Shown: in pieces, positions 1 to 64,000 of the stretch
How the letters are laid out: the number at the start of each line of letters is the position of its first letter
How positions within the stretch are numbered: position 1 is the first letter of the stretch
Assembly (NCBI GenBank): GCA_964541255.1
Contig: CAZIPL010000001.1
Span: 2,432-66,431 of the forward strand
DNA length: 64,000 bases
From: an uncultured Clostridia bacterium
GTDB taxonomy: Bacteria > Bacillota > Clostridia > Christensenellales > CAMQZB01
Direction of reading: 5' to 3'
Notes under the pieces: model-generated
Databases searched by the model: none
Seen by the model: only the letters and a program-made list of their open reading frames with translations
Told to the model about the DNA's origin: nothing
Program-made: the position numbers and the translations under genes

Positions 1-1485
1 GATATAACGGAATACGTAGAAAAGTGGATGCCCAACTATATGAAGATAGTAAATTCAAACGACGAACTCTACCGTGCTGCATATACCGTTAACGAAAACG
101 GCGAAAAGAGAATGTACGCACTTTGGGGCTGCACGGACGAAGCGCAATATAACTTCGAGGGCTTTTGCTATAGAAGAGACTGGATAGTTAAATACGGTGT
201 CAACCCCTCGACGGGTGAAGCTTTCACAAGCACTATGAACGAAGACGGTACGATGACCGACAACGTAATGTTCCCGTCTTGGTATTCCGACAGTAAGTAT
301 GCGGTAGAGTATAGAGCAAACCACCCCGAATGGGACGGAACCGATCCCGTATTTATTTCCGACTGGGAGTGGATGTTTGGAATTTTCGATAAAGCAAGAG
401 CGGATTTGGGAATCACCGATAAGGGTTATGATATATCTATTTCGTATGTAGGATATTCCGAAACGGGCGATTTGTTCTCGGCTTTCGGCGGCGGAGCTGC
501 AATGTGGAGCTATAACTATTTGACGGGCGAAGTAGAATTCAACGCTACATCCGAGTCTATGAAGTCCTACTTAGAGTGCATGAACACTTGGTATAACAAC
601 GGCTGGCTTGACAAGAAGTTCGCAGAGCGTTCTTCCGATATGTTCTATGATATCGACCACGTAGGCAGAACTAACGGTTATGTCGGAATGTGGCAGGGAA
701 CTCGTTCTGACTTAAGCAGACAGCTTGAATCTTCCGAATATCCTTACACCGAAGGTATCTATGTTTCGGGAGCAAAACAGCCTATCAACGATATTTACGG
801 AGCTGAAAGCACGAAGGGCCACGAGTCTTATTCGAGCTATCAATATGAAGCTCCGACGGTATCCTATATAATCACGGACGCTGCGAAAGATAAGAACTTG
901 GAAGCGCTTTTCACATATCTTGACACGTTCTACGATACGAGCAATGAAAACTATATCACGAGTAACTACGGACTTACCAAAGAACAGTACGAATCTATCG
1001 AAGAGTATCAAGAAAAGGTAAACGGACAGACTTTCCAAGAAAGATGGGGCGTCGATTGCGATTCTTATACGGTTATTGAAAAAGACGGACATAAGTTCTA
1101 TAAATTCAACGACCAATTCCTTGCAGATTCTTCTTTGAGAAACGCCGCTATCGGAAACAGAATATTCCATTACGGCATTTTGTCCGAGTCAAATAATATA
1201 ACGTCTATCGAATACGACGCTGCGGTAAATCAATGGGGTGCATATCCGAATAAGGGCTGGATTTCTAAATCCGTTCAAGCGCTTTTGTCGAGCGAACAAG
1301 CCGACCTTTATGCAAAGACAAGAACCAAGATCAACGACAAAATGGCTGTCGAGATTCCGAAGTTCATCAACGGCAAGTATGATTTAAACGGCGCAGATTG
1401 GGATACTTATTGCAAGACCATCAACAAATTGGGAGCAAAGAAAGTTACCGACGCGTTCCAAGGCGTATACGATTCCTTTAAGTAA
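1..1485 (+). CDS. ABC-transporter extracellular solute-binding lipoprotein, large family-1 type (paralog 1 of 3; 5' end outside window)
   Basis: Frame 1 is open from base 1 (DITEYVEKWMPNYMK...). It is colinear with residues ~170-end of the two downstream paralogs (YNFEGFCYRRDWIVKYGVNPSTGEAF, HPEWDG.DPVFISDWEWMF, NATSESM.SYLEC.NTWY). Stop at 1483-1485. Confidence 0.8.
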   Translation, partial: DITEYVEKWMPNYMKIVNSNDELYRAAYTVNENGEKRMYALWGCTDEAQYNFEGFCYRRDWIVKYGVNPSTGEAFTSTMNEDGTMTDNVMFPSWYSDSKYAVEYRANHPEWDGTDPVFISDWEWMFGIFDKARADLGITDKGYDISISYVGYSETGDLFSAFGGGAAMWSYNYLTGEVEFNATSESMKSYLECMNTWYNNGWLDKKFAERSSDMFYDIDHVGRTNGYVGMWQGTRSDLSRQLESSEYPYTEGIYVSGAKQPINDIYGAESTKGHESYSSYQYEAPTVSYIITDAAKDKNLEALFTYLDTFYDTSNENYITSNYGLTKEQYESIEEYQEKVNGQTFQERWGVDCDSYTVIEKDGHKFYKFNDQFLADSSLRNAAIGNRIFHYGILSESNNITSIEYDAAVNQWGAYPNKGWISKSVQALLSSEQADLYAKTRTKINDKMAVEIPKFINGKYDLNGADWDTYCKTINKLGAKKVTDAFQGVYDSFK

Positions 1486-1531
1486 GATTAGTTTTTCGAG
1501 TGAGTAACGTCGAAACATAGTAACGAAATCA

Positions 1532-1567
1532 AAAAACGCGGTTTGAAAAATCATTCCGCGTTTTTAT
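1532..1567 (+). terminator. Rho-independent terminator after SBP paralog 1
   Basis: aaaaacgcgg / ccgcgttttt stem with a 14-nt loop, followed by a T-run. Confidence 0.7.
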
Positions 1568-1827
1568 ATGGCTTTTTACGATTTAGTTTTTCGATATAAG
1601 CATAGCGCTTTCGCGTTTTGATATTTATCCGAATTCATATCTATTAAAAATCGAAAGCATTAAAAAATGCTTTTAGCGAAATGTCGATTTTATTGTTGGA
1701 AGCAGAAACAAAAACCAAAGATTTGTATGTACTAAAACGGCATTTACCTATTGAACGAATCGCTTTTTTGGTATATAATATAAGAAATCGAAAGGGCGTA
1801 AAGCTCTTGAGAAAAGGAGAATTGAGA

Positions 1828-3696
1828 ATGATGAAAAAAGTATTGTCAGTTGTTTTGTCGGTATTGCTTCTTTGTTTGTCGCTCGTCGGACTTTCCGCTT
1901 GCGGCAATGAGGGAGACGAAAATACGTTTACGTTTCTTATAGATTCACCCGAGGATGCGACGTATTATTCCGACTACAACCAAAATCCCGTAGCGATCTA
2001 CACTCAGCACAACCAGCAATATGCAGGCGTTGATATTAAGATCGAATATAAGCAGCTTATAAACGGCTCGCAGAGAGACCAATATACGACGATGATTTCG
2101 ACGGGCGAATACTACGACGTTATGGGGACGAGTTATTCCCCGTATTCTGCGGCGGCTTTGAACGAAATGGGCATTGCGCTTGAGCTTACCGAATACGTCG
2201 AAAAGTGGATGCCTAATTATATGAAGATTTTGAGCGGAAACGAAAATCTTCAAAAAGTAGCTTATGTCGTTGACGAAAACGGTGAGAAGCATATGTACGC
2301 TCTTTGGGGCTGTACCGACACGGCTCAGTATAACTGGGAGGGCTTTTGCTACAGAAGAGACTGGATCGTTAAGTACGGCGTCAATCCGTCAACAGGCGAA
2401 GCGTTCACTGGCGGATATACCGCAGAACGTGACGCAGAGGGCAAGAACGACGGAGCTTCTTGGGTGGACGACGTCAAGTTTCCGTCTTGGTATTCCGACA
2501 ATAAGTACGCTGTCGAATATAGAGCCAATCACCCCGAATGGGACGGAAGCGATCCCGTATTCATTTCCGACTGGGAATGGATGTTCGAGATTTTCGACAA
2601 AGCAAGAACGGACTTAGGTGTTTTCGATAAGGGATACGACATATCTATTTATTACGTAGGATATATGGCAACGGGCGATTTGTTCTCGGCTTTCGGCGGC
2701 GGCTCTCCGATGTGGAGCTATAACCCTCATACTGGAAACGTAGAGTTCAACGCAACGAGTGAGTCTATGCAGTCATACTTGGAATGCCTCAACACTTGGT
2801 ATGAAAAGGGTTGGCTCGATAAAGCTTTTGCAGAGCATTCTTCCGACATGTTCTATCAGATCGATACCGCAAAGGTATATAACGGCTACATCGGAATGTG
2901 GCAGGGTGGACGTTCTACTTTGGCGGAACAGCTCGAAGAAATAGAGAATGCTCCTTGTACGGAAAATATCTATGTAGCGGGCGCAAAGCAGCCTATCAAC
3001 GACTTATACGGAGTTGAAAGCACAAAGGGTAAAGAGCCTTATTCGAAGTTTGCTATGGAAAGCGTTACGACGGCAATCATCGTTACGGAAGCTGCAAAGG
3101 ATAAGAACTTAGAAGCGCTCTTTACTTATCTCGATTCGTTCTACGATACGAGCAATGAAAACTATATCACGAGTAACTACGGACTTACCAAAGAACAGTA
3201 CGAATCTATCGAAGAGTATCAAGAAAAGGTAAACGGACAAACCTTCCAGGAAAGATTCGGAATCCAAGACGGCAGCTATACAACCTATGAAAAAGACGGT
3301 ATGACCGTCTATAAACCTGTCGACGCTCGTCTTTACGACAGCTCCTTAGGAAACGCTTCGAAAGGTAACAGAATGTTCAGATACGCAATCATCGCCGAAT
3401 GCGACGAGTTGACGGCAAACATCTATGATTCCGTAGTAAATCAATGGGAAGCATACCCCAATAAGGGCTATATCCAAGGCTCGATAACCTCGCTTCTTAC
3501 GACGGAACAGGCTGATGCGTACTCCAAGACCAACAGCAAAATCAACGATAAAATGTCGGTTGAAATTCCGAAGTTCATCAACGGAACGTATGATATATAC
3601 GGTGCCGATTGGGATACGTTCTGCAAGACTATAAACAAGATGGGACATTCTAAGATTACGGGTTACTTGCAAGCAATCTACGATTCTTTTAAGTAA
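1828..3696 (+). CDS. ABC-transporter extracellular solute-binding lipoprotein (paralog 2 of 3)
   Basis: ATG 1828 lies 7 nt after RBS aaaggaga. Lipoprotein signal MMKKVLSVVLSVLLLCLSLVGLSAC (lipobox LSAC). The upstream part of ORF 1681.. has no RBS and is not conserved. Homologous to paralogs 1 and 3 along its whole length. Confidence 0.85.
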   Translation: MMKKVLSVVLSVLLLCLSLVGLSACGNEGDENTFTFLIDSPEDATYYSDYNQNPVAIYTQHNQQYAGVDIKIEYKQLINGSQRDQYTTMISTGEYYDVMGTSYSPYSAAALNEMGIALELTEYVEKWMPNYMKILSGNENLQKVAYVVDENGEKHMYALWGCTDTAQYNWEGFCYRRDWIVKYGVNPSTGEAFTGGYTAERDAEGKNDGASWVDDVKFPSWYSDNKYAVEYRANHPEWDGSDPVFISDWEWMFEIFDKARTDLGVFDKGYDISIYYVGYMATGDLFSAFGGGSPMWSYNPHTGNVEFNATSESMQSYLECLNTWYEKGWLDKAFAEHSSDMFYQIDTAKVYNGYIGMWQGGRSTLAEQLEEIENAPCTENIYVAGAKQPINDLYGVESTKGKEPYSKFAMESVTTAIIVTEAAKDKNLEALFTYLDSFYDTSNENYITSNYGLTKEQYESIEEYQEKVNGQTFQERFGIQDGSYTTYEKDGMTVYKPVDARLYDSSLGNASKGNRMFRYAIIAECDELTANIYDSVVNQWEAYPNKGYIQGSITSLLTTEQADAYSKTNSKINDKMSVEIPKFINGTYDIYGADWDTFCKTINKMGHSKITGYLQAIYDSFK

Positions 3697-3851
3697 GATT
3701 CTTTTTTTCGAAAATATGTTTTTCAAGAAAAAACATTGATTGTCAAGCAAAATGTTTTCAAATTCTTTTTTGAAAAATAATTGCGATACGTTTTTTGCTG
3801 TGATAAAAAGCAATAGGCAAAGATAAACATAAAGAAAAAATAATAAACATG

Positions 3852-3882
3852 AAAACGCGACTTTTTTAAGCCGCGTTTTTTA
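3852..3882 (+). terminator. Rho-independent terminator after SBP paralog 2
   Basis: aaaacgcg / cgcgtttt stem followed by tttt. Confidence 0.6.
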
Positions 3883-4173
3883 TGTCGTATGGAATTTTTT
3901 TTAAAATCTATTTTGAAGACAAGTGGCGTTTGCGAGTTTCCGCATTTTGCTTTATTGTAATTTGATAATATAATTTACGAAAAGTATTCAAAGACATAAT
4001 TGCAAAATAAAAAAATACGTGCATTTATATCAAAAAAGAAATATAATATCGATTTTTTGTTGTTTTTATGATATGGATGGTGGAAAAGATGTTTACTACA
4101 ATTCGATTTGTACCCTATAGTGGCTTTAATAAAAGAGGCTAAATGTTTCTTGAAAGGGAAAGGAGAATTTACG

Positions 4174-6042
4174 ATGATGAAAAAAATAATTGCGGTCGTA
4201 TTGTCGGTGTTACTTCTTTGTTTGTCGCTTGCAGTGCTATCTTCTTGCAGCGATAAAGAGGACGAGAATACATTCACGTGGCTTATTGAAAACTCGGAGG
4301 ATACGACGTATTATTCCGATTACAACCAAAACCCCGTAGCGATTTTCGCTCAACACAACCAGCAATATGCCGGCGTAGACGTCACGATCGATTACAAACA
4401 GCTTGTTAAAGGCTCTGAAAAGGATCAATATACGACTATGGTATCGACGGGCGAATACTACGACGTTATGGGTACGAGCTTCGCGCCTTATTCGCCTCTT
4501 GCGATGTACGATATGGGAATCGTTATGGATATAACGGAATACGTCGAAAACTATATGCCTAACTATATGAAGCTTATCGAAGAAAACGATGCGCTTCATC
4601 AGGTTGCGTATTGTAAAGACGCAGACGGCAATAAGATTATTTTGCAGCTATACGGCGTTAGCGACATCCCGGGATATAATTTCTGCGGCTATTGTTATCG
4701 TCGCGATTGGTTGGTAAAATACGGCGTAAATCCGTCAACAGGCGAAGCGTTCACGGGCGGATATACCGCAGAACGCGATGCCGAAGGCAATAACGATCCT
4801 TCTTCTTGGACGGACAACGTTATGTTTCCGTCTTGGTACTCGGATAGTAAGTATGTTACGGAATATAAAGCTAACCATCCCGAATGGGACGGAAGCGAGC
4901 CTATCTTCATTTCCGATTGGGAGTGGATGTTCGAGATTTTTGATAAAGCAAGAGAGGCTTTGGGTGTCTTCGATCAAGGTTACGATATATCGATTTCATA
5001 TACAGGATATATGTTTATGGGGAATTTGTACTCTTCTTTCGGCGGCGGAGCTCCTACTTGGAGTTATAACAAAGAAAACGGTGAAGTTGAATTCAACGCA
5101 ACGAGTGATTCGATGAAAGCCTACTTGGAATGCCTCAATACTTGGTATGAAAAGGGCTGGCTCGATAACGCGTTTGCAGAACACGCTTCCGATATGTTCT
5201 ATAAGATCGATACGACAAAGGTATATGGCGGTTATGTCGGAATGTGGCTTGGAAATCGCTCGACGTTGGCTCATCAGCTCGAGGAAAAAGATATTTATCC
5301 CGCGACCGAAGATATTTTTGTTGCAGGTGCGCCGTATCCCATTAACGATATTTACGGAAACGAAGATTGCAAAGGAAGCGAACCTGATGCGATGTATCAG
5401 TTCGAATGCACGGTTACTTCGATCGTCGTAACGGAAAGTGCAAAGGATAAAAACTTGGAAGCGCTCTTTACCTATCTCGATACTTTCTATGATCCGGATC
5501 ACCCAAACTATATCGCAAAGAATTACGGGCTGACGAAAGAGCAATATGAGTTTATCGAAGAGTATCAAGAAAAAATTGACGGACAGACTTTCCAGGAAAG
5601 ATTCGGCATAAACGAAGACTCTTATACTATAACGGAAAAGGACGGTCATAGATACTTTGTTTTCTCGGAAACGCTTTTTAATGATCCTAATTTAAGAAAC
5701 GCCGCAATCGGCAACAGATTGAATAGTTACTCGATTGCCTCCGAAAATACGAATATGTCCGATTGGGAATATCATTCCGTTGCGGAAATGTGGGATAAAT
5801 ATATAAACACCGCATATATTCAAGACTCGTTTACGGATCTTCTTTCAACGGAAAAGAGTGCTGCATATTCTAAGATAAGTACTAAGGTCAATGAAAAAAT
5901 GTCTGTCGAGCTTCCGAAATTTATCAACGGCACATATGATGTGAATAGCGCCGATTGGGATACTTACGTTAAGACCATCAACAAAATGGGACATGAAAAG
6001 ATAACGGGCTATTTGCAAGAAGTTTATGATTCGCTCAACTAA
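4174..6042 (+). CDS. ABC-transporter extracellular solute-binding lipoprotein (paralog 3 of 3)
   Basis: ATG 4174 follows RBS aaaggaga. Signal MMKKIIAVVLSVLLLCLSLAVLSSC (lipobox LSSC). Homologous to paralogs 1 and 2. Confidence 0.85.
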   Translation: MMKKIIAVVLSVLLLCLSLAVLSSCSDKEDENTFTWLIENSEDTTYYSDYNQNPVAIFAQHNQQYAGVDVTIDYKQLVKGSEKDQYTTMVSTGEYYDVMGTSFAPYSPLAMYDMGIVMDITEYVENYMPNYMKLIEENDALHQVAYCKDADGNKIILQLYGVSDIPGYNFCGYCYRRDWLVKYGVNPSTGEAFTGGYTAERDAEGNNDPSSWTDNVMFPSWYSDSKYVTEYKANHPEWDGSEPIFISDWEWMFEIFDKAREALGVFDQGYDISISYTGYMFMGNLYSSFGGGAPTWSYNKENGEVEFNATSDSMKAYLECLNTWYEKGWLDNAFAEHASDMFYKIDTTKVYGGYVGMWLGNRSTLAHQLEEKDIYPATEDIFVAGAPYPINDIYGNEDCKGSEPDAMYQFECTVTSIVVTESAKDKNLEALFTYLDTFYDPDHPNYIAKNYGLTKEQYEFIEEYQEKIDGQTFQERFGINEDSYTITEKDGHRYFVFSETLFNDPNLRNAAIGNRLNSYSIASENTNMSDWEYHSVAEMWDKYINTAYIQDSFTDLLSTEKSAAYSKISTKVNEKMSVELPKFINGTYDVNSADWDTYVKTINKMGHEKITGYLQEVYDSLN

Positions 6043-6093
6043 AAAATCAGAAAGTTTGCGGTTCTGAGAATCTTTATCGCAAAACTCCCTATA

Positions 6094-6124
6094 AAAAACA
6101 AGGCAAGATCTTGCCTTGTTTTTA
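6094..6124. terminator. Bidirectional intrinsic terminator between convergent genes
   Basis: aacaaggcaag / cttgccttgtt stem flanked by an A-run upstream and a T-run downstream. Confidence 0.8.
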
Positions 6125-6301
6125 TATTGTGCTAGGGGAATTATACTATTAAGTGCAACTCTTATGGAGAAAAAAGTTAAATAGTGTAATTGCAACGATA
6201 GTTATGTGCCGATTTTTCGAAATTGATAAAAACATAATAAAAAGGAGAGCTTCCCCAAAGTTCTCCTATAAGTAATATTCATTGTGCGATTGCGACGATT
6301 A

Positions 6302-7570
6302 TCAAGCTTTTGCTTTTTCGAGCTTGAAAAGCTCTTCCGTTGCAAGACGCGTTTTCGCAACGACGTCGCCGCAGTTTTTCGGGAAACAATAATACATTTC
6401 CTTGCCGTTTCCTATGCAAATCATATCGCCTATTTCGTACCAATAATAGTCTGAATAGAGGGAATAGGAGCTTGCCGGCTTTTGGGAATAGTTTATCTTT
6501 CCGTCGCATCCGACAAGGTTGAAACCGCTCTTGTCGTGCGTAAGAACGCCGCTACCGACTTTGCAAATCGAATCGGTGTTGACGAGCATATAAATATCTA
6601 CGTCGGCTTTTAGAAAGTATGTTCCCGAAAGCAATTCTTCCTTGACGCATTGCCTTTCCCACGAATACCAGTCGGGAATGTGGTCATATTCCGTTTCGCC
6701 CTCTATGGCTTTCAAAAAGCCGTATTCTGTAAGCTCATAAGTCTTTCCGCACGCGTTGCACTTTACCGTCGTGTCGCTACCCACCATAAAGCCCTCTTTG
6801 CCGCAATGCGGGCATTTATATAAAACTCTGTTGAGACCTTCGGCTCTGAACGGCTCGTCGATTTTGACATTGTTTTCTTGCTGCCAGCGGAAGTTGTCGA
6901 ACGTGAATTCTTCTTTGAGTCTTTCGTTTATTTCCGAAACGCTCGCTTTTTCAAGATCTTCGGGAGAAAAGATATAGCTTATGTCTGCTGATACGTTGAC
7001 TTTTCTAAGCTTTAAGTTATTATAAAGCGGATCTCTCGAAAACGCGCCGTAGGTTTTTACCATAACGACAGGCACTTTCATAAGTTTAAGGCATTTGCCT
7101 ACACCCTCGGGAAGAGGGGTTGCCGTCCCGTCGAAAGAATAGCTTGCTTCGGGATACATAAGTATCGAGCTTTTAAGCGTTTTAAGGCAATAATGTATGT
7201 TTTTAACGAGGTTTATGTCGGAGATGAACTTGTTTGTCGGAACGCAGCCTAAGTTCCTCATAAGCCAATATTTGCCTACGAAACCGTCGTAGGTGCAAAC
7301 TATGTTTAATGGCCTTGGGTAAAAAACCGAAGTCGCGATTTTAAGGTCGATAAAAGAGGAGTGGTTCATAAGAATTATGCAAGGCTCGTCGTCGGCAAGC
7401 TTTTCCATTCCGAATTCTCTATAAGAAAAATTCGTCGCTTTAAGGTCTGCAAAAGACACTACCTTAAGAAGCGTTCTAAATAAAATATTCGGCTTTTTCG
7501 GTACGAATAAGTCGTTTTTCGCTAACGCTAAAACCTCCTCGAGGCTCTTTTCGCTTTTTTTGATTTTCAT
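6302..7570 (-). CDS. PlsC-family (lysophospholipid-type) acyltransferase with internal zinc ribbon and C-terminal domain of unknown function
   Basis: HX4D acyltransferase motif NHSSFID. Zinc ribbon CPHCG..x..CNACG. Same architecture as the 51501..52670 paralog. Confidence 0.7.
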   Translation of the reverse strand: MKIKKSEKSLEEVLALAKNDLFVPKKPNILFRTLLKVVSFADLKATNFSYREFGMEKLADDEPCIILMNHSSFIDLKIATSVFYPRPLNIVCTYDGFVGKYWLMRNLGCVPTNKFISDINLVKNIHYCLKTLKSSILMYPEASYSFDGTATPLPEGVGKCLKLMKVPVVMVKTYGAFSRDPLYNNLKLRKVNVSADISYIFSPEDLEKASVSEINERLKEEFTFDNFRWQQENNVKIDEPFRAEGLNRVLYKCPHCGKEGFMVGSDTTVKCNACGKTYELTEYGFLKAIEGETEYDHIPDWYSWERQCVKEELLSGTYFLKADVDIYMLVNTDSICKVGSGVLTHDKSGFNLVGCDGKINYSQKPASSYSLYSDYYWYEIGDMICIGNGKEMYYCFPKNCGDVVAKTRLATEELFKLEKAKA

Positions 7571-7960
7571 TATTTTCTCCTAAATATCCCTTTATTATAG
7601 TGCGTCGAAACATTAAGAAGTTTCTGTAAAACGAACAATTTGCCGACTTTGTTCATTATATCATTAAACCGTGTTTCTTGCAAGAGAAAACGCATAAAAA
7701 GCACGATAATATAAAAATAAGGCCTTTTTCTTTCGACAAAATGCGTTTTTTCTTCAAAAAAAGTGTTTCGCAACCGATAGTTGCGGAAAATTCAAACTAA
7801 AATCGGTGGACTATCAAAGATGTAAATGCTAAAATACAGTCATAAAACAAGTCGCGGAAATGTCGTAGAAAAGTTTTAAGGAATATCTTTACGACGAACG
7901 TTTTCCGCAAAAGCGATTTAGTACTAAAAGCAAAGAAATAAATAGTTGAGGAGACAAGAA

Positions 7961-8830
7961 ATGACAGTAGATATTGCCGACAGACTTGCGGCACTAAGAA
8001 AAGCTCACGGATATTCGCAAGAAGAGCTTGCGGACAAAATAGGCGTTTCGAGACAAGCCATCTCGAAGTGGGAAAGAACGGAATCGAGCCCCGATACCGA
8101 TAACCTTATTGCGCTTGCGAACCTATACGGAGTGTCATTAGACGAACTTTTGGGAAGAGCGAAAGACGACTCGGGCGAGCAGGTTTTCGGAGAAGATTCG
8201 AAAATAAACACTTCGGAAAATTCCGACGAAGATTATATCGAGCTTGATTTGGATAATTTAGGCGATTCGATAAAAAACACTATTAAAAGCGAAATCAAGA
8301 AAGAATCGAAAAACGTAAATGTAAGCATAAACAAAAGAACCAATCTCGAGGATGTCGTCATTCCCGCAGTATCTATTGCAGCGCTTATTGCATATTTGAT
8401 TCTCGGTTTCACGGTAGAGCGCGGTTGGGCTGTATACTGGACGCTGTTTATTCTTGTTCCGGTATTCGGTTCTCTTGCAGACGCTATAGATAGCCGCGAC
8501 GCGGAAGATTTTTGCTTTCCCGCACTCGTAGCATTCATATACTTTTTCGGCGGAATGTATTGGGGACTATGGCATCCTTATTGGATAGAGTTTGTTACCG
8601 TTCCTATATATTATTTAACCGTCGAATTGATTAACAAAGCAATCAAAAAGAAAAAGAACAATGGCGAAATTGACGAAAACGACGATGAAGATGATGACGA
8701 CGAAAACCATGTCGTCAGAATTATGAAAGGTAAAGGTAACGTCGTTATCACAAAGGGGAAAGGAGATAAATATGTCAGAGTCGATGTTCCCGGTGTAAAA
8801 ATCGAAGTCGAAAAATCCGACGAAGATTGA
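7961..8830 (+). CDS. XRE-family HTH regulator fused to a multi-pass membrane domain and a highly charged C-terminal tail
   Basis: ATG 7961 lies 8 nt after gaggag. N-terminus LRKAHGYSQEELADKIGVSRQAISKWERTES (HTH_3). About 4 hydrophobic helices (VVIPAVSIAALIAYLILGF..., VYWTLFILVPVFG..., FPALVAFIYFFGG..., FVTVPIYYL). Tail NDDEDDDDENHV...KGKGD. Confidence 0.75.
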   Translation: MTVDIADRLAALRKAHGYSQEELADKIGVSRQAISKWERTESSPDTDNLIALANLYGVSLDELLGRAKDDSGEQVFGEDSKINTSENSDEDYIELDLDNLGDSIKNTIKSEIKKESKNVNVSINKRTNLEDVVIPAVSIAALIAYLILGFTVERGWAVYWTLFILVPVFGSLADAIDSRDAEDFCFPALVAFIYFFGGMYWGLWHPYWIEFVTVPIYYLTVELINKAIKKKKNNGEIDENDDEDDDDENHVVRIMKGKGNVVITKGKGDKYVRVDVPGVKIEVEKSDED

Positions 8831-8848
8831 GAAGGAAACTAAAATAAT

Positions 8849-8879
8849 AACACCGCTTTTTTCAAGCGGTGTTGTTTTA
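8849..8879. terminator. Bidirectional intrinsic terminator
   Basis: aacaccgctt / aagcggtgtt stem with an A-rich 5' flank and a T-rich 3' flank. Confidence 0.75.
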
Positions 8880-8957
8880 TGTTTAATAGTATTTAGAAAG
8901 TATAATACGGATTTTGTAAATTGATTTAGGAGCACGACTTCCAATTGATAAGATATA

Positions 8958-9098
8958 CTAATTGTTGTCGTTTTCTAAGCTTTTTTCAATGCTCGCAAAT
9001 GCCGATTCCAAAGAATCGTACTCTTTCTTGAATTCTTCGGATTCGAGCTGCTTTTTCAAAAACTCGTCGAACTTTAATAGCTTATCGAACTTATCCAT
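8958..9098 (-). CDS. Candidate small ORF (46 aa) downstream of tetR, not in the supplied ORF track
   Basis: MDKFDKLLKFDEFLKKQLESEEFKKEYDSLESAFASIEKSLENDNN. It starts 13 nt after the tetR stop and fills the gap between tetR and the 8849-8879 terminator. RBS is weak. The EFKKEYDSLE..F motif resembles N-terminal segments of small XRE/antitoxin-like proteins (from memory, unverified). Confidence 0.3.
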   Translation of the reverse strand: MDKFDKLLKFDEFLKKQLESEEFKKEYDSLESAFASIEKSLENDNN

Positions 9099-9111
9099 AT
9101 CTATTTCGTGC

Positions 9112-9714
9112 TTATTTCTTAAACAAAGATTCTCTTCCCGAAACGGTGCATTTTTCGATTATAGAAGAAATTTCTTCGATCGATTCTTTGCAGTCGTTTT
9201 CGATCCACCTAGAAACGATTGCCGAGCAACCGTTTAGGTAAAAATCCATCATATATCTTCTGTCGCTTTTGGGGACGTCGAATTTTTCGAGAATTGGGTC
9301 GAATACTTGATTGAACATTTTTCCGTAAGACGAAGCTACGTTGAATCTTTGCGGGTGCTTGATTGTCGCAAGGAATACGCGTTTGTGTTCCTTGACAAAA
9401 TTAAGGTACGGCGAAAGATACTCCGGCGTTACGAGCATAAGCTCGCTTGTGTTTGCCGAAGCGATTTTTTCGACAAAAGCGTCTTCGTCGTTTTTGAAGT
9501 AGGACATAAAGACGTTCGACATATAATCCATGCTTTCTTCCAAAAGATCGTAGGTATTGTCGTAATGAAGATAAAACGTCGAGCGGTTTACGTTAGCTTC
9601 CGCGCAAACGTCCTTGACCGAAATGAAGTCGAGGTCCTTGTTTTCGAGAAGCTTAATAAGCGCTTCGTCCATTTTTTTTGCGGTATTAAAATATTTGCTT
9701 TCCGATTTATTCAA
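9112..9714 (-). CDS. TetR/AcrR-family transcriptional regulator
   Basis: N-terminal HTH ISVKDVCAEANVNRSTFYLHYDNTYDLL; 200 aa; start overlaps the upstream gene's stop by 8 nt. Confidence 0.85.
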   Translation of the reverse strand: MNKSESKYFNTAKKMDEALIKLLENKDLDFISVKDVCAEANVNRSTFYLHYDNTYDLLEESMDYMSNVFMSYFKNDEDAFVEKIASANTSELMLVTPEYLSPYLNFVKEHKRVFLATIKHPQRFNVASSYGKMFNQVFDPILEKFDVPKSDRRYMMDFYLNGCSAIVSRWIENDCKESIEEISSIIEKCTVSGRESLFKK

Positions 9715-10633
9715 AAGACTTCTCCTTGTTTTTGAGTTCTTTTCTCTTTTTCAAAGAAATATATAACATAAAAATCGATGTCAACGCAATCAAAATGACG
9801 ACTGCGGAGCCTGTCAGCGTATTCATCAAAAGTCTGAAATACTCGTCGTTTTGCGAAAAAGTAGTAATCATAGCCGTCTGGAGCGCAAAAAGAGACATCG
9901 CCGCGGTGTCGAAATTGATCGCTTTAGAAAAAGTAATCGCAAGCTTTCCGACTTTTCGATATTTTATCCCGTCGATAATAGCTTTCGTAAAGGTATAAAA
10001 AGTATGCGCCGCCGAAAGATAGATAACGTAGTCGGGATATATATACGACGAGTTGAGAAAAACTACTTGAACGACGATAGCAATAGCGGGAATGTTCACG
10101 AGAAAAAGAAGCATGGAGAGAAAACTCAGCCTTTTTGCAAGGAAAAGCTCGCCGTTTTCTTTCTTGGTCGCCTTGACGGAAAGAGAGAACAAAATCCCTT
10201 TGATGACGACCAAAACGAAGTAATATCCCGCGATCGTATAAAACCACGTCGAGGAATAAAGAGCCCCCGTAATAGCCTTAAACGCCATAAAGAGTAGGTT
10301 GATTACGCTGCCTTCCAAAAGCAACACGCTCGACTTGAACTCTACGTCGCTGTTATATCGTTCGTAAAACTTCGTGCCTTTGATTTTGACGATAAGCTTA
10401 TTGTCTTCAAATCCCGTTTTCGCGCTTTTATATAGCCTTATTGCCGCAAATACTATAACGACAAGTGAATATGCCGACAAAACGTAGGCGATATAGGATA
10501 TCCACGAATCTTGATAACCGTTATAAAAAACGTAAAACAAAAACGCGAAGGATACTATGCAAACCGGCCACGCTAAGAAGCGTGGCGGCTCGAATGCTTT
10601 TCTTAAGTTTTTAAGAAAGGATTCCTTTCTCAT
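9707..10633 (-). CDS. Polytopic membrane protein of unknown function (~8 TM)
   Basis: 308 aa dominated by hydrophobic helices. ATGA start/stop overlap with the upstream gene (10630-10633). Confidence 0.6.
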   Translation of the reverse strand: MRKESFLKNLRKAFEPPRFLAWPVCIVSFAFLFYVFYNGYQDSWISYIAYVLSAYSLVVIVFAAIRLYKSAKTGFEDNKLIVKIKGTKFYERYNSDVEFKSSVLLLEGSVINLLFMAFKAITGALYSSTWFYTIAGYYFVLVVIKGILFSLSVKATKKENGELFLAKRLSFLSMLLFLVNIPAIAIVVQVVFLNSSYIYPDYVIYLSAAHTFYTFTKAIIDGIKYRKVGKLAITFSKAINFDTAAMSLFALQTAMITTFSQNDEYFRLLMNTLTGSAVVILIALTSIFMLYISLKKRKELKNKEKSFE

Positions 10634-10989
10634 TCGTTTTCTTCGCTGATTTCTTTAGCAAGCTCGATGATTTCGTAAGCGTATTTTTTCTTGCCGTTTT
10701 CAAGGATTCTTACATAAAGGGGATAGTTGATTGTCATAAGTCCCATTCCTACAAGTCCGATGATGATTCCTAAAACCATAGAAGCTGTTGTTCCTGCTCC
10801 TATAACCTTCATAGCAAGGCACATACCCGTTCCGAAAACGAGAGCTGCGATAACTCCGAATGTGTAGGTGAAAACCATAGCGGGCGTTTTAGCCTTTCTG
10901 TCGAGCTTTTTGAGTGCTACTACCTTGGAAGCTTTCTTGGGTGCGTATTCGTTTGCTACCTGTTCTGCATAAATTTTGTCTGTGTTCAT
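10630..10989 (-). CDS. Small membrane protein of unknown function (2 TM, charged N- and C-termini)
   Basis: 119 aa. N-terminus KKLDRKAKTPAMVFTYTFGVIAALVFGTGMCLAM, then a second helix, then acidic tail EISEENE. First gene of the 3-gene tetR operon. Confidence 0.55.
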   Translation of the reverse strand: MNTDKIYAEQVANEYAPKKASKVVALKKLDRKAKTPAMVFTYTFGVIAALVFGTGMCLAMKVIGAGTTASMVLGIIIGLVGMGLMTINYPLYVRILENGKKKYAYEIIELAKEISEENE

Positions 10990-11465
10990 TGTTTTTATTC
11001 TCCTTAAATTTTATTCTTTTTTCTTCGAGCGCGTTTGTTTTGTTTTCGCTCTTTACGTTACCTATTATATACTTTATTTTCGAAAATCACGAGACACCGA
11101 AAAGAAAAAGTGTTGAATTAAAGAACTTCTCGCACGACACGAATTCGGTTTTGTGTCGAATTGAGAAAAAATAGCGAAAATATACATTTTTTCGGTATGA
11201 CACGCTCTCAAAAATATGGACGTTTTTTTTGTGTCCGTTGAAAGATGTGTCCGATAGAGCCTTAAAGTAGCCTTTCGATGGATACGTATTTCGATAATGC
11301 GTTGTTTTCATAAAGAAAAGATTTCTTGATAAGAATTGAAAAGATCAATGCGATTTTAAGTATATAGTATATTTTACGATTTTTATAAGGATATTTATTT
11401 AGTTTATAAAAAACCTCTTGCAAAGAAAAGTGTTTTGAGATATACTTAAAAACAAGGTGAATAAT

Positions 11466-12698
11466 ATGAAAAGTTTGAAGGAATTATATAAAATAGGAAG
11501 AGGCCCGTCGAGTTCGCATACGATAGGCCCCGAAAAAGCGGCAAAGCTTTTTATAAAAAAAACGCCTAAGGCGCATAGCTATAAGGTCGTATTATACGAT
11601 TCTCTCGCAAAGACGGGAATAGGGCACGGAACGGACAGAGTTTTGCAAAAGACCTTCGATAAGCCGTGCGAGGTTGTTTTCGATTGCAAAGAAACGCGTC
11701 ACCGTCATCCAAACGGAATGGATATGTACGCTCTTTCAAATACGGGCGACGTAATAATGTCTTGGCGCGTATATAGCGTCGGCGGCGGTGCGATAGAGAT
11801 TGACGGTGAAGAGGCGTATGAGCCGAGCGAGATATATCCTCACAATTCTTTTGAAGAGATAAGGCAATATTGCGAAAAAGAGGGGATTACGCTTCCGCGA
11901 TACGTCGAACGCTTCGAGGGCGAAGAGATTAGGGAATATCTCAAAACAGTTTGGGCGCAAATGGAGCAATCGATTGATGATGGCTTAAAAGCAAGCGGAG
12001 TTTTGCCCGGCGGCTTAAACACCGAAAGGAGAGCAAAGATTCTCATTTCGCAAAGCAATCCCAACGAGAACGAACGAACGAGGGAAAATAGGCTCATTTG
12101 CGCTTACGCTTTTGCCGTAAGCGAGCAAAACGCCGCAGGCGAAAGTATCGTCACCGCGCCTACTTGCGGTGCGTCGGGTATTCTTCCCGCGGTGTTAAGA
12201 TACGAAAAAGAGCTGCATAATTTCTCTGAGGACAATATCATAGACGCTCTTGAAACGGCGGGAATAATAGGCAATATCGTCAAGACAAACGCGTCGATAA
12301 GCGGAGCCGAATGCGGTTGCCAAGCCGAGTGCGGAACGGCTTGCTCTATGGCGGCGGCAGCTTGCGCGGAGCTTTTCAAAATGGATTTCGACCAAATAGA
12401 ATTCTGCGCCGAAATAGCAATGGAGCATCACTTGGGGCTTACTTGCGACCCCGTAGACGGCTTGGTGCAGATCCCGTGCATAGAAAGAAACGCCGTTGCG
12501 GCAATGAGGGCGATAAATTCCGCTACGCTCGCCACTTTCCTTTCGACCTCTCGACAAATATCTTTCGACGCCGTCGTCGAAACGATGTATTTGACGGGCA
12601 AAGACATAAACGTCAGATATAGAGAAACATCCGACGGCGGACTGGCGAGAAGCTATAGCCATTCGAGACTTAAACGAAACGGCAAGATTATCCGATAA
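11466..12698 (+). CDS. sdaA: L-serine ammonia-lyase (iron-sulfur-dependent L-serine dehydratase), single-chain form
   Basis: GRGPSSSHTIGP, TAPTCGASGILPAV, ECGCQAECGTACSMAAA and GLTCDPVDGLVQIPCIERNA. ATG 11466 lies 7 nt after aaggtg; GTG 11457 is an alternative start. Confidence 0.85.
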   Translation: MKSLKELYKIGRGPSSSHTIGPEKAAKLFIKKTPKAHSYKVVLYDSLAKTGIGHGTDRVLQKTFDKPCEVVFDCKETRHRHPNGMDMYALSNTGDVIMSWRVYSVGGGAIEIDGEEAYEPSEIYPHNSFEEIRQYCEKEGITLPRYVERFEGEEIREYLKTVWAQMEQSIDDGLKASGVLPGGLNTERRAKILISQSNPNENERTRENRLICAYAFAVSEQNAAGESIVTAPTCGASGILPAVLRYEKELHNFSEDNIIDALETAGIIGNIVKTNASISGAECGCQAECGTACSMAAAACAELFKMDFDQIEFCAEIAMEHHLGLTCDPVDGLVQIPCIERNAVAAMRAINSATLATFLSTSRQISFDAVVETMYLTGKDINVRYRETSDGGLARSYSHSRLKRNGKIIR

Positions 12699-12878
12699 AA
12701 GAAGCGGAAATCGAGCAAAAACCGATATTATAATCATCTTTTCATTAAACGAAAAGATAGATTGATTTTTATTATCGACTTTTAGTAAAAACCTATAATC
12801 GAAAGAATGTGTAGTTTTAAGGATAAAAAACTATAAATATAAATACGCCTCAAAAAGGCTTAATAACCAAAGAAAATA

Positions 12879-14231
12879 ATGAACAAAAACGATTACATAG
12901 AGCTTAATATAGATTCATACGGCGACAAGGGCGAGGGTGTCGGAAGATACGACGGTCTTGCCGTTTTCGTACCCTTTGCGATAGTGGGCGAAAGGGTGAA
13001 AGCAAAGATAATACTTTCGAAAAAGAGCTATGCGGTCGGAAAGCTTGTTGAGGTAATAAAAAGCTCTCCCGAAAGAGTAGAGCCTAAATGTCCGTATTTC
13101 ACGAAATGCGGCGGCTGTCAGCTTATGCATATGTCAAGCCGCGAGCAAGCGTCGCTTAAAGAGAAAAAAGTATCCGACGCGATGAAAAGAATAGGTAAAA
13201 TCGAAACGGAAACAGACAAAGTATTTAGCGGCAAAAACGTCGAAAGATATAGAAACAAGCTCCAAATGCCCTTGCAAGGGACGGTTGACGGACTTCAAGG
13301 CGGTTTTTACGCACCCTTTTCTCATAGGCTCATTCCGATAGAGGATTGCCTTATTCAAAATGAAAGGTCGATTGAAGTATTTAAGAAGCTAAAAGAATAT
13401 GCCGACGAAAACGGCGTTTGTGGCTATAACGAAGAAAGCCATACGGGACTTTTGCGACATCTTGTTTTGAGAAGCTCCGAAAGCGGAATTATGATAACGG
13501 TAGTAATAAACGGCAATAAGCTTCCGCATATAGAAAAGCTTGTCGAAAAGCTTGAAGCGTTAAATGTGCCGTTCGGACTATATCTAAACGAAAACAAGGA
13601 AAGAACGAACGTTGTTTTCGGCAAACGCTTTATATATATTTGCGGCTTGAAAGAGTTGTCGTTTATAGACGACGGAATAAAATATTCCGTTTTGCCGCAG
13701 TCCTTTTTGCAAGTCAACGACGAGGTAAAGGATAAATTATATGAAGATAGCCTTGAAAAAGCTCGAATAGATAAAGATACCGTCGTTATTAACGCATATT
13801 CGGGCGCGGGGCTTTTGACTGCGAAGCTTGCAAAATACGCAAAGTCCGCGATAGGCGTCGAGATAGTCAAGGAGGCTACCGAGAACGCCGATAAGCTCAA
13901 AAAAGAAAACGGAATAAGCAATATGGAAAATATCACGGGCGATTGCGCCGTCGAGATTCCGAAGCTTATCAAAAATATCGGCGAAGAAAAAACGGTGCTT
14001 TTCCTCGATCCGCCGAGAAAAGGCGTTGACGAAAAAGTTCTTGACGCGGTTCTTGAAGCAATGCCCGAAAAGATAGTTTATATCTCTTGCAACCCCGCCA
14101 CCTTAGCGCGAGACCTATCTATTTTGTCGCAAAAATACGACGTTGTCTCTGTTTCGCCCTACGACATGTTCCCTCAAACTTCCCATGTAGAAACACTCGC
14201 CGTTTTGTCGAGTAAAGAAGCAAAACGATAA
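12879..14231 (+). CDS. 23S rRNA (uracil-C5)-methyltransferase, RlmD/RumA family (TRAM + Fe-S + SAM MTase)
   Basis: N-terminal TRAM-like segment, Cys cluster CPYFTKCGGCQLMHM, C-terminal catalytic motif VYISCNPATLARD. Confidence 0.85.
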   Translation: MNKNDYIELNIDSYGDKGEGVGRYDGLAVFVPFAIVGERVKAKIILSKKSYAVGKLVEVIKSSPERVEPKCPYFTKCGGCQLMHMSSREQASLKEKKVSDAMKRIGKIETETDKVFSGKNVERYRNKLQMPLQGTVDGLQGGFYAPFSHRLIPIEDCLIQNERSIEVFKKLKEYADENGVCGYNEESHTGLLRHLVLRSSESGIMITVVINGNKLPHIEKLVEKLEALNVPFGLYLNENKERTNVVFGKRFIYICGLKELSFIDDGIKYSVLPQSFLQVNDEVKDKLYEDSLEKARIDKDTVVINAYSGAGLLTAKLAKYAKSAIGVEIVKEATENADKLKKENGISNMENITGDCAVEIPKLIKNIGEEKTVLFLDPPRKGVDEKVLDAVLEAMPEKIVYISCNPATLARDLSILSQKYDVVSVSPYDMFPQTSHVETLAVLSSKEAKR

Positions 14232-14322
14232 AACCGTTTAATTGTTTTTCTTTAAAGACGGTTTGGCTTTCTTTCGAAAACAGAGAGAAGTTTAGTAAAT
14301 ATTTATATAAAAGTCATTAACT

Positions 14323-14351
14323 GCGATTGCATATGCAACCGCGGTTTTTTT
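14323..14351 (+). terminator. Probable intrinsic terminator after the methyltransferase gene
   Basis: Imperfect stem gcgattgc / gcaaccgc around the palindrome ttgcatatgcaa, followed by ggttttttt. Confidence 0.55.
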
Positions 14352-14482
14352 ATATAAAAACGGACGACGGAAAATAGAGTATAGGTAATTTATTTACTTT
14401 GCTTAGATATAAATTTGGTATTGTAGCTTTTTTAAAGTAATATAAAGCTTTATCGGTTAAATAAGAAAACGAAGGAGATATA

Positions 14483-14530
14483 ATGGGGAATAAAAGATAT
14501 CATACTACAAGCAAAGATTATGCTAAATAA
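14483..14530 (+). CDS. Candidate 15-aa micro-ORF with strong RBS
   Basis: gaaggaga + 5 nt + ATG; MGNKRYHTTSKDYAK. Lies in a 670-bp intergenic region, with the strong 14640-14678 hairpin ~110 nt downstream. Confidence 0.2.
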   Translation: MGNKRYHTTSKDYAK

Positions 14531-14639
14531 ACAAAAGAGATGTCTTTCAGACTCAATTGCGAGACTATCAATGGATAAGTCTATAAGAAGAGGTAAAGTA
14601 TAACGCATAAAAAAGTATAAGCAAAAAGCGTTATAAAAT

Positions 14640-14678
14640 AGTATTAAGGCGTCGGAGATCGTCCAACGCCTTAATACT
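14640..14678. other. Strong 12-bp-stem hairpin in an intergenic region
   Basis: gtattaaggcgt / acgccttaatac stem with a 13-nt loop. The flanks are only modestly T-rich on either strand. Confidence 0.6.
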
Positions 14679-14903
14679 AGATAGGTATTTTTAGGTAGTA
14701 AGTAGCAAATTAATAACAAAAATAATTCTTTGTTCGTTATTATCTTAACAAATCAAAATGGCTTTGTCAAGTGGTATCTGAAATTTTTTATTACTTACAG
14801 CGGTAAATAGATAAATAAAATCGATAAAAACGAATCAAAAACAAACATTGTCTTTGCAATGCGATAATAAATTCGATTTTGTCGGGAAAAAGAATTGCCG
14901 CTT

Positions 14904-17579
14904 TTAGCTATGTTTTCTCTTATATTTCGAATAAATAACTTTGACGACGATAAGAAGCGCAATAACTGCGATGAGAACGCCGATAAGAATAAGCGCCGTC
15001 GTCGTGGACTTTGTCTGAGCGTCGTAAGTTATTTCTGAGCTCTTGACGTAGCCCATAATGCCGTTTCCGTCGCTTGTGATTTCGCGGATGAAGATATAAT
15101 CTCCCGCCGATTTATCGAGTATTTCGACCTTGGTCTTGTCGGGAAGCGTCTTTCCGAGTTTGGTTTCGCCAAGGTCTGCGTAAACTTCTACGTAGCCGTG
15201 AAGAAGCTCCGCGTTGATTTTTCCGTATTCGATTTCGGGCGCGTAAACTTCTGCGTTTTCGACGGTGTTATATCTCGGGATATATCCGTAAACCGTTTCG
15301 CCTTTTTCGTTCTGATAAGAAACGTAGTACCAATAAAGTCCCGACGGGGAGAGGAAGTCGGCTGCTCTATCGATAATAGCAAGCTCGGTGTCTTTTTTAA
15401 GCTGCGTTATTGAATAGAGCGGCTTCAAGTCGTAGGTTGTTATTAGGGGATATTTATATAGATATACGTTTTCGTGCAAAGCAACGCCGTATTGATAAGG
15501 AACTTCCGTGTTGCGATCGTCAATCGTAACGCTTTCTGCATCCATAAAGCCCGCCGCGTTGTTATAGATGACGTAAAGATACTTTCCGTCTTCCGTTTTG
15601 CCCGCAACGATAAGCTGTTCGCCGCTTGAGAGCTTTCTTGCTCTCGTGAAAGAATAGTTGACGGGATAAAGCTCGTCGTCGGGGTTTAGGGGATAGATAA
15701 GTCTGTTGCCGTCCGAGGATATCGTTCCGATAGCAACTTCTCTGTCTTCCTTGCCGTCGAAGATGTTCTTAGGAATCTCGAGGTCGTAATAATACGCGAC
15801 GTTTAGGTCTTTGAACTCGTATTTTTCCATAATGAACGCGCGATGTTCGTTTTCTGCGAGGAAGTAGATGTGCTTGTTTTTCGCGTCAAACGTCATACGA
15901 GAAAGCTTCGCTGTTTTATCCGTAACGATTTTTATGCTTCCGCCGTCGATATATTTGTCGCCGTCCTTAATGAACTTGAAGATATAGTTTTCGCCGACGA
16001 ACTCGCATAGCGCGTAAACGCTTCCGTCAAAGTCCGAAACGACGTCTTTAACGATATAGGACGAGCTTTTTCCGACGTTTAGGCTTGCCACTTTAGAGAA
16101 AGTTTCCGTGTCGAATACGCTTATTATGTTGCCCGAAATGAAGTATGCTCTTTCGTATTTGTCGTCGATAGCAAAGGAATACTTATTCGAAACGCCGTTT
16201 TTAACGACCTTGAAAGAGTTGTCTGAAGTGTCGAGCTTTGCGAGTCTGTTTCCGTCAACGACGTATACGTCGTCAGAAACGTCTGAAGCGTATATGCTCG
16301 TTATGCTCTTAAATGACGACGCGTCGTTTTTGGTGTATTCGTCCAAAAGATCGAATGTCGAAGAATACTTCAAAACCTTCGTTGCCGTTGCAACGAATAT
16401 ATTGCCGTAATAATCTACTCCTACGGAAAGGGGAGAAAGGACGTTGTCTTTCGAGTCTTTGACGGTGAAAGAATAGTTGTTTCCGCTGTCCGTTCGAATG
16501 GAAACTCTCATATTGAGAGAGTCTGCGAAATACGTTTTGCCGTCGGAATAAACCAAGTCGGTCGGCGTATTGAACGCGCCCTCGTCGGCAGAGAAAGATG
16601 CGATTGCAAAGTATGAAGACAAAAGCACGTTTTGCGAAACTGAGAAGCCTTTGATTGCAAGCGCGCCTTTGCCGTCCAAGATATAGACGGTTTTCGTGTT
16701 AGATTTTGAATAAGCTATGGAAACGGGGTTTTTGATGTTTCCCGAATATGACGGATCGGACGAAACGGAGAGTGCCAAAGAAAAGTCGGGTGAGGAAGAG
16801 AGGTTGCCGACAAAGCATCCGTTTTGGTTGATTATGAAAAGCTTTTCTCCGTTATAGCAAAAATCCGTTATGCCGCCCGAGGGCAAGCTTGTCATTTCGG
16901 TCTTTTTGCCCGAGGTGAGATTGATTGCGGAAATCATCGAAATACCCATACTTGTCTGATATGCCAAGATGTAATCTTTCGATGCGGTAATCATCGTTGC
17001 GGAAGAAAACGCCGTTCCCGTCGTGAATTCTTCGTCTTGCGTCAACGTGTCGCCGTCGATTTTATAGCGAATGGCTTTTCTCGTGAACGAGCCTATAAGG
17101 CAATATAAATTCGTTCCGTCGGTAGCGATGTCATAAACGATAACGTCCGAAAGAGCGATGATAGCCTCTTCGGTTATTGTCGAAACGGAGTAGATATAAG
17201 TCTGTTCTTCCTCTTCGTTATAGTCAAGCACCAAGATTTTATTGCCGATGATTTCTACGTCTCTCGGGTCGTTAAAGGTTTTTTCGAACAAGAACGAACC
17301 GCCCGACGAAAAGACGAGAAGTCTTCCCGGATCGTTTTCGAGACGGTTTTCGATAACGGCGAAATACTTATCGCTCGTTGCGATCATATAAGGACGGTTG
17401 AATTCGAAATAGCGAATTTCCGAATAATTCTCCGCATATGCGTCGAGATAGCCCATTTTATTTACTATTGCGGACGGGTTGACCTTTTCGTCGCTTTCTT
17501 TTGCGTAAGCGACTGTCGGCACGCAGAATGCCTGCAATAAAAGTATAACGGCAAGTATACGCACGATAGCTTTTTTCAT
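14904..17579 (-). CDS. Large secreted, C-terminally membrane-anchored protein with beta-propeller-like repeats and SH3b-like domains
   Basis: ATG 17579 follows ggagga. Signal peptide MKKAIVRILAVILLLQAFCVPTVAYA. About 10 recurring ~45-aa blade-like segments (e.g. KILVLDYNEE, VYILDGKGALAIKGF, IFVATATKVLKYS, VYVVDGNRLAKLD, AYFISGNIISVFD, IYFLAENEHRAFIM). C-terminal SH3b-like YWYYVSYQNEKGETVYGYIP. Final TM ALILIGVLIAVIALLIVV followed by KYKRKHS. Confidence 0.6.
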   Translation of the reverse strand: MKKAIVRILAVILLLQAFCVPTVAYAKESDEKVNPSAIVNKMGYLDAYAENYSEIRYFEFNRPYMIATSDKYFAVIENRLENDPGRLLVFSSGGSFLFEKTFNDPRDVEIIGNKILVLDYNEEEEQTYIYSVSTITEEAIIALSDVIVYDIATDGTNLYCLIGSFTRKAIRYKIDGDTLTQDEEFTTGTAFSSATMITASKDYILAYQTSMGISMISAINLTSGKKTEMTSLPSGGITDFCYNGEKLFIINQNGCFVGNLSSSPDFSLALSVSSDPSYSGNIKNPVSIAYSKSNTKTVYILDGKGALAIKGFSVSQNVLLSSYFAIASFSADEGAFNTPTDLVYSDGKTYFADSLNMRVSIRTDSGNNYSFTVKDSKDNVLSPLSVGVDYYGNIFVATATKVLKYSSTFDLLDEYTKNDASSFKSITSIYASDVSDDVYVVDGNRLAKLDTSDNSFKVVKNGVSNKYSFAIDDKYERAYFISGNIISVFDTETFSKVASLNVGKSSSYIVKDVVSDFDGSVYALCEFVGENYIFKFIKDGDKYIDGGSIKIVTDKTAKLSRMTFDAKNKHIYFLAENEHRAFIMEKYEFKDLNVAYYYDLEIPKNIFDGKEDREVAIGTISSDGNRLIYPLNPDDELYPVNYSFTRARKLSSGEQLIVAGKTEDGKYLYVIYNNAAGFMDAESVTIDDRNTEVPYQYGVALHENVYLYKYPLITTYDLKPLYSITQLKKDTELAIIDRAADFLSPSGLYWYYVSYQNEKGETVYGYIPRYNTVENAEVYAPEIEYGKINAELLHGYVEVYADLGETKLGKTLPDKTKVEILDKSAGDYIFIREITSDGNGIMGYVKSSEITYDAQTKSTTTALILIGVLIAVIALLIVVKVIYSKYKRKHS

Positions 17580-17693
17580 AACTTCTTTTCTTCCTCCGAA
17601 AAGTCCGAATGTAAAGACCGACATGCGAAAAAACCGCATACGGGCATATACTATAGTAAAGCATAAATGCGGAAAAAAGTCAATGCGAGAGGC

Positions 17694-18374
17694 TCATTTA
17701 TCCTTGCTCTTTACGGAAAAGAGCAAAAAAGTAAGCAGAAAGACGGGTATTGCGATAAATACAAAAAGAAGCGTTTGAACGGACGCGGGCAAAGAATTTT
17801 CCGAAAAAGTCGGATTTTCGTCGTTTTTTTCGCTTTCGGGTGCGATTTCTTGCGGTTTTTCGGTGTTAATTAAATGCTTGGGGATTTCGAAATACTCAAA
17901 CGCCGCAGTAGATATATAACCCGTTTCGTTGCCGAAAACGCAAAACGCCACGGAGGGGTTTTCTGTTGTTCCGTAAACGGAAACGCGCTGTCCCGAAAGT
18001 ATCGTCGAAACGGGGCTTTTGAGAAGCTTGTCGTTGTATAGAGCGGTGTTTTTTAATGCGGCGACGGTGATATTCGGGTATAGCGGATAGTTGACGCTTT
18101 TCTTTTCGACGTTGTCCTTTTCGATAAAGCCTGTCAGCTTGATATATCCGTTTTTCGTCGTTTGGTACGATACCTTATAATATACGTCCGCCTCTTCGAG
18201 TATTGCGACGTAATAATCGCTCGGCAAAATAAAGACGCTTTCGCTTGCGTCGAAAAGCGTGTCGGAATAAAAATATACGTTCTTTCCGACAAGAAGATAT
18301 TCTTGCGCTGAAGTGGGAGCGGAGGAACTAAGCATAAATGATATTAAGATTAAGGATAAGCATTTTTTCAACAT
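17694..18374 (-). CDS. Secreted SH3b-like domain protein with C-terminal membrane anchor
   Basis: Signal MLKKCLSLILISFMLSSSAPTSAQE. SH3b-like YYVAILEEADVYYKVSYQTTKNGYIKLTGFI. C-terminal TM LLFVFIAIPVFLLTFLLFSV + KSKDK. Lies directly upstream of, and co-oriented with, 14904..17579. Confidence 0.6.
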   Translation of the reverse strand: MLKKCLSLILISFMLSSSAPTSAQEYLLVGKNVYFYSDTLFDASESVFILPSDYYVAILEEADVYYKVSYQTTKNGYIKLTGFIEKDNVEKKSVNYPLYPNITVAALKNTALYNDKLLKSPVSTILSGQRVSVYGTTENPSVAFCVFGNETGYISTAAFEYFEIPKHLINTEKPQEIAPESEKNDENPTFSENSLPASVQTLLFVFIAIPVFLLTFLLFSVKSKDK

Positions 18375-18577
18375 AATGAAATAATACGACTTGTCGTTTG
18401 TCGAATAATTTCCTTTTTTGTCGAATTTTTTTAACTTTTGTGAGAGAAAAACACACCGAATATATCTTGCAAAAAGTTATCTGATATAGTATACTAAAAA
18501 CAGAATAGGGTAAAACTGCTTTTTGGATTGCAAAACGCATAAAGCAAAACAGCTTTTGACCGAAGGATAAAAAAAAT

Positions 18578-19399
18578 ATGCGCTATTTCAAAGAAACAAT
18601 CAAATATATGTGGAAAAACCTTTTGTGGCTGATTCCGTATGCGATACTGCCGGCAGTTGCAATGGCGCTTTCGGGGAGCTTGGGCTCGTCGTTCACGTTC
18701 TTTTTCCGCTATAGCGATAAAGTATCGGCATATACGGTTTGGGATATATATAAGTTCTTCTCCGTTCTTTTTGCCGAAAATTGGCTGATAGGTCTTTCCG
18801 CTGTCATAGTAATAGGCTTTTTCATGTGCCTGTTGTTCGGAGCGATCGACCGTCATATGAAGGTAGGGAAGTTCTCATATAAGAATATGTTCTCGAGGCT
18901 CAACGAAACCGTTCTTGCGGTGTTCCCGACCTACTTTGTCATGTTCGGACTTTTGGAGCTTATCGCGCTTCTCAACTCGTCGCTAATATATATCTTCACG
19001 AAGAGCATAGGATTTAATTCGATATATATCGCAATCCCCATAACGATGGCGATGTACGCTTGCTTCTTCTTGACGCTCACGCAATTTATTTTGCTCATTC
19101 CCTCCGAGATAGTCGTAGGGTATCCGTTCAAGGACGCGGTAATAAACTCCATACGCCTTGTTTCGGGAAGCGGCGGAGCGATATTTGTGCAGCTAAGCTG
19201 CGTTATGCTCGGCGGATCGCTTATATCCGCGCTTTTCGATTTGATTTTCCCCGGGATCATGCCGATAAGATTTTTTGTCGATTTCATACTTTATATGGCG
19301 ATTATGATTTTCACGACGTCGTATATGATGGTGTCGTACTTCATTCTTTCCAACGAGCCGAGGCGCGACGTTGACGAGAAGAAAAAATATTTGACTTAA
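18578..19399 (+). CDS. Polytopic membrane protein of unknown function (~6 TM)
   Basis: 273 aa of hydrophobic helices; first gene of a co-directional 3-gene set. Confidence 0.55.
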   Translation: MRYFKETIKYMWKNLLWLIPYAILPAVAMALSGSLGSSFTFFFRYSDKVSAYTVWDIYKFFSVLFAENWLIGLSAVIVIGFFMCLLFGAIDRHMKVGKFSYKNMFSRLNETVLAVFPTYFVMFGLLELIALLNSSLIYIFTKSIGFNSIYIAIPITMAMYACFFLTLTQFILLIPSEIVVGYPFKDAVINSIRLVSGSGGAIFVQLSCVMLGGSLISALFDLIFPGIMPIRFFVDFILYMAIMIFTTSYMMVSYFILSNEPRRDVDEKKKYLT

Positions 19400-19412
19400 A
19401 GGAGCTTGACAT

Positions 19413-20369
19413 ATGATGCTTCGTAACAGCGGAAAGGTCTTTGCGACCAACTTCCGCGTAACGTATAAATTGCTTTTATATAAATTCATCGTCGCGGTGC
19501 TTTTGGTTGCGATAGGAATAGCGATTTTTCTTCCCAACCTAACTCCCGTATGGGAGGATATGAAAGAGCTCGGCGTAATCGATATGACGAAAGAGGCGTT
19601 GAGTAATTTGTTCTCGCTTTCGACTCCTAACGACGAAATAAGAGCAACTCTTTCCGACGCGACGCAGCTTACGAACACCGTTCTTGCGGTGCATTCGGAT
19701 AATTTGATGAGAAGCTATATAGGAATAGCCGTCATAATATTTCTTTCGTACTTTTTGACGAGAATTTCCGACTATCCCACAGCCGTTCTCATTCACGGCT
19801 ATATGCAATATCAAGCGAAATTTTCTTTCTCGTCGGAGCTTATAGGAAAGTTCGTGTTATCCCTTAAATACGCATTGTTCTCTCTTTGCATATTGCTTCC
19901 CATCGATCTTGCAATAGCTTCCCTTTCGATGTTTATACTTTTGGGATTGGCGGGAACGCTTGCGATATTTGCTCCGATTCTCGCGTCGTTCGTGTTCTTT
20001 ATGCTTTTTGCATTGAGACTTTCTTTCTCGTCCGTTTGGCTTCCTTGCATGGTTGCGGAGGAGATTGGCCCCGTCAAAGCGTTCAAGGAAAGCTTGCCCG
20101 TTTTGGGCGATCGCTTCGGAAGCATATATTCCGAATGCTTGATAATCGTCATTATGTGTATGACGTTAACGGTTGCGGTGGGAGTTGCGACTCTCGGAGC
20201 CGCTTTGCCGCTACTTTTTGTAGCTTTCACGGTATTTTATTCGTCGTTTGGCTTCGTAGCTTACTTCGGAGTCAAAGGAAAGAGATATTACGTTGACTAT
20301 GAAACCATCGTAACGCCGAAAAAACTCAGAGATAAAGAGTTAAATTTCAAATACGATATGGGTGATTGA
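19413..20369 (+). CDS. Polytopic membrane protein of unknown function
   Basis: RBS aaaggag lies 8 nt upstream. 318 aa with several long hydrophobic helices. 13-nt gap to the upstream gene. Confidence 0.55.
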   Translation: MMLRNSGKVFATNFRVTYKLLLYKFIVAVLLVAIGIAIFLPNLTPVWEDMKELGVIDMTKEALSNLFSLSTPNDEIRATLSDATQLTNTVLAVHSDNLMRSYIGIAVIIFLSYFLTRISDYPTAVLIHGYMQYQAKFSFSSELIGKFVLSLKYALFSLCILLPIDLAIASLSMFILLGLAGTLAIFAPILASFVFFMLFALRLSFSSVWLPCMVAEEIGPVKAFKESLPVLGDRFGSIYSECLIIVIMCMTLTVAVGVATLGAALPLLFVAFTVFYSSFGFVAYFGVKGKRYYVDYETIVTPKKLRDKELNFKYDMGD

Positions 20370-20474
20370 TACCGAAACGATTTTCGAGGTGTTTATTATA
20401 TGAAGTAATAAACGCCTCTTTGTTCTCAAAAAGCGATTTTCGTTTAACGAAAGAGAAATAAATAGGACTTTATT

Positions 20475-21551
20475 ATGGATAGCGAAAATATATATAACAA
20501 AGAACAGACGGAAACAAAGCAATTCAAATGTCCGTCGTGCGGAAGCGACCTTGTGTTCGATCCCGAAACGCAAAAGCTCAAATGCCCTTATTGCGGAAAA
20601 GAGGTAGAGATAGAAGACGCTTGCAAAGTTTCCGAAAACAACTTTTTCGGAACGCTCGACGAATCGAGCTACAGCGACGACGTAGAAGTTTTCCGTTGCG
20701 ACAATTGCGGCGCGCTTTCGGAAAAGACCTCGTCGGACATAGCGACGGAATGCCCTTATTGTCATAAAACCGTGGTGACGGAAGAAAAGGAGATAAAGGG
20801 CATAAAGCCTCACGGCGTAGTGCCTTTCAAAATCGACAAGGAAAAGGCTTCGAAGAACGTAAAGAAATGGCTCAAAGGCAGATTCTATGCCAACGGCAAG
20901 ATGAAAAAAGCCGACTTTGATACTCTTTTGAAAGGCTATTACTATCCTTGCTGGACTTTCGACGCGAATACATATTCGACCTATAAAGGAAGAATAGGCA
21001 AGCACGTCACAAGAACTGTCGGAAGCGGCAAGAATAAGCATACCGTAACGGAGACTCGTTGGAGACATATAAGCGGCATGTACGAAGATTCTTTCGACGA
21101 CATAGTAATATATTCGGGCAAAGACTTAGAGGGCGGACAGCTTAATAAAGTCATGGGCTTCGATACCAACGGCGCGGAGAAATACGATAAGTCGTATTTA
21201 GCGGGCTTTTCGGCTTTCCACTATACGAAAGACTTCGATACTTCGTGGAATGAGGCAAAAGGGGAGATAGACCAAAGACTTAGAAACGCCATTTTGTCGC
21301 AGTATAGCTACGACGTAGTCGATTACCTCAACGTAAAAACCGCCTATACCGACACCAAGTATAAATACGTCTTGCTTCCGTTCTATATCGGCGGATATAC
21401 CTTCGGCGGAAAGAACTATAACGTCGTAGTCAACGGCGAAAACGGCAAAACGCGCGGCAAATTCCCCGTTTCGGTGCCGAAAGTCGTTATGACGGTGGTT
21501 TTGAGCCTACTTGCGATAGCGGGTATCGTATATTTGTTATACATAATGTAA
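20475..21551 (+). CDS. Double zinc-ribbon protein with conserved central domain and C-terminal TM anchor (unknown function)
   Basis: CPSCG..x..CPYCG and CDNCG..x..CPYCH ribbons, a central domain (GVVPFKIDKEKA..., YYYPCWTFD, VVVNGENGKTRGKFP) and a terminal helix VVMTVVLSLLAIAGIVYLLYI. Confidence 0.6.
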   Translation: MDSENIYNKEQTETKQFKCPSCGSDLVFDPETQKLKCPYCGKEVEIEDACKVSENNFFGTLDESSYSDDVEVFRCDNCGALSEKTSSDIATECPYCHKTVVTEEKEIKGIKPHGVVPFKIDKEKASKNVKKWLKGRFYANGKMKKADFDTLLKGYYYPCWTFDANTYSTYKGRIGKHVTRTVGSGKNKHTVTETRWRHISGMYEDSFDDIVIYSGKDLEGGQLNKVMGFDTNGAEKYDKSYLAGFSAFHYTKDFDTSWNEAKGEIDQRLRNAILSQYSYDVVDYLNVKTAYTDTKYKYVLLPFYIGGYTFGGKNYNVVVNGENGKTRGKFPVSVPKVVMTVVLSLLAIAGIVYLLYIM

Positions 21552-21689
21552 AGACGTTTTGCGAATACATTTTTTTCGCAACCACGGGAAATGTATTGCA
21601 AAAGACGATGATTTGTGTTAAAATGTAAAATAAGACAAAAGCGGAAAGCTTTTGCCTTGTAGATAGAAATAATTCAAAAGGAGATAACA

Positions 21690-24600
21690 ATGAAGAAATC
21701 TTTGAGAATTTTTGTCGCATTGGCTCTCGTTGCCGTATTGGCACTCGGGTGCTTCGCGGGCTGTGAGGCTAAGACCTTCGAACAAAAATACGGCATCACG
21801 ATAAGCGACAAGACTGTTACTTATGACGGCAATGCTTACGGCGTAGAAATCGACGTAAACACGGAAGTACTTAAAGACAGGGAGTATACCGTCGAGTATA
21901 AGTATTCGAAAGACGGACAAGAGTTAGAGGGAACCTCGTTCAAAGACGCGGGCGTATACGACGTAGTCGCATCCGTTCTCGTTGCGGGCGAAGATACCCC
22001 TACGGAGCTTAAAGCAAAGCTCACGATAAATAAAGCAAACGTTGAGGTTGAACTCGGCAATTTCTTCTTGCGTCAGGGACAAGGTCTTTCCTCGATAGGA
22101 AAAGCGTCTTTGTCTGACGATACGGTTAAGCTTCAGGGAACCGACAAGGTCAAAGACTTAGGTAAAGTTTCTTATGAAGTATATAACGGCACCGAAAAGG
22201 TAACAGATCTTTCCGCATTGAAGCCCACCGCAAAAGAAACCGACGCGTTGACGGTTGTCATGGCGTTTGAAAACGAACCGACGAACTATAACTTCACGTT
22301 CAAGAACGGAAAATTATACGTTCTTTCTTCCGCTGACTATTCCGTTGCGGAGAGACTCAAAAAAGAGATCGCCAACGTTCCTACGAGCGAAACGATCAAT
22401 ACCTTCACTTATGACCAAATGCAGTCTTTCGTCGATACGGCGGACGACATCGTTTCGACATACCCCGGAACTTCCGCTATACAGAGACTTATGTCGGGAA
22501 CGGTCAACGTAGAATCCATCTCGGGACTACTTAAGACCGCAAAAGAGCGTCTTTCGATGACCTATTCCGTTGACTTCGACCTCGACAGTTCGGTAGGCAA
22601 GGGATATATCATTGCGATAGAGCATACCGCAAACAATAGCAGAAGCAAAGACGATGACGACTTCCTTTCCGAACTCATGGGAACGAAGAACTCTTCGCTC
22701 ACCGACGTCGAATATAAAGACATCATCTGCTTCGCGATTTATATCAAAGATTCCACGCAATATAAGCTCAACAGCGTTACGGTAAGAGGAAAGTCTTTCA
22801 CGCCTACCACATGGTATAATGCCTCGAAGTATAATGAGGAGACAAATGATACGGTTGCTCTTCTCAAAGCAAAGACAGGAAAAACAACTCTTAGCGGCAA
22901 CGAAATGATTTATCTTTTCGGAAACCCCAGAACAAAAGAATCTGTATTAAATAACAGCAGTAGTCTTGATGATAAATATAAAGATAACAAGGATAACAAC
23001 GATAAAGACGATCAAGGTAAACCAATCAACTACAAGCATTGGTACGGTTCAAAGAACTACGGTGCGCTTTCCGGTTCTGTAATCAACGCTTCTGTACTCG
23101 GAGCATTGGACGGTTCCAACTCCATAACAATCATTCCTAACTACGTAAATCAATATAAGATTTCCGTAGGCGGTGAAGAAAGCAATACGTTCGTTGAGAA
23201 AATAACAGATACCACAAACACTTTTGCAGAAGTTCTTCCCAACGTACAAAAAGTTACGATCTCTTCTAAGGGTACCAACTACTTCAACGCAGGCACGCAG
23301 AGCGTTTCTACGTATATCTATCACGGCTTGATTCCTAACGGTTCCGTAGCTAAGATCACTATTCAGCCTAAGACCGGTTATGTTATCAGCGAAGTTGAAA
23401 TCGGCGATACGACGGTTTCGGCAGATAAGTTCACGAGCAACGGTTATGAATATTCTTACGAATTTACCGTAACGGAAGATATGGTCAACACCAAAGGCGA
23501 ACTTAATATCTACATCAAGCTCGTTGACAGCTATTCGTTGAAAGTTAAGATTAACAATCTCGAAGTAAAGAACTCTTCCAAGAACGGCGTATATACCGAT
23601 AAGAATAAAACGGGTACGATTAAGCTTACTGGCGACGCAATCGTTACGACCGACGTTCCTACACTTTTGGGCGAAAAGTCTTTGACTATCGAAGTAACTC
23701 CTTCTACGAACTATGTTCTTGAATCGCTTGTTCTTAAAGGTAAAAAGTATAATCCCGAATCAACTAATACAGATAAGCTTGACGATAAAACATATAATCT
23801 CTTAACTGATCCGCAATTTAGCTACGTAAACGGCAAAATCTCTATTGACCTTTCGGCTGAAACCGAAGAGCTTCTTTGCACAAAAGATGTAACAATTGAA
23901 GCAACGTTCAAGGAAGTATATCCCATCAAGGTGACTTCTTCGAGAAACGGCGAAGCTTTGGAGACCGCTACAAAGGCAGGTAATTCCTATACGACGAAGT
24001 ACGGCAAAGTAACCGTATACGACGTAGAGGACGAAGAGACCAATAACCTTTATAAGGGACAGCAATACTATATCGAAATCGAAAGCGCAACGGGTTATGT
24101 TCCGTCTAAGATCACTATCGGTGGAACGGTCTTTAACCTTTTGACTCAGGATGATAGTACGGTTGAATATAAGAGATACCAAGTAACTCAAGGCTCCGAT
24201 ATGTACGTTCTTTCGAAGAATGAAAATTCCTCGTCATATATAACTGAAAACGGTCTTGATAAGTTGAAGAGAGATGATACTGAAACTGGGAAGACAAGGT
24301 ATTACCTCATCTGCTCGCCCTCTAAGGTTGCTGCAGGAGAGAACTTCGTTATCGATATCGAATTTGACGCATATTATTACCTCGACCTTGACGTAAGCTA
24401 TGCTAACGGCACAGGAAACGAGGCAATCCTTGAAGCAACACTTCTTATTAAGGGAGTTGTAACAAGTAGCGGTCTTACTAATGATGAAAACACTATTACG
24501 AATCAAGATCCTATAGGTGGAGTTAAGTTTAGTTATCTCGAGTCTTCTGTTATTTATAAGGCAGAGGGAACGCTCTATGCATACTTCAACGATACATCGA

Positions 24601-24845
24601 AGAACAAGATTGGTTTGAAGATCGATCCTAAGAATAATTACACGCTCGAAGATCCTACGTGGCAATACGGAAAGAGCTCCAAAGAGACCAAGTCCAAGAT
24701 GTCGGTAGACAAGACTTACTTCGAAGCTCTCGACGATACGATGCTCGGCGGAACCACCCCCGAAAAGGCAACGATAAAGCCCGGTGATTCCATAACCGTT
24801 TCTTTCGATTGCGACCCCGTAAGAAAAAACACATCTGAGAACTAA
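21690..24845 (+). CDS. 1051-aa surface lipoprotein with N-terminal MBG-like domains and repeated beta-sandwich-like modules
   Basis: Strong RBS aaaggaga. Lipobox signal MKKSLRIFVALALVAVLALGCFAGC. MBG-like patterns VTYDGNAYGV...DAGVYDVVASV...LTINKA and TNYNFTFKNGKLYV. Low-complexity DDKYKDNKDNNDKDDQGKP. Confidence 0.6.
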   Translation: MKKSLRIFVALALVAVLALGCFAGCEAKTFEQKYGITISDKTVTYDGNAYGVEIDVNTEVLKDREYTVEYKYSKDGQELEGTSFKDAGVYDVVASVLVAGEDTPTELKAKLTINKANVEVELGNFFLRQGQGLSSIGKASLSDDTVKLQGTDKVKDLGKVSYEVYNGTEKVTDLSALKPTAKETDALTVVMAFENEPTNYNFTFKNGKLYVLSSADYSVAERLKKEIANVPTSETINTFTYDQMQSFVDTADDIVSTYPGTSAIQRLMSGTVNVESISGLLKTAKERLSMTYSVDFDLDSSVGKGYIIAIEHTANNSRSKDDDDFLSELMGTKNSSLTDVEYKDIICFAIYIKDSTQYKLNSVTVRGKSFTPTTWYNASKYNEETNDTVALLKAKTGKTTLSGNEMIYLFGNPRTKESVLNNSSSLDDKYKDNKDNNDKDDQGKPINYKHWYGSKNYGALSGSVINASVLGALDGSNSITIIPNYVNQYKISVGGEESNTFVEKITDTTNTFAEVLPNVQKVTISSKGTNYFNAGTQSVSTYIYHGLIPNGSVAKITIQPKTGYVISEVEIGDTTVSADKFTSNGYEYSYEFTVTEDMVNTKGELNIYIKLVDSYSLKVKINNLEVKNSSKNGVYTDKNKTGTIKLTGDAIVTTDVPTLLGEKSLTIEVTPSTNYVLESLVLKGKKYNPESTNTDKLDDKTYNLLTDPQFSYVNGKISIDLSAETEELLCTKDVTIEATFKEVYPIKVTSSRNGEALETATKAGNSYTTKYGKVTVYDVEDEETNNLYKGQQYYIEIESATGYVPSKITIGGTVFNLLTQDDSTVEYKRYQVTQGSDMYVLSKNENSSSYITENGLDKLKRDDTETGKTRYYLICSPSKVAAGENFVIDIEFDAYYYLDLDVSYANGTGNEAILEATLLIKGVVTSSGLTNDENTITNQDPIGGVKFSYLESSVIYKAEGTLYAYFNDTSKNKIGLKIDPKNNYTLEDPTWQYGKSSKETKSKMSVDKTYFEALDDTMLGGTTPEKATIKPGDSITVSFDCDPVRKNTSEN

Positions 24846-24876
24846 TTCTAAATAATCAAAAATTATCGAAAAAATA

Positions 24877-25245
24877 GTAATTGATAATTGACAAAGTAGT
24901 TGCAAATTGATAATCTTAATAGTTATTGATGATAAACTTAGTAGTTACTATTTGACAATCTAAGCAGTGAATAATTGACAATATAGCTACCAATTGACAA
25001 AGCAGTTATTGATTTATAATATACTTGCCAATTGACAACGTGGTTACTAATTGGATAATCTAAATAGTTATCAATTAACAATGTGGTTACTAATTGACAA
25101 TCAAAATGGTTATTGATTGGCAATGTAGTTGCCAATTAACAATGTAGGTAATAATTGATGATTAATATCGTTATTATTTGAACTTATGTCGTTATTGATT
25201 GATGATTATATTGTTAGTGATTAATAATTAATATTGTTAATTTCA
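24877..25245. repeat. Array of ~17-18 degenerate 19-24-bp tandem direct repeats built on ATTGACAAT-like cores (iteron-like)
   Basis: ATTGA-type cores start at 24880, 24887, 24906, 24925, 24951, 24974, 24993, 25009, 25031, 25050, 25074, 25093, 25112, 25135, 25154, 25173, 25195 and ~25217. There are five exact ATTGACAA copies. Higher-order 42-43-bp units: 25040-25082 versus 25083-25124 are ~80% identical. GC content looks markedly lower than in the flanking genes (by eye, not computed). Confidence 0.85.
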
Positions 25246-25246
25246 A

Positions 25247-25290
25247 ATACAACAAGAACCCAAGTATTCAAACTTGGGTTCTTGTTGTAT
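25247..25290. repeat. Perfect 19-bp inverted repeat (hairpin) with 6-nt loop
   Basis: atacaacaagaacccaagt attcaa acttgggttcttgttgtat. No clear U-tract on either strand. Confidence 0.9.
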
Positions 25291-25312
25291 TAAAAATGTT
25301 ATATCAAAAATC

Positions 25313-25505
25313 CTCGTAGGGCGGTGGCTCTGCTGCCGCCGAATGCAACCACCATACTCAAATGAACGTTGGTAAATTGTGGTAGGGCGGGGGTTCTACT
25401 CCCGCCGCATAATATTTTTTATACTCTCTACACGTCGTAGGGCGGGGTAAATTGTGGTAGGACGGAGCAAATTGTGGTAGGGCGGGGGTTCTTACTCCCG
25501 CCGAA
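25313..25505. repeat. Cluster of five GC-rich GTAGG[G/A]CGG units, three of them forming GGCGG...CCGCC hairpins (REP-like)
   Basis: Units: ctcgtagggcggtggctctgctgccgcc (25313), aaattgtggtagggcgggggttctactcccgcc (25374), cgtagggcgggg (25436), aaattgtggtaggacggagc (25449), aaattgtggtagggcgggggttcttactcccgcc (25469). Confidence 0.85.
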
Positions 25506-25509
25506 AAAA

Positions 25510-25559
25510 GGCTCCCATTGAAGGGAGCTGTCTGCGGAGCAGACTGAGGGATTGACAAA
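25510..25559 (+). repeat. Two-hairpin element with conserved GACTGAGGGATTGACAAA tail (copy A of a dispersed family)
   Basis: gctccc/gggagc and gtctgc/gcagac stems followed by TGAGGGATTGACAAA. Related copies at 32265-32320 and 54408-54463. Confidence 0.8.
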
Positions 25560-25724
25560 TGTATAAGCGCAAATCTCGTTCTTAGGCATAATTTTTATAT
25601 ATTTTTCACATAATATATCAAACGTAAATCCTCACATAAAAACGCAAATACCTGTTATGAATTATTTTCAAAAAAACGACAACGGACGAAAAAATGCGTC
25701 TTGACGATTCGTGATTTTGGTGTT

Positions 25725-25749
25725 AAACTCTAATTGTAGATTAGAGTTT
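25725..25749. promoter_or_regulatory. Perfect 10-bp inverted repeat (candidate operator) in the merR-family gene leader
   Basis: AAACTCTAAT tgtag ATTAGAGTTT lies just downstream of a TTGACG(25701)-17 bp-TAAACT(25724) promoter-like pair and 13 nt upstream of the start codon. Confidence 0.55.
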
Positions 25750-25761
25750 TAGGGGGATTTT

Positions 25762-26604
25762 ATGAAAGAAGAACTGTTGTCTATCGGGAAAATGGCGGAG
25801 ATAAACGGCGTAAGCATACCGACTTTGCGGCTATATGACAAAAACGGCTTGCTTGTGCCTGCGTATATCGACGAGGAGAGCGGTTATCGGTACTACACTT
25901 TGCAGCAAACGGCGCGGCTTGACATCATTGCGTATATGAAAGAGCTGGGTATGAGCTTAAGCGAGATAAGCCACATTCTCGAAAAGGAGGATATAACCCT
26001 TATCGAAGACATCTTAGCGCAGAAAAACGAGCAAATGCACGAACAGATGAGAAAGCTGAAAGAACGCCACGACGCCGTCGAACGCGCGATTGCGCAGATA
26101 GAGCGGTATCGCAAATCTCCGACGACGGGAACGACGTCTCTCGAATATATCGACAGGCGATATATCTGGTCGATACCGTGTCCCGTGAATTTTTACGAAA
26201 AGGACAGAAACAGCTACGAAGAAACGGTCATTGCGCTTAGAAAAGAGCTTTTGGCAAACGGTATTCCGCAAGTGCATAGCTATAACCTCGGTACGTCCAT
26301 TTCGCAAGAGCGTTTCGAAAACGGAGAGTTTGTTGCCGAAAACGTCTTTATCTTTTCGGATAAACATTTATTGGAGCATTCGGGAACGGTTATGCTTTTA
26401 GACAGCGGAATGTATGCGTGCATATATCTTGACAATTACGACGACGAGATAAAGTACGGCAAGCAGCTCTTGGAGTTTTGTCGCAAGAACGGATATAAAA
26501 TCTGCGGTGATTACATATGCGAAGAGCTTACGGAGTTTCATATATTCGACAGCACGAAGCGCAATATGTTTTTGAGATTGCAAGTTCCGATAAAGTTTTC
26601 ATAA
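25762..26604 (+). CDS. MerR-family transcriptional regulator with C-terminal GyrI-like effector-binding domain (BmrR/TipA-like architecture)
   Basis: N-terminus IGKMAEINGVSIPTLRLYDKNGLLVPAYIDEESGYRYYTLQQ, a coiled-coil linker, and a ~150-aa C-terminal domain. Confidence 0.8.
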   Translation: MKEELLSIGKMAEINGVSIPTLRLYDKNGLLVPAYIDEESGYRYYTLQQTARLDIIAYMKELGMSLSEISHILEKEDITLIEDILAQKNEQMHEQMRKLKERHDAVERAIAQIERYRKSPTTGTTSLEYIDRRYIWSIPCPVNFYEKDRNSYEETVIALRKELLANGIPQVHSYNLGTSISQERFENGEFVAENVFIFSDKHLLEHSGTVMLLDSGMYACIYLDNYDDEIKYGKQLLEFCRKNGYKICGDYICEELTEFHIFDSTKRNMFLRLQVPIKFS

Positions 26605-26625
26605 GTAAAATTTTTATTTTGGGTA

Positions 26626-26656
26626 TTGACTCTAACGTAAGTTGAGGGTTTATACT
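26626..26656 (+). promoter_or_regulatory. MerR-type promoter with 19-bp spacer and imperfect dyad
   Basis: TTGACT (26626-31), a 19-bp spacer, then TATACT (26651-56). The spacer contains ACTCTAAC gtaa GTTGAG, and its left half-site ACTCTAA is identical to the half-site of the 25725-25749 palindrome. Confidence 0.6.
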
Positions 26657-26690
26657 AATTATACAAATTGATTTTCAAGGAGGAAAAATC

Positions 26691-27719
26691 ATGGATAGAA
26701 AAGTTAGAGTTGTGCAGTACGGTTGCGGTAAAATGTCGAAGTACATTATTCGTTATCTTTACAATCACGGTGCCGAAATAGTCGGCGCTATCGACGTCGA
26801 TCCTCAGGTTGTGGGAATGGACATCGGCGATTATGCTGAGCTCGGACACAAGACGGGCGTTATCATTTCTAGTGATACGGATAGAGTTTTGGACGAAAGC
26901 CACGCAGACGTTGCGGTAGTAACGCTTTTCAGCTTCGTAAACGACATCTATTCGCACGTAGAGAAATGCGTTTCTCGCGGAATTAACGTCATTACGACTT
27001 GCGAAGAGGCGATTTATCCTATGACGACGGCAAAAGAGCAGGTTGAACGCCTTGTCGAGATTGCAAAAGAGCATAATTGCACAATCACAGGCTCCGGAAT
27101 GCAGGATATTTTCTGGATCAACATGGTCGGAATCGCAGCGGCAGGTTGCGACAGCTTGACGAAGATTAAAGGAGCGTATAGCTACAACGTAGACGAATAC
27201 GGTCTCGCTCTTGCAAAGGCTCACGGATGTGATCTTTCTCCCGAAGAATTCGAAGAGCAAATCGCTCATCCCGCGGAGTTCGAACCTTCTTATGCTTGGA
27301 ATGCAAGCGAAGCTATCTGCAACAAGCTCGGCTTGACGATAAAATCAATCGATCAAAAGCACGTTCCTTATATCGTCGATCACGACGTATTCAGCACGAC
27401 GCTCGGTTCCACGATTAAGGCAGGTCGTTGCATAGGTATGTCCGCGGTAGTTACTATCGAAACGGAGCAGGGAATCACGGTCGAAGAAGAAACTATCGGA
27501 AAGGTATACGGCCCCGACGACGGCGATATGTGCGACTGGTGGCTTACCGGCGAACCCAACGTCGAATACCACGTTGTTAAGCCTGCAACGGTAGAGCATA
27601 CTTGCGCTACTATCGTAAACCGTATTCCGTCCCTTATCAAGGCTCCCGCAGGATACGTAACTTGCGACCAGCTCGAAGAAGTTCGCTTCCTTACGGAATC
27701 TATGGAAAAATATTGCTAA
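26691..27719 (+). CDS. NAD(P)-dependent oxidoreductase, DapB-N-like Rossmann fold (2,4-diaminopentanoate/amine dehydrogenase-like family)
   Basis: Strong RBS aaggagga. N-terminus [33 protein letters not shown]; 342 aa. Family assignment is from memory of Ord/native amine dehydrogenases. Confidence 0.55.
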
Positions 27720-27977
27720 ACAGATAAAAAATACGTCGCATTTTTCAAAGATTTGAATTATTCGAAATAGATAATCGAAAGTTTTTATAGCTTTTCAATC
27801 GTCTTTCGCAATATGCGGCGAAAATAAAACAAAGCAACGAAAATCTTCGCTTAAATTAAAGCGGAGATTTTTCTTTTGAAAAATTACTTTGACGAGATAT
27901 ATCGCTAAAAAGGTTGATATTTGTCGATAAAATATAGTATTCTTTTATGGATAAGTACAAATAAGGTAATTTCATAA

Positions 27978-28652
27978 ATGAGACCGAGACACAAAAAGCA
28001 TTTGAACGAGAGAATAGAAAAGGCGAGCAAGCATCTTTTGATTGTGGAAAAGCCCGAGGCGAATTTCAAAGAAGCCAACGATAATAAGGAGTATTTGGAC
28101 TTTTCCGCTATTTTTCAAAACGACAACCCGATAGATCTCGAAATAGGAAGCGGAATGGGGGACTTTGCGATTAAGTATGCAAAATCTCACCCCGAACGCA
28201 ACCTAATCGCTATTGAACTTGTCCGCGACGTTCTTGTCGTCGCGCTTGAAAAGCTTTCGGACGACGACGTAAAGAACTTGCGTTTTTTGTCGATTGCGGC
28301 GGAGTATTTGCCGAAATTCTTTGCCACAGATTCGATAGAAAACATCTTCTTGAACTTTTCGACCCCTTTCCCGAAAAAGTCCTATGCGAAAAAGCGTTTG
28401 ACGAGCGATCGCTTCCTTTTGTCGTATAAAGACGTTTTGAAAGAGGGCGGAAAGATAATTCAAAAGACCGATAACGTTCCGCTTTTTGACTATTCGCTCG
28501 AGCGTATGACGGAAAACGGCTTTGAGATAATTGAAAAAACGTACGATATGTATAGTGGCGATACGTCGGGAAATATCGCTACGGAATATGAAACCAAGTT
28601 TTTGTCGCAAGGCGTAAAAATCTGTAAGCTCGTCGCGGTAAATAAGAAATAG
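27978..28652 (+). CDS. trmB: tRNA (guanine46-N7)-methyltransferase
   Basis: DLEIGSGMGDFAIKYAKSHPERNLIAIE SAM motif, FPKKSYAKKRL, 224 aa. Confidence 0.8.
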   Translation: MRPRHKKHLNERIEKASKHLLIVEKPEANFKEANDNKEYLDFSAIFQNDNPIDLEIGSGMGDFAIKYAKSHPERNLIAIELVRDVLVVALEKLSDDDVKNLRFLSIAAEYLPKFFATDSIENIFLNFSTPFPKKSYAKKRLTSDRFLLSYKDVLKEGGKIIQKTDNVPLFDYSLERMTENGFEIIEKTYDMYSGDTSGNIATEYETKFLSQGVKICKLVAVNKK

Positions 28653-28764
28653 CTTGAATTCAGAAAAGCTCTCAACATAGCTTGCAAAAACAAAACATAT
28701 AATGTTATACTAAATAAGTACGTCGGGTGTTTCTCGGCATTTCGAACGATTTCGAGGATATATT

Positions 28765-29580
28765 TTGGCTAACATTGAAGAACTGAAAAGAATAGCCGCA
28801 AGGGTAAGAAAGACCGTTTTGGAGGTTTGTAACAAAACCGGTGGCGGTCATGTCGGCAGCTCGCTTAGTGCTGTCGAGATTTTGACGTACCTTTATGCGG
28901 AAAAGCTTAACGTGCAAAAAGAGGGAACGTTACTGTCTAAAAGAGACTCTTTCGTTTTGAGTAAGGGGCATGCGGGGCTTGCTCTTTGCGCGCTTTTTTC
29001 GGAACTCGGATTTATGGAAAGAAAAGAGCTTGACGGTTTTAATTCTTTCGACGCAACCGTTTCTATTCACCTTGACGAAAGAAAGCTTCCGCTTGTAGAC
29101 GTTTCGACGGGCTCTTTGGGACACGGCGAAGGGGTTGCTCTTGGTATGGCAATAGGCAATTCTATCAAAAATAACGGAAAGAAAGTATATTGCCTTTTGG
29201 GAGACGGCGAGCTTAACGAGGGAAGCACGTTCGAGGCGTTTGCCGCGGTGAATGCTTTTCAAGCGAAAAATCTCGTTACGATAATAGATTACAACGGCTT
29301 TATGCTCGATGGCGCGGCTAAAGATGTTTTCCCCTTTGAACCGATTGCCGAAAAGCTCGAAGCATTCGGTTTTATCGTTATTCCTTGCGACGGACACGAT
29401 TTTACCGATATCGAAAGAGCGTTCGACGAGGCGGAAATGGCGAATAAGCCTTGCGCGATACTTGCAAAGACCGTCAAGGGCAAAGGCGTCAGCTTTATGG
29501 AAAACAACGTAAATTGGCACTACGGCGCTCCGACGGACGAGGAGCTTAAAAAGGCGACGGAGGAGATAGACAATGCTTGA
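28765..29580 (+). CDS. Transketolase, N-terminal subunit (split form)
   Basis: GGGHVGSSLSAVEILTYLY, GSLGHGEGVALGMA, GDGELNEGS. TTG start 28765 follows gagga. Confidence 0.9.
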   Translation: MANIEELKRIAARVRKTVLEVCNKTGGGHVGSSLSAVEILTYLYAEKLNVQKEGTLLSKRDSFVLSKGHAGLALCALFSELGFMERKELDGFNSFDATVSIHLDERKLPLVDVSTGSLGHGEGVALGMAIGNSIKNNGKKVYCLLGDGELNEGSTFEAFAAVNAFQAKNLVTIIDYNGFMLDGAAKDVFPFEPIAEKLEAFGFIVIPCDGHDFTDIERAFDEAEMANKPCAILAKTVKGKGVSFMENNVNWHYGAPTDEELKKATEEIDNA

Positions 29581-30523
29581 AGAAAAGACAAAAACTCCTT
29601 GCGCAATGACAAGTGCCGTTGCCGAAGAATTGATAAAAATGGCAAAATCCGACGAAAACATATACGCAGTTACTGCGGACGTTGCTCATTCTACGGATTT
29701 TGAATTGATAAGAAAAGAACTGCCTACGCGTTTTATCAACGTAGGTATTGCCGAGCAAAACGCCATAGCGTTATCGTCGGGCTTAGCGAGAGTAGGCTTA
29801 AAGCCATATGTAGCGATGTTTTCGTCCTTTGCGTCAAAACGTGCGCTTGACTTTATTTTCGCCGACGTTTGCTATCCGTCTCTTCCCGTAACGATAGTCG
29901 CAACCCACGGCGGAACGTCGTTCGGCGAGGCGGGCGCTACGCATCACGCGCTTTCCGATATAACGATTATGCGTTCTTTGCCGAATATTGCCGTTGTCGT
30001 TCCTTGCGACGCGTGCGAAGCGAGAAAGGCTGTTAAGGCGACGGAAAACTACGGAAAGCCCGTATATTTAAGAATAAACCGCGGCGAAGAAGAAATAGTT
30101 GCAAAAGAAGAAAGCGCGTTTGAAATCGGCAAAGCCGACCTTTTGAAAGAGGGGAAAGACGTTGCGATAATAGCTTGCGGCTCGTGCGTCGGAGAAAGTC
30201 TTTTGGCGGCGAAATCTCTTGAAAATAAGGGGATAAACGCAAGAGTAATAAATATGCATACGATAAAGCCTATTGACGAAAAATGCGTAGTTGAGGCTGC
30301 AAAGCTCGGCGTTGTGATGACTGTCGAAGACGGTAGGAATACAGGTCTTGGTGGCGCGGTTTCGGAAGTAATTACCGATAACGGAATAGCGTGCAAAACG
30401 TTGCGCTTAGGGATCGACGGAATATGCAAGGTCGGAATGCATAAGGATATTATGCACTATTACGGAATCGACTCTTTTGGAATAGAAAAAGCCGTTGAAA
30501 AACTTCTGAATAAAAAAGCATGA
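29573..30523 (+). CDS. Transketolase, C-terminal subunit (split form)
   Basis: RFINVGIAEQNAIALSSGLA; overlaps the N-terminal subunit gene by 8 nt. Confidence 0.9.
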   Translation: MLEEKTKTPCAMTSAVAEELIKMAKSDENIYAVTADVAHSTDFELIRKELPTRFINVGIAEQNAIALSSGLARVGLKPYVAMFSSFASKRALDFIFADVCYPSLPVTIVATHGGTSFGEAGATHHALSDITIMRSLPNIAVVVPCDACEARKAVKATENYGKPVYLRINRGEEEIVAKEESAFEIGKADLLKEGKDVAIIACGSCVGESLLAAKSLENKGINARVINMHTIKPIDEKCVVEAAKLGVVMTVEDGRNTGLGGAVSEVITDNGIACKTLRLGIDGICKVGMHKDIMHYYGIDSFGIEKAVEKLLNKKA

Positions 30524-30575
30524 TATGCTTTTTAAAATAATAACGGAAGCTAAGTTTGCTTCCTTTTGTTTTGTG

Positions 30576-32138
30576 ATGATAAAAATCGACAACATAAAAC
30601 TAAATATATCCGCAAATGAAGATTTGCTGAAAAAGGTCGCGGCGGAAAAGCTGTCTACGAGCATAAAGAATATCAAGTCGTATACGATATTGAAAAAATC
30701 GATAGACGCGAGAAATAAAGAGGACATAAAATATGTTTATTCCGTCGCGGCAGAGCTTTTCGACGAAAGGTGTGCAAAAAAATTCGAAAGAATCGAGCTT
30801 GACGATATGGGCTTAGATTCGATAGAGTATCTTCCTATCGATAAGGGTAAGCGCATTGCCGTTGTCGGCAGCGGACCTGCGGGACTTTTTTGCGCTCTGA
30901 CTTTGATTAAAAGGGGTGCGACTCCAGTTGTTTTTGAAAGAGGTTATGAGGTCGAAAGGCGAGTCGAAGAGATAGAAAAGTTTATAAAAACGGGAGTTCT
31001 CAACGAGGAATGCAACGTGCAGTTCGGCGAGGGCGGCGCGGGAACGTATTCCGACGGAAAGCTCAATACGGGGACGAAATCTCCGTATATCAAAGCGGTG
31101 CTCAAAGAGTTTGTCAATTTCGGCGCGCCCGAAGAGATTTTGTACTTGAATAAACCTCATATCGGCACGGATATTTTGCAAACCGTAGTAAAAAACATGC
31201 GTGAATATATAATCGCAAACGGCGGAAAGTTTTTCTTCGGGACGAAAATAACGTCTTTTACGACAAAAGACGGAAAGCTCGATAAATTGAAATTTACGGG
31301 CGAACATAACGGCGAAGAGCACTTTGATTGTGCCGTTTTCGCGATAGGCCATTCGTCGAGAGATACCTTTGAAATGCTTTTGCATAAGGGTGTTTTGATG
31401 GAAAGAAAGCCCTTTTCCGTAGGCGTAAGGGCGGAACATTTGCAAACCACAATAAATAAAGCGCAATACGGAATAGAGTATTCTCCGTATTTGCCGCCTG
31501 CCGATTATAAGCTTGCCGCAAAAGCTTCAGACGGCAGAGGAGTATATAGCTTTTGTATGTGCCCTGGCGGAGAAGTCGTTATGGCGGCGAGTGAAAAAGG
31601 TATGGCTGTTACGAACGGTATGAGCTACCACGCAAGGGATAAGCAAAACGCAAATGCCGCAATTCTCGTTTCGGTCGAGCCGAGCGATTTCGGCGACGGC
31701 AATGTGCTTATGGGTGTGGAATTCCAAAGAAAATTAGAGCGCAAAGCGTTCGAAATAAGTAGTGCTTATAAAGGCGCGACGCAAAGATATATAGACCTAA
31801 AAAACAACGTAGCTTCAAGTAGCATAGGGAACGTCACTCCGTCGATAAGAAGCGGCTATACACTATGCAATTTGCGAGAGGTTTTGCCAAAATACGTTAG
31901 TTTTGGAATAATTGACGGAATGGAAAGGTTCGGAAAAATTTTGAAAGGCTTCGACGATGCCGATACGATTTTAACGGGTGTCGAAACAAGATCGAGCTCG
32001 CCCGTTCGCATACTCCGCGACGAAACATTCAATTCGAGCGTTATCGGCATATACCCGTGCGGCGAGGGGGCAGGCTATGCCGGCGGAATAACAAGCGCTG
32101 CAGTCGACGGTATCAAATGCGCCCTCAAAATCCAATGA
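30576..32138 (+). CDS. FAD-dependent oxidoreductase-like protein (COG2509-type, uncharacterised)
   Basis: IAVVGSGPAGLFCALTL dinucleotide motif and C-terminal YPCGEGAGYAGGITSAAVDG. Start is uncertain: ATG 30576 gives the MIKIDNIKLNI N-terminus typical of the family, and ATG 30525 is the alternative. A weak hairpin ggaagc/gcttcc + T-run sits at 30545-30572. Confidence 0.7.
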   Translation: MIKIDNIKLNISANEDLLKKVAAEKLSTSIKNIKSYTILKKSIDARNKEDIKYVYSVAAELFDERCAKKFERIELDDMGLDSIEYLPIDKGKRIAVVGSGPAGLFCALTLIKRGATPVVFERGYEVERRVEEIEKFIKTGVLNEECNVQFGEGGAGTYSDGKLNTGTKSPYIKAVLKEFVNFGAPEEILYLNKPHIGTDILQTVVKNMREYIIANGGKFFFGTKITSFTTKDGKLDKLKFTGEHNGEEHFDCAVFAIGHSSRDTFEMLLHKGVLMERKPFSVGVRAEHLQTTINKAQYGIEYSPYLPPADYKLAAKASDGRGVYSFCMCPGGEVVMAASEKGMAVTNGMSYHARDKQNANAAILVSVEPSDFGDGNVLMGVEFQRKLERKAFEISSAYKGATQRYIDLKNNVASSSIGNVTPSIRSGYTLCNLREVLPKYVSFGIIDGMERFGKILKGFDDADTILTGVETRSSSPVRILRDETFNSSVIGIYPCGEGAGYAGGITSAAVDGIKCALKIQ

Positions 32139-32264
32139 CGAGGTCGATGAAACCGAATTCAATCCCGTATGTCTTATGCTCAACTTTCGTCGCAGTATAG
32201 TAAAACCAAACTTGTATTGCGATAGCTCAACTTTCACCGTAATAAAAAACGACTAATCAAAATA

Positions 32265-32320
32265 GGCTCCCTTAGTAATGGCGCTGTTTCGGCGTTGCCG
32301 AGACTGAGGGATTGATAAAA
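32265..32320 (+). repeat. Copy B of the GACTGAGGGATTG-tail element
   Basis: ggctccc...tcggc gtt gccga GACTGAGGGATTGATAAAA. The 13-mer GACTGAGGGATTG is identical to copy A. Confidence 0.75.
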
Positions 32321-32350
32321 TGCAGCATAACATTGTTTTATTGACTCTAA

Positions 32351-32367
32351 CTCGTAGGGCGGTGGCT
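32351..32367 (+). repeat. Truncated GTAGGGCGG unit, 17/17 identical to 25313-25329
   Basis: ctcgtagggcggtggct is present, but the 3' arm (ctgccgcc) seen at 25330-25340 is absent here. Confidence 0.8.
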
Positions 32368-32471
32368 TTTGTCAAGAGTAAGATTGTTAACAACTTGTGC
32401 AATGACATTGTATACGCATTTGGATTGCATGATTGCGCATATGTAAGCTGAACGAAGCGTAGCGGAGCTGG

Positions 32472-33628
32472 GTAGATTGTCAAGCAAGTGCAACGCCAAA
32501 GAATATTTCGTAGGGGGTTTTCCACCCCAAGCATTTTTTAGGTCTTTTGTTTATGGATAATACTACTTCGTTTAGGCTTTTTTCGTCCAATGTATGAAAA
32601 TTATATCCTTTGGGATAATAAAATCTTAATATATCGTTTGTATTTTCATTTGTTCCTCTTTGCCATGGTTTATGTGGCTCTGCAAAATACACCTCCGCAT
32701 TTATTCTTTTCTCTAATTCTCTGAATTCCGAAAATTCAGATCCATTATCCAACAAAATACTTTTAACCGGTTTACTCTTTAATAGCTTTTCTATCATTTC
32801 TCTTGTTTCAGTAGCCGACCGACTTCGTATTATTCTCGCACATAAATATCTACTCTTTCTATTCACCAATGTTACTAATAAACCTTTTCCGATTCCTCCG
32901 TAAACGGTATCACCCTCCCAATCGCCTATTCGCATACGTTTTTTGATCTCATCTTTCCATTCGGGGTGTATAGTATTATAGTTGCTGCTTCGAGGATATC
33001 TATGTTTATCTCGTCGTCTTAAGTGTTCTTTTGCTGTAATTTTGGGAAATCTATTCTCTTTTATTGCTCTATATATCGTTGATACGCTTATTCTTTTACG
33101 TTGGGGATTCTCCAATCCCCAACGTCCGCTTATTTGTTCCGGGCTCCAATATTCTTTTAGGTGTTTTACGACATATTCCCATTCTTCTGTATTTGGTTTT
33201 AAAGCATAATTATCTCGGTGGCGTCTTCGCATTATATATAAAGTTTGAGCTCTCCACGAATTATACCAAAACGTATTATCCGACTTTCCGTGAGGTTTGA
33301 ATTTCGCTTTATTTCTTCTTACTTCTCGACTGATTGTAGACGGACTTCTCCCTAATATATCTGCAATTCCCCTAAAACTAATTCCTTCGGCAAGAAATTT
33401 TTGTAGACTTTTTCTTTCTTCTATTGTAAAATGATTATATGACTTCATACTACTCCTTTGTATATGTGTTTTGTGGATAATTACATTTTATACTTTGGAC
33501 GATATGAAGTCTATTCTTTTTATCTAAGTCTATATTCTTCATTCAAGGCTTCGCCTTTTATTCAAAATATAGACTTTCCTTAATGGGCTTTCTTATTCTT
33601 GTGTTGCACTTCAAATTATATCCTATCC
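32472..33628 (-). mobile_element. IS30-family insertion sequence (~1.16 kb; ends approximate)
   Basis: Single transposase ORF. Terminal inverted repeats share the core AAGTGCAAC (32486-32494 versus the reverse complement of 33603-33611). The left end, gGTAGATTGTCAAGCAAGTGCAACGCC, begins like IS30-type IRs. The left IR overlaps the 3' end of the transposase gene. Confidence 0.7.
32480..33448 (-). CDS. IS30-family DDE transposase
   Basis: N-terminal HTH HFTIEERKSLQKFLAEG...STISREVRRN. DDE region DWEGDT ... LDNGSEF ... PWQRGTNENTN. Confidence 0.9.
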   Translation of the reverse strand: MKSYNHFTIEERKSLQKFLAEGISFRGIADILGRSPSTISREVRRNKAKFKPHGKSDNTFWYNSWRAQTLYIMRRRHRDNYALKPNTEEWEYVVKHLKEYWSPEQISGRWGLENPQRKRISVSTIYRAIKENRFPKITAKEHLRRRDKHRYPRSSNYNTIHPEWKDEIKKRMRIGDWEGDTVYGGIGKGLLVTLVNRKSRYLCARIIRSRSATETREMIEKLLKSKPVKSILLDNGSEFSEFRELEKRINAEVYFAEPHKPWQRGTNENTNDILRFYYPKGYNFHTLDEKSLNEVVLSINKRPKKCLGWKTPYEIFFGVALA

Positions 33629-33705
33629 ACCTCCCTCGTATAATATAATTAATTAGTTTTTTTGCAAGGAACTAAAGTTCTGTCCTGCCTTGCCACAATC
33701 AGAGC

Positions 33706-33742
33706 AAAACAAAAGGAACCAATAAATTGGTTCCTTTTGTTT
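33706..33742. terminator. Bidirectional intrinsic terminator abutting the tRNA 3' end
   Basis: aaaacaaaaggaacc / ggttccttttgtttt, a 15-bp stem with an 8-nt loop. Confidence 0.8.
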
Positions 33743-33818
33743 TGGAGCTGATAGCGGGAATCGGACCCGCGACCCCATCCCTACCAAGGATGTGCTCTAC
33801 CGACTGAGCCATATCAGC
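33743..33818 (-). tRNA. tRNA-Thr (anticodon GGU), CCA encoded
   Basis: Reverse complement: GCTGATA TG GCTC AGTCGGTA GAGC A CATCC TTGGTAG GGATG GGGTC GCGGG TCCGATT CCCGC TATCAGC T CCA. Cloverleaf folds by hand; 76 nt. Confidence 0.85.
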
Positions 33819-33910
33819 ATCAACTTTGATATTATAGGGGATAATAGGATTTTTGTCAATAAAAAATGGACAAAAACTCGCGGAAAAATTTCGATTGTCA
33901 AAAATTCTCT

Positions 33911-34858
33911 TTATTGTCGCGATTTCTTTCTAAGGTCGTCAAAGTCGAAAGGTATTGTGCGAGAGGTCGTTTTGTCAAATAATCTCGATGCGAGGCGCTG
34001 GTCGTATCTTTCTGCCACTAAGTCGGGCGAAAGGTTTGTCGTTACGATAGTGAGCTTCCCGTGGTTATTTCTTTCGTTGAGAAGATTTGTCAAATACTCT
34101 TTCGTCACGTTGCGGAAAATCGGCTCTGTGCCCAAATCGTCGATAAGAAGTACGTCGCTGTTGCATGCTGCGGCGAACGATTCAGACAAGCTTTCGTCGA
34201 AGCTTGTATGATATTTGAGGAAGAAATTATTGAGCGAAAATGCCGACAGCGTCAACGTATCGAATCCGCGTTGGCTAAGTTCTTTTGCGATTGCCTTTGC
34301 AAAATACGTTTTTCCCGTTCCGCTTTTGCCTACAAACGCGAAGAATCTCGGCGCGTTTTTAGGGAAGCTTTCGCAAAGCGACATAAACTTATTTTTGAGC
34401 GTCGAATATTTTTCCGACTGCTCGTCGTTCTCGAAAGGGGAGAAGATAGTCGAAAGCGCAGGAACGTCGTTGCCGTTTTCGCCTAAACTACGCTCTCTCA
34501 ATTTATTGATAAGCTCTGTTTTGCACTTGCATGTCTTGCCGCCTACATATCCCGTATCGCCGCAAACTTTGCAATAGTAATTCGGCTCGAGGTTTTTGAG
34601 CTTCAATCCGTGAGTATTCAAAAGCGCTTCGAGAATGTTTGTTGTTTTAGAAAGCTCTTTTTCTGCCTCATTACGTTCTTTCGAGCCGTTTTCGAGCCTT
34701 GTCAATACAATTTCAAGCTCTTTTACTTTTGCGTATTGCTCTGAAAAGCCCGTTATTTTTTTTGCGGTGGCGAGGTTTTTCTCCGCGGCAATATTTGCTA
34801 TATAATTTCTTGCCGAAATTGTTTTGTCTGCTTTGTGGGCGATAAGCTTGTCGTTCAT
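33911..34858 (-). CDS. DnaC/DnaI-family replicative helicase loader (AAA+ ATPase with N-terminal zinc motif)
   Basis: CKVCGDTGYVGGKTCKC, Walker A GKSGTGKTYFAKAIA, Walker B VLLIDDLG. Confidence 0.75.
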   Translation of the reverse strand: MNDKLIAHKADKTISARNYIANIAAEKNLATAKKITGFSEQYAKVKELEIVLTRLENGSKERNEAEKELSKTTNILEALLNTHGLKLKNLEPNYYCKVCGDTGYVGGKTCKCKTELINKLRERSLGENGNDVPALSTIFSPFENDEQSEKYSTLKNKFMSLCESFPKNAPRFFAFVGKSGTGKTYFAKAIAKELSQRGFDTLTLSAFSLNNFFLKYHTSFDESLSESFAAACNSDVLLIDDLGTEPIFRNVTKEYLTNLLNERNNHGKLTIVTTNLSPDLVAERYDQRLASRLFDKTTSRTIPFDFDDLRKKSRQ

Positions 34859-34861
34859 AGA

Positions 34862-36310
34862 TTAAAAATCGAGATCCTCGATAGATGTATAAACCGCGTC
34901 CCAATCCTCTTTAGTATAGGAATGATTGAGCATTTCGGTTTTCGGAGCCTGTTTTTGTGCGATTTGTTTCTCGCTGTTTTTCTTGATTTCTTCTAAGGTG
35001 TTAAGTCCTTTTTCTCTGAAAGAGTTGAGAAGCTTTGCTAAGTATGCATAAGGGGAGTTTGCGTTTTTGGCAAGGCTAGCCGCATAAACGATAACGTCGT
35101 GTGAGCTTGAGATTGCCTCGAAAGACTTATATTGTCTTCTGTCGAAAGCGTTGACTTTTCTCGAAAGCTCGAGCGCGTCAACCATTTCTTGAACGAGCTT
35201 GTCCTTTTCTGCGACCATAGCGACGTATTCGTCGAAGTCTTTAGAAGTGAATATTCCGAGTTTAGAGAATTTATATACGGTCTCGTCCATTTTGGAAAGA
35301 GTACGCAAATCCGACTTAAAGCAAAACTCGGCAAGCTTTACGAGAAGTTCTTTTTCAAATCCCATTGCTATCCACTTGACGATATACGTACTAATCTCCG
35401 CGTCGAGCGATTCGAGGAATACGCCTAGCGCTTTGTTTATCTCGATGGCGAGATTTTTCATATCCTTCTTTGACTCCAAAAAGTCCGTAATCTCTTTTTC
35501 GGAGAATAGCTTATATGAATACAGCTCGCTCATCAAAAGGTCGAGTTTTTTCAAGGCGTTGTTTTCTTTTTTAACGCCGTTTGCCGCTGCAAGAACGGCT
35601 TTTTTGTCAAAGCCCATCGAAATCCACTTTTTATAGGTGTTGTTATCTTCGATATCGACTTTTTTCTTAAGTCCCAGTTTTTTGATTACGTCTGCAACGT
35701 CGCCCGTTTGCAGGTGGTATGCCGAAAGCTCTTCTTCGACGGCTTTAATCGTCGTGATGTTTTTGTAGGCAAAATTCTTCGCTGTCGTCAGAATATATTT
35801 CAAACCTACCTTTTCGCCTGCGACCTTGACGCAATAAGACGCTATCAAGAGGAACGCTTCGGGCTGAATGTGATATAGCTCGATAACGTTATAGCACTCC
35901 ATAAGCTCGTTAGGCGACATCATGCGATTTGAAAGAATTTTGAAAAGTTCTTTGTTGAATTCGTCGTATTTGCCCGGCTTAATCTTTCTCGGCTTTACGG
36001 GGTTATTCGAAACGGAACGGAAGACGACGGATAGGGGATTTATTCCTGTCAAGTCGCATACGCCCAATGCTTCGAGGTTTTCGAACGCGCGTTTAACTTC
36101 GTCTTGCGAAATACCCAAAGCCGAAGAGAAAGTATTCTCGTCCGCATCGACTCCCGCGTGCGCGAGATAAAGCCCGTAAAGGTAAACCTTCACGTCGTTT
36201 TCGTCCGCGTTTTTGAGGTATTCGCAGATGAATATGTTGTCTACGGCGGTGAAACCGCCCATAAGGTATTCGGGCGAAAGATGCACGATTGATCTCGGAT
36301 TATAGTCCAT
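34862..36310 (-). CDS. DnaD/DnaB(Firmicute)-domain replication initiation / helicase-loading protein
   Basis: N-terminus VDNIFICEYLKNADENDVKVYLYGLYL is typical of DnaD-like domains. Lies directly upstream (3-nt gap) of the loader ATPase, as in Firmicute dnaB-dnaI operons. Confidence 0.6.
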   Translation of the reverse strand: MDYNPRSIVHLSPEYLMGGFTAVDNIFICEYLKNADENDVKVYLYGLYLAHAGVDADENTFSSALGISQDEVKRAFENLEALGVCDLTGINPLSVVFRSVSNNPVKPRKIKPGKYDEFNKELFKILSNRMMSPNELMECYNVIELYHIQPEAFLLIASYCVKVAGEKVGLKYILTTAKNFAYKNITTIKAVEEELSAYHLQTGDVADVIKKLGLKKKVDIEDNNTYKKWISMGFDKKAVLAAANGVKKENNALKKLDLLMSELYSYKLFSEKEITDFLESKKDMKNLAIEINKALGVFLESLDAEISTYIVKWIAMGFEKELLVKLAEFCFKSDLRTLSKMDETVYKFSKLGIFTSKDFDEYVAMVAEKDKLVQEMVDALELSRKVNAFDRRQYKSFEAISSSHDVIVYAASLAKNANSPYAYLAKLLNSFREKGLNTLEEIKKNSEKQIAQKQAPKTEMLNHSYTKEDWDAVYTSIEDLDF

Positions 36311-36480
36311 TTACTTCCTCTTACAAAAAAAAGATTGAAAATTCCAATAAATTGTGCTATAATACCCTTTATCAGGGAAATAAGCATACTTTGGTATTGC
36401 GTTTTGCGATTTTCGCATAAACATAATACCATACAAAATGGGGGAAAATCAATATAATTTTCCCCGTTGAGGAAAATTTT

Positions 36481-38169
36481 ATGGCAAACATTATATCACC
36501 CGAAGAACTATGGAGCAACGAAACGCTACCCGAAGAACTTGACGCCGAAATACGCGCGACTAAAAAAGCGGGCGGCAATGTTTATTGCGACGTATATTTC
36601 AACGGAAGAAAATGCGGAGACGAAGTGACGAGAATATACGGCGTTTTGGCTTATCCCGAGGGGAAAGAGCATTTGCCCGTCGTTTTGCTTGTTCACGACA
36701 CCGATTCGTCCGTCGATCAATCGTACATCGATTACTTCCTATCGATGAATTTTGCCGTCTTTATGTGCGATATGTACGGCAAAGCCGAGAACAGAAAGTA
36801 TACTTATTATCCAGATGCGCTTTTTTATGCCAACAGAATCGAGAACGAGACTTCTTCGATAAGAACGGTTGTCGATTCGCCCAAAAAGACAATGGTCTTC
36901 GAATGGACTTACGTTCAGCGTTTTGCGATAAAGTTTTTGAAGTCGACTCCCGAGGTTGACGGAAGCAAAATCGCCGCCGTCGGAATAAGGGACGGTTCGG
37001 AGATAGTATGGCAGCTTTCCTACTTAGAGCCAGAGCTTTCGTGTGCCGCAGCGCTTTTTTATGCTGGGTGGGGTGAACTTGGCAGAAGTTATAAAAACGA
37101 CGGAAACAAGCAAAGTGAAATAACGAACGAGCTTGCCGCATACGTAGCTTCCTTATCGCCGCAAAGCTATGCGCCGATAATAAAAACTCCTATGATATAT
37201 ATAACCGCCTCGAACAGCGAGGAGGCAAACATTGACAGAGCGCTCGACACTATGGCAAGGATAAACGGCGAAGTGCAGTCGCTTACGTATATTTCGCCAA
37301 ACACTATCGACAGCATAGATTATCTCGGAACGAGGGATTTGAAGCTTTGGCTTTGCGAGCATCTTCTCGACGCGAACATCGTTCTTCCCGATAAGCCGAT
37401 GTTGTCGCTCGAAAACTTTTCAAACAAACTTTTGGCAAAGTGCGTCGTAGACGATCCGCTTACCGTCAAAAACGTCACGCTGTATTATGCCGAGGGTAGC
37501 TTTATTCCCTCCCGTCGTTGCTATACCGCAAGACCGCTTTCTCTGTCGGGCGGCGGAGATTACGTAGGAAGCGTTGATATAGCGAATTCCGAGTCTTTCC
37601 TATATGCCTTTGTCAACGTAGAGTTCGTTACGGGTTATACGATAACGTCGAATTTAGCCAATGTTCATCTTTCCGAAATGGGCTTTAGCAAAGAGCCGAC
37701 TCGCGAAAAACTCATATATAACGGTCTTATGGAAGAAGACGCTTTCTATGCGATTCCCTCTCCTTGCGATAAGAGCGCAAAAGGCACGTTCGTAGATAAA
37801 AAATCTATTTTCGTCAAAGAGGGCGCGGGCGGCATAGAGGGTATTTCGAGCGCGTTGTGCCTTTCGACATTCAAGCTTTCAAACCCCGCTTTTTGCGGCG
37901 ACGGCGACGAGCTTTTGGTGTTTGATGTATGTACCGAAAACGTTATGTCGATAACTATATCGGCATATTGCGCTTTGGGAAGCGAGGGAAGAGACGTCCA
38001 TAAAGCAACGATTGCAACTGTCGGAGGCCCTTTATGGCAAAACTTCAAGCTTCAAAAGTCCGATTTCAAGGACGAAACGAATAAGCCGCTTTCCGATTGG
38101 AAAGATATCAACCTCGTATGCTTCGAGGGGGACGGCGAGTTTATCGTGAACAACATTTTGTGGATTTGA
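36481..38169 (+). CDS. Alpha/beta-hydrolase-like (acetyl-xylan-esterase/dienelactone-hydrolase-like) N-terminal domain plus C-terminal beta-sandwich-like domains; no GxSxG found
   Basis: LPVVLLVHDTDSS and a KIAAVGIRDGSEI elbow-like segment. 562 aa, no signal peptide. Confidence 0.4.
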   Translation: MANIISPEELWSNETLPEELDAEIRATKKAGGNVYCDVYFNGRKCGDEVTRIYGVLAYPEGKEHLPVVLLVHDTDSSVDQSYIDYFLSMNFAVFMCDMYGKAENRKYTYYPDALFYANRIENETSSIRTVVDSPKKTMVFEWTYVQRFAIKFLKSTPEVDGSKIAAVGIRDGSEIVWQLSYLEPELSCAAALFYAGWGELGRSYKNDGNKQSEITNELAAYVASLSPQSYAPIIKTPMIYITASNSEEANIDRALDTMARINGEVQSLTYISPNTIDSIDYLGTRDLKLWLCEHLLDANIVLPDKPMLSLENFSNKLLAKCVVDDPLTVKNVTLYYAEGSFIPSRRCYTARPLSLSGGGDYVGSVDIANSESFLYAFVNVEFVTGYTITSNLANVHLSEMGFSKEPTREKLIYNGLMEEDAFYAIPSPCDKSAKGTFVDKKSIFVKEGAGGIEGISSALCLSTFKLSNPAFCGDGDELLVFDVCTENVMSITISAYCALGSEGRDVHKATIATVGGPLWQNFKLQKSDFKDETNKPLSDWKDINLVCFEGDGEFIVNNILWI

Positions 38170-38175
38170 ACATAA

Positions 38176-38718
38176 ATGACAGAACAAAAAGACGATAACA
38201 AAATAAATAATAATACAAAAAAAGAACGGCTTTTGAATATCGCGATAGCCGTTCTTTCGGCATTACTCGTTTTGGTTGTCGTATATTCGCTTTTTTTCGA
38301 CACGGTAAGGGTTTTGCAAACGAGTATGCTCCCGACGATAGAAAGCGGATCTTATGTTTTTATAAGAAAAACGCATGATGTTAAGCGCGGCGATATAGTC
38401 GTTTTCAAGGACGATTCGATAGAAAAGAACATGCTGATAAAGCGCGTCGTCGCAATAGGCGGCGATACTATTTCGATTGCCGAAGACGGAATTTTGAGGA
38501 TAAAATATATCGACGAAAAGGGAGAAGAGGCTTTAATCGAATATGACGAGCCGTATATAAAAGACGGCGAAAATATAATAATTCCCGAAACGTATATTCC
38601 GATAGGGTATGTCTATCTTCTCGGCGACAACAGAATCGTGTCCCTCGATTCGAGCGAGTTCGGCGCTGTTCTTCAAAACAAAATAATAGGCAAAATGCTT
38701 TTTGTCTTCGGTAAATAA
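38176..38718 (+). CDS. lepB: Signal peptidase I
   Basis: N-terminal TM, catalytic SMLPTI, LIKRVVAIGGD, LLGDNRIVSLDS. Confidence 0.85.
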   Translation: MTEQKDDNKINNNTKKERLLNIAIAVLSALLVLVVVYSLFFDTVRVLQTSMLPTIESGSYVFIRKTHDVKRGDIVVFKDDSIEKNMLIKRVVAIGGDTISIAEDGILRIKYIDEKGEEALIEYDEPYIKDGENIIIPETYIPIGYVYLLGDNRIVSLDSSEFGAVLQNKIIGKMLFVFGK

Positions 38719-38825
38719 AGATAAGTCAATCCGAAAACGGTTAGTTTAATGATTTTTATCGGTTCGTTTGGATTATTTGTATGAATACTCATATGTACTT
38801 CGATTATATTGAGGTACTTTTTAAT

Positions 38826-38857
38826 ATAAAAAGTTCGGAAGAAAAAACTTCCGAACA
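38826..38857 (-). terminator. Intrinsic terminator for the DUF1540 gene
   Basis: gttcggaag / cttccgaac stem. The T-run is on the minus strand (reverse complement of ataaaaa at 38826-38832). Confidence 0.7.
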
Positions 38858-38901
38858 AAGCAATAAAAAATCAACAAAAGAGTTTTTCAAAAAATCTAAC
38901 C

Positions 38902-39045
38902 TTAGATTTCTTCGTAATCGTCGCAATAATGCGCGGTTTTTTCTTTTTTGCAGTTAGTGATTTTAATGCAATCCTTAGTGCATCTACAGCCTTTTTCGTT
39001 AAACTTGCATGATTCCACGCAACAGCTCAATTTGTTTTTGTCCAT
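38902..39045 (-). CDS. DUF1540-like small cysteine-rich protein (47 aa)
   Basis: ATG 39045 follows aaaaggaga. [47 protein letters not shown]. The longer 105-aa ORF in the track is an upstream extension without an RBS. Confidence 0.7.
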
Positions 39046-39163
39046 TTTATTCTCCTTTTGGGTTTTGATAGTATTATGCGCGAAAGAAAAGAATAATATA
39101 CCGAAAAACAATTTGACAAAAATATGCAATAACGATAAAATTAAATCAAAAAGGAGTGAGATT

Positions 39164-39607
39164 ATGAAAGTTATTCTTCTTAAAGATGTAAAAGCTCTCG
39201 GAAAAGCCGAAGAGGTCAAGGAAGTAAGCGACGGCTACGCAAGAAACTATCTTTTCAAAAACGGTCTTGCAAAGGAAGCTACGTCGGAGGGTATCAATTC
39301 CATTCGTATAAAGAAAGAAACGGAAGCATATAAGGACGCCGAAAAGAAGCGTATTGCGAAAGAAAACAGAGATAAGATAAACGGCATTACGGTTGAAGTA
39401 TCGGTTAAGTGCGGCGAAAAGGGCAAGGTATTCGGCTCCGTAACGTCGCAAGCCATTGCCGATGCGATAAATAAATGTGGTTTTGAAATCGACAAAAAGA
39501 TGCTCGTAATCAAAGAGGCTATCAAAAACGTAGGCGTATACGACGTCGAAGTGAAGTTTATGCCCGACGTTTCCGCAAAGATTAAGGTTGACGTCAAACC
39601 TCTTTAA
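39164..39607 (+). CDS. rplI: 50S ribosomal protein L9
   Basis: ATG 39164 follows aaaggag. [30 protein letters not shown]; 147 aa. Confidence 0.95.
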
Positions 39608-39646
39608 TCGATGAAGAAAAGCGTAAAAACCAAAGGATTTGAAAGT

Positions 39647-40441
39647 ATGGAAGAGGGAAAGATATATAAAATCGCACTTTTGATAGATGCCGAGAACGTA
39701 TCGCAAAGCTATATGAAGTCGATATTCGACGAGCTTGCGAAATACGGCGACGTAACGTTTAAACGCATATACGGCGACTGGACGAACCAGAGTATGTCGA
39801 GGTGGAAAACACCCATTTCGGAATACGCGCTAATGCCCGTTCAGCAGTTCCAGAATACGACGAGCAAGAACTCTTCCGATTCTGCGCTTATCATCGACGC
39901 GATGGATATTTTATATTCCGATTCCGTAAATTGCTTTTGCATAGTGTCGTCGGACAGCGATTTCACTCGTTTGATAACGAGAATGCGCGAGGACGGAAAT
40001 TATGTTATCGGTATGGGTGAAAAGAAAGCTCCAAAGCCTCTTGTCAGAGTTTGCGATAAGTTTGTTTACCTTGACGTGATTTCGGGCGATGACGACGAAA
40101 AGAACGACAAAAAGAGCGATAAGAACGTAAAATCGTCATCCAAGCAAACGACTAACGGCGGAGCTAAAACTCGAAACGTCAACAGAAAAACAAGAGCGCT
40201 CGAACACGATAAGATCGATGCCGCAATGAAGATTATAGACGAAATTTCCGGCGACGACGGATATGCGAACTTCTCGGAGGTTTATAACCGCTTGACCAAG
40301 CTGTATTCCGATATGGACGCGGCGAACTACGGCTATGCGAAAGCATCCGATTTGTTTGCGGCTTGCGATGCGTTTATACTCAAAAAAGAATCCTCTAAGG
40401 GGAATAAGGCTTTCCACGTTCTTATAAGAGTAAACGAATGA
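39647..40441 (+). CDS. NYN-domain (LabA/DUF88, PIN-like) protein with C-terminal OST-HTH/LOTUS-like domain
   Basis: KIALLIDAENVS, GDW, SSDSALIIDAMDILY, FCIVSSDSDFTRLITRMRE. C-terminal ~70 aa ...DDGYANFSEVYNRLTKLYSDMDAANYGYAKASDLF. ATG 39611 is an alternative start. Confidence 0.75.
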   Translation: MEEGKIYKIALLIDAENVSQSYMKSIFDELAKYGDVTFKRIYGDWTNQSMSRWKTPISEYALMPVQQFQNTTSKNSSDSALIIDAMDILYSDSVNCFCIVSSDSDFTRLITRMREDGNYVIGMGEKKAPKPLVRVCDKFVYLDVISGDDDEKNDKKSDKNVKSSSKQTTNGGAKTRNVNRKTRALEHDKIDAAMKIIDEISGDDGYANFSEVYNRLTKLYSDMDAANYGYAKASDLFAACDAFILKKESSKGNKAFHVLIRVNE

Positions 40442-40452
40442 GGTGAAAATAT

Positions 40453-40617
40453 ATGAATAAGCTCGAAGCGTTGCGCTTATCCGAAACGTTGGATGAAGAC
40501 GGCATTTCGGAGGAGGAAATGCGGGAAGATTACGAAAACAACCGCAAGAAAGATTACAGAGAAAAATACAAGGAATTCTATTCCGACATAAAACTTTCCG
40601 TCAAGGAAGATTGGTAA
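40453..40617 (+). CDS. Candidate small acidic protein (54 aa), below the ORF-track cutoff
   Basis: gaggtg RBS + 7 nt + ATG, starting 11 nt after the NYN stop. MNKLEALRLSETLDEDGISEEEMREDYENNRKKDYREKYKEFYSDIKLSVKEDW. Followed by the 40643-40674 terminator. Confidence 0.5.
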   Translation: MNKLEALRLSETLDEDGISEEEMREDYENNRKKDYREKYKEFYSDIKLSVKEDW

Positions 40618-40642
40618 ATTATTTTTAATAAATAACAACAAA

Positions 40643-40674
40643 AAGGCAAGACTTTTCGGTCTTGCCTTAATTTG
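40643..40674 (+). terminator. Intrinsic terminator
   Basis: aaggcaagac / gtcttgcctt stem with a 6-nt loop. Confidence 0.7.
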
Positions 40675-40819
40675 TAATATGGAAGTTGTGGCGGCTTCAA
40701 AAGTGCAGAAGCTTTGTCGCATTTCGAGCGTTATTTGCATACGATTGTGTTGTTGCAAAAGCGAAGCGTTTTGCGATTTTGCTTAACAGAAAATTGTCAA
40801 TAAATACTTTTGCCGATAA

Positions 40820-41929
40820 TTATTCGAATAACTTTTTAACGTCGTTTAAGTATTCTCTTATCGGGAGCTTTTGCGGGCAAACGCCTTCGCACTTTCCGCA
40901 CGAAATGCAAGAAGACGCCTTACCGCCGTTATGGGTGACGTAAGAATATCTTCCTTTCGCTATTTCGACGTTGGGGAAAGCGACGTTTTCGTTAAATACC
41001 TTGAATAAACTCGGGATGGAGATTTTTTGCGGACAGCCGTCTACGCAATATTTGCAAGCGGTGCAGGGGATTGTCTTTATAGAAAGAAGTTTTTTTGCAA
41101 CGTTAGAGTAAACTTTTCTTTCGCTATCCGTCAAAGGCGAGAGGTTTTCAAAAGTATCGATGTTTTCTACCACTTGCGCCATGGTTGACATACCCGACAA
41201 AACGGTCAATATGCCGTCAAGCGTTGCGACGTAGCGAAGTGCTTTTGCAGCTGCGGAAGTGTTTTTGCCGACGTCGCCAAAAAGCGAATTAGCTTCATCG
41301 TTGATGTTCGCCAAAAGTCCGCCTTTGACAGGTTCCATAACGATGATTTGTTTGTTATGTTTGCGAGCTACTTCATAGCATTTTCTCGATTGAATGCTTT
41401 CGTGTTCCCAGTCTATATAATTAAGTTGCAACTGAACGAAGTCCACGTTGTCGTGTTTAGTCAAAATGTCGTCGAGAACGTCTGCCGTGTCGTGGAAAGA
41501 GAATCCGAAGTTTTTGATGATTCCTTTCTTTTTCAAATCCTCGCAAAACTCCCACGCGCCGTATTCTTCGTATTTAGCTATGCTTTCGCCGTCGATCGCG
41601 TGGAGAAGATAAAAGTCGAAATAATCTAATCCCGTTCTTGAAAGCTGCTCGTCGAAGATGCGTTGACAATCGTCTTTGGAACTCATTTCCCAAGAGGGAA
41701 GCTTTGTCGCGACGTAAAACTCATTGCGATCGTGCCTATTCGTCAAAACGGTCTTTACGCATTCTTCCGAAAGTCCGTTGTCGTAAACATAAGCGGTATC
41801 GAAATATTTATATCCGTTTGCGATTGCGTAATCGACCATTTCGCAAACCTTTTCGATGTCTTCTTTTCCGTCTTCGGTTTTTGGCAGTCTCATAAGTCCG
41901 AAGCCGAGCTTTTTGATGTCGTCGTACAT
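40820..41929 (-). CDS. Aldo/keto reductase fused to a C-terminal 2x[4Fe-4S] ferredoxin-type domain
   Basis: LGFGLMRLP, YFDTAYVY, CTACKYCVDGCPQKI, CISCGKCEGVCPQKL. ATG 41929 is preferred over TTG 41959. Confidence 0.8.
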   Translation of the reverse strand: MYDDIKKLGFGLMRLPKTEDGKEDIEKVCEMVDYAIANGYKYFDTAYVYDNGLSEECVKTVLTNRHDRNEFYVATKLPSWEMSSKDDCQRIFDEQLSRTGLDYFDFYLLHAIDGESIAKYEEYGAWEFCEDLKKKGIIKNFGFSFHDTADVLDDILTKHDNVDFVQLQLNYIDWEHESIQSRKCYEVARKHNKQIIVMEPVKGGLLANINDEANSLFGDVGKNTSAAAKALRYVATLDGILTVLSGMSTMAQVVENIDTFENLSPLTDSERKVYSNVAKKLLSIKTIPCTACKYCVDGCPQKISIPSLFKVFNENVAFPNVEIAKGRYSYVTHNGGKASSCISCGKCEGVCPQKLPIREYLNDVKKLFE

Positions 41930-42171
41930 AAAATAACCGTCCTTATATATTTTTGGCAAATTATAATTATCGCCTTTTTCGGAATGCTTATTAAGTCAAA
42001 AAATTAAAACTAAAGCATATTTTGGATTATATCACAAAAATCGCATAAAAACAATACGTTTTGCAATACTTTCGTCTTGAGATTTTGCTTGATTGAATAT
42101 CGAATTCGTGATATGATAAAATAAATACTTTGTAAATACGAAACATAAAACAAAAAGCTATGAGGTACTGC

Positions 42172-43692
42172 ATGGAAAAAACGTTGGAAGAGTTGCTCTA
42201 TTACGGAGAATATCATTTGGGCTTAGAAAAACGCGACGAAAACTACGTAAGAAATCTTCTTATGGAAAAGCTTTCGCTTAACAATAAATACGACGGCGAG
42301 ATAGATAAGGCTTTCATTGAAAAAATGACCGTTCCCGACTACTTCACCGAAAAGCTCACTGCGTATGTCAAAGAAAAAGCTCTTTGCGACGAAAGTTTGG
42401 CGCAAAACTATGTATGCGGAATCTTCGGTGCGATAACGCCCGTTCCGTCGGCGGTAGAAAAACGCTTTTACGAGCTTTACGAAAGCGATAAGGCTTCGGC
42501 TTTTTCCTATCTATTCGATTTGTCGATAAAGAACAACTACGTTCAGAAGACTGCGGTAGATAAGAATATCGGTTGGCGTGCGGATTTTGCAGAGAACTAT
42601 CTTGAAATTACGATAAATCTAAGTAAGCCCGAACTTAACAACAAAGACATCGCTAAAAAGCTCAACGACAGTGGCAATACGGCGTATCCCAAGTGCGCTC
42701 TTTGTGTTGAAAACGAGGGCTTTGTCGGAACTGCGACGAAAGCTCCGCGACAGAATATAAGAACGATCGGAATAAAACTTAACGGTGAGGACTGGATACT
42801 TCAATATTCTCCTTATCAATATTACAGCGAGCATTGCATCGCGATAAACACCGAGCATACCTATATGAAAGTAGACGGCGGAACGTTCGAAAAACTCTTC
42901 GATTTCGTCGATTTCTATCCCGACTATTTTGTCGGAAGCAACGCGCCGTTGCCGATAGTAGGCGGAAGCATATTGAATCACGAGCATTATCAAGGCGGCG
43001 GACACTTGATGCCGCTTCACTTTGCAAAGCCGAGATTATCTTATCAAATCGACGGATACGGAGACGTAGACGTTTCGATTACGGATTGGTATAACTCCGT
43101 AATACACTTAGAGGGGAAAGATCGAAAAGAAGTTTCCCGCCTTGCGCTTTATGTTTTGAAAAACTACGAAAGCTATTCCGACGAAAGCGTAAACTTAATT
43201 GCGGAAACGACGGCGAAGCATAACACCGTAACGCCTATTGCGAGAAAGAGCGGAGATAAATATATTCTCGACCTTATTTTGAGAAACAACCGTTGCGACG
43301 AAAAGTATCCCGAGGGTATCTTCCACGCACATCCGCAATATCACAATATCAAAAAAGAGGGAATAGGTCTTATCGAAGCAATGGGACTTTTCATACTTCC
43401 CGCAAGACTTTCGAGGCAAATGAAAGAGATAAGAAAGTTCTTGACGGGCGAAAAGCCGTATGAATACGCAAAACTACCCGACGATATGAAAGTACATTCG
43501 GGTATGATTGAAAGACTTTTGTTCGAAAACGGCAACTCCCTTTCCATTGATAGTGCGAAAAAGATCGTTACGGAATACGTAAACGCAACTTGCAGAAATA
43601 TTCTAATAAACACCGCAGTCTTTAAGCCCGACGAAAAAGGCATCTCCGCATTCAAACGCTTTATGTCAACGATGGGCTTTACCGAAAAATAA
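42172..43692 (+). CDS. galT: UDP-glucose--hexose-1-phosphate uridylyltransferase (Firmicute type-2 GalT)
   Basis: ATG 42172 follows gaggt. GGSILNHEHYQGG; ~500 aa. Confidence 0.85.
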   Translation: MEKTLEELLYYGEYHLGLEKRDENYVRNLLMEKLSLNNKYDGEIDKAFIEKMTVPDYFTEKLTAYVKEKALCDESLAQNYVCGIFGAITPVPSAVEKRFYELYESDKASAFSYLFDLSIKNNYVQKTAVDKNIGWRADFAENYLEITINLSKPELNNKDIAKKLNDSGNTAYPKCALCVENEGFVGTATKAPRQNIRTIGIKLNGEDWILQYSPYQYYSEHCIAINTEHTYMKVDGGTFEKLFDFVDFYPDYFVGSNAPLPIVGGSILNHEHYQGGGHLMPLHFAKPRLSYQIDGYGDVDVSITDWYNSVIHLEGKDRKEVSRLALYVLKNYESYSDESVNLIAETTAKHNTVTPIARKSGDKYILDLILRNNRCDEKYPEGIFHAHPQYHNIKKEGIGLIEAMGLFILPARLSRQMKEIRKFLTGEKPYEYAKLPDDMKVHSGMIERLLFENGNSLSIDSAKKIVTEYVNATCRNILINTAVFKPDEKGISAFKRFMSTMGFTEK

Positions 43693-43846
43693 GAAAAGAA
43701 GTAGTAAATGGAGTGGTTTGATTGTTACGTGAAAGTGTTGCTTTGAACATAATAGTAAGCTTTTTACGTTTATAAAATGCAATGTATTACCTATTAATAG
43801 TAAATACAACTTTTGCTGCCATATAATAATAACAAAATAAATGATT

Positions 43847-43872
43847 AAGCGAGAGTAATCTCGCTTTTTTCT
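43847..43872 (+). terminator. Intrinsic terminator after galT
   Basis: aagcgaga gtaa tctcgctt + ttttt. Confidence 0.8.
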
Positions 43873-44040
43873 TATAATAAAAACCTCCTCGTTTTTCCGC
43901 TACTAATCGATTGAGAGATTTTGATTGCTTGCCGATTTTTATTGAAATTTTTCTTTAGCGAAGTGATTTAGTTGCCAAACAAATATCAATGTGTTAAAAT
44001 TACTTAATATTGAAAGTCAACTATAAGCGGAGGAAGTATA

Positions 44041-45369
44041 ATGGAATACATTAACGCGCAGGTAGAAAATCACGACGTTGAGTATAGTCAATTCAAAGAC
44101 AACGTCAATGAAGTGGTAACGATTCACGGCTTTATTCACAGAATCAGAGAGATGAGCGATTTTAAGTTTGTCATTTTGCGCACAAAGAGAGAAGAGGTGC
44201 AGTGCATATATTCTCACGAGGTCTCGAAGTTCGAATGGACTGACGACATTTGTGAACAGGCATGCGTATCCGTTACGGGTAAAGTCGTTGCCGACGTAAC
44301 GAGAGAGGGGCGTTTCGAGCTTCAGATTCACACAATCGACGTGCTTTCGCGTCCTGCTGAGGCGATGCCTATCGTAATCAACAAAAAGCAGCTTGACGTA
44401 CCGCTCGATACGAATCTTTCGCTTCGTCCGATTTCTTTGAGAAACCCCAAAGAAAGAGCTATATTCAAAATTCAGGAGGGCGTTCAGAGAGGCTTCAGAG
44501 AATATCTTTTGAACCAGAACTTTACCGAAATCAAAACGCCGAAAATCAATTTCGCTTCCGCAGAAGGCGGTGCGAACGTATTCAAGCTCGACTACTTCGG
44601 CAAAGAAGTATTCCTTGCTCAGTCTCCGCAGTTCTATAAACAGACAATGGTAGGCGTTTTCGAAAGAGTATTCGAAATCGACCCGGTATTCAGAGCCGAG
44701 CATCACGATACGTCGAGACACCTCAACGAGTATATCTCGATGGACTTCGAAATGGGCTTCATCAATTCGTTCTATGACGTTATGAACATGGAAACGGGTG
44801 CACTTAAATACATCATGGAGCTTTTAAGAACGGAATATAAAGAAGAGCTCGATATTTTGAAAGCCAAGCTTCCAGTAATAGACAAAATTCCTTGCATAAA
44901 GTTCTCCGAAGCAAAAGAGCTTATGATCAAGAAGTTCAAGATGAAGATAACGGACTTTTCCGATTTCGAACCCGAAGAGGAAGCAAATATTTGCAAGTGG
45001 GCTGAAAAAGAGCTCGGTAGCGAGTTTATTTTCGTAACGCACTATCCGTCTTCCAAGCGTCCTTTCTACGCGATGGACGATCCCGAGAACCCCGAAGAAA
45101 CCCTTTCTTTCGACCTTTTGTTCAGAGGAATGGAGGTTACGACCGGCGGACAGAGAATTCACGACTATAACGAACAGGTCAAGAAGATGCTTGCAAGAGG
45201 TATGAATCCCGAAGCGTTCGAGAGCTACCTCATGGCGCATAAATACGGTTTACCTCCTCACGGCGGTTTGGGTTTAGGTCTTGAAAGACTCGTAACCAAA
45301 CTTTTGGGTTATCCCAACGTAAGAAGCGGAAGCTTGTTCCCGAGAGATATCAACAGAGTAACGCCGTAA
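44041..45369 (+). CDS. aspS: Aspartate--tRNA ligase, archaeal/eukaryal-like short type (AspRS type 2)
   Basis: 442 aa with an N-terminal OB fold. Class IIb motifs FRAEHHDTSRHLNEY and GGLGLGLERL. No GAD insertion. Confidence 0.85.
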   Translation: MEYINAQVENHDVEYSQFKDNVNEVVTIHGFIHRIREMSDFKFVILRTKREEVQCIYSHEVSKFEWTDDICEQACVSVTGKVVADVTREGRFELQIHTIDVLSRPAEAMPIVINKKQLDVPLDTNLSLRPISLRNPKERAIFKIQEGVQRGFREYLLNQNFTEIKTPKINFASAEGGANVFKLDYFGKEVFLAQSPQFYKQTMVGVFERVFEIDPVFRAEHHDTSRHLNEYISMDFEMGFINSFYDVMNMETGALKYIMELLRTEYKEELDILKAKLPVIDKIPCIKFSEAKELMIKKFKMKITDFSDFEPEEEANICKWAEKELGSEFIFVTHYPSSKRPFYAMDDPENPEETLSFDLLFRGMEVTTGGQRIHDYNEQVKKMLARGMNPEAFESYLMAHKYGLPPHGGLGLGLERLVTKLLGYPNVRSGSLFPRDINRVTP

Positions 45370-45374
45370 CGACA

Positions 45375-46382
45375 ATGAACATCATTTTCGACGAGCATTA
45401 TTCGACGCCGCTCGGGATAAGAGAAACCGAGCGTGCGATAAAATTCATTAAGGATTCTTTCGAAAGGCATTTTGCTTCGGCGATGAACCTTGAAAGAATA
45501 TCCGCACCGCTTTTTGTAAGAGCCGACAGCGGACTTAACGACAACCTAAACGGCGTCGAAAGACCCGTCAGCTTCGACATTCCGTCTGTTTCGGGCGCCG
45601 AGGCGGAGATAGTTCATTCTCTCGCAAAATGGAAGAGAATGGCTTTGTATCGTTATCATTTCGGCGCCGACGAGGGAATATACACCGATATGAACGCGAT
45701 ACGTCGCGACGAAGAAGTAGACAATCTTCATTCGGTATACGTCGATCAATGGGACTGGGAAAAGGTCATCACGAAAGAGGAGCGCAACATAAATTATTTG
45801 AAGCGCACAGTAACGACGATAGTGAACGCAATTGCCGACGTTCTTGACGAAGTAAAGGAAAGGTACCCTTTTGTTACCAACGAGGTTAAAAGAGACGTAT
45901 ATTTCATTACGACTCAAGAGCTTGAAGATATGTATCCAAGCCTTTCGCCGAAAGAGCGCGAAAACGCCGTAACGAAAGAACACGGCACGGTCTTTTTGAT
46001 GCAAATAGGCGACGTTTTGAAGTCTGGCAAGCCGCACGACGGAAGAGCTCCGGACTATGACGATTGGAAACTAAACGGCGATATTTTAGTGTATAACAAA
46101 ATCCTCGACTGCTCGTTCGAACTTTCGAGTATGGGTATAAGGGTTGATAAAGAATCCCTTAAAGAGCAACTTATTAAAAGCGGCACTACCGATAGACTCA
46201 AACTTCCGTTCCATAAAGGAATTATGGAAGACAGATTCCCTCTTTCGATAGGCGGCGGAATAGGTCAATCGCGACTTTGCATGCTTATGCTCGACAAGCT
46301 TCATATAGGCGAGGTGCAAACGTCGATTTGGCCTCAGGATATGGTGGACGATTTCAAGTCCATAAATTCAAGAATACTATAA
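45375..46382 (+). CDS. asnA: Aspartate--ammonia ligase (asparagine synthetase A)
   Basis: [39 protein letters not shown]; 335 aa. Confidence 0.9.
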
Positions 46383-46431
46383 AAATATAACGACTAAACT
46401 ATACGGCGAAAAGCCGTCAAGGAAAATAGCT

Positions 46432-47838
46432 ATGGAAAGATTATTGTTGAAAGATTTATTGGCTGACTATAACGCATACGGCGGAAAAAAGGTAACCGTT
46501 GCGGGTTGGGTAAGAACGGTAAGAGACAGCAAGGCGTTCGGCTTTATAGAGCTTAACGACGGAAGCTGCTTCAAGACGACGCAGGTTGTTTTCGAAAACG
46601 AAACTCTTTCGAATTACGACAGCATCGCGGCACTCAACGTCGGCGCGGCGATAATCGTCGAGGGTGAGGTTGTGCTTACGCCCGAAAACAAGCAGCCGTA
46701 TGAGATCAAGGCGAAAAGAATCGATATCGAGGGGGAATCGACTCCAGATTATCCTTTGCAGAAAAAACGTCACTCTTTCGAGTATTTGAGAGAGATTGCA
46801 TATCTTCGTCCGAGAACGAATACGTTCAATGCCGTTTTCAAGATTCGCTCCGAGTGCGCTTTTGCCATTCACAAATTTTTCAACGAGCAAGGCTTCGTGT
46901 ATGTTCACACTCCTTTGATAACCGGTTCCGACTGCGAGGGCGCAGGCGAGATGTTTAGGGTTACGACGCTCGATCCCGAGAATCCTCCCAAAACGGAGGA
47001 CGGAAAGGTCGATTATTCACAAGATTTCTTCGGTAAACCCGCTTCTTTAACGGTAAGCGGACAGCTTAACGGCGAAACCTACGCTCAGGCGTTCGGCAAG
47101 ATATATACTTTCGGACCGACGTTCAGAGCTGAAAAATCCAATACCGCTCGCCATGCCGCTGAGTTTTGGATGATAGAGCCTGAAATCGCTTTTGCGGACC
47201 TTAAAGACAATATGGAAATGGCTGAAGCGATGGTTAAGTATATCATCAATCACATTTTCGCAACTTGCCGCGACGAGCTTAATTTCTTGAACAATTTTGT
47301 CGATAAGGGACTTATCGCAAGACTCGAAAACGTAGTAAACAACGACTTCGGCGTTTTGACGTATACAGAAGCTATAGACATTCTTGAAAAAGAGGTCAAA
47401 AAGCATCCCGACAAATTCGAATATCCCGTTTATTGGGGTGTGGATTTGCAGTCCGAACACGAAAGATTCATCACCGAACACGTTTTCGGCAAACCTGTTT
47501 TCTTAATCAACTACCCCAAGGAGATCAAAGCGTTCTATATGCGCCTTAACGACGACGGAAAGACCGTTGCCGCATGCGATCTTTTGGTTCCCGGAATCGG
47601 CGAGCTTATCGGCGGAAGCCAGAGAGAAGAGCGCTATGACGTACTTTTAGCAAGAATCAAAGAGCTCGGGCTTTCGGAAGAGGACTATTGGTGGTACCTT
47701 AACCTCAGAAAGTTCGGCGGTACGCACCATAGCGGCTACGGCTTGGGCTTTGAAAGAATGGTTATGTACGTCACGGGAATAAGCAATATTAGAGACGTAA
47801 TTCCTTATCCGAGAACGACGGGTAACTTGGAGTATTAA
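46432..47838 (+). CDS. asnS: Asparagine--tRNA ligase
   Basis: [53 protein letters not shown]; 468 aa. Confidence 0.9.
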
Positions 47839-47870
47839 GATAAAACCCGAAATATTAATATGATAGAATT

Positions 47871-47902
47871 GCCAACTGTTTTAATGACGGTTGGCTTTTT
47901 TG
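47871..47902 (+). terminator. Intrinsic terminator after asnS
   Basis: gccaactg / cggttggc stem + ttttttt. Confidence 0.75.
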
Positions 47903-47997
47903 TGAGAAGTTTTCGAAATGAGGATAAAAATCGTCGATAAATCTTTGACTTTTCGAGAGGATTTATATAGAATGGATAAGATTAAAAATTGAATTTA

Positions 47998-48042
47998 TTT
48001 GAGGTGTCGGAACACCCTCAAACAAAAATAAAAAACCGAGGT
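47998..48042 (+). promoter_or_regulatory. preQ1-I riboswitch (translational)
   Basis: UGAGG UGUCGGAACAC CCUCA AACAAAAAUAAAAAA CCGAGG. P1 is UGAGG/CCUCA. Loop UCGG (48007-10) can pair with tail CCGA (48036-39) to give the P2 pseudoknot, which overlaps the SD GAGG. Resembles the B. subtilis queC element AGAGGUUCUAGCUACACCCUCUAUAAAAAACUAAGG. Sits 9 nt upstream of queT. Confidence 0.65.
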
Positions 48043-48050
48043 ATAAAAAA

Positions 48051-48527
48051 TTGAAAATCAAAACCAAAGACATTGCATACGGCGCAGTCGTCGCCGCAAT
48101 GTACGTCGCGTTAACGCTCCCTTTGGGAAGCTTGGCGACTCAACCGTTTTTCCAGATTAGACCGGGCGAGGGCTTGTGCTTGTTGCCGCTACTTCTCCCG
48201 TCGTCGATCATAGGGCTGTCTGTAGGCTGCTTTCTCGTAAATATTTTGACGTCGTCCTTTATAGACGCACTCATCGGAATGTTGTTGACTCTCATTGCGG
48301 GACTGTTGACAAGACTTATCAAAAACCCGTATTTGGGCATTTTGCCTCCCGTTTTGATAAACGCTTTCGGCGTTCCCGTGATATATATACTAATGGGCTA
48401 CGATATGGCGTTTTGGTATACGTTTTTCCAAGTGCTTTTATCTCAAACCGTTTGGGTTACGGCATTGGGGCTTCCGATGTACTTTTTGACTAAAAAGATA
48501 CTTTTGAGCATTGGTAAGAATAAATAA
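48051..48527 (+). CDS. queT: QueT-family (queuosine-precursor) transporter, ECF S-component-like
   Basis: 158 aa, ~5 TM, TTG start. N-terminus KDIAYGAVVAAMYVALTLPLGSLATQPFFQIRPGEGL. Context of the preQ1 riboswitch. Confidence 0.65.
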   Translation: MKIKTKDIAYGAVVAAMYVALTLPLGSLATQPFFQIRPGEGLCLLPLLLPSSIIGLSVGCFLVNILTSSFIDALIGMLLTLIAGLLTRLIKNPYLGILPPVLINAFGVPVIYILMGYDMAFWYTFFQVLLSQTVWVTALGLPMYFLTKKILLSIGKNK

Positions 48528-48817
48528 AATCTTATTTTTCGTATTAAAAAATTTCTCTTAAGTATTGCGATTTAATTGCGTTTATTGCCAAATAACGCAC
48601 TGATCTTAACGTATTGCAATAATAAGAATAAACCGTATCTATAGATACTATTCGGATTCGATATATAATCGAGTCCGTTTTTTATGTAAAAAGTATTTTG
48701 CGAAATAGAAAAACCTCGCATTTTATCAAAGAAAAACGCTTTCAAAAACGAATACTTGTTCAAAGGCCTTTTTTCGAAAAATCCGTAGTACTTTTTCGTT
48801 TTTAAGTTTTCTTTGAT

Positions 48818-48846
48818 TTGACAATACGTAAGAAAAATAATAAAAT
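48818..48846 (+). promoter_or_regulatory. Consensus-like sigma-A promoter positioned for a leaderless pfkB transcript
   Basis: TTGACA (48818-23), a 17-bp spacer, then TAAAAT (48841-46). The ATG at 48855 is 9 nt after the -10 box and no SD lies upstream of it. Confidence 0.45.
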
Positions 48847-48854
48847 TTATTTAT

Positions 48855-49796
48855 ATGAGAGTACTTTGTTTTGGATTAGTATTAGTGGATTTACTCGCCG
48901 TAGGGGTAGAAAAGCTTCCGACGGTGTTCGAAGGAACGACCGCGTGCGACTATACGAAAACCGCAGTCGGAGGCGGCGCGATAAACTCCGCCGTCGCGTT
49001 TTCGCATTTTGGTATGGAAACGGATCTTTTGGGAAGAATATCCAAAGATTCGCTCGGAATAGTCGTCCGCCGCTTTTTGAGACGCACGCCCGTTCGAAAT
49101 AAGCTTATTTTCGACAGCGAGCATTCGACGGGAAGCTCTCTTGTTATAGTGTCGAAAACATCGCAAAAAACCGCGATAGTTTCGCGCGGAGCAAACGACG
49201 GAATAGTCAAAGAGGATTTCGATTCGGTGATTTTGTCCGATTACGACTGCCTTTTGGTCAACGGTTTTTTCCAATTTCCGAATATAGTCAACGACTTGCC
49301 GACGATTTTTTCAAAAGCGAAAAAGTGCGGTCTTACGATCGCGTTCGATACTGCGGGGTGGGATACAACCGAACGCTGGTTCGAGCAAATAAGGCCGTTT
49401 GCGAAATATATCGACTACTTTTTCCCCAACGAAGTTCAGGTGAGGAAATTGGGGCTTAGCGACGATATAGACGAAGCCGCAAACAACTTACTAAGCGAAG
49501 GAGTTTCTTGCGTAGTAGTCAAGCTCGGCGAAAAAGGCTGTACGGTTTATAGAAAGGGGAAAGAACCGCTTCATACCGACAGCTTCAAGGTCGATCCCGT
49601 CGATACGACAGGCGCCGGAGATTGCTTCGACGCGGCGTTTATGACTTGCAAGTTAGAGGGCAAAAGCGACAAATACGCTTCGAGGTTTGCCAACATCGCC
49701 GCCGCGGTAAATTGCACGCATGTAGGCGCTTGTACGGACGTACCCGAAAAAGCATTCGTAGAACGATTGATGAAGATTGAGGGATATAAATGTTAG
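48855..49796 (+). CDS. PfkB-family carbohydrate (sugar/sugar-phosphate) kinase
   Basis: N-terminus VLCFGLVLVDLL, C-terminus DTTGAGDCFDAAF; 313 aa. Confidence 0.8.
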   Translation: MRVLCFGLVLVDLLAVGVEKLPTVFEGTTACDYTKTAVGGGAINSAVAFSHFGMETDLLGRISKDSLGIVVRRFLRRTPVRNKLIFDSEHSTGSSLVIVSKTSQKTAIVSRGANDGIVKEDFDSVILSDYDCLLVNGFFQFPNIVNDLPTIFSKAKKCGLTIAFDTAGWDTTERWFEQIRPFAKYIDYFFPNEVQVRKLGLSDDIDEAANNLLSEGVSCVVVKLGEKGCTVYRKGKEPLHTDSFKVDPVDTTGAGDCFDAAFMTCKLEGKSDKYASRFANIAAAVNCTHVGACTDVPEKAFVERLMKIEGYKC

Positions 49797-50635
49797 TAAC
49801 GACGAAAGAGCTCTTGATAAGAGCAAAAGAAGAAAAATACGCAGTCCCCGCACTCAATGCGAACTGCCTTGAAATGTGCTTGCCGCTCATTCGCGCGGCT
49901 GAAAAGCTCAAAGCGCCTCTCATTTTGCAGCTTGGAAGACAATACTTAGGCTTCATGACGCCGAGTGAGATAGCTCCTACCGCAATAGCGCTCGCAAAAT
50001 CCGCAACGGTTCCCGTTGCGATTCACTTAGACCATGCAAAGGAGCTTTCGCCGTGTGTAGAGAGCCTTAAAGCGGGCTTTACGTCGATAATGTTCGACGG
50101 GTCGTCCTATTCGTTCGAAGATAATATTGTTCTTACGAAGAAAGTCGTGGAAGAAGCGAAAAAATATAACGTTCCCGTCGAGGGGGAGGTCGGAAAGGTC
50201 GGTCTTATCGAAACGACGGACTTAAACAACATCACCGATAAATCCACCCCCGAGGAGGTAATCGAGTTTGTTGCGAAAACGGGCGTCGATTCCGTCGCTG
50301 TTGCCGTCGGAAACGTTCACAGAATGAGAAGAAAGATAGCAAAGCTCGACTTCGAACTTATCGAAAAGCTCTCAAAATCTGTCGATATACCTCTTGTCAT
50401 GCACGGTGCGAGCGGAATTTCCGACGAAGACGTAAGAAGAGCAATCGAGTGCGGAATATCGAAAGTAAACGTTGCAACGGACTTTAACGTCGCGTTTACC
50501 GACGGCTTAAAGAGAGACGTTGCGAACGCTCCCGACGAAACTTTCCCTATGGAGTTTATGAAGACGGGAATGAAGAACGTCTATGACGTTGCGATAGAAA
50601 GAATTCTGGCGGTGAAAGCGGATGGAAAATATTAA
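49790..50635 (+). CDS. Class II ketose-bisphosphate aldolase family protein (FbaA/GatY/KbaY-like)
   Basis: AKEEKYAVPALNANCLEM, AIHLDHAK, PLVMHGASG. Overlaps pfkB by 7 nt. Confidence 0.8.
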   Translation: MLVTTKELLIRAKEEKYAVPALNANCLEMCLPLIRAAEKLKAPLILQLGRQYLGFMTPSEIAPTAIALAKSATVPVAIHLDHAKELSPCVESLKAGFTSIMFDGSSYSFEDNIVLTKKVVEEAKKYNVPVEGEVGKVGLIETTDLNNITDKSTPEEVIEFVAKTGVDSVAVAVGNVHRMRRKIAKLDFELIEKLSKSVDIPLVMHGASGISDEDVRRAIECGISKVNVATDFNVAFTDGLKRDVANAPDETFPMEFMKTGMKNVYDVAIERILAVKADGKY

Positions 50636-51479
50636 AATCGGATTTATCGGTTTAGGCGTTATGGGCTTGCCGATGTGCAATAACATAATCAAAAACGGCT
50701 TTGAGGTATTTGCTTTCGATAAGGACGAAAACGCAAAACAATCGGCGAAAAACATCGGGGCTATGGTTTTAGACGGCGCGAAAGACGTTGCTAAAAACGC
50801 AGACGTAACGATTCTTATGCTTCCTAACGGCGACATCGTCAAAAGCGTTATATCGGAAATCGCGGACGAGCTTATTTCGGGAAAAACGCTTGTCGATATG
50901 AGTACGATAAATCTTTCGTCGATTGAAAGTGAGGTTGAAAGACTCAAATACAAGGGTGTTGCCGTTCTTGACGCGCCTGTGGTCAAGAGTAAAGCCGCGG
51001 CGATTTCGGGCGATTTAGGCATACTTGTCGGTGGGGAAAAAAGCGACTTCGAGAGACTGCTGCCGCTATTTAAGACAATGGGCAAAAACGTCATATATAT
51101 GGGCAAAAACGGCAGCGGCTATATAGCAAAAGTATGCCACAATATGCTTGTAGGAGAAATCTCCGTCGCCGTTTCCGAAACGTTGACGCTTGCCAAAAAG
51201 CAAGGCTTGAATATTTCGGACTTCGTGACGGCAGTGTCTTACGGCGGCGGACAGAATTTTTATATGGACGGAAAAGCCGCTCCTATTGAAAGAGAGGACT
51301 TCACTTGCAATTTCTCGCTCTGCTACGAATATAAGGATTTGAACTTGGCAAAAGAGCTTGAAGAAAAGTCCGAGCTTAATTTGACGGGGCTTGATAACGC
51401 CTTGAATAAATATCGCGAGGGTGTCGAAGCGGGCTATTCCAAAGACGATTTTTGCAAAATCATAAAGACGATAAAATAA
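50622..51479 (+). CDS. Beta-hydroxyacid dehydrogenase family NAD(P) oxidoreductase (3-hydroxyisobutyrate/tartronate-semialdehyde-reductase-like)
   Basis: IGFIGLGVMGLPMCNNI Rossmann motif; 285 aa. Overlaps the aldolase gene by 14 nt. Confidence 0.8.
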   Translation: MENIKIGFIGLGVMGLPMCNNIIKNGFEVFAFDKDENAKQSAKNIGAMVLDGAKDVAKNADVTILMLPNGDIVKSVISEIADELISGKTLVDMSTINLSSIESEVERLKYKGVAVLDAPVVKSKAAAISGDLGILVGGEKSDFERLLPLFKTMGKNVIYMGKNGSGYIAKVCHNMLVGEISVAVSETLTLAKKQGLNISDFVTAVSYGGGQNFYMDGKAAPIEREDFTCNFSLCYEYKDLNLAKELEEKSELNLTGLDNALNKYREGVEAGYSKDDFCKIIKTIK

Positions 51480-51500
51480 TTTCTCGGGAGATAAAGCGAT

Positions 51501-52670
51501 ATGGAAGTAAAAAAGCGTCATGCGTTTTATTTTGGATTGGCGCGAATAGTATTGCGTTTACCGTTTAGAGTAGTATACGGCTATTCTGCGAAAAGATATA
51601 AACTTAAAAAAGACAAAAGCTATCTAATACTTTCCAATCACACCGCGCAAGCCGATGCGGTCATGCTTTCGCTTTCTTTCAATCGTCCGATATATTTTAT
51701 CGCGCAAGACGGGCTTTTGAAGCAAAAATACGGCAAGATTTTGTATCATATGTTTGCTCCTATCGCAAAACCCAAAGGAAAGGCGGAAGCTTTTTCGATA
51801 AGAGAATCGGTATCGGTAGTCAAGCAAGGCGGTGTTGTCGGCTTATATGCAAGCGGCAACTGTACTTTTAACGGCGTCGAGAGCGAGATAGATAGGTCGA
51901 TTGTTAAGTTTATTAGACTCCTGCGTTCCGACTTAATACTATATAACAACGACGGAATGTTCGGAATTGCACCGAGATTTTCGGCAAAAAGAAGACGCGG
52001 CAGGTCGTTTGGCTATGTTGTCAAAGAAGTGCCTTTCGAGGAAATAAAGAGTATGTCGGACGACGAATTGTATAAGCTCGTTTGCGATAATCTTTACGTT
52101 GACGCGGTGAAACAGCGTGGGAATAGGCTATATAAATCAAAGCACTCGGCGGAGTTTTTGGAAAGGGCATATTACGTTTGCCCGACCTGTAAATCGCTTT
52201 GTACGATTTCGTCAAGCGGCGAATACGTCGAATGCTCGCACTGCGGCTATAAAGCGAAATACGGCGCGGATTTGCATCTTCATACCGAAAAAGGCGAGGG
52301 CTTTTCCACTCTCAAAGAATGGGACGACTTCCAAAATGATTATATTTCAAACTATACTCCGAAAAAAGGCGAAGCGATTTTCTCCGACGCCATAAGAGTA
52401 GTCGAGTGGCACGAGGGAGAGGGCGTTCAAAACGTCACAAGAACGGCTTTTGAGGGCGGTAGAATAACTTTATATCCTGATAGATTCACGGTGGAAAAAG
52501 ACGGCGAAATCAAGACATTTGAGCTTGAAAAGCTGAAGTTCTCGTTCCAAGGCAGATGGAATCTTCTGACGTACTACGACGGCATGCAATATTACATCTA
52601 CGGCAACACTCCCTTTAACGGCGTGAAATATGTCGAGATGCTGAAACGACTTAAAGCTCTAAACAGTTGA
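51501..52670 (+). CDS. PlsC-family acyltransferase with internal zinc ribbon (paralog of 6302..7570)
   Basis: HX4D motif NHTAQAD; CPTCK..x..CSHCG. RBS gggaga; 21-nt gap to the upstream gene. Confidence 0.7.
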   Translation: MEVKKRHAFYFGLARIVLRLPFRVVYGYSAKRYKLKKDKSYLILSNHTAQADAVMLSLSFNRPIYFIAQDGLLKQKYGKILYHMFAPIAKPKGKAEAFSIRESVSVVKQGGVVGLYASGNCTFNGVESEIDRSIVKFIRLLRSDLILYNNDGMFGIAPRFSAKRRRGRSFGYVVKEVPFEEIKSMSDDELYKLVCDNLYVDAVKQRGNRLYKSKHSAEFLERAYYVCPTCKSLCTISSSGEYVECSHCGYKAKYGADLHLHTEKGEGFSTLKEWDDFQNDYISNYTPKKGEAIFSDAIRVVEWHEGEGVQNVTRTAFEGGRITLYPDRFTVEKDGEIKTFELEKLKFSFQGRWNLLTYYDGMQYYIYGNTPFNGVKYVEMLKRLKALNS

Positions 52671-52702
52671 CAATAAAAATAATATATCTTAAAATGAGTA
52701 TC

Positions 52703-52730
52703 GGCATCGTTCCGATGCTTGTTTTTTTAC
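52703..52730 (+). terminator. Probable intrinsic terminator after the 4-gene operon
   Basis: Short stem gcatcg / cgatgc followed by ttgttttttt. Confidence 0.5.
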
Positions 52731-52845
52731 TTGCTTACTTGCGGTTTTGTCACAAAATATTGGCTTATTCAGTAAGATTATATCTTTTTGAGAAAAAGAG
52801 AAAAGCATAACTTCAAGAAAATAAAATTTTGATATAGGTGTTACT

Positions 52846-54252
52846 ATGGAAAAAGGGATCAAAAGATTTATCGGTTCGAAACGTTTTTATAAAAACGCGT
52901 TTGCGATTATCATTCCGATAATATTCCAGCAATTATTCGTTTCTGTTGCGGGATATATCGACAGCTTAATGATAAACTCATATTCCGCTGCAAGCTACAG
53001 CGGAGTTTCTGCCGCAAATAGGCTTATGTTCGTATTCACTTTCGTGTTTATCGGCTTAGGCGCGGCTGCGGGGATATTCATTTCGCAGTTCTACGGAGCG
53101 GGCAATAAGAACAAAATGGTCGCGTCTTTCAACCTTTCTTGGATGATAGCGGCTGTTTTCGGACTTATTTCTTCAGTTCTTATTCATTTCTTCGGAAACT
53201 ACGTCGTAGATTTATATATCCAAGGCGCCGAAGCGAGAGCGTACGGATATAGATATTTGGAAGTAATGAAATACGGCATGGTCATTCTTGCAGTCAATAT
53301 GTCGATTTCGTCATCTTTCCGTTCTGCGAAAGAAACGGTTCTTCCGATGATTTTGGGTATTGTCGAAATATTGATTAACATCTGCTTCAACTATATCCTC
53401 ATTTTCGGACATTTGGGCTTCGAAGCTATGGATGCAAGGGGTGCGGCGATTGCGACGGTAATTTCGAGAACCGTCAGCCTTATAATTTTCATTTTCGTCG
53501 CGCAGTTCTGGAAAAAGTCTCCTTTCAAGGGCTTTATGAAGTTCCCCAAGATCGGAAAGAACCTTTTGAAGTCCTTTGTCAAACGCGGCACGCCGCTTGT
53601 CCTCAACGAGCTTTTGTGGTCGATAGGCAACGTAATGTTCGCGATGTTCTATGCATATAAGAACGACCTTTGGTATAACGCTTATGCGTATGCTCAAAAC
53701 GTTTCCGACCTATTCTTCATTTTCTTTGCAGGCTTAGGTAACGGAACAGCCGTTATCGTCGGTTCTGCACTTGGTGCGGGAGACTTCAATAGGGCAAGAA
53801 AGGACGCCGACAGACTTAAAGGTCTTGCCATAATGATGGGCGTAACTATGGGCGTTTTGATGGCGCTTTTGGCTCCTCTTGCAATGACGATGTTTAAGCC
53901 CGACGCGGCAACGGAAGAAATCTCCGTCGCAGTACTTAGAATAACGGCGATATTCGTAACGCTTTATGCCTATAACTCTACGTGTTTCTTCATACTTCGT
54001 GCGGGCGGCGATAGTATAAGAGCGTTCACCCTCGACCAAGGACCTACCTATCTTGTCAGCCTTCCGATAACGATAGTCCTCGGAATCAACGCCGCGTCGT
54101 GGGGCTTGACACTTCCGATTTTATACGCGATTTCGCATATTTCCGACATAGTCAAATTCTTTATGTCGAACGTCTTTGTTAAGGCGGAACATTGGGTTGT
54201 CAACCTCACCGAAAAAGCAAACGACGATATAATAGAGGAAGTAGGAGCATAA
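52846..54252 (+). CDS. MATE-family efflux transporter
   Basis: 468 aa, ~12 TM. N-terminal pattern FAIIIPIIFQQLFVSVAGYIDSLMI is typical of MatE. Confidence 0.85.
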   Translation: MEKGIKRFIGSKRFYKNAFAIIIPIIFQQLFVSVAGYIDSLMINSYSAASYSGVSAANRLMFVFTFVFIGLGAAAGIFISQFYGAGNKNKMVASFNLSWMIAAVFGLISSVLIHFFGNYVVDLYIQGAEARAYGYRYLEVMKYGMVILAVNMSISSSFRSAKETVLPMILGIVEILINICFNYILIFGHLGFEAMDARGAAIATVISRTVSLIIFIFVAQFWKKSPFKGFMKFPKIGKNLLKSFVKRGTPLVLNELLWSIGNVMFAMFYAYKNDLWYNAYAYAQNVSDLFFIFFAGLGNGTAVIVGSALGAGDFNRARKDADRLKGLAIMMGVTMGVLMALLAPLAMTMFKPDAATEEISVAVLRITAIFVTLYAYNSTCFFILRAGGDSIRAFTLDQGPTYLVSLPITIVLGINAASWGLTLPILYAISHISDIVKFFMSNVFVKAEHWVVNLTEKANDDIIEEVGA

Positions 54253-54407
54253 AAAAGGACCTATATTTGTTCGTAAGAGAGGCTAATCTTTCAAGCGAAG
54301 TAATGCAAAGAGTATAGCTGTGAGGTAATAAAACAATTCTTCGGTCGCCTATGGTGACAGCTCTGACAAAAGTGAGCTTATTGATAAAACATTGTCATCA
54401 TTTGTTG

Positions 54408-54463
54408 CCTCCTTTGTGTAAAGGGAGGGTGTCACGGCGTTATGCGCCGTGACGGAGGGATTG
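54408..54463 (+). repeat. Copy C of the two-hairpin element with GACGGAGGGATTG tail
   Basis: cctccttt/aaagg(g)agg stem, then the perfect 9-bp stem gtcacggcg/cgccgtgac, then GGAGGGATTG. Confidence 0.75.
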
Positions 54464-54547
54464 CTACTTCTGTTAATGCTTTGTTCCTTGCTTCAATGAA
54501 TGTAAAAAATCAAGAATAATATTTTAATAAAAAAGAGAGTATAAAAT

Positions 54548-55186
54548 ATGCAAGACAATTACTTCAAGCGTCTTTGGACGCTCATAATAACGTTTTTCAA
54601 AATAGGTATTTTGACGTTTGGCGGCGGATACGTCATGCTTGCTATAATAAGAGACGAGTTTGTCGAAAAACGCAACTGGCTTTCCGACGACGAGCTTTTG
54701 CAAGTGTATGCAATAGCGGAATCGACTCCCGGCCCCGTTGCGATAAACGCGGCGACCTATATAGGCAACAAGGCATGCGGCACGGTAGGAGCTATCTTAG
54801 CGACTGTTTTCGAGGTTATGCCGGCTTTTGTTATCACCTTTGTCATAGCTACGTACCTAAATCACATAATGGACTATCCCGTCGTTCAAAACGCGTTCAA
54901 GGGAATAAAAGCGGGTGTTGCCATTCTCATTTTGTATGCGGGCGTAGATATGTTCAGAAAGATGGAGAAAAGCCCTTTCAACTTGACCGTTGCGATAATA
55001 TCCTTTGTGTTGATGGCTGTCATCGACGTCTTTGCGATAGATTTTTCTTCGATATGGATCATTCTTTTCTTCGGAGTACTTTCGCTTGTGATATTCTCCG
55101 TCAAAAACCATAAAGAAAAAGCTGCCGAAAAGATTTCCGAAACGGCAGATAAGAACGAAAACACCGAAAAGGAGGATAGGGAATAA
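54548..55186 (+). CDS. chrA: Chromate-transporter (CHR) family protein, short form, subunit 1
   Basis: FFKIGILTFGGGYVML, ESTPGPVAINAATYIG. Confidence 0.85.
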   Translation: MQDNYFKRLWTLIITFFKIGILTFGGGYVMLAIIRDEFVEKRNWLSDDELLQVYAIAESTPGPVAINAATYIGNKACGTVGAILATVFEVMPAFVITFVIATYLNHIMDYPVVQNAFKGIKAGVAILILYAGVDMFRKMEKSPFNLTVAIISFVLMAVIDVFAIDFSSIWIILFFGVLSLVIFSVKNHKEKAAEKISETADKNENTEKEDRE

Positions 55187-55764
55187 TGAATATCTACCTC
55201 AAGCTTTTCTGGGTATTTTTGAAAATCGGCACATTCGCGTTCGGCGGCGGCTACGGAATGATCCCCGTCATGAAACAGGAAGTAGTAAATCAAGGCTGGC
55301 TTACCGAAGACGCGTTCCTCGATATAGTCGGACTTTCCGAATCGACTCCGGGACCTATTGCGGTCAATATGGCAACGTATGTCGGAACGACTATGGCTGG
55401 CTTTTGGGGCGGACTTATCGCAACGATAGGAGCAATACTCCCCGCGTTTTTGATAATATACTTCATTGCGAAAATCATGCAAAAGTTTGCCGATAATAAG
55501 TATATCGCTTCCTTTTTGGCAGGCGTAAAACCGGTAGTAGTAGGCTTTATCGTCGCAGTCGGAATAACGATGATTTTGAAAAACCTCAAGGTAATATCCG
55601 GCGGTACGTTCACGATTCCCGACTTTGACGTAAGAGCGCTCATTATCTCTGCAATAGTTGCGTGCATAGCGATAATCCCGAAAGAGGCTTTCAATAAAAA
55701 AGTCCCGACGGTTGTGACTATATTGATTTCTGCGGCACTCGGAATAGTTGTATACGCGATATAA
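55186..55764 (+). CDS. chrA: Chromate-transporter (CHR) family protein, short form, subunit 2
   Basis: FLKIGTFAFGGGYGMIP, ESTPGPIAVNMATYVG. TAATG stop/start overlap with subunit 1. Confidence 0.85.
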   Translation: MNIYLKLFWVFLKIGTFAFGGGYGMIPVMKQEVVNQGWLTEDAFLDIVGLSESTPGPIAVNMATYVGTTMAGFWGGLIATIGAILPAFLIIYFIAKIMQKFADNKYIASFLAGVKPVVVGFIVAVGITMILKNLKVISGGTFTIPDFDVRALIISAIVACIAIIPKEAFNKKVPTVVTILISAALGIVVYAI

Positions 55765-55876
55765 AAGCAAAAAACGATAGAATTGTACCCGATTTGTTTG
55801 TTAAAATCGACATACGCGTTCAATAATAGTGGATTTTACCGATGTGATTATTTGCTGTTAAGTTGAATTAAGCAAA

Positions 55877-55908
55877 AACATCTCGAAATACTTCGAGGTG
55901 TTTTTTTT
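55877..55908 (+). terminator. Intrinsic terminator after the chrA pair
   Basis: aacatctcgaa / ttcgaggtgtt stem + tttttt. Confidence 0.8.
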
Positions 55909-56052
55909 GTATATAAGTAGATTATAACTCTTGTTTTAATGAATATAAGCTTTTTAATCTATAGCAAAGCAATTGCGTCGAGTTTTATAATCGCTTTTTA
56001 AAAATTGTTAAAAACGAACTATTAAGGCAAAAACAATTGATAGAAAGCCACT

Positions 56053-56086
56053 AAAAAAGCCGTCTTACCTTTGCGATAAGACGGCC
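56053..56086 (-). terminator. Intrinsic terminator after the response-regulator gene
   Basis: gccgtctta / taagacggc stem with the T-run on the minus strand. Confidence 0.8.
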
Positions 56087-56101
56087 AATATGCGTTTTTG
56101 A

Positions 56102-57607
56102 TTATCCTTTCCTAAACTGAGACGGTGTAACGCCCTCGATCTTTAAGAACTTTGCGATGAAGTAGTTTGGGTCGTTAAATCCGATTTCGTTCGCGATTTC
56201 ATAAACCTTTTTGTTTGTTGTCTTGAGGAGAACTTTGGATTTTTCGATACGGAGCGTTGTCAAATATTCGTTGAATAGGGTGCCTGTTTGTTTTTTGAAA
56301 ACTCTTCCCAAGTATATCGGATTGATATAAAACTTTTGCGCCAAAGATTTGAGCGTGATATTGTCGGTGAAGTTGTTGTTGACGTAGCTTATTATCGCAG
56401 TCAAAGTTTCGTTCTGCATTTGAGAATTATACTCCGTCATTTTGTCGAATAAGCTAAGAACATATTCGACGTAACGCTTTTTGTTGGAGAGAATTCCGCC
56501 GTTTTCCGACAGAGCTTCCGCTTGTTCGAGAAGGTCGTTGACGGTGAGATTATCTACCGAAACGAAGCTTGAGATGTTGACGATAAAGGTATTGAATATC
56601 GTCTTAAAGCCTGAAAGCGAAATGTTTAGAGCAACCGCTCTGTCGAGGGCTTCTTCCAATGCTTTTTGAAGCTCTTCTTTCGAAAATGACTCGAAAGAAG
56701 AGGATATTTCCGTAAACATATCGTTAAGTTCTTTAAAGTCTTTTGCGAATAAGTTGCCCTGATATTTTGTCGGCGTTCCGATGATTCCTGCAAGCTCTTT
56801 AGAGAATTCCTTGCCGCCGTCGAAAATATCCGTGCAAGTCATATTGAGGAAAACGGAAAGCTCGCTGTCTGCGCGCTTGTCGAACTCGTTCCAAAGCGAT
56901 AACGCCTTTTCCTTGTCGATGTCGCCCCACAAAACGGAGAGCATTTTGTCGCCGAACGCCTTGAAGCATTTACAAGAAAGAGCGGGGGAGAATACACTTT
57001 CAAAAAGCGAACTGAGCTTTTCGAAATCGCCGTCGAGCTCTTCTTCCGAAAGCTCGATTTCTCTGTTTTCTTTATAGGTTATTTCGGAGAAAAGCAACAT
57101 CATCTGCTCGCTTTCAGCGCCTAACAGCGAAAGAAACGAGTTGATTGCTTTTTTTGTTTTGTCTCCCGAAAGTATCTTATAAAGCGCTCCGTCAAGAACG
57201 GCGTTCTTTTCGAATGTTTGTTGCGAGTTGGCTTCGATTTCGCCGATAAGCTCGTCTAATTTGTCGTTGAGTTCGTCCTCGTCGACGGGCTTGAGAAGAT
57301 ATGCCTTAACGCCGTGCGACATTGCGGTCTGCGCGTAAGTAAAGGTAGAGTATCCGCTCAAAATAATCATCATAGGATTATAGTTCTCTATTTTCTTAAT
57401 CTCGGCGATCATCTCCAATCCCGACATTTGCGGCATCGAAATATCGCTTATGATAATATCGGGACGCTCGTTTTTGATAATCTCGAGAGCCTCGATCGCG
57501 TTCGTCGAGGTAAGCATCTCCGAGATATGGTTTCTTTCGGTATCGATAAGAATTTTAAGCCCCTCGATAGCGTTGATTTCGTCGTCTACGATAATGATTT
57601 TATACAT
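56102..57607 (-). CDS. Two-component response regulator, receiver + AraC-type HTH (YesN-like)
   Basis: MYKIIIVDDE, DIIISDISMPQMSG, C-terminal AraC HTH YLGRVFKKQTG...NDPNYF. Confidence 0.85.
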   Translation of the reverse strand: MYKIIIVDDEINAIEGLKILIDTERNHISEMLTSTNAIEALEIIKNERPDIIISDISMPQMSGLEMIAEIKKIENYNPMMIILSGYSTFTYAQTAMSHGVKAYLLKPVDEDELNDKLDELIGEIEANSQQTFEKNAVLDGALYKILSGDKTKKAINSFLSLLGAESEQMMLLFSEITYKENREIELSEEELDGDFEKLSSLFESVFSPALSCKCFKAFGDKMLSVLWGDIDKEKALSLWNEFDKRADSELSVFLNMTCTDIFDGGKEFSKELAGIIGTPTKYQGNLFAKDFKELNDMFTEISSSFESFSKEELQKALEEALDRAVALNISLSGFKTIFNTFIVNISSFVSVDNLTVNDLLEQAEALSENGGILSNKKRYVEYVLSLFDKMTEYNSQMQNETLTAIISYVNNNFTDNITLKSLAQKFYINPIYLGRVFKKQTGTLFNEYLTTLRIEKSKVLLKTTNKKVYEIANEIGFNDPNYFIAKFLKIEGVTPSQFRKG

Positions 57608-57619
57608 AAGTTCACCTCT

Positions 57620-59413
57620 TTATTGGTTGTTTTCGTTATCTTTCTCGGCTTTTCTGTCCGTATGAACGGGGAGAACGAGCGTAAACGTAACGTTTTCGTC
57701 GTCGCTTGTTATGTCAAAGCCGAAGTTGTCATAATAATATCTTAATCTCGCGAATGTGTTTTTAAGACCGACCGATTTCGTGTCAACGTTGAAGTTGCCG
57801 TGATAATACCCCAAAATCATCTGTTTTTTCTCTTCGGAGAAATCGACCTTAGGATTTGTTATCGAGAATTCGAAATGCTCTTCGTCCGTTTTTTTGACGT
57901 TGATTGAAATAGTTCCTTTGCCGATGACGTTTTGAACGCCGTGTACGCAAGCGTTTTCGACAAACGGCTGTAAGCACATTTTGGGGATCTCGCAAAGATT
58001 TGCGTCCTCCGAGATGTTGATTTCGTAATTAAGCTTGTCTTCGAAACGGTATTTTTCGATTGCGAGATACTCTTTTATGAAGTTAAGCTCTTCGGAAAGG
58101 GAGATTACGTCTTCGTTCCATGTGATAGACTGACGCATGATTTTCGAAACGTAAAGTATGATCTTCGCCGTTTCTTTTTCACCCTTAATAATCGATTTAA
58201 GCCTTATTGCGTTAAGTACGTTGAATAGGTAATGGGGGTTGATTTGCGAAAGCAAGGAATTAAGCTCCGACTGCTTGCGGCGGATCTCCGCCTGATTCTT
58301 CTCCATTTCGAGGTCGTAACTTTCCTTGATGAGCGCATGGATTTTTTGAGACATCTCTTCCATAGTCTCTTCGACTATCGCAAGCTCGTTGCTCGGCTTT
58401 TTCTTATGCTTTTTCGGCTTGTCGTCCTTGTTGTCGTTGTTTATGTATTCGTTGATGTCGATTGCCGAAACTATGCTTTCGATCTTCTTGATGTAGTTTC
58501 TTTGCATGTATTGCATGAAAAGAAGTGATGCAAACAGCGTTACCAAAAGGGGAAGGATTGTCGAAAGAATAATGTCTTTCGTCAAAAAGTCCATCTTTTT
58601 CATAACGACGATGAATCGAATCGTTCCGTAATAATCAATGTTTTGCGAAAAAACGAGCGAAAGATCGTCGCCTATTTTGTCGCTTTCTAAAAGCGCGTAG
58701 TCTTTAACGGAAAGAGAGGGCGTATAGCCGTTATTCCAAGTATAAATCGGCGTCGAAGTGTCGCCGAAAAGATATGCCGTGCAAGGTATTTCGGTTTCTA
58801 AAAGCGCGGAATCGATGCTTTCGATGTCGATGTCGATTTTGATGATATGATCATATGTCGCCATACCGCTGTAATCGAGCTTTCTGATTATCGAGGCGTA
58901 GCGCGTTTCTTCGTCGAAGAAAACGAAAACGTCCTTGCCCGCTTCCTGATATGCCTTATACCAATTCGCGTCGATGACTTTGTTGGAATCTATTCTCGAA
59001 AGGCAGTCCGTCGAACCGTAAACCGTCGGGTTAGTGGTATAAATTATCGGCGTTTTGATGTCGGAAGTTCTGCTTTGCGCGGCGTAAAAGTCGATAAGCT
59101 TTTTGACGTCGTAATAAGAATACTTGTCATAAAAGTCCGTCGCGTCGGTGAACTTTTCGTTCAAGAAACGGTTGATGTCGTAATCGTTATAAATAACCGA
59201 AGCAAAATCGAACGCAAAATCGAAGTTCGAATAAAGCGTTTCGGGAATGTCTGCTACCATATAACGACGAGTCGTCGTATATTCCTGTTGCTTGCTGTTA
59301 TATTGAGCCGTTGCCAAAATAAGACTTAGTAGGAGAATGGGCAAAAGAACGAACACAACGAACGTTATGACGAATCTTTTTCTAAGCGGCATGTTGTCTC
59401 TTATCGAAGCCAT
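57620..59413 (-). CDS. Sensor histidine kinase, YesM/LytS-type (His_kinase + HATPase_c) with N-terminal sensing domain between two TMs
   Basis: RBS aggag; QINPHYLFNVLNAI H-box; N-terminal TM VITFVVFVLLPILLLSLIL. Confidence 0.85.
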   Translation of the reverse strand: MASIRDNMPLRKRFVITFVVFVLLPILLLSLILATAQYNSKQQEYTTTRRYMVADIPETLYSNFDFAFDFASVIYNDYDINRFLNEKFTDATDFYDKYSYYDVKKLIDFYAAQSRTSDIKTPIIYTTNPTVYGSTDCLSRIDSNKVIDANWYKAYQEAGKDVFVFFDEETRYASIIRKLDYSGMATYDHIIKIDIDIESIDSALLETEIPCTAYLFGDTSTPIYTWNNGYTPSLSVKDYALLESDKIGDDLSLVFSQNIDYYGTIRFIVVMKKMDFLTKDIILSTILPLLVTLFASLLFMQYMQRNYIKKIESIVSAIDINEYINNDNKDDKPKKHKKKPSNELAIVEETMEEMSQKIHALIKESYDLEMEKNQAEIRRKQSELNSLLSQINPHYLFNVLNAIRLKSIIKGEKETAKIILYVSKIMRQSITWNEDVISLSEELNFIKEYLAIEKYRFEDKLNYEINISEDANLCEIPKMCLQPFVENACVHGVQNVIGKGTISINVKKTDEEHFEFSITNPKVDFSEEKKQMILGYYHGNFNVDTKSVGLKNTFARLRYYYDNFGFDITSDDENVTFTLVLPVHTDRKAEKDNENNQ

Positions 59414-59725
59414 TAAAAATCTCCTAAAACAATATATAGCAAATACATTTTAACATTATTTTTCCGTTTTGTAAACACATTTTCAAACGATAATTTCTAT
59501 TGTAGTAAGTATGTTTTCGAGCTATAACGATGCAGTAAACAAAAAAGACGTCAACGAGGTACTTTTTAAGGCTGTCAACGGATAAGAAAGTTAATTCGAT
59601 TACGATTACGGTTTTGTTATTTTATATATTAACAAATAAAAACAAATCTTCGTATTGACATCGATAAGGCTTTCATATAAAATTATGTTGAAAGAATAAA
59701 AAAACGAAAGAAAAGGTGCGCAAAA

Positions 59726-61204
59726 ATGTTGAAAAATGACAAGAGTTTCTCGATAAAAGACGTCTTTAACGTAAGACCTCTTGTCGTTGCGGCGATTTGC
59801 CAGATAGCAGGCATAATAACGATGAAAAACGAGTGTCATATATTTGCCGCTATTGTTTTTGTGCTGTTATTCGTTTTCACGTTTGCGATTTTCAAAAACG
59901 ATAAAGAAAAGAGACTTCTATTCGGAATAATGACCGCATTTTTCGCAATAGGATTTATTTCGGCTTTGATTTTAAGTCTAAGGTATGAAGCGGGTGAAGA
60001 AACTCTCGACGGATTGTTTACGGGACACGTAGCGAAAATCGAATATAACGGCTACGTATATTGCAAAAACGTATTTTTAGACGGGGAATATGTCGGAAAC
60101 ATCGTTTTCAAAACCTACGATTATGTCAACGTCGGAGAAGATATATCCTTTGTTTGCGAAGCGAAAAAGCGCGATATTTTCGGATATTACGGCGTGTCCT
60201 CGAAAATGTTGCAATTCTTTGCAAAATATGAAGCAACGGGAGTAGAGGTAATAGAGGTTTTCGATTATTCTCCCGCCTTTGACGAAAAGGTCAGAATCTT
60301 TTTCAAAAACGAGCTTTTCAAGAATATGTCTTATGACGGAGCGGCGTTATCTTTTGCAATGACCTTTGGCGATACTTCCTATCTTGACGAAGACCTTCTC
60401 GATATTATGCGTACTACGGGAGTAGCCCATATCTTTGCCGTGTCGGGACTCCACGTCGGAGTTTTATATTCGATTTTTAACAGACTTATCAAGAACAACT
60501 ATCGTTACTTCCGCCTTGTCGCAGTTCCGATAGTGCTTTTCGGATACGCGTATATTTGCGGCAATTCGCCGTCGTCGCTAAGGGCCGCGACGATGTTCAC
60601 CGTTATGAATATCGCAAGCTGCTTCTTTTTGCCGAGTGACAGCATAAATTCCGTCGCGATAGCGGCTATCGTTGTTTTTCTCATATCGCCCTTTTCGGTA
60701 TATTCCGAGGGCTGTACGCTGTCGTTTGCGGTAGTTCTTTCTCTTATTGTTTTCAAAAACTTCTTCAAGGATTTATTCAAGATTAAAAGCGAAAACAACT
60801 TCTTGTCAACGATTAACACCGCTGTTGTCGCAAGCATAGGCTCGCTACCGTTGATGTCTCATTATTTCGAAAGCTTTTCGCTTGTTGCAGTTCCGATAAA
60901 CGTAATAATCGTGCCTCTTGTCGGGTTTATCTATACCTTGACCTTTTTCCTCGTTCCGATAGGCGGAGTTCTTAACGTAAATCTTCTTCGGGTGTCGGAT
61001 TTATTGCTGTATTTCGTAGAGTTTATTTGCGCGCTCTTTTATCGCTTCGGGATAGTAGTCAATGTTAAGATGAGTACGTTTTCCGTCGCGGTATATTATC
61101 TTATAATGCTCTTTTTGTCGGAATACTGTTTTCTGCACAAGAAGAAAAAAGCCGCGATAATACTTTGCCTTTTTGTCGCTTTAACAGTTTCTTTTTACGT
61201 CTAA
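59726..61204 (+). CDS. comEC: ComEC/Rec2-family DNA internalisation channel protein, short form lacking the C-terminal metallo-beta-lactamase domain
   Basis: GVAHIFAVSGLHVGVL competence-domain motif; polytopic; 492 aa. Followed by holA, as in the comEC-holA synteny of Firmicutes. Confidence 0.7.
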   Translation: MLKNDKSFSIKDVFNVRPLVVAAICQIAGIITMKNECHIFAAIVFVLLFVFTFAIFKNDKEKRLLFGIMTAFFAIGFISALILSLRYEAGEETLDGLFTGHVAKIEYNGYVYCKNVFLDGEYVGNIVFKTYDYVNVGEDISFVCEAKKRDIFGYYGVSSKMLQFFAKYEATGVEVIEVFDYSPAFDEKVRIFFKNELFKNMSYDGAALSFAMTFGDTSYLDEDLLDIMRTTGVAHIFAVSGLHVGVLYSIFNRLIKNNYRYFRLVAVPIVLFGYAYICGNSPSSLRAATMFTVMNIASCFFLPSDSINSVAIAAIVVFLISPFSVYSEGCTLSFAVVLSLIVFKNFFKDLFKIKSENNFLSTINTAVVASIGSLPLMSHYFESFSLVAVPINVIIVPLVGFIYTLTFFLVPIGGVLNVNLLRVSDLLLYFVEFICALFYRFGIVVNVKMSTFSVAVYYLIMLFLSEYCFLHKKKKAAIILCLFVALTVSFYV

Positions 61205-61344
61205 TGCTTTTTCGATAAAAAACGAAGAGATTTTTCTTGCCTAAAAAAAGAAAAACCGCGGCAATTATGTTAAAGCAATGAGTTTTTCCGTTCGATAATA
61301 AAAAATTATTGCAAAAACCTTGAAAGAATGATATACTTTATGAT

Positions 61345-62364
61345 ATGAAAAGCGCTGAATTTATCAAGAAAATAACAAGCTCCGATCTTCCGCCGTGCAT
61401 ATTGCTTCTCGGCGAAGATTTATATTTTGTTGACGGCGCGTTAAAAAAAATAAAATCCGTTTCGGGCTTAGTCGACGAAACGCTCGATTTTTCGAAATAC
61501 GACGAAGAAAATATCGACGGATTCTTGCAATCTCTCGATATGTTCCCGTTTTTATCCCAAAAAAGAGTCTCGGTTCTTTCTGTAGAAAAAATCGAGCAAA
61601 AAAAGAAAACGTCGGATGAAAAGAGGCTTTCGGAGGACGATCCCGAAGCGTTCAAGAATAAGCAGCACGAAAAGATGCTGAAATCTCTCAAAAAATATGC
61701 CGAATCGCCGAATTTATCTACCGTGGCGGTTGTTTGTATCAAGGGCGGAATAACGGGTATCGACGGATTTGAGACGGTCGATTGCGGCAAAGAAAGCTTG
61801 CAAAACATAGTCAAATGGATTGTTCTTTCGCTCAAAAAGAAAGGCTTGACAATTTCCGATAAGCTTGCGGAAACCGTTGCCACAAGATGCAACCTCGATA
61901 TGAAAAGCGTAAAAAACTGCACGGACATTTTGGCGGCATATAAGGGAAGCGGCGAGCTTACTCAAGAGAATATAGATAATCTTGTCGCAGACGAAGCCGA
62001 AGCTCAGGTTTTCGACCTTGTCAATGCGATAGTAGATAAAAACACCCAAAAAGCCTTTTCGCTTATCGAAAAAATCAAAGCTCAAAAGATTGCCGGAACT
62101 GCTTTTGCCGCGATGCTATATAACAACTATCGCAGAATGTTCTTATCGTGCGTATCGACCTCGTCAGACGACGAGCTTGCAAAGGAGCTTAACGTAAAGC
62201 CTTACGCGATAAAGAAAGCGAGGGAACTCGGGAAGAAATATTCGCCGAGGCGCTTGAAAGATGCCATGGAATATTTGGCAGGCGTCGATGCGAAAATAAA
62301 AAACGGAAAGATAGCAGATGCGGATACGATAGAGAACTGCGTTTTCCACTTAGCGAACATATAG
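61345..62364 (+). CDS. holA: DNA polymerase III subunit delta
   Basis: 339 aa. N-terminus LPPCILLLGEDLYFVDGAL, later FDLVNAIVDKNTQKAFSLIE. Position after comEC. Confidence 0.75.
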   Translation: MKSAEFIKKITSSDLPPCILLLGEDLYFVDGALKKIKSVSGLVDETLDFSKYDEENIDGFLQSLDMFPFLSQKRVSVLSVEKIEQKKKTSDEKRLSEDDPEAFKNKQHEKMLKSLKKYAESPNLSTVAVVCIKGGITGIDGFETVDCGKESLQNIVKWIVLSLKKKGLTISDKLAETVATRCNLDMKSVKNCTDILAAYKGSGELTQENIDNLVADEAEAQVFDLVNAIVDKNTQKAFSLIEKIKAQKIAGTAFAAMLYNNYRRMFLSCVSTSSDDELAKELNVKPYAIKKARELGKKYSPRRLKDAMEYLAGVDAKIKNGKIADADTIENCVFHLANI

Positions 62365-62375
62365 GGAAATAACTT

Positions 62376-62960
62376 ATGCAAATGCCTACAAGAAAAGATA
62401 ACAACGTAATAACGCCTTTTTCCGAAAACAAGTCGGTTTGGGTGAATATTTTATATGTAATCAGCTTTTTCGCTCTCAATTGGTATTCCTCAAGGGGACA
62501 ATTGGAGCTTACGGAATATATGGCAGCCGAATTCGGATACACCTTTTCTATGTCAACGGGGATGGGCGGCTATATAATGACGCTTATAATAAGCGGCTTG
62601 ATGTCGTGCCTTGTTGCCGAAGTCATGATGAAGCTTTATTATTTCTTCGCGTATAGATATATGCGCGGACTTATGCCCTTTTCGGTGATCGAGTTCAAAC
62701 GCAATTTCCGTCCGTTTTTGATAATAAGAAACCTCATTGTCGGAATACTTTCACTTTTGTGTCTGACGGAAAACGGATATTTTATCATATTCGGACTTAA
62801 TCTATTCGAAATGCTCGCCACGATGATAGTGATTTTCCCGTTCTATTTCTTCATGAAAAAACACTATATCAAAGAGGGCTACGGCGGAAGAGTGCTGGTG
62901 TCTTTTGCGATACCGTTCGTGCTTTTCAATTTGATAACGTATATATCGCTTTTGGCGTAA
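62376..62960 (+). CDS. Membrane protein of unknown function (~5 TM)
   Basis: 194 aa of hydrophobic helices; 11-nt gaps to both neighbours. Confidence 0.5.
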   Translation: MQMPTRKDNNVITPFSENKSVWVNILYVISFFALNWYSSRGQLELTEYMAAEFGYTFSMSTGMGGYIMTLIISGLMSCLVAEVMMKLYYFFAYRYMRGLMPFSVIEFKRNFRPFLIIRNLIVGILSLLCLTENGYFIIFGLNLFEMLATMIVIFPFYFFMKKHYIKEGYGGRVLVSFAIPFVLFNLITYISLLA

Positions 62961-62971
62961 GGAGGATGAAT

Positions 62972-64000
62972 ATGAAGAAAATCATTTGTTTGATATTATC
63001 TGTCGGCATTCTTTTTACGGCAATGTTACCGATTAATACCGCTTATGCCGAAGAAGTCCCCACGTTAATCGCACCGCAGCAAAACGCTCTTTACGAAAAA
63101 ACCGACAGCGGCGAATATGTCTTTGACGGCGATTTCATAGTAAGCTTTTGGAAAGATCTCGAAGCATTATATTTCGATAGAACGGACGGCACCGACGGCG
63201 AAAAAGCGGCGGCGGAATATCTTGCTTCTATTTTGGAATCTTTGGGATTCGACGGCAAGAACGGAAGCTATCTGCAGAGCTTTTCGGTATATAGCGAAGA
63301 CAGCATAGACAGCGGTTACCTTATGCATTCGCAAAATGTCGTAGGCGTCAAAAAAGCGTCTTTTGAGACAAAGGATACCGTCGTTATAGGCGCGCATTAT
63401 GACAACGCTTTCGGGCTATCGAACAGCTTGTCGCACGGCTCTTACGATAACGGAAGCGGCGTTTCGTGCCTTGTCGCGATTGCTTATGCGATAGCAAACG
63501 AAGAGCTTCCGTATAACGTCGAGATAGTATTTTTCGGCATGGAGGAAATGGGTATGCTCGGAAGCGACGCATATGTTTCCGCTATGACGGAGGATGAAGT
63601 TGACAGCGTTTTGATGATGATAAATCTCGACTCCGTTTCATGCGGCGATTATCTATACGTATTCACCGACGAAGTAAAAAGAACTCATGAGACGATGTTT
63701 TTCGAATCTGCCGAAAAGCTCGGGACAAATCTAACCGAAATGCCGTGGGATAAAAAATCAAACGGATACTTCAGAGTTGTAGACGAAAAGCCCTTTGTCC
63801 ACATAGGTATTCAGTCCGACAACGCCGTATTCATGGCAAAAGGTATTCCGACGACTGCGTTTTTGGGATATAACCTTTCGTCGAGCGCGAATATCAACGG
63901 CGAGGAGAGCGAGGGCAGAGTTGATATCATGCACACCGTCAACGACAACGTGTCGTCGATTTTGGATATATACGGAGAAAGCTTTGTCAAAGAGCGTTTC
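62972..64000 (+). CDS. Secreted M28-family metallopeptidase (aminopeptidase-like); 3' end outside window
   Basis: Not in the ORF track because there is no stop in the window. RBS aaggagga. Signal MKKIICLILSVGILFTAMLPINTAYA. VVIGAHYDN, GSYDNGSGVS, FFGMEEMGMLGS. The frame is open to base 64000. Confidence 0.7.
   Translation, partial: MKKIICLILSVGILFTAMLPINTAYAEEVPTLIAPQQNALYEKTDSGEYVFDGDFIVSFWKDLEALYFDRTDGTDGEKAAAEYLASILESLGFDGKNGSYLQSFSVYSEDSIDSGYLMHSQNVVGVKKASFETKDTVVIGAHYDNAFGLSNSLSHGSYDNGSGVSCLVAIAYAIANEELPYNVEIVFFGMEEMGMLGSDAYVSAMTEDEVDSVLMMINLDSVSCGDYLYVFTDEVKRTHETMFFESAEKLGTNLTEMPWDKKSNGYFRVVDEKPFVHIGIQSDNAVFMAKGIPTTAFLGYNLSSSANINGEESEGRVDIMHTVNDNVSSILDIYGESFVKERF

Follow-up and report, generated by a model that had tools for sequence, protein, structure and literature searches.

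The REP and BIME sequences of E. coli have been proposed to serve as bidirectional terminators, as stabilisers of mRNA 3' ends or as nucleoid-protein sites, and in classical REPs a GTAG head marks the position at which RAYT cleaves. MITEs arise from insertion sequences by internal deletion, as exemplified by Correia/NEMIS, ERIC and RUP. The ends of IS200/IS605 elements and of PATEs comprise subterminal DNA hairpins that are recognised as such, function in single-stranded DNA and leave no target-site duplication, and in IS200 hairpins in the leader control the Shine–Dalgarno (SD) sequence of the transposase gene. On the side of the enzymes, the DUF559 proteins, the Vsr-like (EDxHD) homing endonuclease I-Bth0305I and the Vsr repair nuclease belong to one PD-(D/E)XK clade (PMC3424549).

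Here we describe a family of two-hairpin repeats first met in a 64-kb window, by which we mean the whole stretch of DNA that was analysed. The original prediction had pointed to three dispersed copies in the same orientation, each composed of two hairpins and a conserved tail, and had offered either a structured RNA or a DNA-level REP-like site as their explanation. The REP-like option is the one favoured by our results: with a probability of roughly 0.6, the window sites are solo, gene-less copies of a DNA repeat, REP/MITE-like in nature, that forms the ends of a small DUF559 gene cassette.

Results

The three predicted copies were confirmed by sequence at their positions, and scoring with the covariance model R1 (see below) added a fourth. 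Copy A (25510..25554, + strand; R1 55.2 bits, E about 2e-15) is a solo repeat of the type that we term T1 and reads GGCTCCC-ATTGAA-GGGAGC, TGTCTGC-GGA-GCAGAC and tail TGAGGGATTG, the loop of hairpin 1 being shorter than the family consensus TTGTGTAAA. Copy B (32265..32314, + strand; 28.3 bits, E about 6e-7), likewise a solo T1-type repeat, has a hairpin 1 of which the 3' arm is decayed (GGCTCCC TTAGTAATGGCGC), followed by hairpin 2 (TTCGGC-GTT-GCCGAG) and tail GACTGAGGGATTG; one local hairpin is left, and in the minimum-energy fold the GGCTCCC head pairs with the GAGGGA tail. Copy C (54407..54463, + strand; 46.4 bits, E about 1e-12) is of the second type, T2, and comprises GCCTCCTTT-GTGT-AAAGGGAGG, GTCACGGCG-TTAT-GCGCCGTGAC and tail GGAGGGATTG. 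Both A and C form a pair of adjacent hairpins, with RNA fold z-scores of −3.6 and −4.4, so that the two-hairpin design holds for A and C and fails for B with its decayed arm. Copy D (54334..54378, − strand; 27.0 bits across the whole of the model, E about 1.6e-6), which the original prediction did not contain, is a decayed T1-like repeat (AGCTCACTTTTGTCA-GAGC TGTCACC-ATA-GGCGAC CGAAGAATTG) located head-to-head with copy C at a distance of 28 nt. Given its position on the minus strand, a common orientation is not a property of the element. The next-best R1 match in the window after these four, with filters off, scores 8 bits.

The tail is conserved as had been described, with AGACTGAGGGATTGA common to copies A and B and GACGGAGGGATTG instead in copy C. 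Its 9-mer GAGGGATTG occurs three times in the 64-kb window, always on the + strand, where 0.21 occurrences are expected and none of 100 shuffles reaches three; with one mismatch allowed, the window count equals background. Copies A, B and C are found at 665, 127 and 156 nt, respectively, from upstream + strand genes (21690..24845, 30576..32138 and 52846..54252), B thus being closer than the 150–670 nt initially given, a range into which A and C do fall. The flanking genes in the window encode MerR, an FAD-dependent protein, MatE, ChrA and an IS30-like transposase, the gene for the latter adjoining copy B, and no IS30 inverted repeats could be resolved around 32480–33448. Homologs of the flanking genes assign the window to an uncultured clostridial organism, of which the closest named relatives are only 65% identical; the closest relatives of the copy A locus have another gene upstream of MerR, and exact look-up of the window's MerR protein gives no record. 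A second hairpin family, headed by GTAG, adjoins copies in the window and is also present in other loci. An AAAAAA run 5' of copy A makes the minus strand, with hairpin 1 followed by TTTTTT, resemble a terminator, and this strand passes a terminator scan at 25528–25511; at copies B and C neither passes at the element. Two further readings were dropped: TTGACA/TTGATA in the tail has no matching −10 box that would make it a promoter, and the small ORFs suggested by an ATG after the tail in A and B encode peptides that are not conserved, copy C having no ATG.

Three features define the family as a whole, namely a hairpin 1 of the form G(G/C)CTCCC-loop-GGGAG(C/G), a hairpin 2 that may vary, and a tail that reads GAC(T/G)GAGGGATTG; scoring was by R1. 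The seed of this model (alignment A2) contains 30 real 48-nt T1 copies and, in two of its 32 rows, artificial T2-like chimeras added so that R1 accepts T2; the chimeras are confined to the seed, and alignment A3 consists of matches from the loci. T1 follows the pattern GGCTCCC..GGGAGC-hairpin2-GACTGAGGGATTG, with consensus AAA-GGCTCCCTTGTGTAAAGGGAGC-TGTC[stem]-loop-[stem]GAC-TGAGGGATTG-T, and T2 the pattern GCCTCCC..GGGAGG-hairpin2-GACGGAGGGATTG, with consensus GCCTCCCTTGTGTAAAGGGAGG-TGGC..GAC-GGAGGGATTG-TAAAA. The repeats are about 48–57 nt in length. Between T1 and T2, hairpin 1 differs by a compensatory swap from G-C to C-G. Its sequence is conserved across the family and only hairpin 2 varies freely, which does not agree with the initial statement that the stems differ completely.

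A scan of one genome per species with the pattern GGCTCCC-N15-45-GACTGAGGGATTG returned at least 118 loci, nearly all of them in Clostridia MAGs and many at contig ends, the carriers among the loci listed being Oscillospiraceae, Acutalibacteraceae, Ruminococcus, Faecousia and unclassified Clostridia MAGs; the same pattern occurs in 108 IMG/VR viral contigs. The covariance model R1 gives, next to the fourth window copy, 234 matches in the 673 kb of these genome loci. The flanks are enriched for three A before the repeat and one T after it and for nothing else, and at least five A in the 8 nt upstream are seen in 26–34% of copies. With Rfam 15, the window at gathering threshold yields one tRNA only and the window copies show no match at E ≤ 5, nor do canonical copies in 10 loci at E ≤ 1. 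In locus L061, Rfam Gut-1 (RF01706) gives a sub-threshold match on a different repeat that neighbours T1/T2 doublets. A literature search with the 13-mers of the element returned one unrelated match, and no link to flanking repeats was found in the literature mentioning DUF559. Judged against Rfam and the searchable literature, then, the T1/T2 family is apparently undescribed, in line with the first impression, in which no described family was recognised.

Covariation was assessed on 125 distinct real copies in an alignment fitted to R1 and with counts that ignore phylogeny; on these terms, standard pairs occupy 97.5% of cells versus 83.4% in shuffles, double-sided changes amount to 216 cells versus 53, and the covariation score is 0.317 versus 0.074 for shuffles and at most 0.026 for slid partners. 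In this set, each of the five base pairs of hairpin 2 that vary is seen in several forms, and G-U pairs and one-sided changes are nearly absent from it. The selection on structure plus conserved sequence that the original prediction had put forward is thus real, compensatory change in hairpin 2 lying well above shuffles. Three parts of the repeat also vary together, namely the 5' arm of hairpin 1, its 3' arm and the tail: 125 copies have CCCT/AGGGA/GGGATTG, 20 have CCCC/GGGGA/GGGGTTG and 3 are mixed.

The apex of hairpin 2 carries further information. It is a triloop in 94 of 134 copies, with a C-G closing pair in 115 of the 134, and this triloop is GNA in 62 of 94 cases versus TNC in 2, a bias that is present in T1 and T2. 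The mini-hairpin motif GCGN(N)AGC occupies the apex in 42 of 153 unique copies, versus 2 for its reverse complement. As DNA, the d(GCGAAGC) mini-hairpin melts at 76.5 °C and its RNA version at 39 °C (PMC13037366), and the DNA form is found in single-strand replication origins and in hairpin promoters (PMC13037366; also PMC3201870). Since T1, when read forward, is antisense to the cassette gene described below, the GNA/mini-hairpin bias tracks the symmetry of the ends, not an mRNA. From this we infer that the hairpins act in DNA, either extruded or single-stranded, and not in RNA.

T1 and T2 frequently occur together. The genome loci contain 43 short tail-to-tail pairs, nearly all made up of one T1 and one T2, with gaps of 1–100 nt (mode about 25), and viral contigs contain 14 further doublets. 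A doublet measures about 95–210 bp and consists of a short non-coding core bounded by T2 and T1, which together form an imperfect inverted repeat; the shortest ones (L032, L116) form a near-perfect 29-bp palindrome, GACGGAGGGATTG-TAA-CAATCCCTCAGTC. Six pairs with a gap of 346–348 nt (L019, L051, L071, L099, L109, L110) contain an ORF, about 122 aa long and read in the direction in which T2 is forward, the product of which is a DUF559 protein (Pfam PF04480, E = 3.6e-30; NCBIfam 'DUF559 domain-containing protein'; PDB 3HRL, E = 2e-12). The full cassette is about 450 bp in length, with DUF559 as its sole gene. One contig of 491 bp (L261) closes on itself and may be a circle or a tandem array. Every flanked gene that was found is DUF559: the flanked ORF has no match to Y1_Tnp, and there is no Y1 TnpA/TnpB between T1/T2 ends.

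The two ends are built into the gene. T2 lies upstream of it, with a tail that reads GGAGGGATTGTA-ATG; as GACGGAGGGATTGTA-ATG, tail and start together show that T2 supplies the SD sequence and the start context. T1 is inverted at the 3' end of the gene, where its reverse complement CAA TCC CTC AGT CAG CTT CGC TGA translates as ..QSLSQLR plus stop, the stop codon being situated inside hairpin 2 and followed by hairpin 1 and TTT. Through the T/G difference, the T2 tail has GGAGGG where the T1 tail has TGAGGG, so that the better SD sequence is present at the 5' end only. A DUF559 mini-cassette is therefore terminated by imperfect inverted repeats, T1 on its right and T2 on its left. This gene-bearing cassette, encoding a predicted nuclease, shares its ends with the gene-less doublets, and most genomic copies are such T2> <T1 doublets or single halves: the at least 118 genome loci hold 13 DUF559 genes or fragments and at least 183 repeats, and in the viral loci, which amount to 969 kb, 156 repeats were counted and DUF559 is absent. 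The flanks of 51 doublets and cassettes gave no sign of a target-site duplication; they show AAA..TTT only, itself an inverted repeat and not a direct one. Matched occupied and empty alleles of a DUF559 insertion were not found, and DUF559 paralogs in one locus are only 61% identical.

With these structures in hand, the window copies can be placed. A tblastn search with DUF559 proteins reveals no DUF559 gene or pseudogene in the 64-kb window, and according to R1 copies A and B have no inverted partner repeat and copies C and D are paired head-to-head, not tail-to-tail; all four are thus solo halves. Copy C is followed by no such gene, unlike T2 in full cassettes, where it is the 5' leader and its tail is the SD sequence of DUF559.

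As an independent check, DUF559 homologs were retrieved by protein similarity alone, with the repeat ignored. Close homologs (E ≤ 1e-10) make up at least 8000 clusters at 90% identity and reside mostly on contigs of 0.5–1.3 kb, which suggests that the repeat breaks metagenome assemblies. Of 162 close homologs, 158 retain the ExDGxxH motif and 137 the T1-encoded C-terminal QSLSQ... Homolog P0092, encoded between MgtC and GH36 genes, has canonical T2 and T1 flanks; for P0047, gene context only was established, and places it between GDPD and HAD genes. Neither allele was seen at several loci, as recent transposition would give, and each DUF559 allele examined occupies one fixed locus across many samples. 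A wider search with representatives returned 21,585 clusters at 50% identity (E ≤ 0.001), and among the best 150 of these about 11 have the T1-encoded tail, many others ending in translations of different GC-hairpin repeats. Three representatives of 55–56% identity possess diverged flanks with the same hairpin1-hairpin2-tail design (for example GCCTTCCCC..GGGGAAGG, a second hairpin and then ATGAGGGG), indicating that gene and flanks diverged together. PHROGs and PADLOC gave weak matches at the domain level only.

Among solo copies that lie between genes in tandem, 22 share the orientation of these genes and 32 are anti-oriented (p = 0.22), and convergent spacers hold 22 copies versus 8 in divergent spacers (p = 0.016). 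Copies within one MAG often have hairpin 2 in common (L007, L035, L040, L060), and one subfamily, marked by a TTTGG loop and by spacers of 65–70 nt that are homologous, is present at separate places in a single MAG (L020, L036), which suggests that these doublets propagated as units. Doublets with similar right flanks are present in four species representatives (L027, L046, L095, L105), L046 and L095 being the sole pair confirmed by alignment (96.5% identity); the right flanks suggest orthologous sites.

A filled and an empty site can be compared directly at copies C and D. The gene order Acyltransferase-MatE-ChrA-ChrA is common to the window and a relative (L129) of which the ChrA is 88% identical. 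In the window the MatE–ChrA spacer (54253..54547) with D and C is 295 nt long; in the relative, where MatE extends to 2454 and ChrA begins at 2501, the spacer is 46 nt and free of repeats. This is a filled versus an empty site, with insert boundaries that lie in AT-rich sequence and are not placeable to the base. The orthologous locus pairs among the genome loci are too few to give further empty sites. The copies, in sum, are extragenic, indifferent to orientation and variably present.

Discussion

Our preferred reading takes the four window copies as solo derivatives of the DUF559 cassette ends, and as such they are probably inert relics with at most incidental effects on read-through transcription. 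In the mechanism that we envisage, the DUF559 nuclease would recognise the repeats and spread or maintain them, and gene-less doublets and solo copies would either derive from the nuclease cassette as non-autonomous forms or serve as its targets, related to it perhaps as REPINs are to RAYT genes and MITEs to IS elements. Two versions may be distinguished. In one, MITE/REPIN-like, the cassette would be the autonomous parent; in the other, homing-like, the gene would sit in the middle of its own palindromic target, for which the palindrome of the shortest doublets may be compared. As neither the viral loci (969 kb) nor the window (64 kb) contains DUF559, any action of the nuclease on those copies must be in trans. 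To our knowledge, no transposase or homing activity has been demonstrated for a DUF559 protein. That the nuclease mobilises the repeats would thus be a proposal drawn from sequence, and the stronger version, in which the 122-aa protein recognises the T1/T2 hairpins or the tail-to-tail palindrome and propagates them, making the cassette a new and exceptionally small class of autonomous mobile or homing element, is put forward tentatively, as less likely than not.

The flanks T2 and T1 can also be understood as no more than the gene's own leader and 3' end, and the main rival builds on this at the RNA level. According to this account the repeats are expression signals only, T2 being the leader of the DUF559 mRNA, with an anti-SD/decoy-SD hairpin, a second hairpin and the SD sequence, and the reverse complement of T1 its 3' end and terminator; nothing moves, the nuclease is inactive on the repeats, and doublets and solo copies are debris of decayed or deleted DUF559 genes. 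The start context in the T2 tail, the stop codon in T1 followed by hairpin 1 and TTT, and the SD improvement restricted to the 5' end all suit it. So does the coupling of hairpin 1 arms and tail (125, 20 and 3 mixed copies), which fits alternative anti-SD:SD pairing, as do doublet spacers of 1–100 nt, which are expected from independent deletions. What this account explains, however, are the gene-bearing copies, and not the excess of gene-less ones over genes (at least 183 versus 13 in genome loci, 156 versus 0 in viral loci) or the strand symmetry of the GNA/mini-hairpin bias, which is seen also on the element-forward strand of T1, antisense to the gene. The homologous 65–70 nt spacers that recur at L020 and L036 of one MAG also speak against it, and hairpin 1 with only about 3 U would be a weak terminator, at least five A in 8 nt being found upstream of just 26–34% of copies. 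We consider it rather doubtful.

Alternatively, the repeats may be REP-like elements moved by another enzyme, an IS200/IS605-type Y1/RAYT or other transposase, with DUF559 as a passenger or homing gene between the halves of a doublet. The doublet organisation is indeed REPIN-like (PMC3337134), the GTAG-headed hairpin family is found beside copies, an IS30-like transposase gene is next to copy B, and the 29-bp palindrome would suit a dimeric nuclease as a homing site. However, in every case found the gene flanked by T1/T2 is DUF559, no Y1 transposase having been seen there, T1 and T2 themselves are without a GTAG head, and across a large clade the SD sequence and last codons of the gene are built from the repeats. 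The correspondingly diverged flanks in diverged DUF559 clades moreover indicate long joint descent rather than chance capture, and we regard this explanation as unlikely.

Still less probable is that the family is a structural repeat domesticated by the host, as a bidirectional terminator, mRNA 3' stabiliser or nucleoid-protein site selected at gene ends. Divergent promoter spacers are avoided and regions with a gene 3' end favoured, copy A passes the terminator scan on the minus strand, and doublets seem to persist in L027, L046, L095 and L105, as judged by similar right flanks only. Yet promoter avoidance is equally expected of any tolerated selfish insertion, the U-tract is short in most copies, the terminator-like strand of copies A and C faces no gene, and the C/D insert is dispensable in a close relative. 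The last candidate, a free-standing structured RNA on the + strand (an sRNA, 3'-UTR element or processing signal), can draw on compensatory change in hairpin 2, on significant predicted folds (z −3.6 and −4.4) and on a conserved single-stranded tail, rich in purines if one strand is read and in CCCUC if the other is, for which pairing with SD/anti-SD sequences is conceivable, but is most implausible given the inconsistent orientation relative to transcription (22 versus 32, with copy D on the other strand), the near-absence of G-U pairs and one-sided changes, a loop motif stable as DNA and weak as RNA (PMC13037366), the C/D insert missing in a relative, no promoter or terminator conserved around the copies and no Rfam match.

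Returning to the DNA repeat of the DUF559 cassette ends, its abundance in dominant gut Clostridia gives it practical weight, as it generates spurious small ORFs (for instance ..LSAKLTEGL.. and ..NPSVT..PPPFTQGRL..). It also ties DUF559, a domain of unknown function, to candidate substrates that can be tested, namely two hairpins, one with a DNA mini-hairpin apex, and the 13-nt tail. Should the nuclease act on the repeats, the system would resemble REPIN/RAYT or homing while relying on another enzyme fold, in Firmicutes, and might yield a small structure-specific nuclease. If it is true that DUF559 propagates them, this would be a first function for the large DUF559 family, and the cassette would have a non-autonomous population of its own, made up of doublets and solo ends, in gut Clostridia and their phages. 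If the nuclease does not act on them, the repeats still mark a self-contained expression cassette of which leader and 3' end are mutually inverted copies.

Of the systems to which the family may be likened, Gut-1 (RF01706) is a hairpin-array motif of gut metagenomes as well, and differs from T1/T2 in sequence and in its GTGAAAT-spaced hairpins. In IS200/IS605 elements and PATEs the end hairpins are on the same strand, whereas the T1/T2 ends are mirror images on opposite strands and are accompanied by no Y1 TnpA/TnpB gene. I-Bth0305I and Vsr share the fold superfamily of DUF559, and the former shows that a Vsr-like nuclease can be a selfish homing enzyme; unlike the gene of I-Bth0305I, that of DUF559 is free-standing rather than intronic and, instead of occupying a conserved host gene, separates the two halves of a palindromic repeat that is dispersed. 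In the way it works, the family comes closest to MITE–IS pairs and to REP/REPIN-RAYT. The likeness to MITEs comprises terminal inverted repeats of about 50 nt, a short AT-rich core, a total length of about 95–210 bp, gene-less copies that far outnumber gene-bearing ones and subfamilies with their own loop and spacer variants; the differences are that no target-site duplication is detected here, that the 'parent', about 450 bp long, has no gene for a recognised transposase and that many copies are single halves. From the REP/REPIN-RAYT systems of Proteobacteria (PMC3116915, PMC3337134) the family is set apart by its Clostridia hosts, by a flanked gene for a DUF559/Vsr-like PD-(D/E)XK nuclease in place of a Y1 HUH transposase, by a unit that starts with AAA-G(G/C)CTCCC, has no GTAG head and is composed of two hairpins and a conserved 13-nt tail, and by distinct T1 and T2 ends that double as the gene's SD sequence and last codons. 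With these same systems it has in common many short extragenic palindromes, of which the 64-kb window has 4 copies, that occur singly and as inverted doublets with a short spacer, positions that persist between related species, and a full-length form in which a small nuclease-type gene is enclosed by two inverted repeats.

Results and Discussion

In T1 and T2, the two mirror-image types of the repeat (e.g., the window copy at 54407–54463, a T2), the C-run in the 5' arm of hairpin 1 and the G-runs in its 3' arm and in the tail co-vary in length: CCCT/AGGGA/GGGATTG is found in 125 copies, CCCC/GGGGA/GGGGTTG in 20 and mixed combinations in 3. This coupling of run lengths implies that the 5' arm of hairpin 1 is able to pair with the tail instead of with its 3' arm. 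The same 5' arm is also a perfect anti-Shine-Dalgarno sequence (CCUCCC), and in the T2 leader of the DUF559 nuclease gene the exchange of tail and arm may act as a switch that occludes the Shine-Dalgarno sequence.

In L261, a 632-nt contig (1–632) from a k=141 assembly, the last 141 nt are identical to the first 141 nt, so that a 491-bp unit, comprising the DUF559 ORF with one forward and one reverse T-like repeat, closes on itself, either as a tandem array or as a circular molecule. At L120, 3' of a DUF559 cassette, an unrelated ~165-bp insertion at ~2984–3150 has 18-bp terminal inverted repeats (GGCATCACCGCGCAATTC) and lies at a TTAA site. Samples of a single species differ in whether they carry this insertion (L120 compared with L119 and L122), which is a MITE polymorphism.

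Within the window, a 1051-aa ORF (21690–24845, + strand) returned no match in Pfam and is preceded by a zinc-ribbon-rich protein (20475–21551). In relatives with a MerR 84% identical an AraC-like gene occupies the place of the 1051-aa ORF, for which reason the block containing this ORF may be an inserted island. Between the ORF and a strong hairpin with 26-nt arms (25240–25297) lies an AT-rich array of ~390 nt (24850–25240; units AATTGACAA/TAGTTAY, TRF periods 38–45), which looks like a cluster of protein-binding sites or iterons.

A second repeat family in the window consists of GTAG-headed GC hairpins at 25316–25505 and 32350–32366, both on the + strand. Five of these (GTAGGGCGG..CCGCC; starts 25316, 25382, 25437, 25457 and 25477) stand immediately 5' of the T1 copy at 25510–25554, while the sixth, truncated hairpin (CTCGTAGGGCGGTGGCT, 32350–32366) is found 3' of the T1 copy at 32265–32314. 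An IS30-like transposase gene with HTH_38 and rve domains (32480–33448, − strand) lies 160 nt from the latter copy. The GTAG repeat at 32350–32366 stops at the point where the copy at 25312–25344 runs on, which suggests that the IS30-like element inserted into a GTAG repeat.

Similar hairpins (GTAGGGGCGACC..GGTCGCCC) abut T1 copies at three other loci (L026, L040 and L075). At L061 (113–316), hairpin arrays with the spacer GTGATATT adjoin a T2/T1 doublet. They match Gut-1 (Rfam RF01706) at 32 and 31 bits, where the gathering score is 50; Gut-1, too, may be such a dispersed DNA repeat. The GTAG head of the second window family is reminiscent of classical REP elements.

Follow-up and report, generated by a model that had tools for sequence, protein, structure and literature searches.

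The window, by which we mean the whole 64-kb stretch of DNA from an uncultured Clostridia bacterium analysed here, contains a compact four-gene operon encoding a PfkB kinase, a class II aldolase, a β-hydroxyacid dehydrogenase, and a PlsC-like acyltransferase. From sequence comparisons, we give an about even chance to the reading that the first three genes form a minimal, isomerase-less Clostridial sulfo-EMP-type core leading from sulfofructose to DHAP and 2,3-dihydroxypropanesulfonate (DHPS). Sulfo-EMP is a form of bacterial sulfoglycolysis, which degrades sulfoquinovose, a sulfosugar of plants. In this proposed pathway, the kinase would phosphorylate C1 of a ketohexose with a non-phosphate anionic far end, most likely 6-deoxy-6-sulfofructose; the zinc-dependent aldolase would cleave the ketose-1-phosphate to DHAP, which would feed glycolysis, and a C3 aldehyde with an anionic group, most likely sulfolactaldehyde; and an NADH-dependent reductase of the HIBADH family would convert the sulfolactaldehyde to DHPS. 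We infer the identity of the substrate, the position of phosphorylation, and the cofactor. The acyltransferase gene is co-transcribed with the other three but probably serves general lipid metabolism.

Operon structure

The features of the operon are as follows:

48818 to 48846, + strand: consensus sigma-A-type promoter (−35 TTGACA at 48818–48823, 17-nt spacer, −10 TAAAAT at 48841–48846)
48855 to 49796, + strand: gene 1, PfkB kinase, 313 aa (PF00294)
49790 to 50635, + strand: gene 2, class II FBA-type aldolase, 281 aa (PF01116)
50622 to 51479, + strand: gene 3, HIBADH-family (β-hydroxyacid) dehydrogenase, 285 aa (NAD_binding_2 and NAD_binding_11)
51501 to 52670, + strand: gene 4, PlsC-like acyltransferase, 389 aa (PF01553)
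52691 to 52728, + strand: intrinsic terminator, a hairpin with core stem 52703–52719 followed by a T run

The open reading frames and a terminator scan agreed with the original prediction of a four-gene operon with a single terminator and confirmed that the operon, flanked by a single consensus promoter and a single terminator, is real. Genes 1 and 2 overlap by 7 nt, genes 2 and 3 overlap by 14 nt, genes 3 and 4 are separated by 21 nt, and the scan found no + strand terminator-like site within the operon. Pfam searches confirmed the families of all four proteins (PfkB, F_bP_aldolase, NAD_binding_2 plus NAD_binding_11, and Acyltransferase). The 3′ terminator has an extended stem from 52691 to 52725 and a folding energy of −14.4 kcal/mol (z = −2.0); its hairpin and T run are kept in the related lineage L001 and also, with a different sequence, in L010. 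Another terminator, at 48653–48677, separates the operon from the upstream queT gene. Comparison with two related lineages revealed purifying selection on all four genes (dN/dS 0.03–0.11, with dS > 1). Translation of genes 2 and 3 would be coupled through the overlaps, and gene 4 would be translated from its own SD (GGGAG).

Promoter and start of the kinase gene

The original prediction had noted the promoter TTGACA-17-TAAAAT, the lack of an SD, and a distance of 9 nt to the ATG, consistent with a leaderless mRNA. The promoter matches the consensus at 11 of 12 positions, and no SD-like motif is present in the 30 nt before the gene 1 ATG, whereas most other genes in the window carry one; the distance from the −10 end to the ATG, however, is 8 nt. 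The exact pattern TTGACA-N17-TAWAAT occurs five times in the window (0.04 expected), each time upstream of a gene and correctly oriented. Translation starts at the ATG at 48855, since the N-terminus aligns with those of homologs, and the stretch from the TGA at 48819–48821 to that ATG holds no other in-frame start. Lineages L001, L002, and L010 retain both hexamers and their distance of 7–8 nt from the ATG, even though the spacer and the DNA further upstream have diverged. Because synonymous sites are saturated between these lineages, this conservation supports the leaderless reading, and we conclude that the gene 1 mRNA is probably leaderless or nearly so. Transcription set by this promoter is predicted to start 0–2 nt before the AUG, so that gene 1 would be read from a leaderless or nearly leaderless message. 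A search of the operon leader for Rfam elements found none.

It is possible, but considerably less probable, that the mRNA begins well upstream, or at an alternative TTGATT-17-AATAAT site, and has an A/U-rich leader lacking an SD. A second, weaker promoter-like site ending at 48841 would give a leader of approximately 7 nt, and SD-independent initiation occurs on unstructured A/U-rich leaders, which was counted in favor of such a start. Against it are the conservation of the consensus hexamers and their spacing while adjacent bases diverged, the position of a terminator 140 nt upstream, and the absence of a further strong promoter within 48678–48817.

Related gene clusters

The nearest relatives of the kinase (35–41% identity), aldolase (48–52%), and dehydrogenase (43%) are encoded in uncharacterised Clostridial clusters (L003, L004, L005, L091, L092, L093, L217, and L220), here called sister clusters. 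Their content includes an ABC importer, PfkB kinase, FBA-II aldolase, SftI-like isomerase, mutarotase, HIBADH dehydrogenase, TauE exporter, and ROK regulator, and they have the motifs NGFFQFP, FPM[ED], LQ[IL]G, PVV[KR]S, and K[LV]CHN in common with the window. All seven of the nearest kinase relatives from outside the genus that could be placed on contigs adjoin a gene for a 470–480 aa isomerase, and in six of the seven a PF01116 aldolase comes next. The sole NCBIfam match of the isomerase was the SftI sulfoquinovose isomerase model, at 127–160 bits against a cut-off of 700. Longer contigs also carried a GalM-like mutarotase (L004/L005 and L092), a HIBADH-family dehydrogenase with TauE (L004/L005, L091, and L092), and ABC importer genes. 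In L003, the neighbor of the kinase and isomerase is a glycyl radical enzyme with scores of > 1000 bits against the isethionate sulfite-lyases 5YMR and 7KQ3. Those parts of the sister clusters that were visible showed no GH31 sulfoquinovosidase.

Five components of the sister clusters (isomerase, mutarotase, importer, TauE, and ROK regulator) are missing from the window lineage, in which the dehydrogenase directly follows the aldolase, with the acyltransferase next. A homolog search and Pfam survey of all 64 kb detected no sulfoquinovose isomerase, mutarotase, sulfoquinovosidase, importer, or TauE homolog, extending to the whole window the earlier observation that no isomerase, glycosidase, or transporter is present and leaving the source of a sulfoketose unexplained. 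This absence is the main oddity of the operon, because every related cluster examined outside this lineage has the isomerase.

Kinase, aldolase, and dehydrogenase

The kinase matched PF00294 with 140 bits. Its best NCBIfam match was ribokinase (138 bits), followed by IolC, whereas 1-PFK and LacC-type models scored weakly (52–58 bits); by sequence it is ribokinase/YdjH-like, not 1-PFK/LacC-like. Few relatives were found. In phmmer searches the cluster kinases scored 176–229 bits, compared with 114 bits for the best PDB match, YdjH (annotated as L-glycero-L-galacto-octuluronate kinase), and 65 bits for YihV. In the kinase tree the window lineage is sister to the isomerase-linked cluster kinases with 96% bootstrap support; the sisters are more similar to each other (43–51% identity) than to the window kinase and have the lid motif HWE, where the window has VFE. 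Alignment showed that the sulfonate triad of YihV (K27-N109-R138) is conserved neither in the window kinase nor in its sisters. The protein is a predicted ketose 1-kinase, putatively of the sulfofructose type.

The aldolase matched PF01116 with 280 bits and contains the metal-binding His residues. Its best PDB match was 8Q57, the solved structure of YaSqiA, a characterised class II SFP aldolase (PMC10665668); the best PDB score was 173 bits, compared with 264–296 bits for the cluster proteins. In the tree it is nested, with 100% bootstrap support, inside the clade of aldolases from isomerase-containing clusters, with YdjI as the outgroup. Where FBP/TBP aldolases have the 6-phosphate-binding Arg (DPR[KY]), YaSqiA has Ala, and the window aldolase (FPME) and every sister aldolase have Met. 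Only the window aldolase (LQLG) and its sisters have in common with YaSqiA the Q-[IL]-G loop of its sulfonate pocket. These features point to a class II ketose-1-phosphate aldolase, putatively acting on sulfofructose-1-phosphate.

The dehydrogenase is related to those preceding TauE in the sister clusters, which are 52% identical to each other and scored 222–226 bits, compared with 135 bits for the best PDB match. Its best solved relatives and best NCBIfam models are tartronate semialdehyde reductases. The five top PDB matches, each of which acts on a carboxylate, all have the canonical [ST]GG motif; V-K-S takes its place in the window protein and GRT in YihU. The replacement places a basic residue at the position of YihU Arg123, whose backbone amide binds sulfonate (PMC8006165). 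At the positions of YihU N174 and S178, the window protein has His and Val, respectively. In a Rossmann fold, Asp at the end of β2 points to NADH, and Asp33 at that position suggests this cofactor here. We predict that the protein uses NADH to reduce the aldehyde product of the aldolase, putatively sulfolactaldehyde, yielding DHPS.

Several observations were counted against the sulfo-EMP reading: the window offers no source for a sulfoketose; YdjH and the tartronate semialdehyde reductases, the best solved relatives, act on carboxylate-bearing substrates; the sister clusters are uncharacterised and their isomerase scores far below the SftI cut-off; the YihV triad and YihU N174 and S178 are unmatched; and none of the three proteins reached an NCBIfam equivalog cut-off.

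Comparison with characterised systems

The kinase, aldolase, and aldehyde reductase logic of the original prediction holds, and of its two examples, the tagatose-6-P route and the sulfo-EMP trio, the evidence favors the latter. The sulfo-EMP2 pathway of Firmicutes (Bacillus urumqiensis and Megamonas rupellensis), the same phylum, uses SqvD isomerase, SqiK kinase, SqiA class II aldolase, and an SLA reductase/dehydrogenase for the same proposed chemistry (sulfofructose to SFP, to DHAP plus SLA, to DHPS), and its aldolase is of the same PF01116 family, with the 6-phosphate Arg lost and a Q-x-G sulfonate loop. However, SqiK belongs to PFK family PF00365 (PMC10665668) rather than PfkB, the window operon encodes neither a SqvD/SftI isomerase nor a mutarotase, sulfoquinovosidase, or transporter, and its aldolase is just 36% identical to the solved Yersinia SqiA used for comparison and falls in a separate clade. 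E. coli sulfo-EMP (YihS, YihV, YihT, and YihU) has the same reaction order, with PfkB kinase and HIBADH reductase families in common, and YihU and the window reductase both have a basic residue at the position of YihU Arg123 and the NADH-type Asp. Identities are low, however (25% to YihV and 27% to YihU), YihT is a class I aldolase, and the E. coli cluster includes an isomerase, mutarotase, glycosidase, and transporters.

Acyltransferase

The acyltransferase combines a PlsC-like HX4D domain, a four-Cys zinc ribbon (CPxC...CxxC), and a C-terminal PH-like β-sandwich. The HX4D motif and four Cys residues are conserved, the zinc ribbon in 151 of 153 family representatives. Foldseek matched the AF2 model (pLDDT 78.6) to PH domains and to the 1-acyl-sn-glycerol-3-phosphate acyltransferase PlsC of T. 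maritima (5KYM; target-normalised TM-score 0.59, approximately 14% identity), which shares the HX4D motif and acyltransferase fold but not the zinc ribbon or PH-like domain. Block III is SGNCT rather than the EGTR of PlsC, and gene 4 thus lacks the phosphate-binding Arg.

Alternative pathways

An unlikely alternative to the sulfo-EMP reading is that the trio degrades a carboxylate-tailed ketose on the principle of YdjH/YdjI or IolC/IolJ. The kinase would convert a keto-uronate or deoxy-keto-aldonate to the ketose-1-phosphate, the aldolase would release DHAP plus tartronate or malonate semialdehyde, and the dehydrogenase would form glycerate or 3-hydroxypropionate. E. coli YdjH and YdjI, the L-glycero-L-galacto-octuluronate kinase and 1-phosphate aldolase, likewise pair a PfkB ketose 1-kinase with a PF01116 aldolase for a ketose-1-phosphate with an anionic non-phosphate tail, and YdjI also lacks the 6-phosphate Arg. 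The ranking of YdjH above YihV and of IolC as second kinase match, the tartronate semialdehyde reductase scores, the loss of the YihV and YihU sulfonate side chains, and the different kinase lid all fit this alternative, as does the resemblance of the sister-cluster importer binding protein to those for acidic oligosaccharides (AlgQ1/2 and 5GUB). On the other side, phylogenetically, the closest relatives of all three genes lie in clusters that encode TauE, an SftI-like isomerase, and, once, a sulfonate C-S lyase; identities to the Ydj proteins are 30% (kinase) and 34–35% (aldolase), with YdjI an outgroup; the ydj reductases are zinc-type and aldo-keto enzymes, not HIBADH; the window dehydrogenase lacks [ST]GG; and the Pfam survey of the window detected none of the iol, uxa, or gar genes.

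Far less probable is a single four-gene pathway, in which the acyltransferase would acylate DHAP, its reduced form, or DHPS to yield a lipid precursor. The original prediction had raised such coupling, and it would fit the lack of a terminator between genes 3 and 4, their gap of 21–56 nt in three lineages, the occupation by gene 4 of the slot that holds TauE after the dehydrogenase in sister clusters, and the change of the acceptor-site block from the usual PEGNRT to SG[ND]CT in the window subclade. Linkage to genes 1–3, however, was limited to L001, L002, and L010, where the AsnRS, MATE, and ChrA flanks are also syntenic, so adjacency there adds no information. Homologs at 33–34% identity adjoin a Glt_symporter-like gene, their surroundings contain neither a kinase nor an aldolase or dehydrogenase, and the window has a second paralog (6302–7570) in an unrelated context. 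With 262 representatives at E ≤ 1e-30, the family is a large and widespread one, and its members in Clostridia and Treponemataceae are annotated only as lysophospholipid acyltransferases. Besides its own SD, gene 4 is preceded by a weak promoter-like site (51452–51480), and the literature searched made no mention of an acyl-DHPS lipid. Because its more distant relatives occur in unrelated contexts within so widespread a family, a functional link of the acyltransferase to genes 1–3 is not supported.

The ordinary route, with a tagatose-6-P or fructose-1-P kinase and a GatY/KbaY/FBA-type bisphosphate aldolase, can be practically dismissed: GatY, tagatose-bisphosphate, and FBA models score 250–258 bits against the aldolase, which passes the cbbA subfamily cut-off, and AgaY and FBA structures score nearly as high as YaSqiA, but the 6-phosphate-binding Arg is replaced by Met, the kinase is not 1-PFK/LacC-like, the Pfam survey found no PTS or tagatose genes in the window, and an aldehyde reductase would presumably serve no purpose if the second product were glyceraldehyde-3-phosphate.

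With respect to the preferred sulfo-EMP-type core, the altered lid motif and the greater divergence of the window kinase and dehydrogenase from their sisters could mark a change of substrate.

Operon structure and close relatives

Open reading frame calling bore out the original prediction of four overlapping or closely spaced genes on the + strand, and their coordinates were as predicted. With the terminator that follows them they are:

48855-49796, + strand: gene 1, PfkB kinase (313 aa; Pfam)
49790-50635, + strand: gene 2, aldolase of the class II fructose-bisphosphate-aldolase family PF01116, not of the FucA type (281 aa; Pfam, 280 bits)
50622-51479, + strand: gene 3, dehydrogenase of the beta-hydroxyacid (HIBADH) family with NAD_binding_2 and NAD_binding_11 domains (285 aa; Pfam)
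51501-52670, + strand: gene 4, acyltransferase, PF01553 (389 aa; Pfam)
52703-52719, + strand: core stem of the operon terminator, extended to 52691-52725 and followed by a T run (−14.4 kcal/mol)

Genes 1 and 2 overlap by 7 nt, genes 2 and 3 overlap by 14 nt, and a gap of 21 nt separates genes 3 and 4. Near the operon, terminator-like sites on the + strand are confined to two places, after queT (48653-48677) and after gene 4. None of the four proteins reached an NCBIfam equivalog cut-off. A search of the upstream intergenic region for operator repeats gave nothing convincing. The G+C content of the window is 42%, and its AsnRS is 72−81% identical to proteins entered as 'Clostridia bacterium'.

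The exact window kinase sequence had no match in the contig look-up; three Logan contigs from close relatives (L001, L002, and L010) carry the same four genes in unchanged order, with kinases 90% (L001 and L002) or 82% (L010) identical to that of the window. Synteny extends to their flanks: AsnRS or QueT lies upstream, and MATE and two ChrA genes lie downstream. Synonymous divergence between these lineages and the window is saturated (dS 1.1−2.9), and dN/dS is 0.03−0.11 for all four genes. Such ratios at saturated dS indicate that all four genes are functional, and the saturation makes conservation of non-coding sequence among these lineages informative.

Related clusters with an isomerase

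The kinase is rare: members of its own lineage are 72−100% identical, and the next relatives are at most 42% identical. The seven next-best kinases (P0008-P0013 and P0015; 35−41% identical) were placed on their contigs, and all seven adjoin a gene for an isomerase of 470−480 aa. A PF01116 aldolase gene comes next after six of the seven. The only NCBIfam match of the isomerase was the SftI sulfoquinovose isomerase model, matched over its full length with 127−160 bits relative to a cut-off of 700, and the PDB sequence search gave no match for it. The longer contigs of these Clostridial loci, here called sister clusters, encode an ABC importer, the kinase, aldolase and isomerase, a GalM-like mutarotase, a HIBADH dehydrogenase, TauE, and a ROK regulator.

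In one sister contig from a Clostridiales MAG (L003), the kinase and SftI-like isomerase pair lies beside genes for a glycyl radical enzyme (1761-4238, − strand) and its activase (864-1745, − strand). The glycyl radical enzyme matched members of the isethionate sulfite-lyase group (5YMR, 7KQ3, and 6LON) with 1045−1115 bits and the next family with 486, which suggests that sulfosugar breakdown and C-S cleavage occur in one organism. Taken together, the SftI-like isomerase, TauE, and, in L003, the sulfonate C-S lyase point to a sulfonated sugar as the substrate. Three sister clusters contain a GH42 glycosidase gene (L004, 119-2098; L005, 93-2072; L091, 12716-14695), and no GH31 sulfoquinovosidase was seen in the visible parts of the clusters. 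The sister ABC binding protein is most like acidic-oligosaccharide binding proteins (AlgQ1/2, 5GUB).

For each of genes 1 through 3, the sister-cluster proteins scored above any PDB entry, as listed in the table.

Table. Relationship of the window proteins to their sister-cluster counterparts (identity to sisters; identity among sisters; phmmer score to sisters; best PDB score)
Kinase: 35−41%; 43−51%; 176−229 bits; 114
Aldolase: 48−52%; 48−55%; 264−296 bits; 173
Dehydrogenase: 43%; 52%; 222−226 bits; 135

In neighbor-joining trees, the window aldolase was nested in the clade of cluster aldolases (bootstrap 100%), with Yersinia SqiA (YaSqiA), AgaY, three fructose-bisphosphate aldolases (FBAs), and YdjI outside it. 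The kinase lineage was sister to the isomerase-linked kinases (bootstrap 96%), with YdjH and YihV outside. The operon of the window represents a reduced form derived from the sister clusters. Three wider searches gave no further close relatives: a scan of genome contigs with the kinase alignment, which used the generic DTTGAGD pattern, had only distant PfkB kinases (at most 35% identical) among the matches listed; a scan of metagenome contigs with a back-translated NGFFQFP pattern gave 120 loci, every one a chance match without homology to any query; and tblastn of plasmids with the kinase found only YdjH-like and ribokinase-like matches of at most 32% identity.

Residues at the substrate-binding sites

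The best PDB match of the aldolase was 8Q57, the structure of YaSqiA, a characterized class II aldolase for sulfofructose-1-phosphate (SFP) (PMC10665668). In the PDB sequence file, YaSqiA (8Q57) and HpSqiA (8Q58) are entered as 'Tagatose-1,6-bisphosphate aldolase kbaY' and 'Ketose-bisphosphate aldolase', so that reading the PDB matches by name would mislead. The window aldolase has the HLDH, GNVH, and MHGAS motifs that contain the metal-binding residues His83, His180, and His208 and the catalytic Asp82 (YaSqiA numbering). FBP aldolases use an Arg from the partner subunit to bind the 6-phosphate, and SqiA has Ala257 instead (PMC10665668). The sequence at this site is DPR[KY] in AgaY and the three FBAs, VLAV in YaSqiA, and [FY]PM[ED] in the window and all sister aldolases, the Met being Met251 in the window. 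The sulfonate in YaSqiA is contacted by the backbone amides of Gln51 and Lys52 (PMC10665668). The corresponding loop is LQIGQK in YaSqiA; the window aldolase has LQLGRQ, of equal length and with the same Q-x-G, and the sister aldolases have [LVI]Q[IL][GS]x[KR]. The loops of the FBAs, AgaY, and YdjI differ from these. Since the contacts are made by the backbone, the loop of the window aldolase is a candidate sulfonate pocket rather than a proven one.

The kinase contains the catalytic aspartate of the GXGD motif in DTTGAGDCF, where Asp256 aligned with D244 of YihV. In the window kinase, Gly, Val, and Phe stand at the positions of the sulfonate-recognition triad K27-N109-R138 of YihV, which the sister kinases lack too. 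The window kinase is 25% identical to YihV, and in the lid region their alignment is uncertain. Only PF00294 was matched in Pfam, and not PF00365, the family of SqiK. All sister kinases have the lid motif HWE, for which the window lineage has either VFE or EFE, a change that would be compatible with a shift in substrate.

The dehydrogenase has the HIBADH fold domains and the catalytic K-x3-N; like YihU, it has an Asp where beta-2 ends, from which a preference for NADH is predicted. It scored 146 with the NCBIfam sulfolactaldehyde (SLA) reductase model, relative to a cut-off of 348. In YihU, the backbone amide of Arg123 binds the sulfonate (PMC8006165). This Arg lies in a GRT motif. At that place the window protein has VKS and the sisters have either VKS or VRS, which again puts a basic residue there. 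YihU residues N174 and S178 are His and Val in the window dehydrogenase. That neither the YihV triad nor N174 and S178 of YihU are conserved counts against the sulfosugar reading; if these are sulfosugar enzymes, their specificity would have evolved independently of the E. coli enzymes.

The main alternative is that the substrate is a ketose with a carboxylate tail, like those of YdjH/YdjI or IolC/IolJ. The best solved relative of the kinase is YdjH and those of the dehydrogenase are tartronate semialdehyde reductases, as this reading would have it; in contrast, all five of the carboxylate-acting top PDB matches of the dehydrogenase have [ST]GG where the window protein has VKS. If the carboxylate reading is correct, the operon would define a small YdjH/YdjI-type catabolic route that is new. 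A tagatose or fructose bisphosphate route was rejected because of the Arg to Met change in the aldolase and the kinase subfamily; the aldolase passed only the broad cbbA subfamily model. A myo-inositol route with IolC and IolJ was set aside, with an IolC score of 119 versus a cut-off of 300 and no other iol genes in the window. A split transketolase (28765-30523) was considered as part of a sulfo-TK pathway and rejected because no sulfo-TK partner genes were found near it.

Proposed pathway

Taken together, a ketose-1-phosphate pathway for a substrate with an anionic tail other than phosphate is probable, and we consider the chances about even that this substrate is specifically of the sulfofructose type. 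The chemistry would be that of sulfo-EMP: sulfofructose would be phosphorylated to SFP, which would be cleaved to DHAP and SLA, and SLA would then be reduced to 2,3-dihydroxypropanesulfonate (DHPS). The window operon is best described as a sulfo-EMP-like core; strict membership in the SqiA, YihV, and YihU families was not established, and was contradicted for YihV and SqiK. Of the original prediction, the kinase-aldolase-reductase logic for a ketose was supported, with a sulfo-EMP-like form favored, and the link to the acyltransferase was not supported.

The absence of an isomerase and a transporter, remarked on in that prediction, was confirmed. In tblastn searches of the window, the isomerase, mutarotase, TauE, and ROK proteins of the sister clusters had no match, and a survey of the remaining 40-odd window genes with Pfam found neither a sulfoglycolysis gene nor an SQase. 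The sister ABC binding protein gave only weak tblastn matches (21−27% identity) to three unassigned open reading frames far from the operon. SqiA aldolases have been curated by their location in a cluster with a sulfoquinovose (SQ) isomerase and other sulfoglycolysis genes (PMC10665668), a setting seen in the sister clusters and not in the window. These negative results indicate that the window lineage retains only the kinase, aldolase, and reductase. The upstream steps might be encoded elsewhere, the ketose might be received directly, or the substrate might have shifted.

The operon differs from sulfo-EMP1 of E. coli in its class II aldolase and in the lineages of its kinase and reductase, and from sulfo-EMP2 of Bacillus urumqiensis and Megamonas in having a PfkB kinase rather than one of the PFK family. 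Breakdown of sulfoquinovose by gut and environmental anaerobes supplies the producers of sulfite and H2S. Published surveys describe 'hybrid' clusters with PF00294 and PF01116 in Proteobacteria and Actinobacteria and not in Firmicutes (PMC10665668; PMC12890257), a picture that the sister clusters would extend. If the sulfofructose assignment is correct, the kinases would form a third sulfofructose kinase lineage, a Clostridial PfkB type that is unrelated to YihV and SqiK and goes together with a separate clade of class II SFP aldolases, which would extend the mosaic view of sulfo-EMP evolution. A core lacking both isomerase and transporter would then imply that the missing genes are elsewhere in the genome or that sulfoketose is taken from neighbors. 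The window operon itself is a tidy variant and not a new kind of system.

The acyltransferase

The product of gene 4 combines an HX4D motif (NHTAQAD) with a four-Cys zinc ribbon and a further domain at its C-terminus; the HX4D and the four Cys were each present in 151 of 153 representatives. In an AlphaFold2 model (pLDDT 78.6, pTM 0.71), a PlsC-like domain and the ribbon are accompanied by a sandwich of seven strands with a helix cap. In Foldseek searches, the N-terminal half resembled PlsC (5KYM) and PatA, and the C-terminal part resembled PH domains. In block III, the window subclade has [PA]SG[ND]CT (SGNCT in gene 4) where most members have PEGNRT, and the phosphate-binding Arg of the EGTR type is missing. 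The score with TIGR00530 was 31.5 (cut-off 103). The family is large: 262 representatives have E <= 1e-30 and 1164 have E <= 1e-10, most of them 390−410 aa long. Its members, from Clostridia, Eubacteriales, and Treponemataceae, carry no annotation beyond 'lysophospholipid acyltransferase family protein'.

The gap between genes 3 and 4, 21−56 nt in three lineages, and the lack of a terminator there make co-transcription of the two genes likely. The original prediction went further and raised the possibility that coupling to the acyltransferase points to an acylated phospho-polyol or lipid precursor, an idea that the contexts of its relatives do not support. Gene 4 is linked to genes 1 through 3 only where the whole neighborhood is syntenic, and thus the adjacency carries no independent weight. 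Its relatives in L007-L009 (33−34% identical) adjoin a gene resembling Glt_symporter, and no kinase, aldolase, or dehydrogenase gene was found near them. A paralog in the window (6302-7570, − strand; 422 aa, 20% identical), with the same HX4D and CPxC...CxxC architecture, has unrelated surroundings, beside HTH_3 and TetR regulators. We therefore regard functional coupling of the acyltransferase to genes 1 through 3 as very unlikely.

In the window lineage, the acyltransferase occupies the slot taken by TauE in the sister clusters, and the Glu and Arg with which the usual PEGNRT block binds phosphate are lost. That it acylates DHPS, a sulfonate analogue of glycerol-3-phosphate, so that the end product is used and not exported, is a still more improbable idea; the product might then be a new type of lipid, an acyl-dihydroxypropanesulfonate, the sulfonate counterpart of lysophosphatidic acid.

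Promoter and start of gene 1

The TTGACA-17-TAAAAT promoter sequence noted in the original prediction is present upstream of gene 1 (48818-48846), and the distance from the end of the −10 hexamer to the ATG proved to be 8 nt rather than 9. The pattern TTGACA-N17-TAWAAT occurs exactly five times in the window, relative to 0.04 expected from shuffles, and all five copies are upstream of correctly oriented genes (tRNA, L9, kinase, MATE, and ComEC). In L001, L002, and L010, both hexamers of the gene 1 promoter are conserved against a background of divergence in the spacer and the DNA upstream, and the −10 ends 7−8 nt before the ATG.

The first residues of the kinase, MRVLCFGL, fall on the first beta-strand in the alignment with all homologs, which identifies the ATG at 48855 as the start; a TGA at 48819-48821 eliminates any alternative in-frame start upstream. 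No SD-like motif was found within 30 nt before this ATG, and AGGAG-like sites are present at most genes in the window; the SDs of genes 2 through 4 range from weak to good. Rfam searches found neither a riboswitch nor a leader element near the operon, either with the whole window at the gathering threshold or with the leader regions at E <= 1. Transcription by sigma-A polymerase usually starts about 7 nt past the −10, and with this spacing the predicted 5' UTR of gene 1 would be 0−2 nt. The proposed leaderless start is supported by the −10 placement, the absence of an SD, the non-random promoter pattern, and the hexamer conservation in the relatives; gene 1 mRNA is probably leaderless or nearly so. 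If so, this conserved consensus promoter abutting an ATG would be a clean candidate for leaderless translation in Clostridia.

Other features of the window

The exact TTGACA-17-TAAAAT sequence is found again at 52667-52695, where it overlaps the gene 4 stop codon and has its −10 within the 5' arm of the operon terminator. Transcription of the MATE gene (52846) is predicted to start at the foot of the terminator hairpin. In L001 and L010, a promoter-like element is likewise followed directly by a hairpin and T run as a conserved unit, about 110 nt past the stop codon in L001 and with another hairpin sequence in L010. The 52667-52728 region had no Rfam match; it could be arranged like an attenuator, or its terminator and promoter could overlap for compactness.

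The QueT gene region (47945-48527) has a good promoter-like site at 47945-47973, and no preQ1 riboswitch was detected in the QueT leader of about 75 nt (Rfam, E <= 1). QueT is missing at this position in L001 and L002; in L010 it is followed by a DUF378 gene. The split transketolase consists of an N-terminal half (28765-29580) and a C-terminal half (29573-30523), followed by an FAD-dependent protein (PF21688) in a stretch that extends to 32138. An IS30-like transposase gene (HTH_38 and rve; 32480-33448, − strand) adjoins the only tRNA gene of the window (33746-33859 region, − strand), with an exact consensus promoter for the tRNA gene itself at 33859-33831. Several large open reading frames (485, 671, 644, 911, and 1051 aa; 28-6042, 14904-17639 on the − strand, and 21690-24845) had no Pfam match, and the first three (485, 671, and 644 aa) have weak similarity to an ABC solute-binding protein. 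The Pfam survey also found Firmicute-type DnaB_2 and DnaI loader genes in the window.
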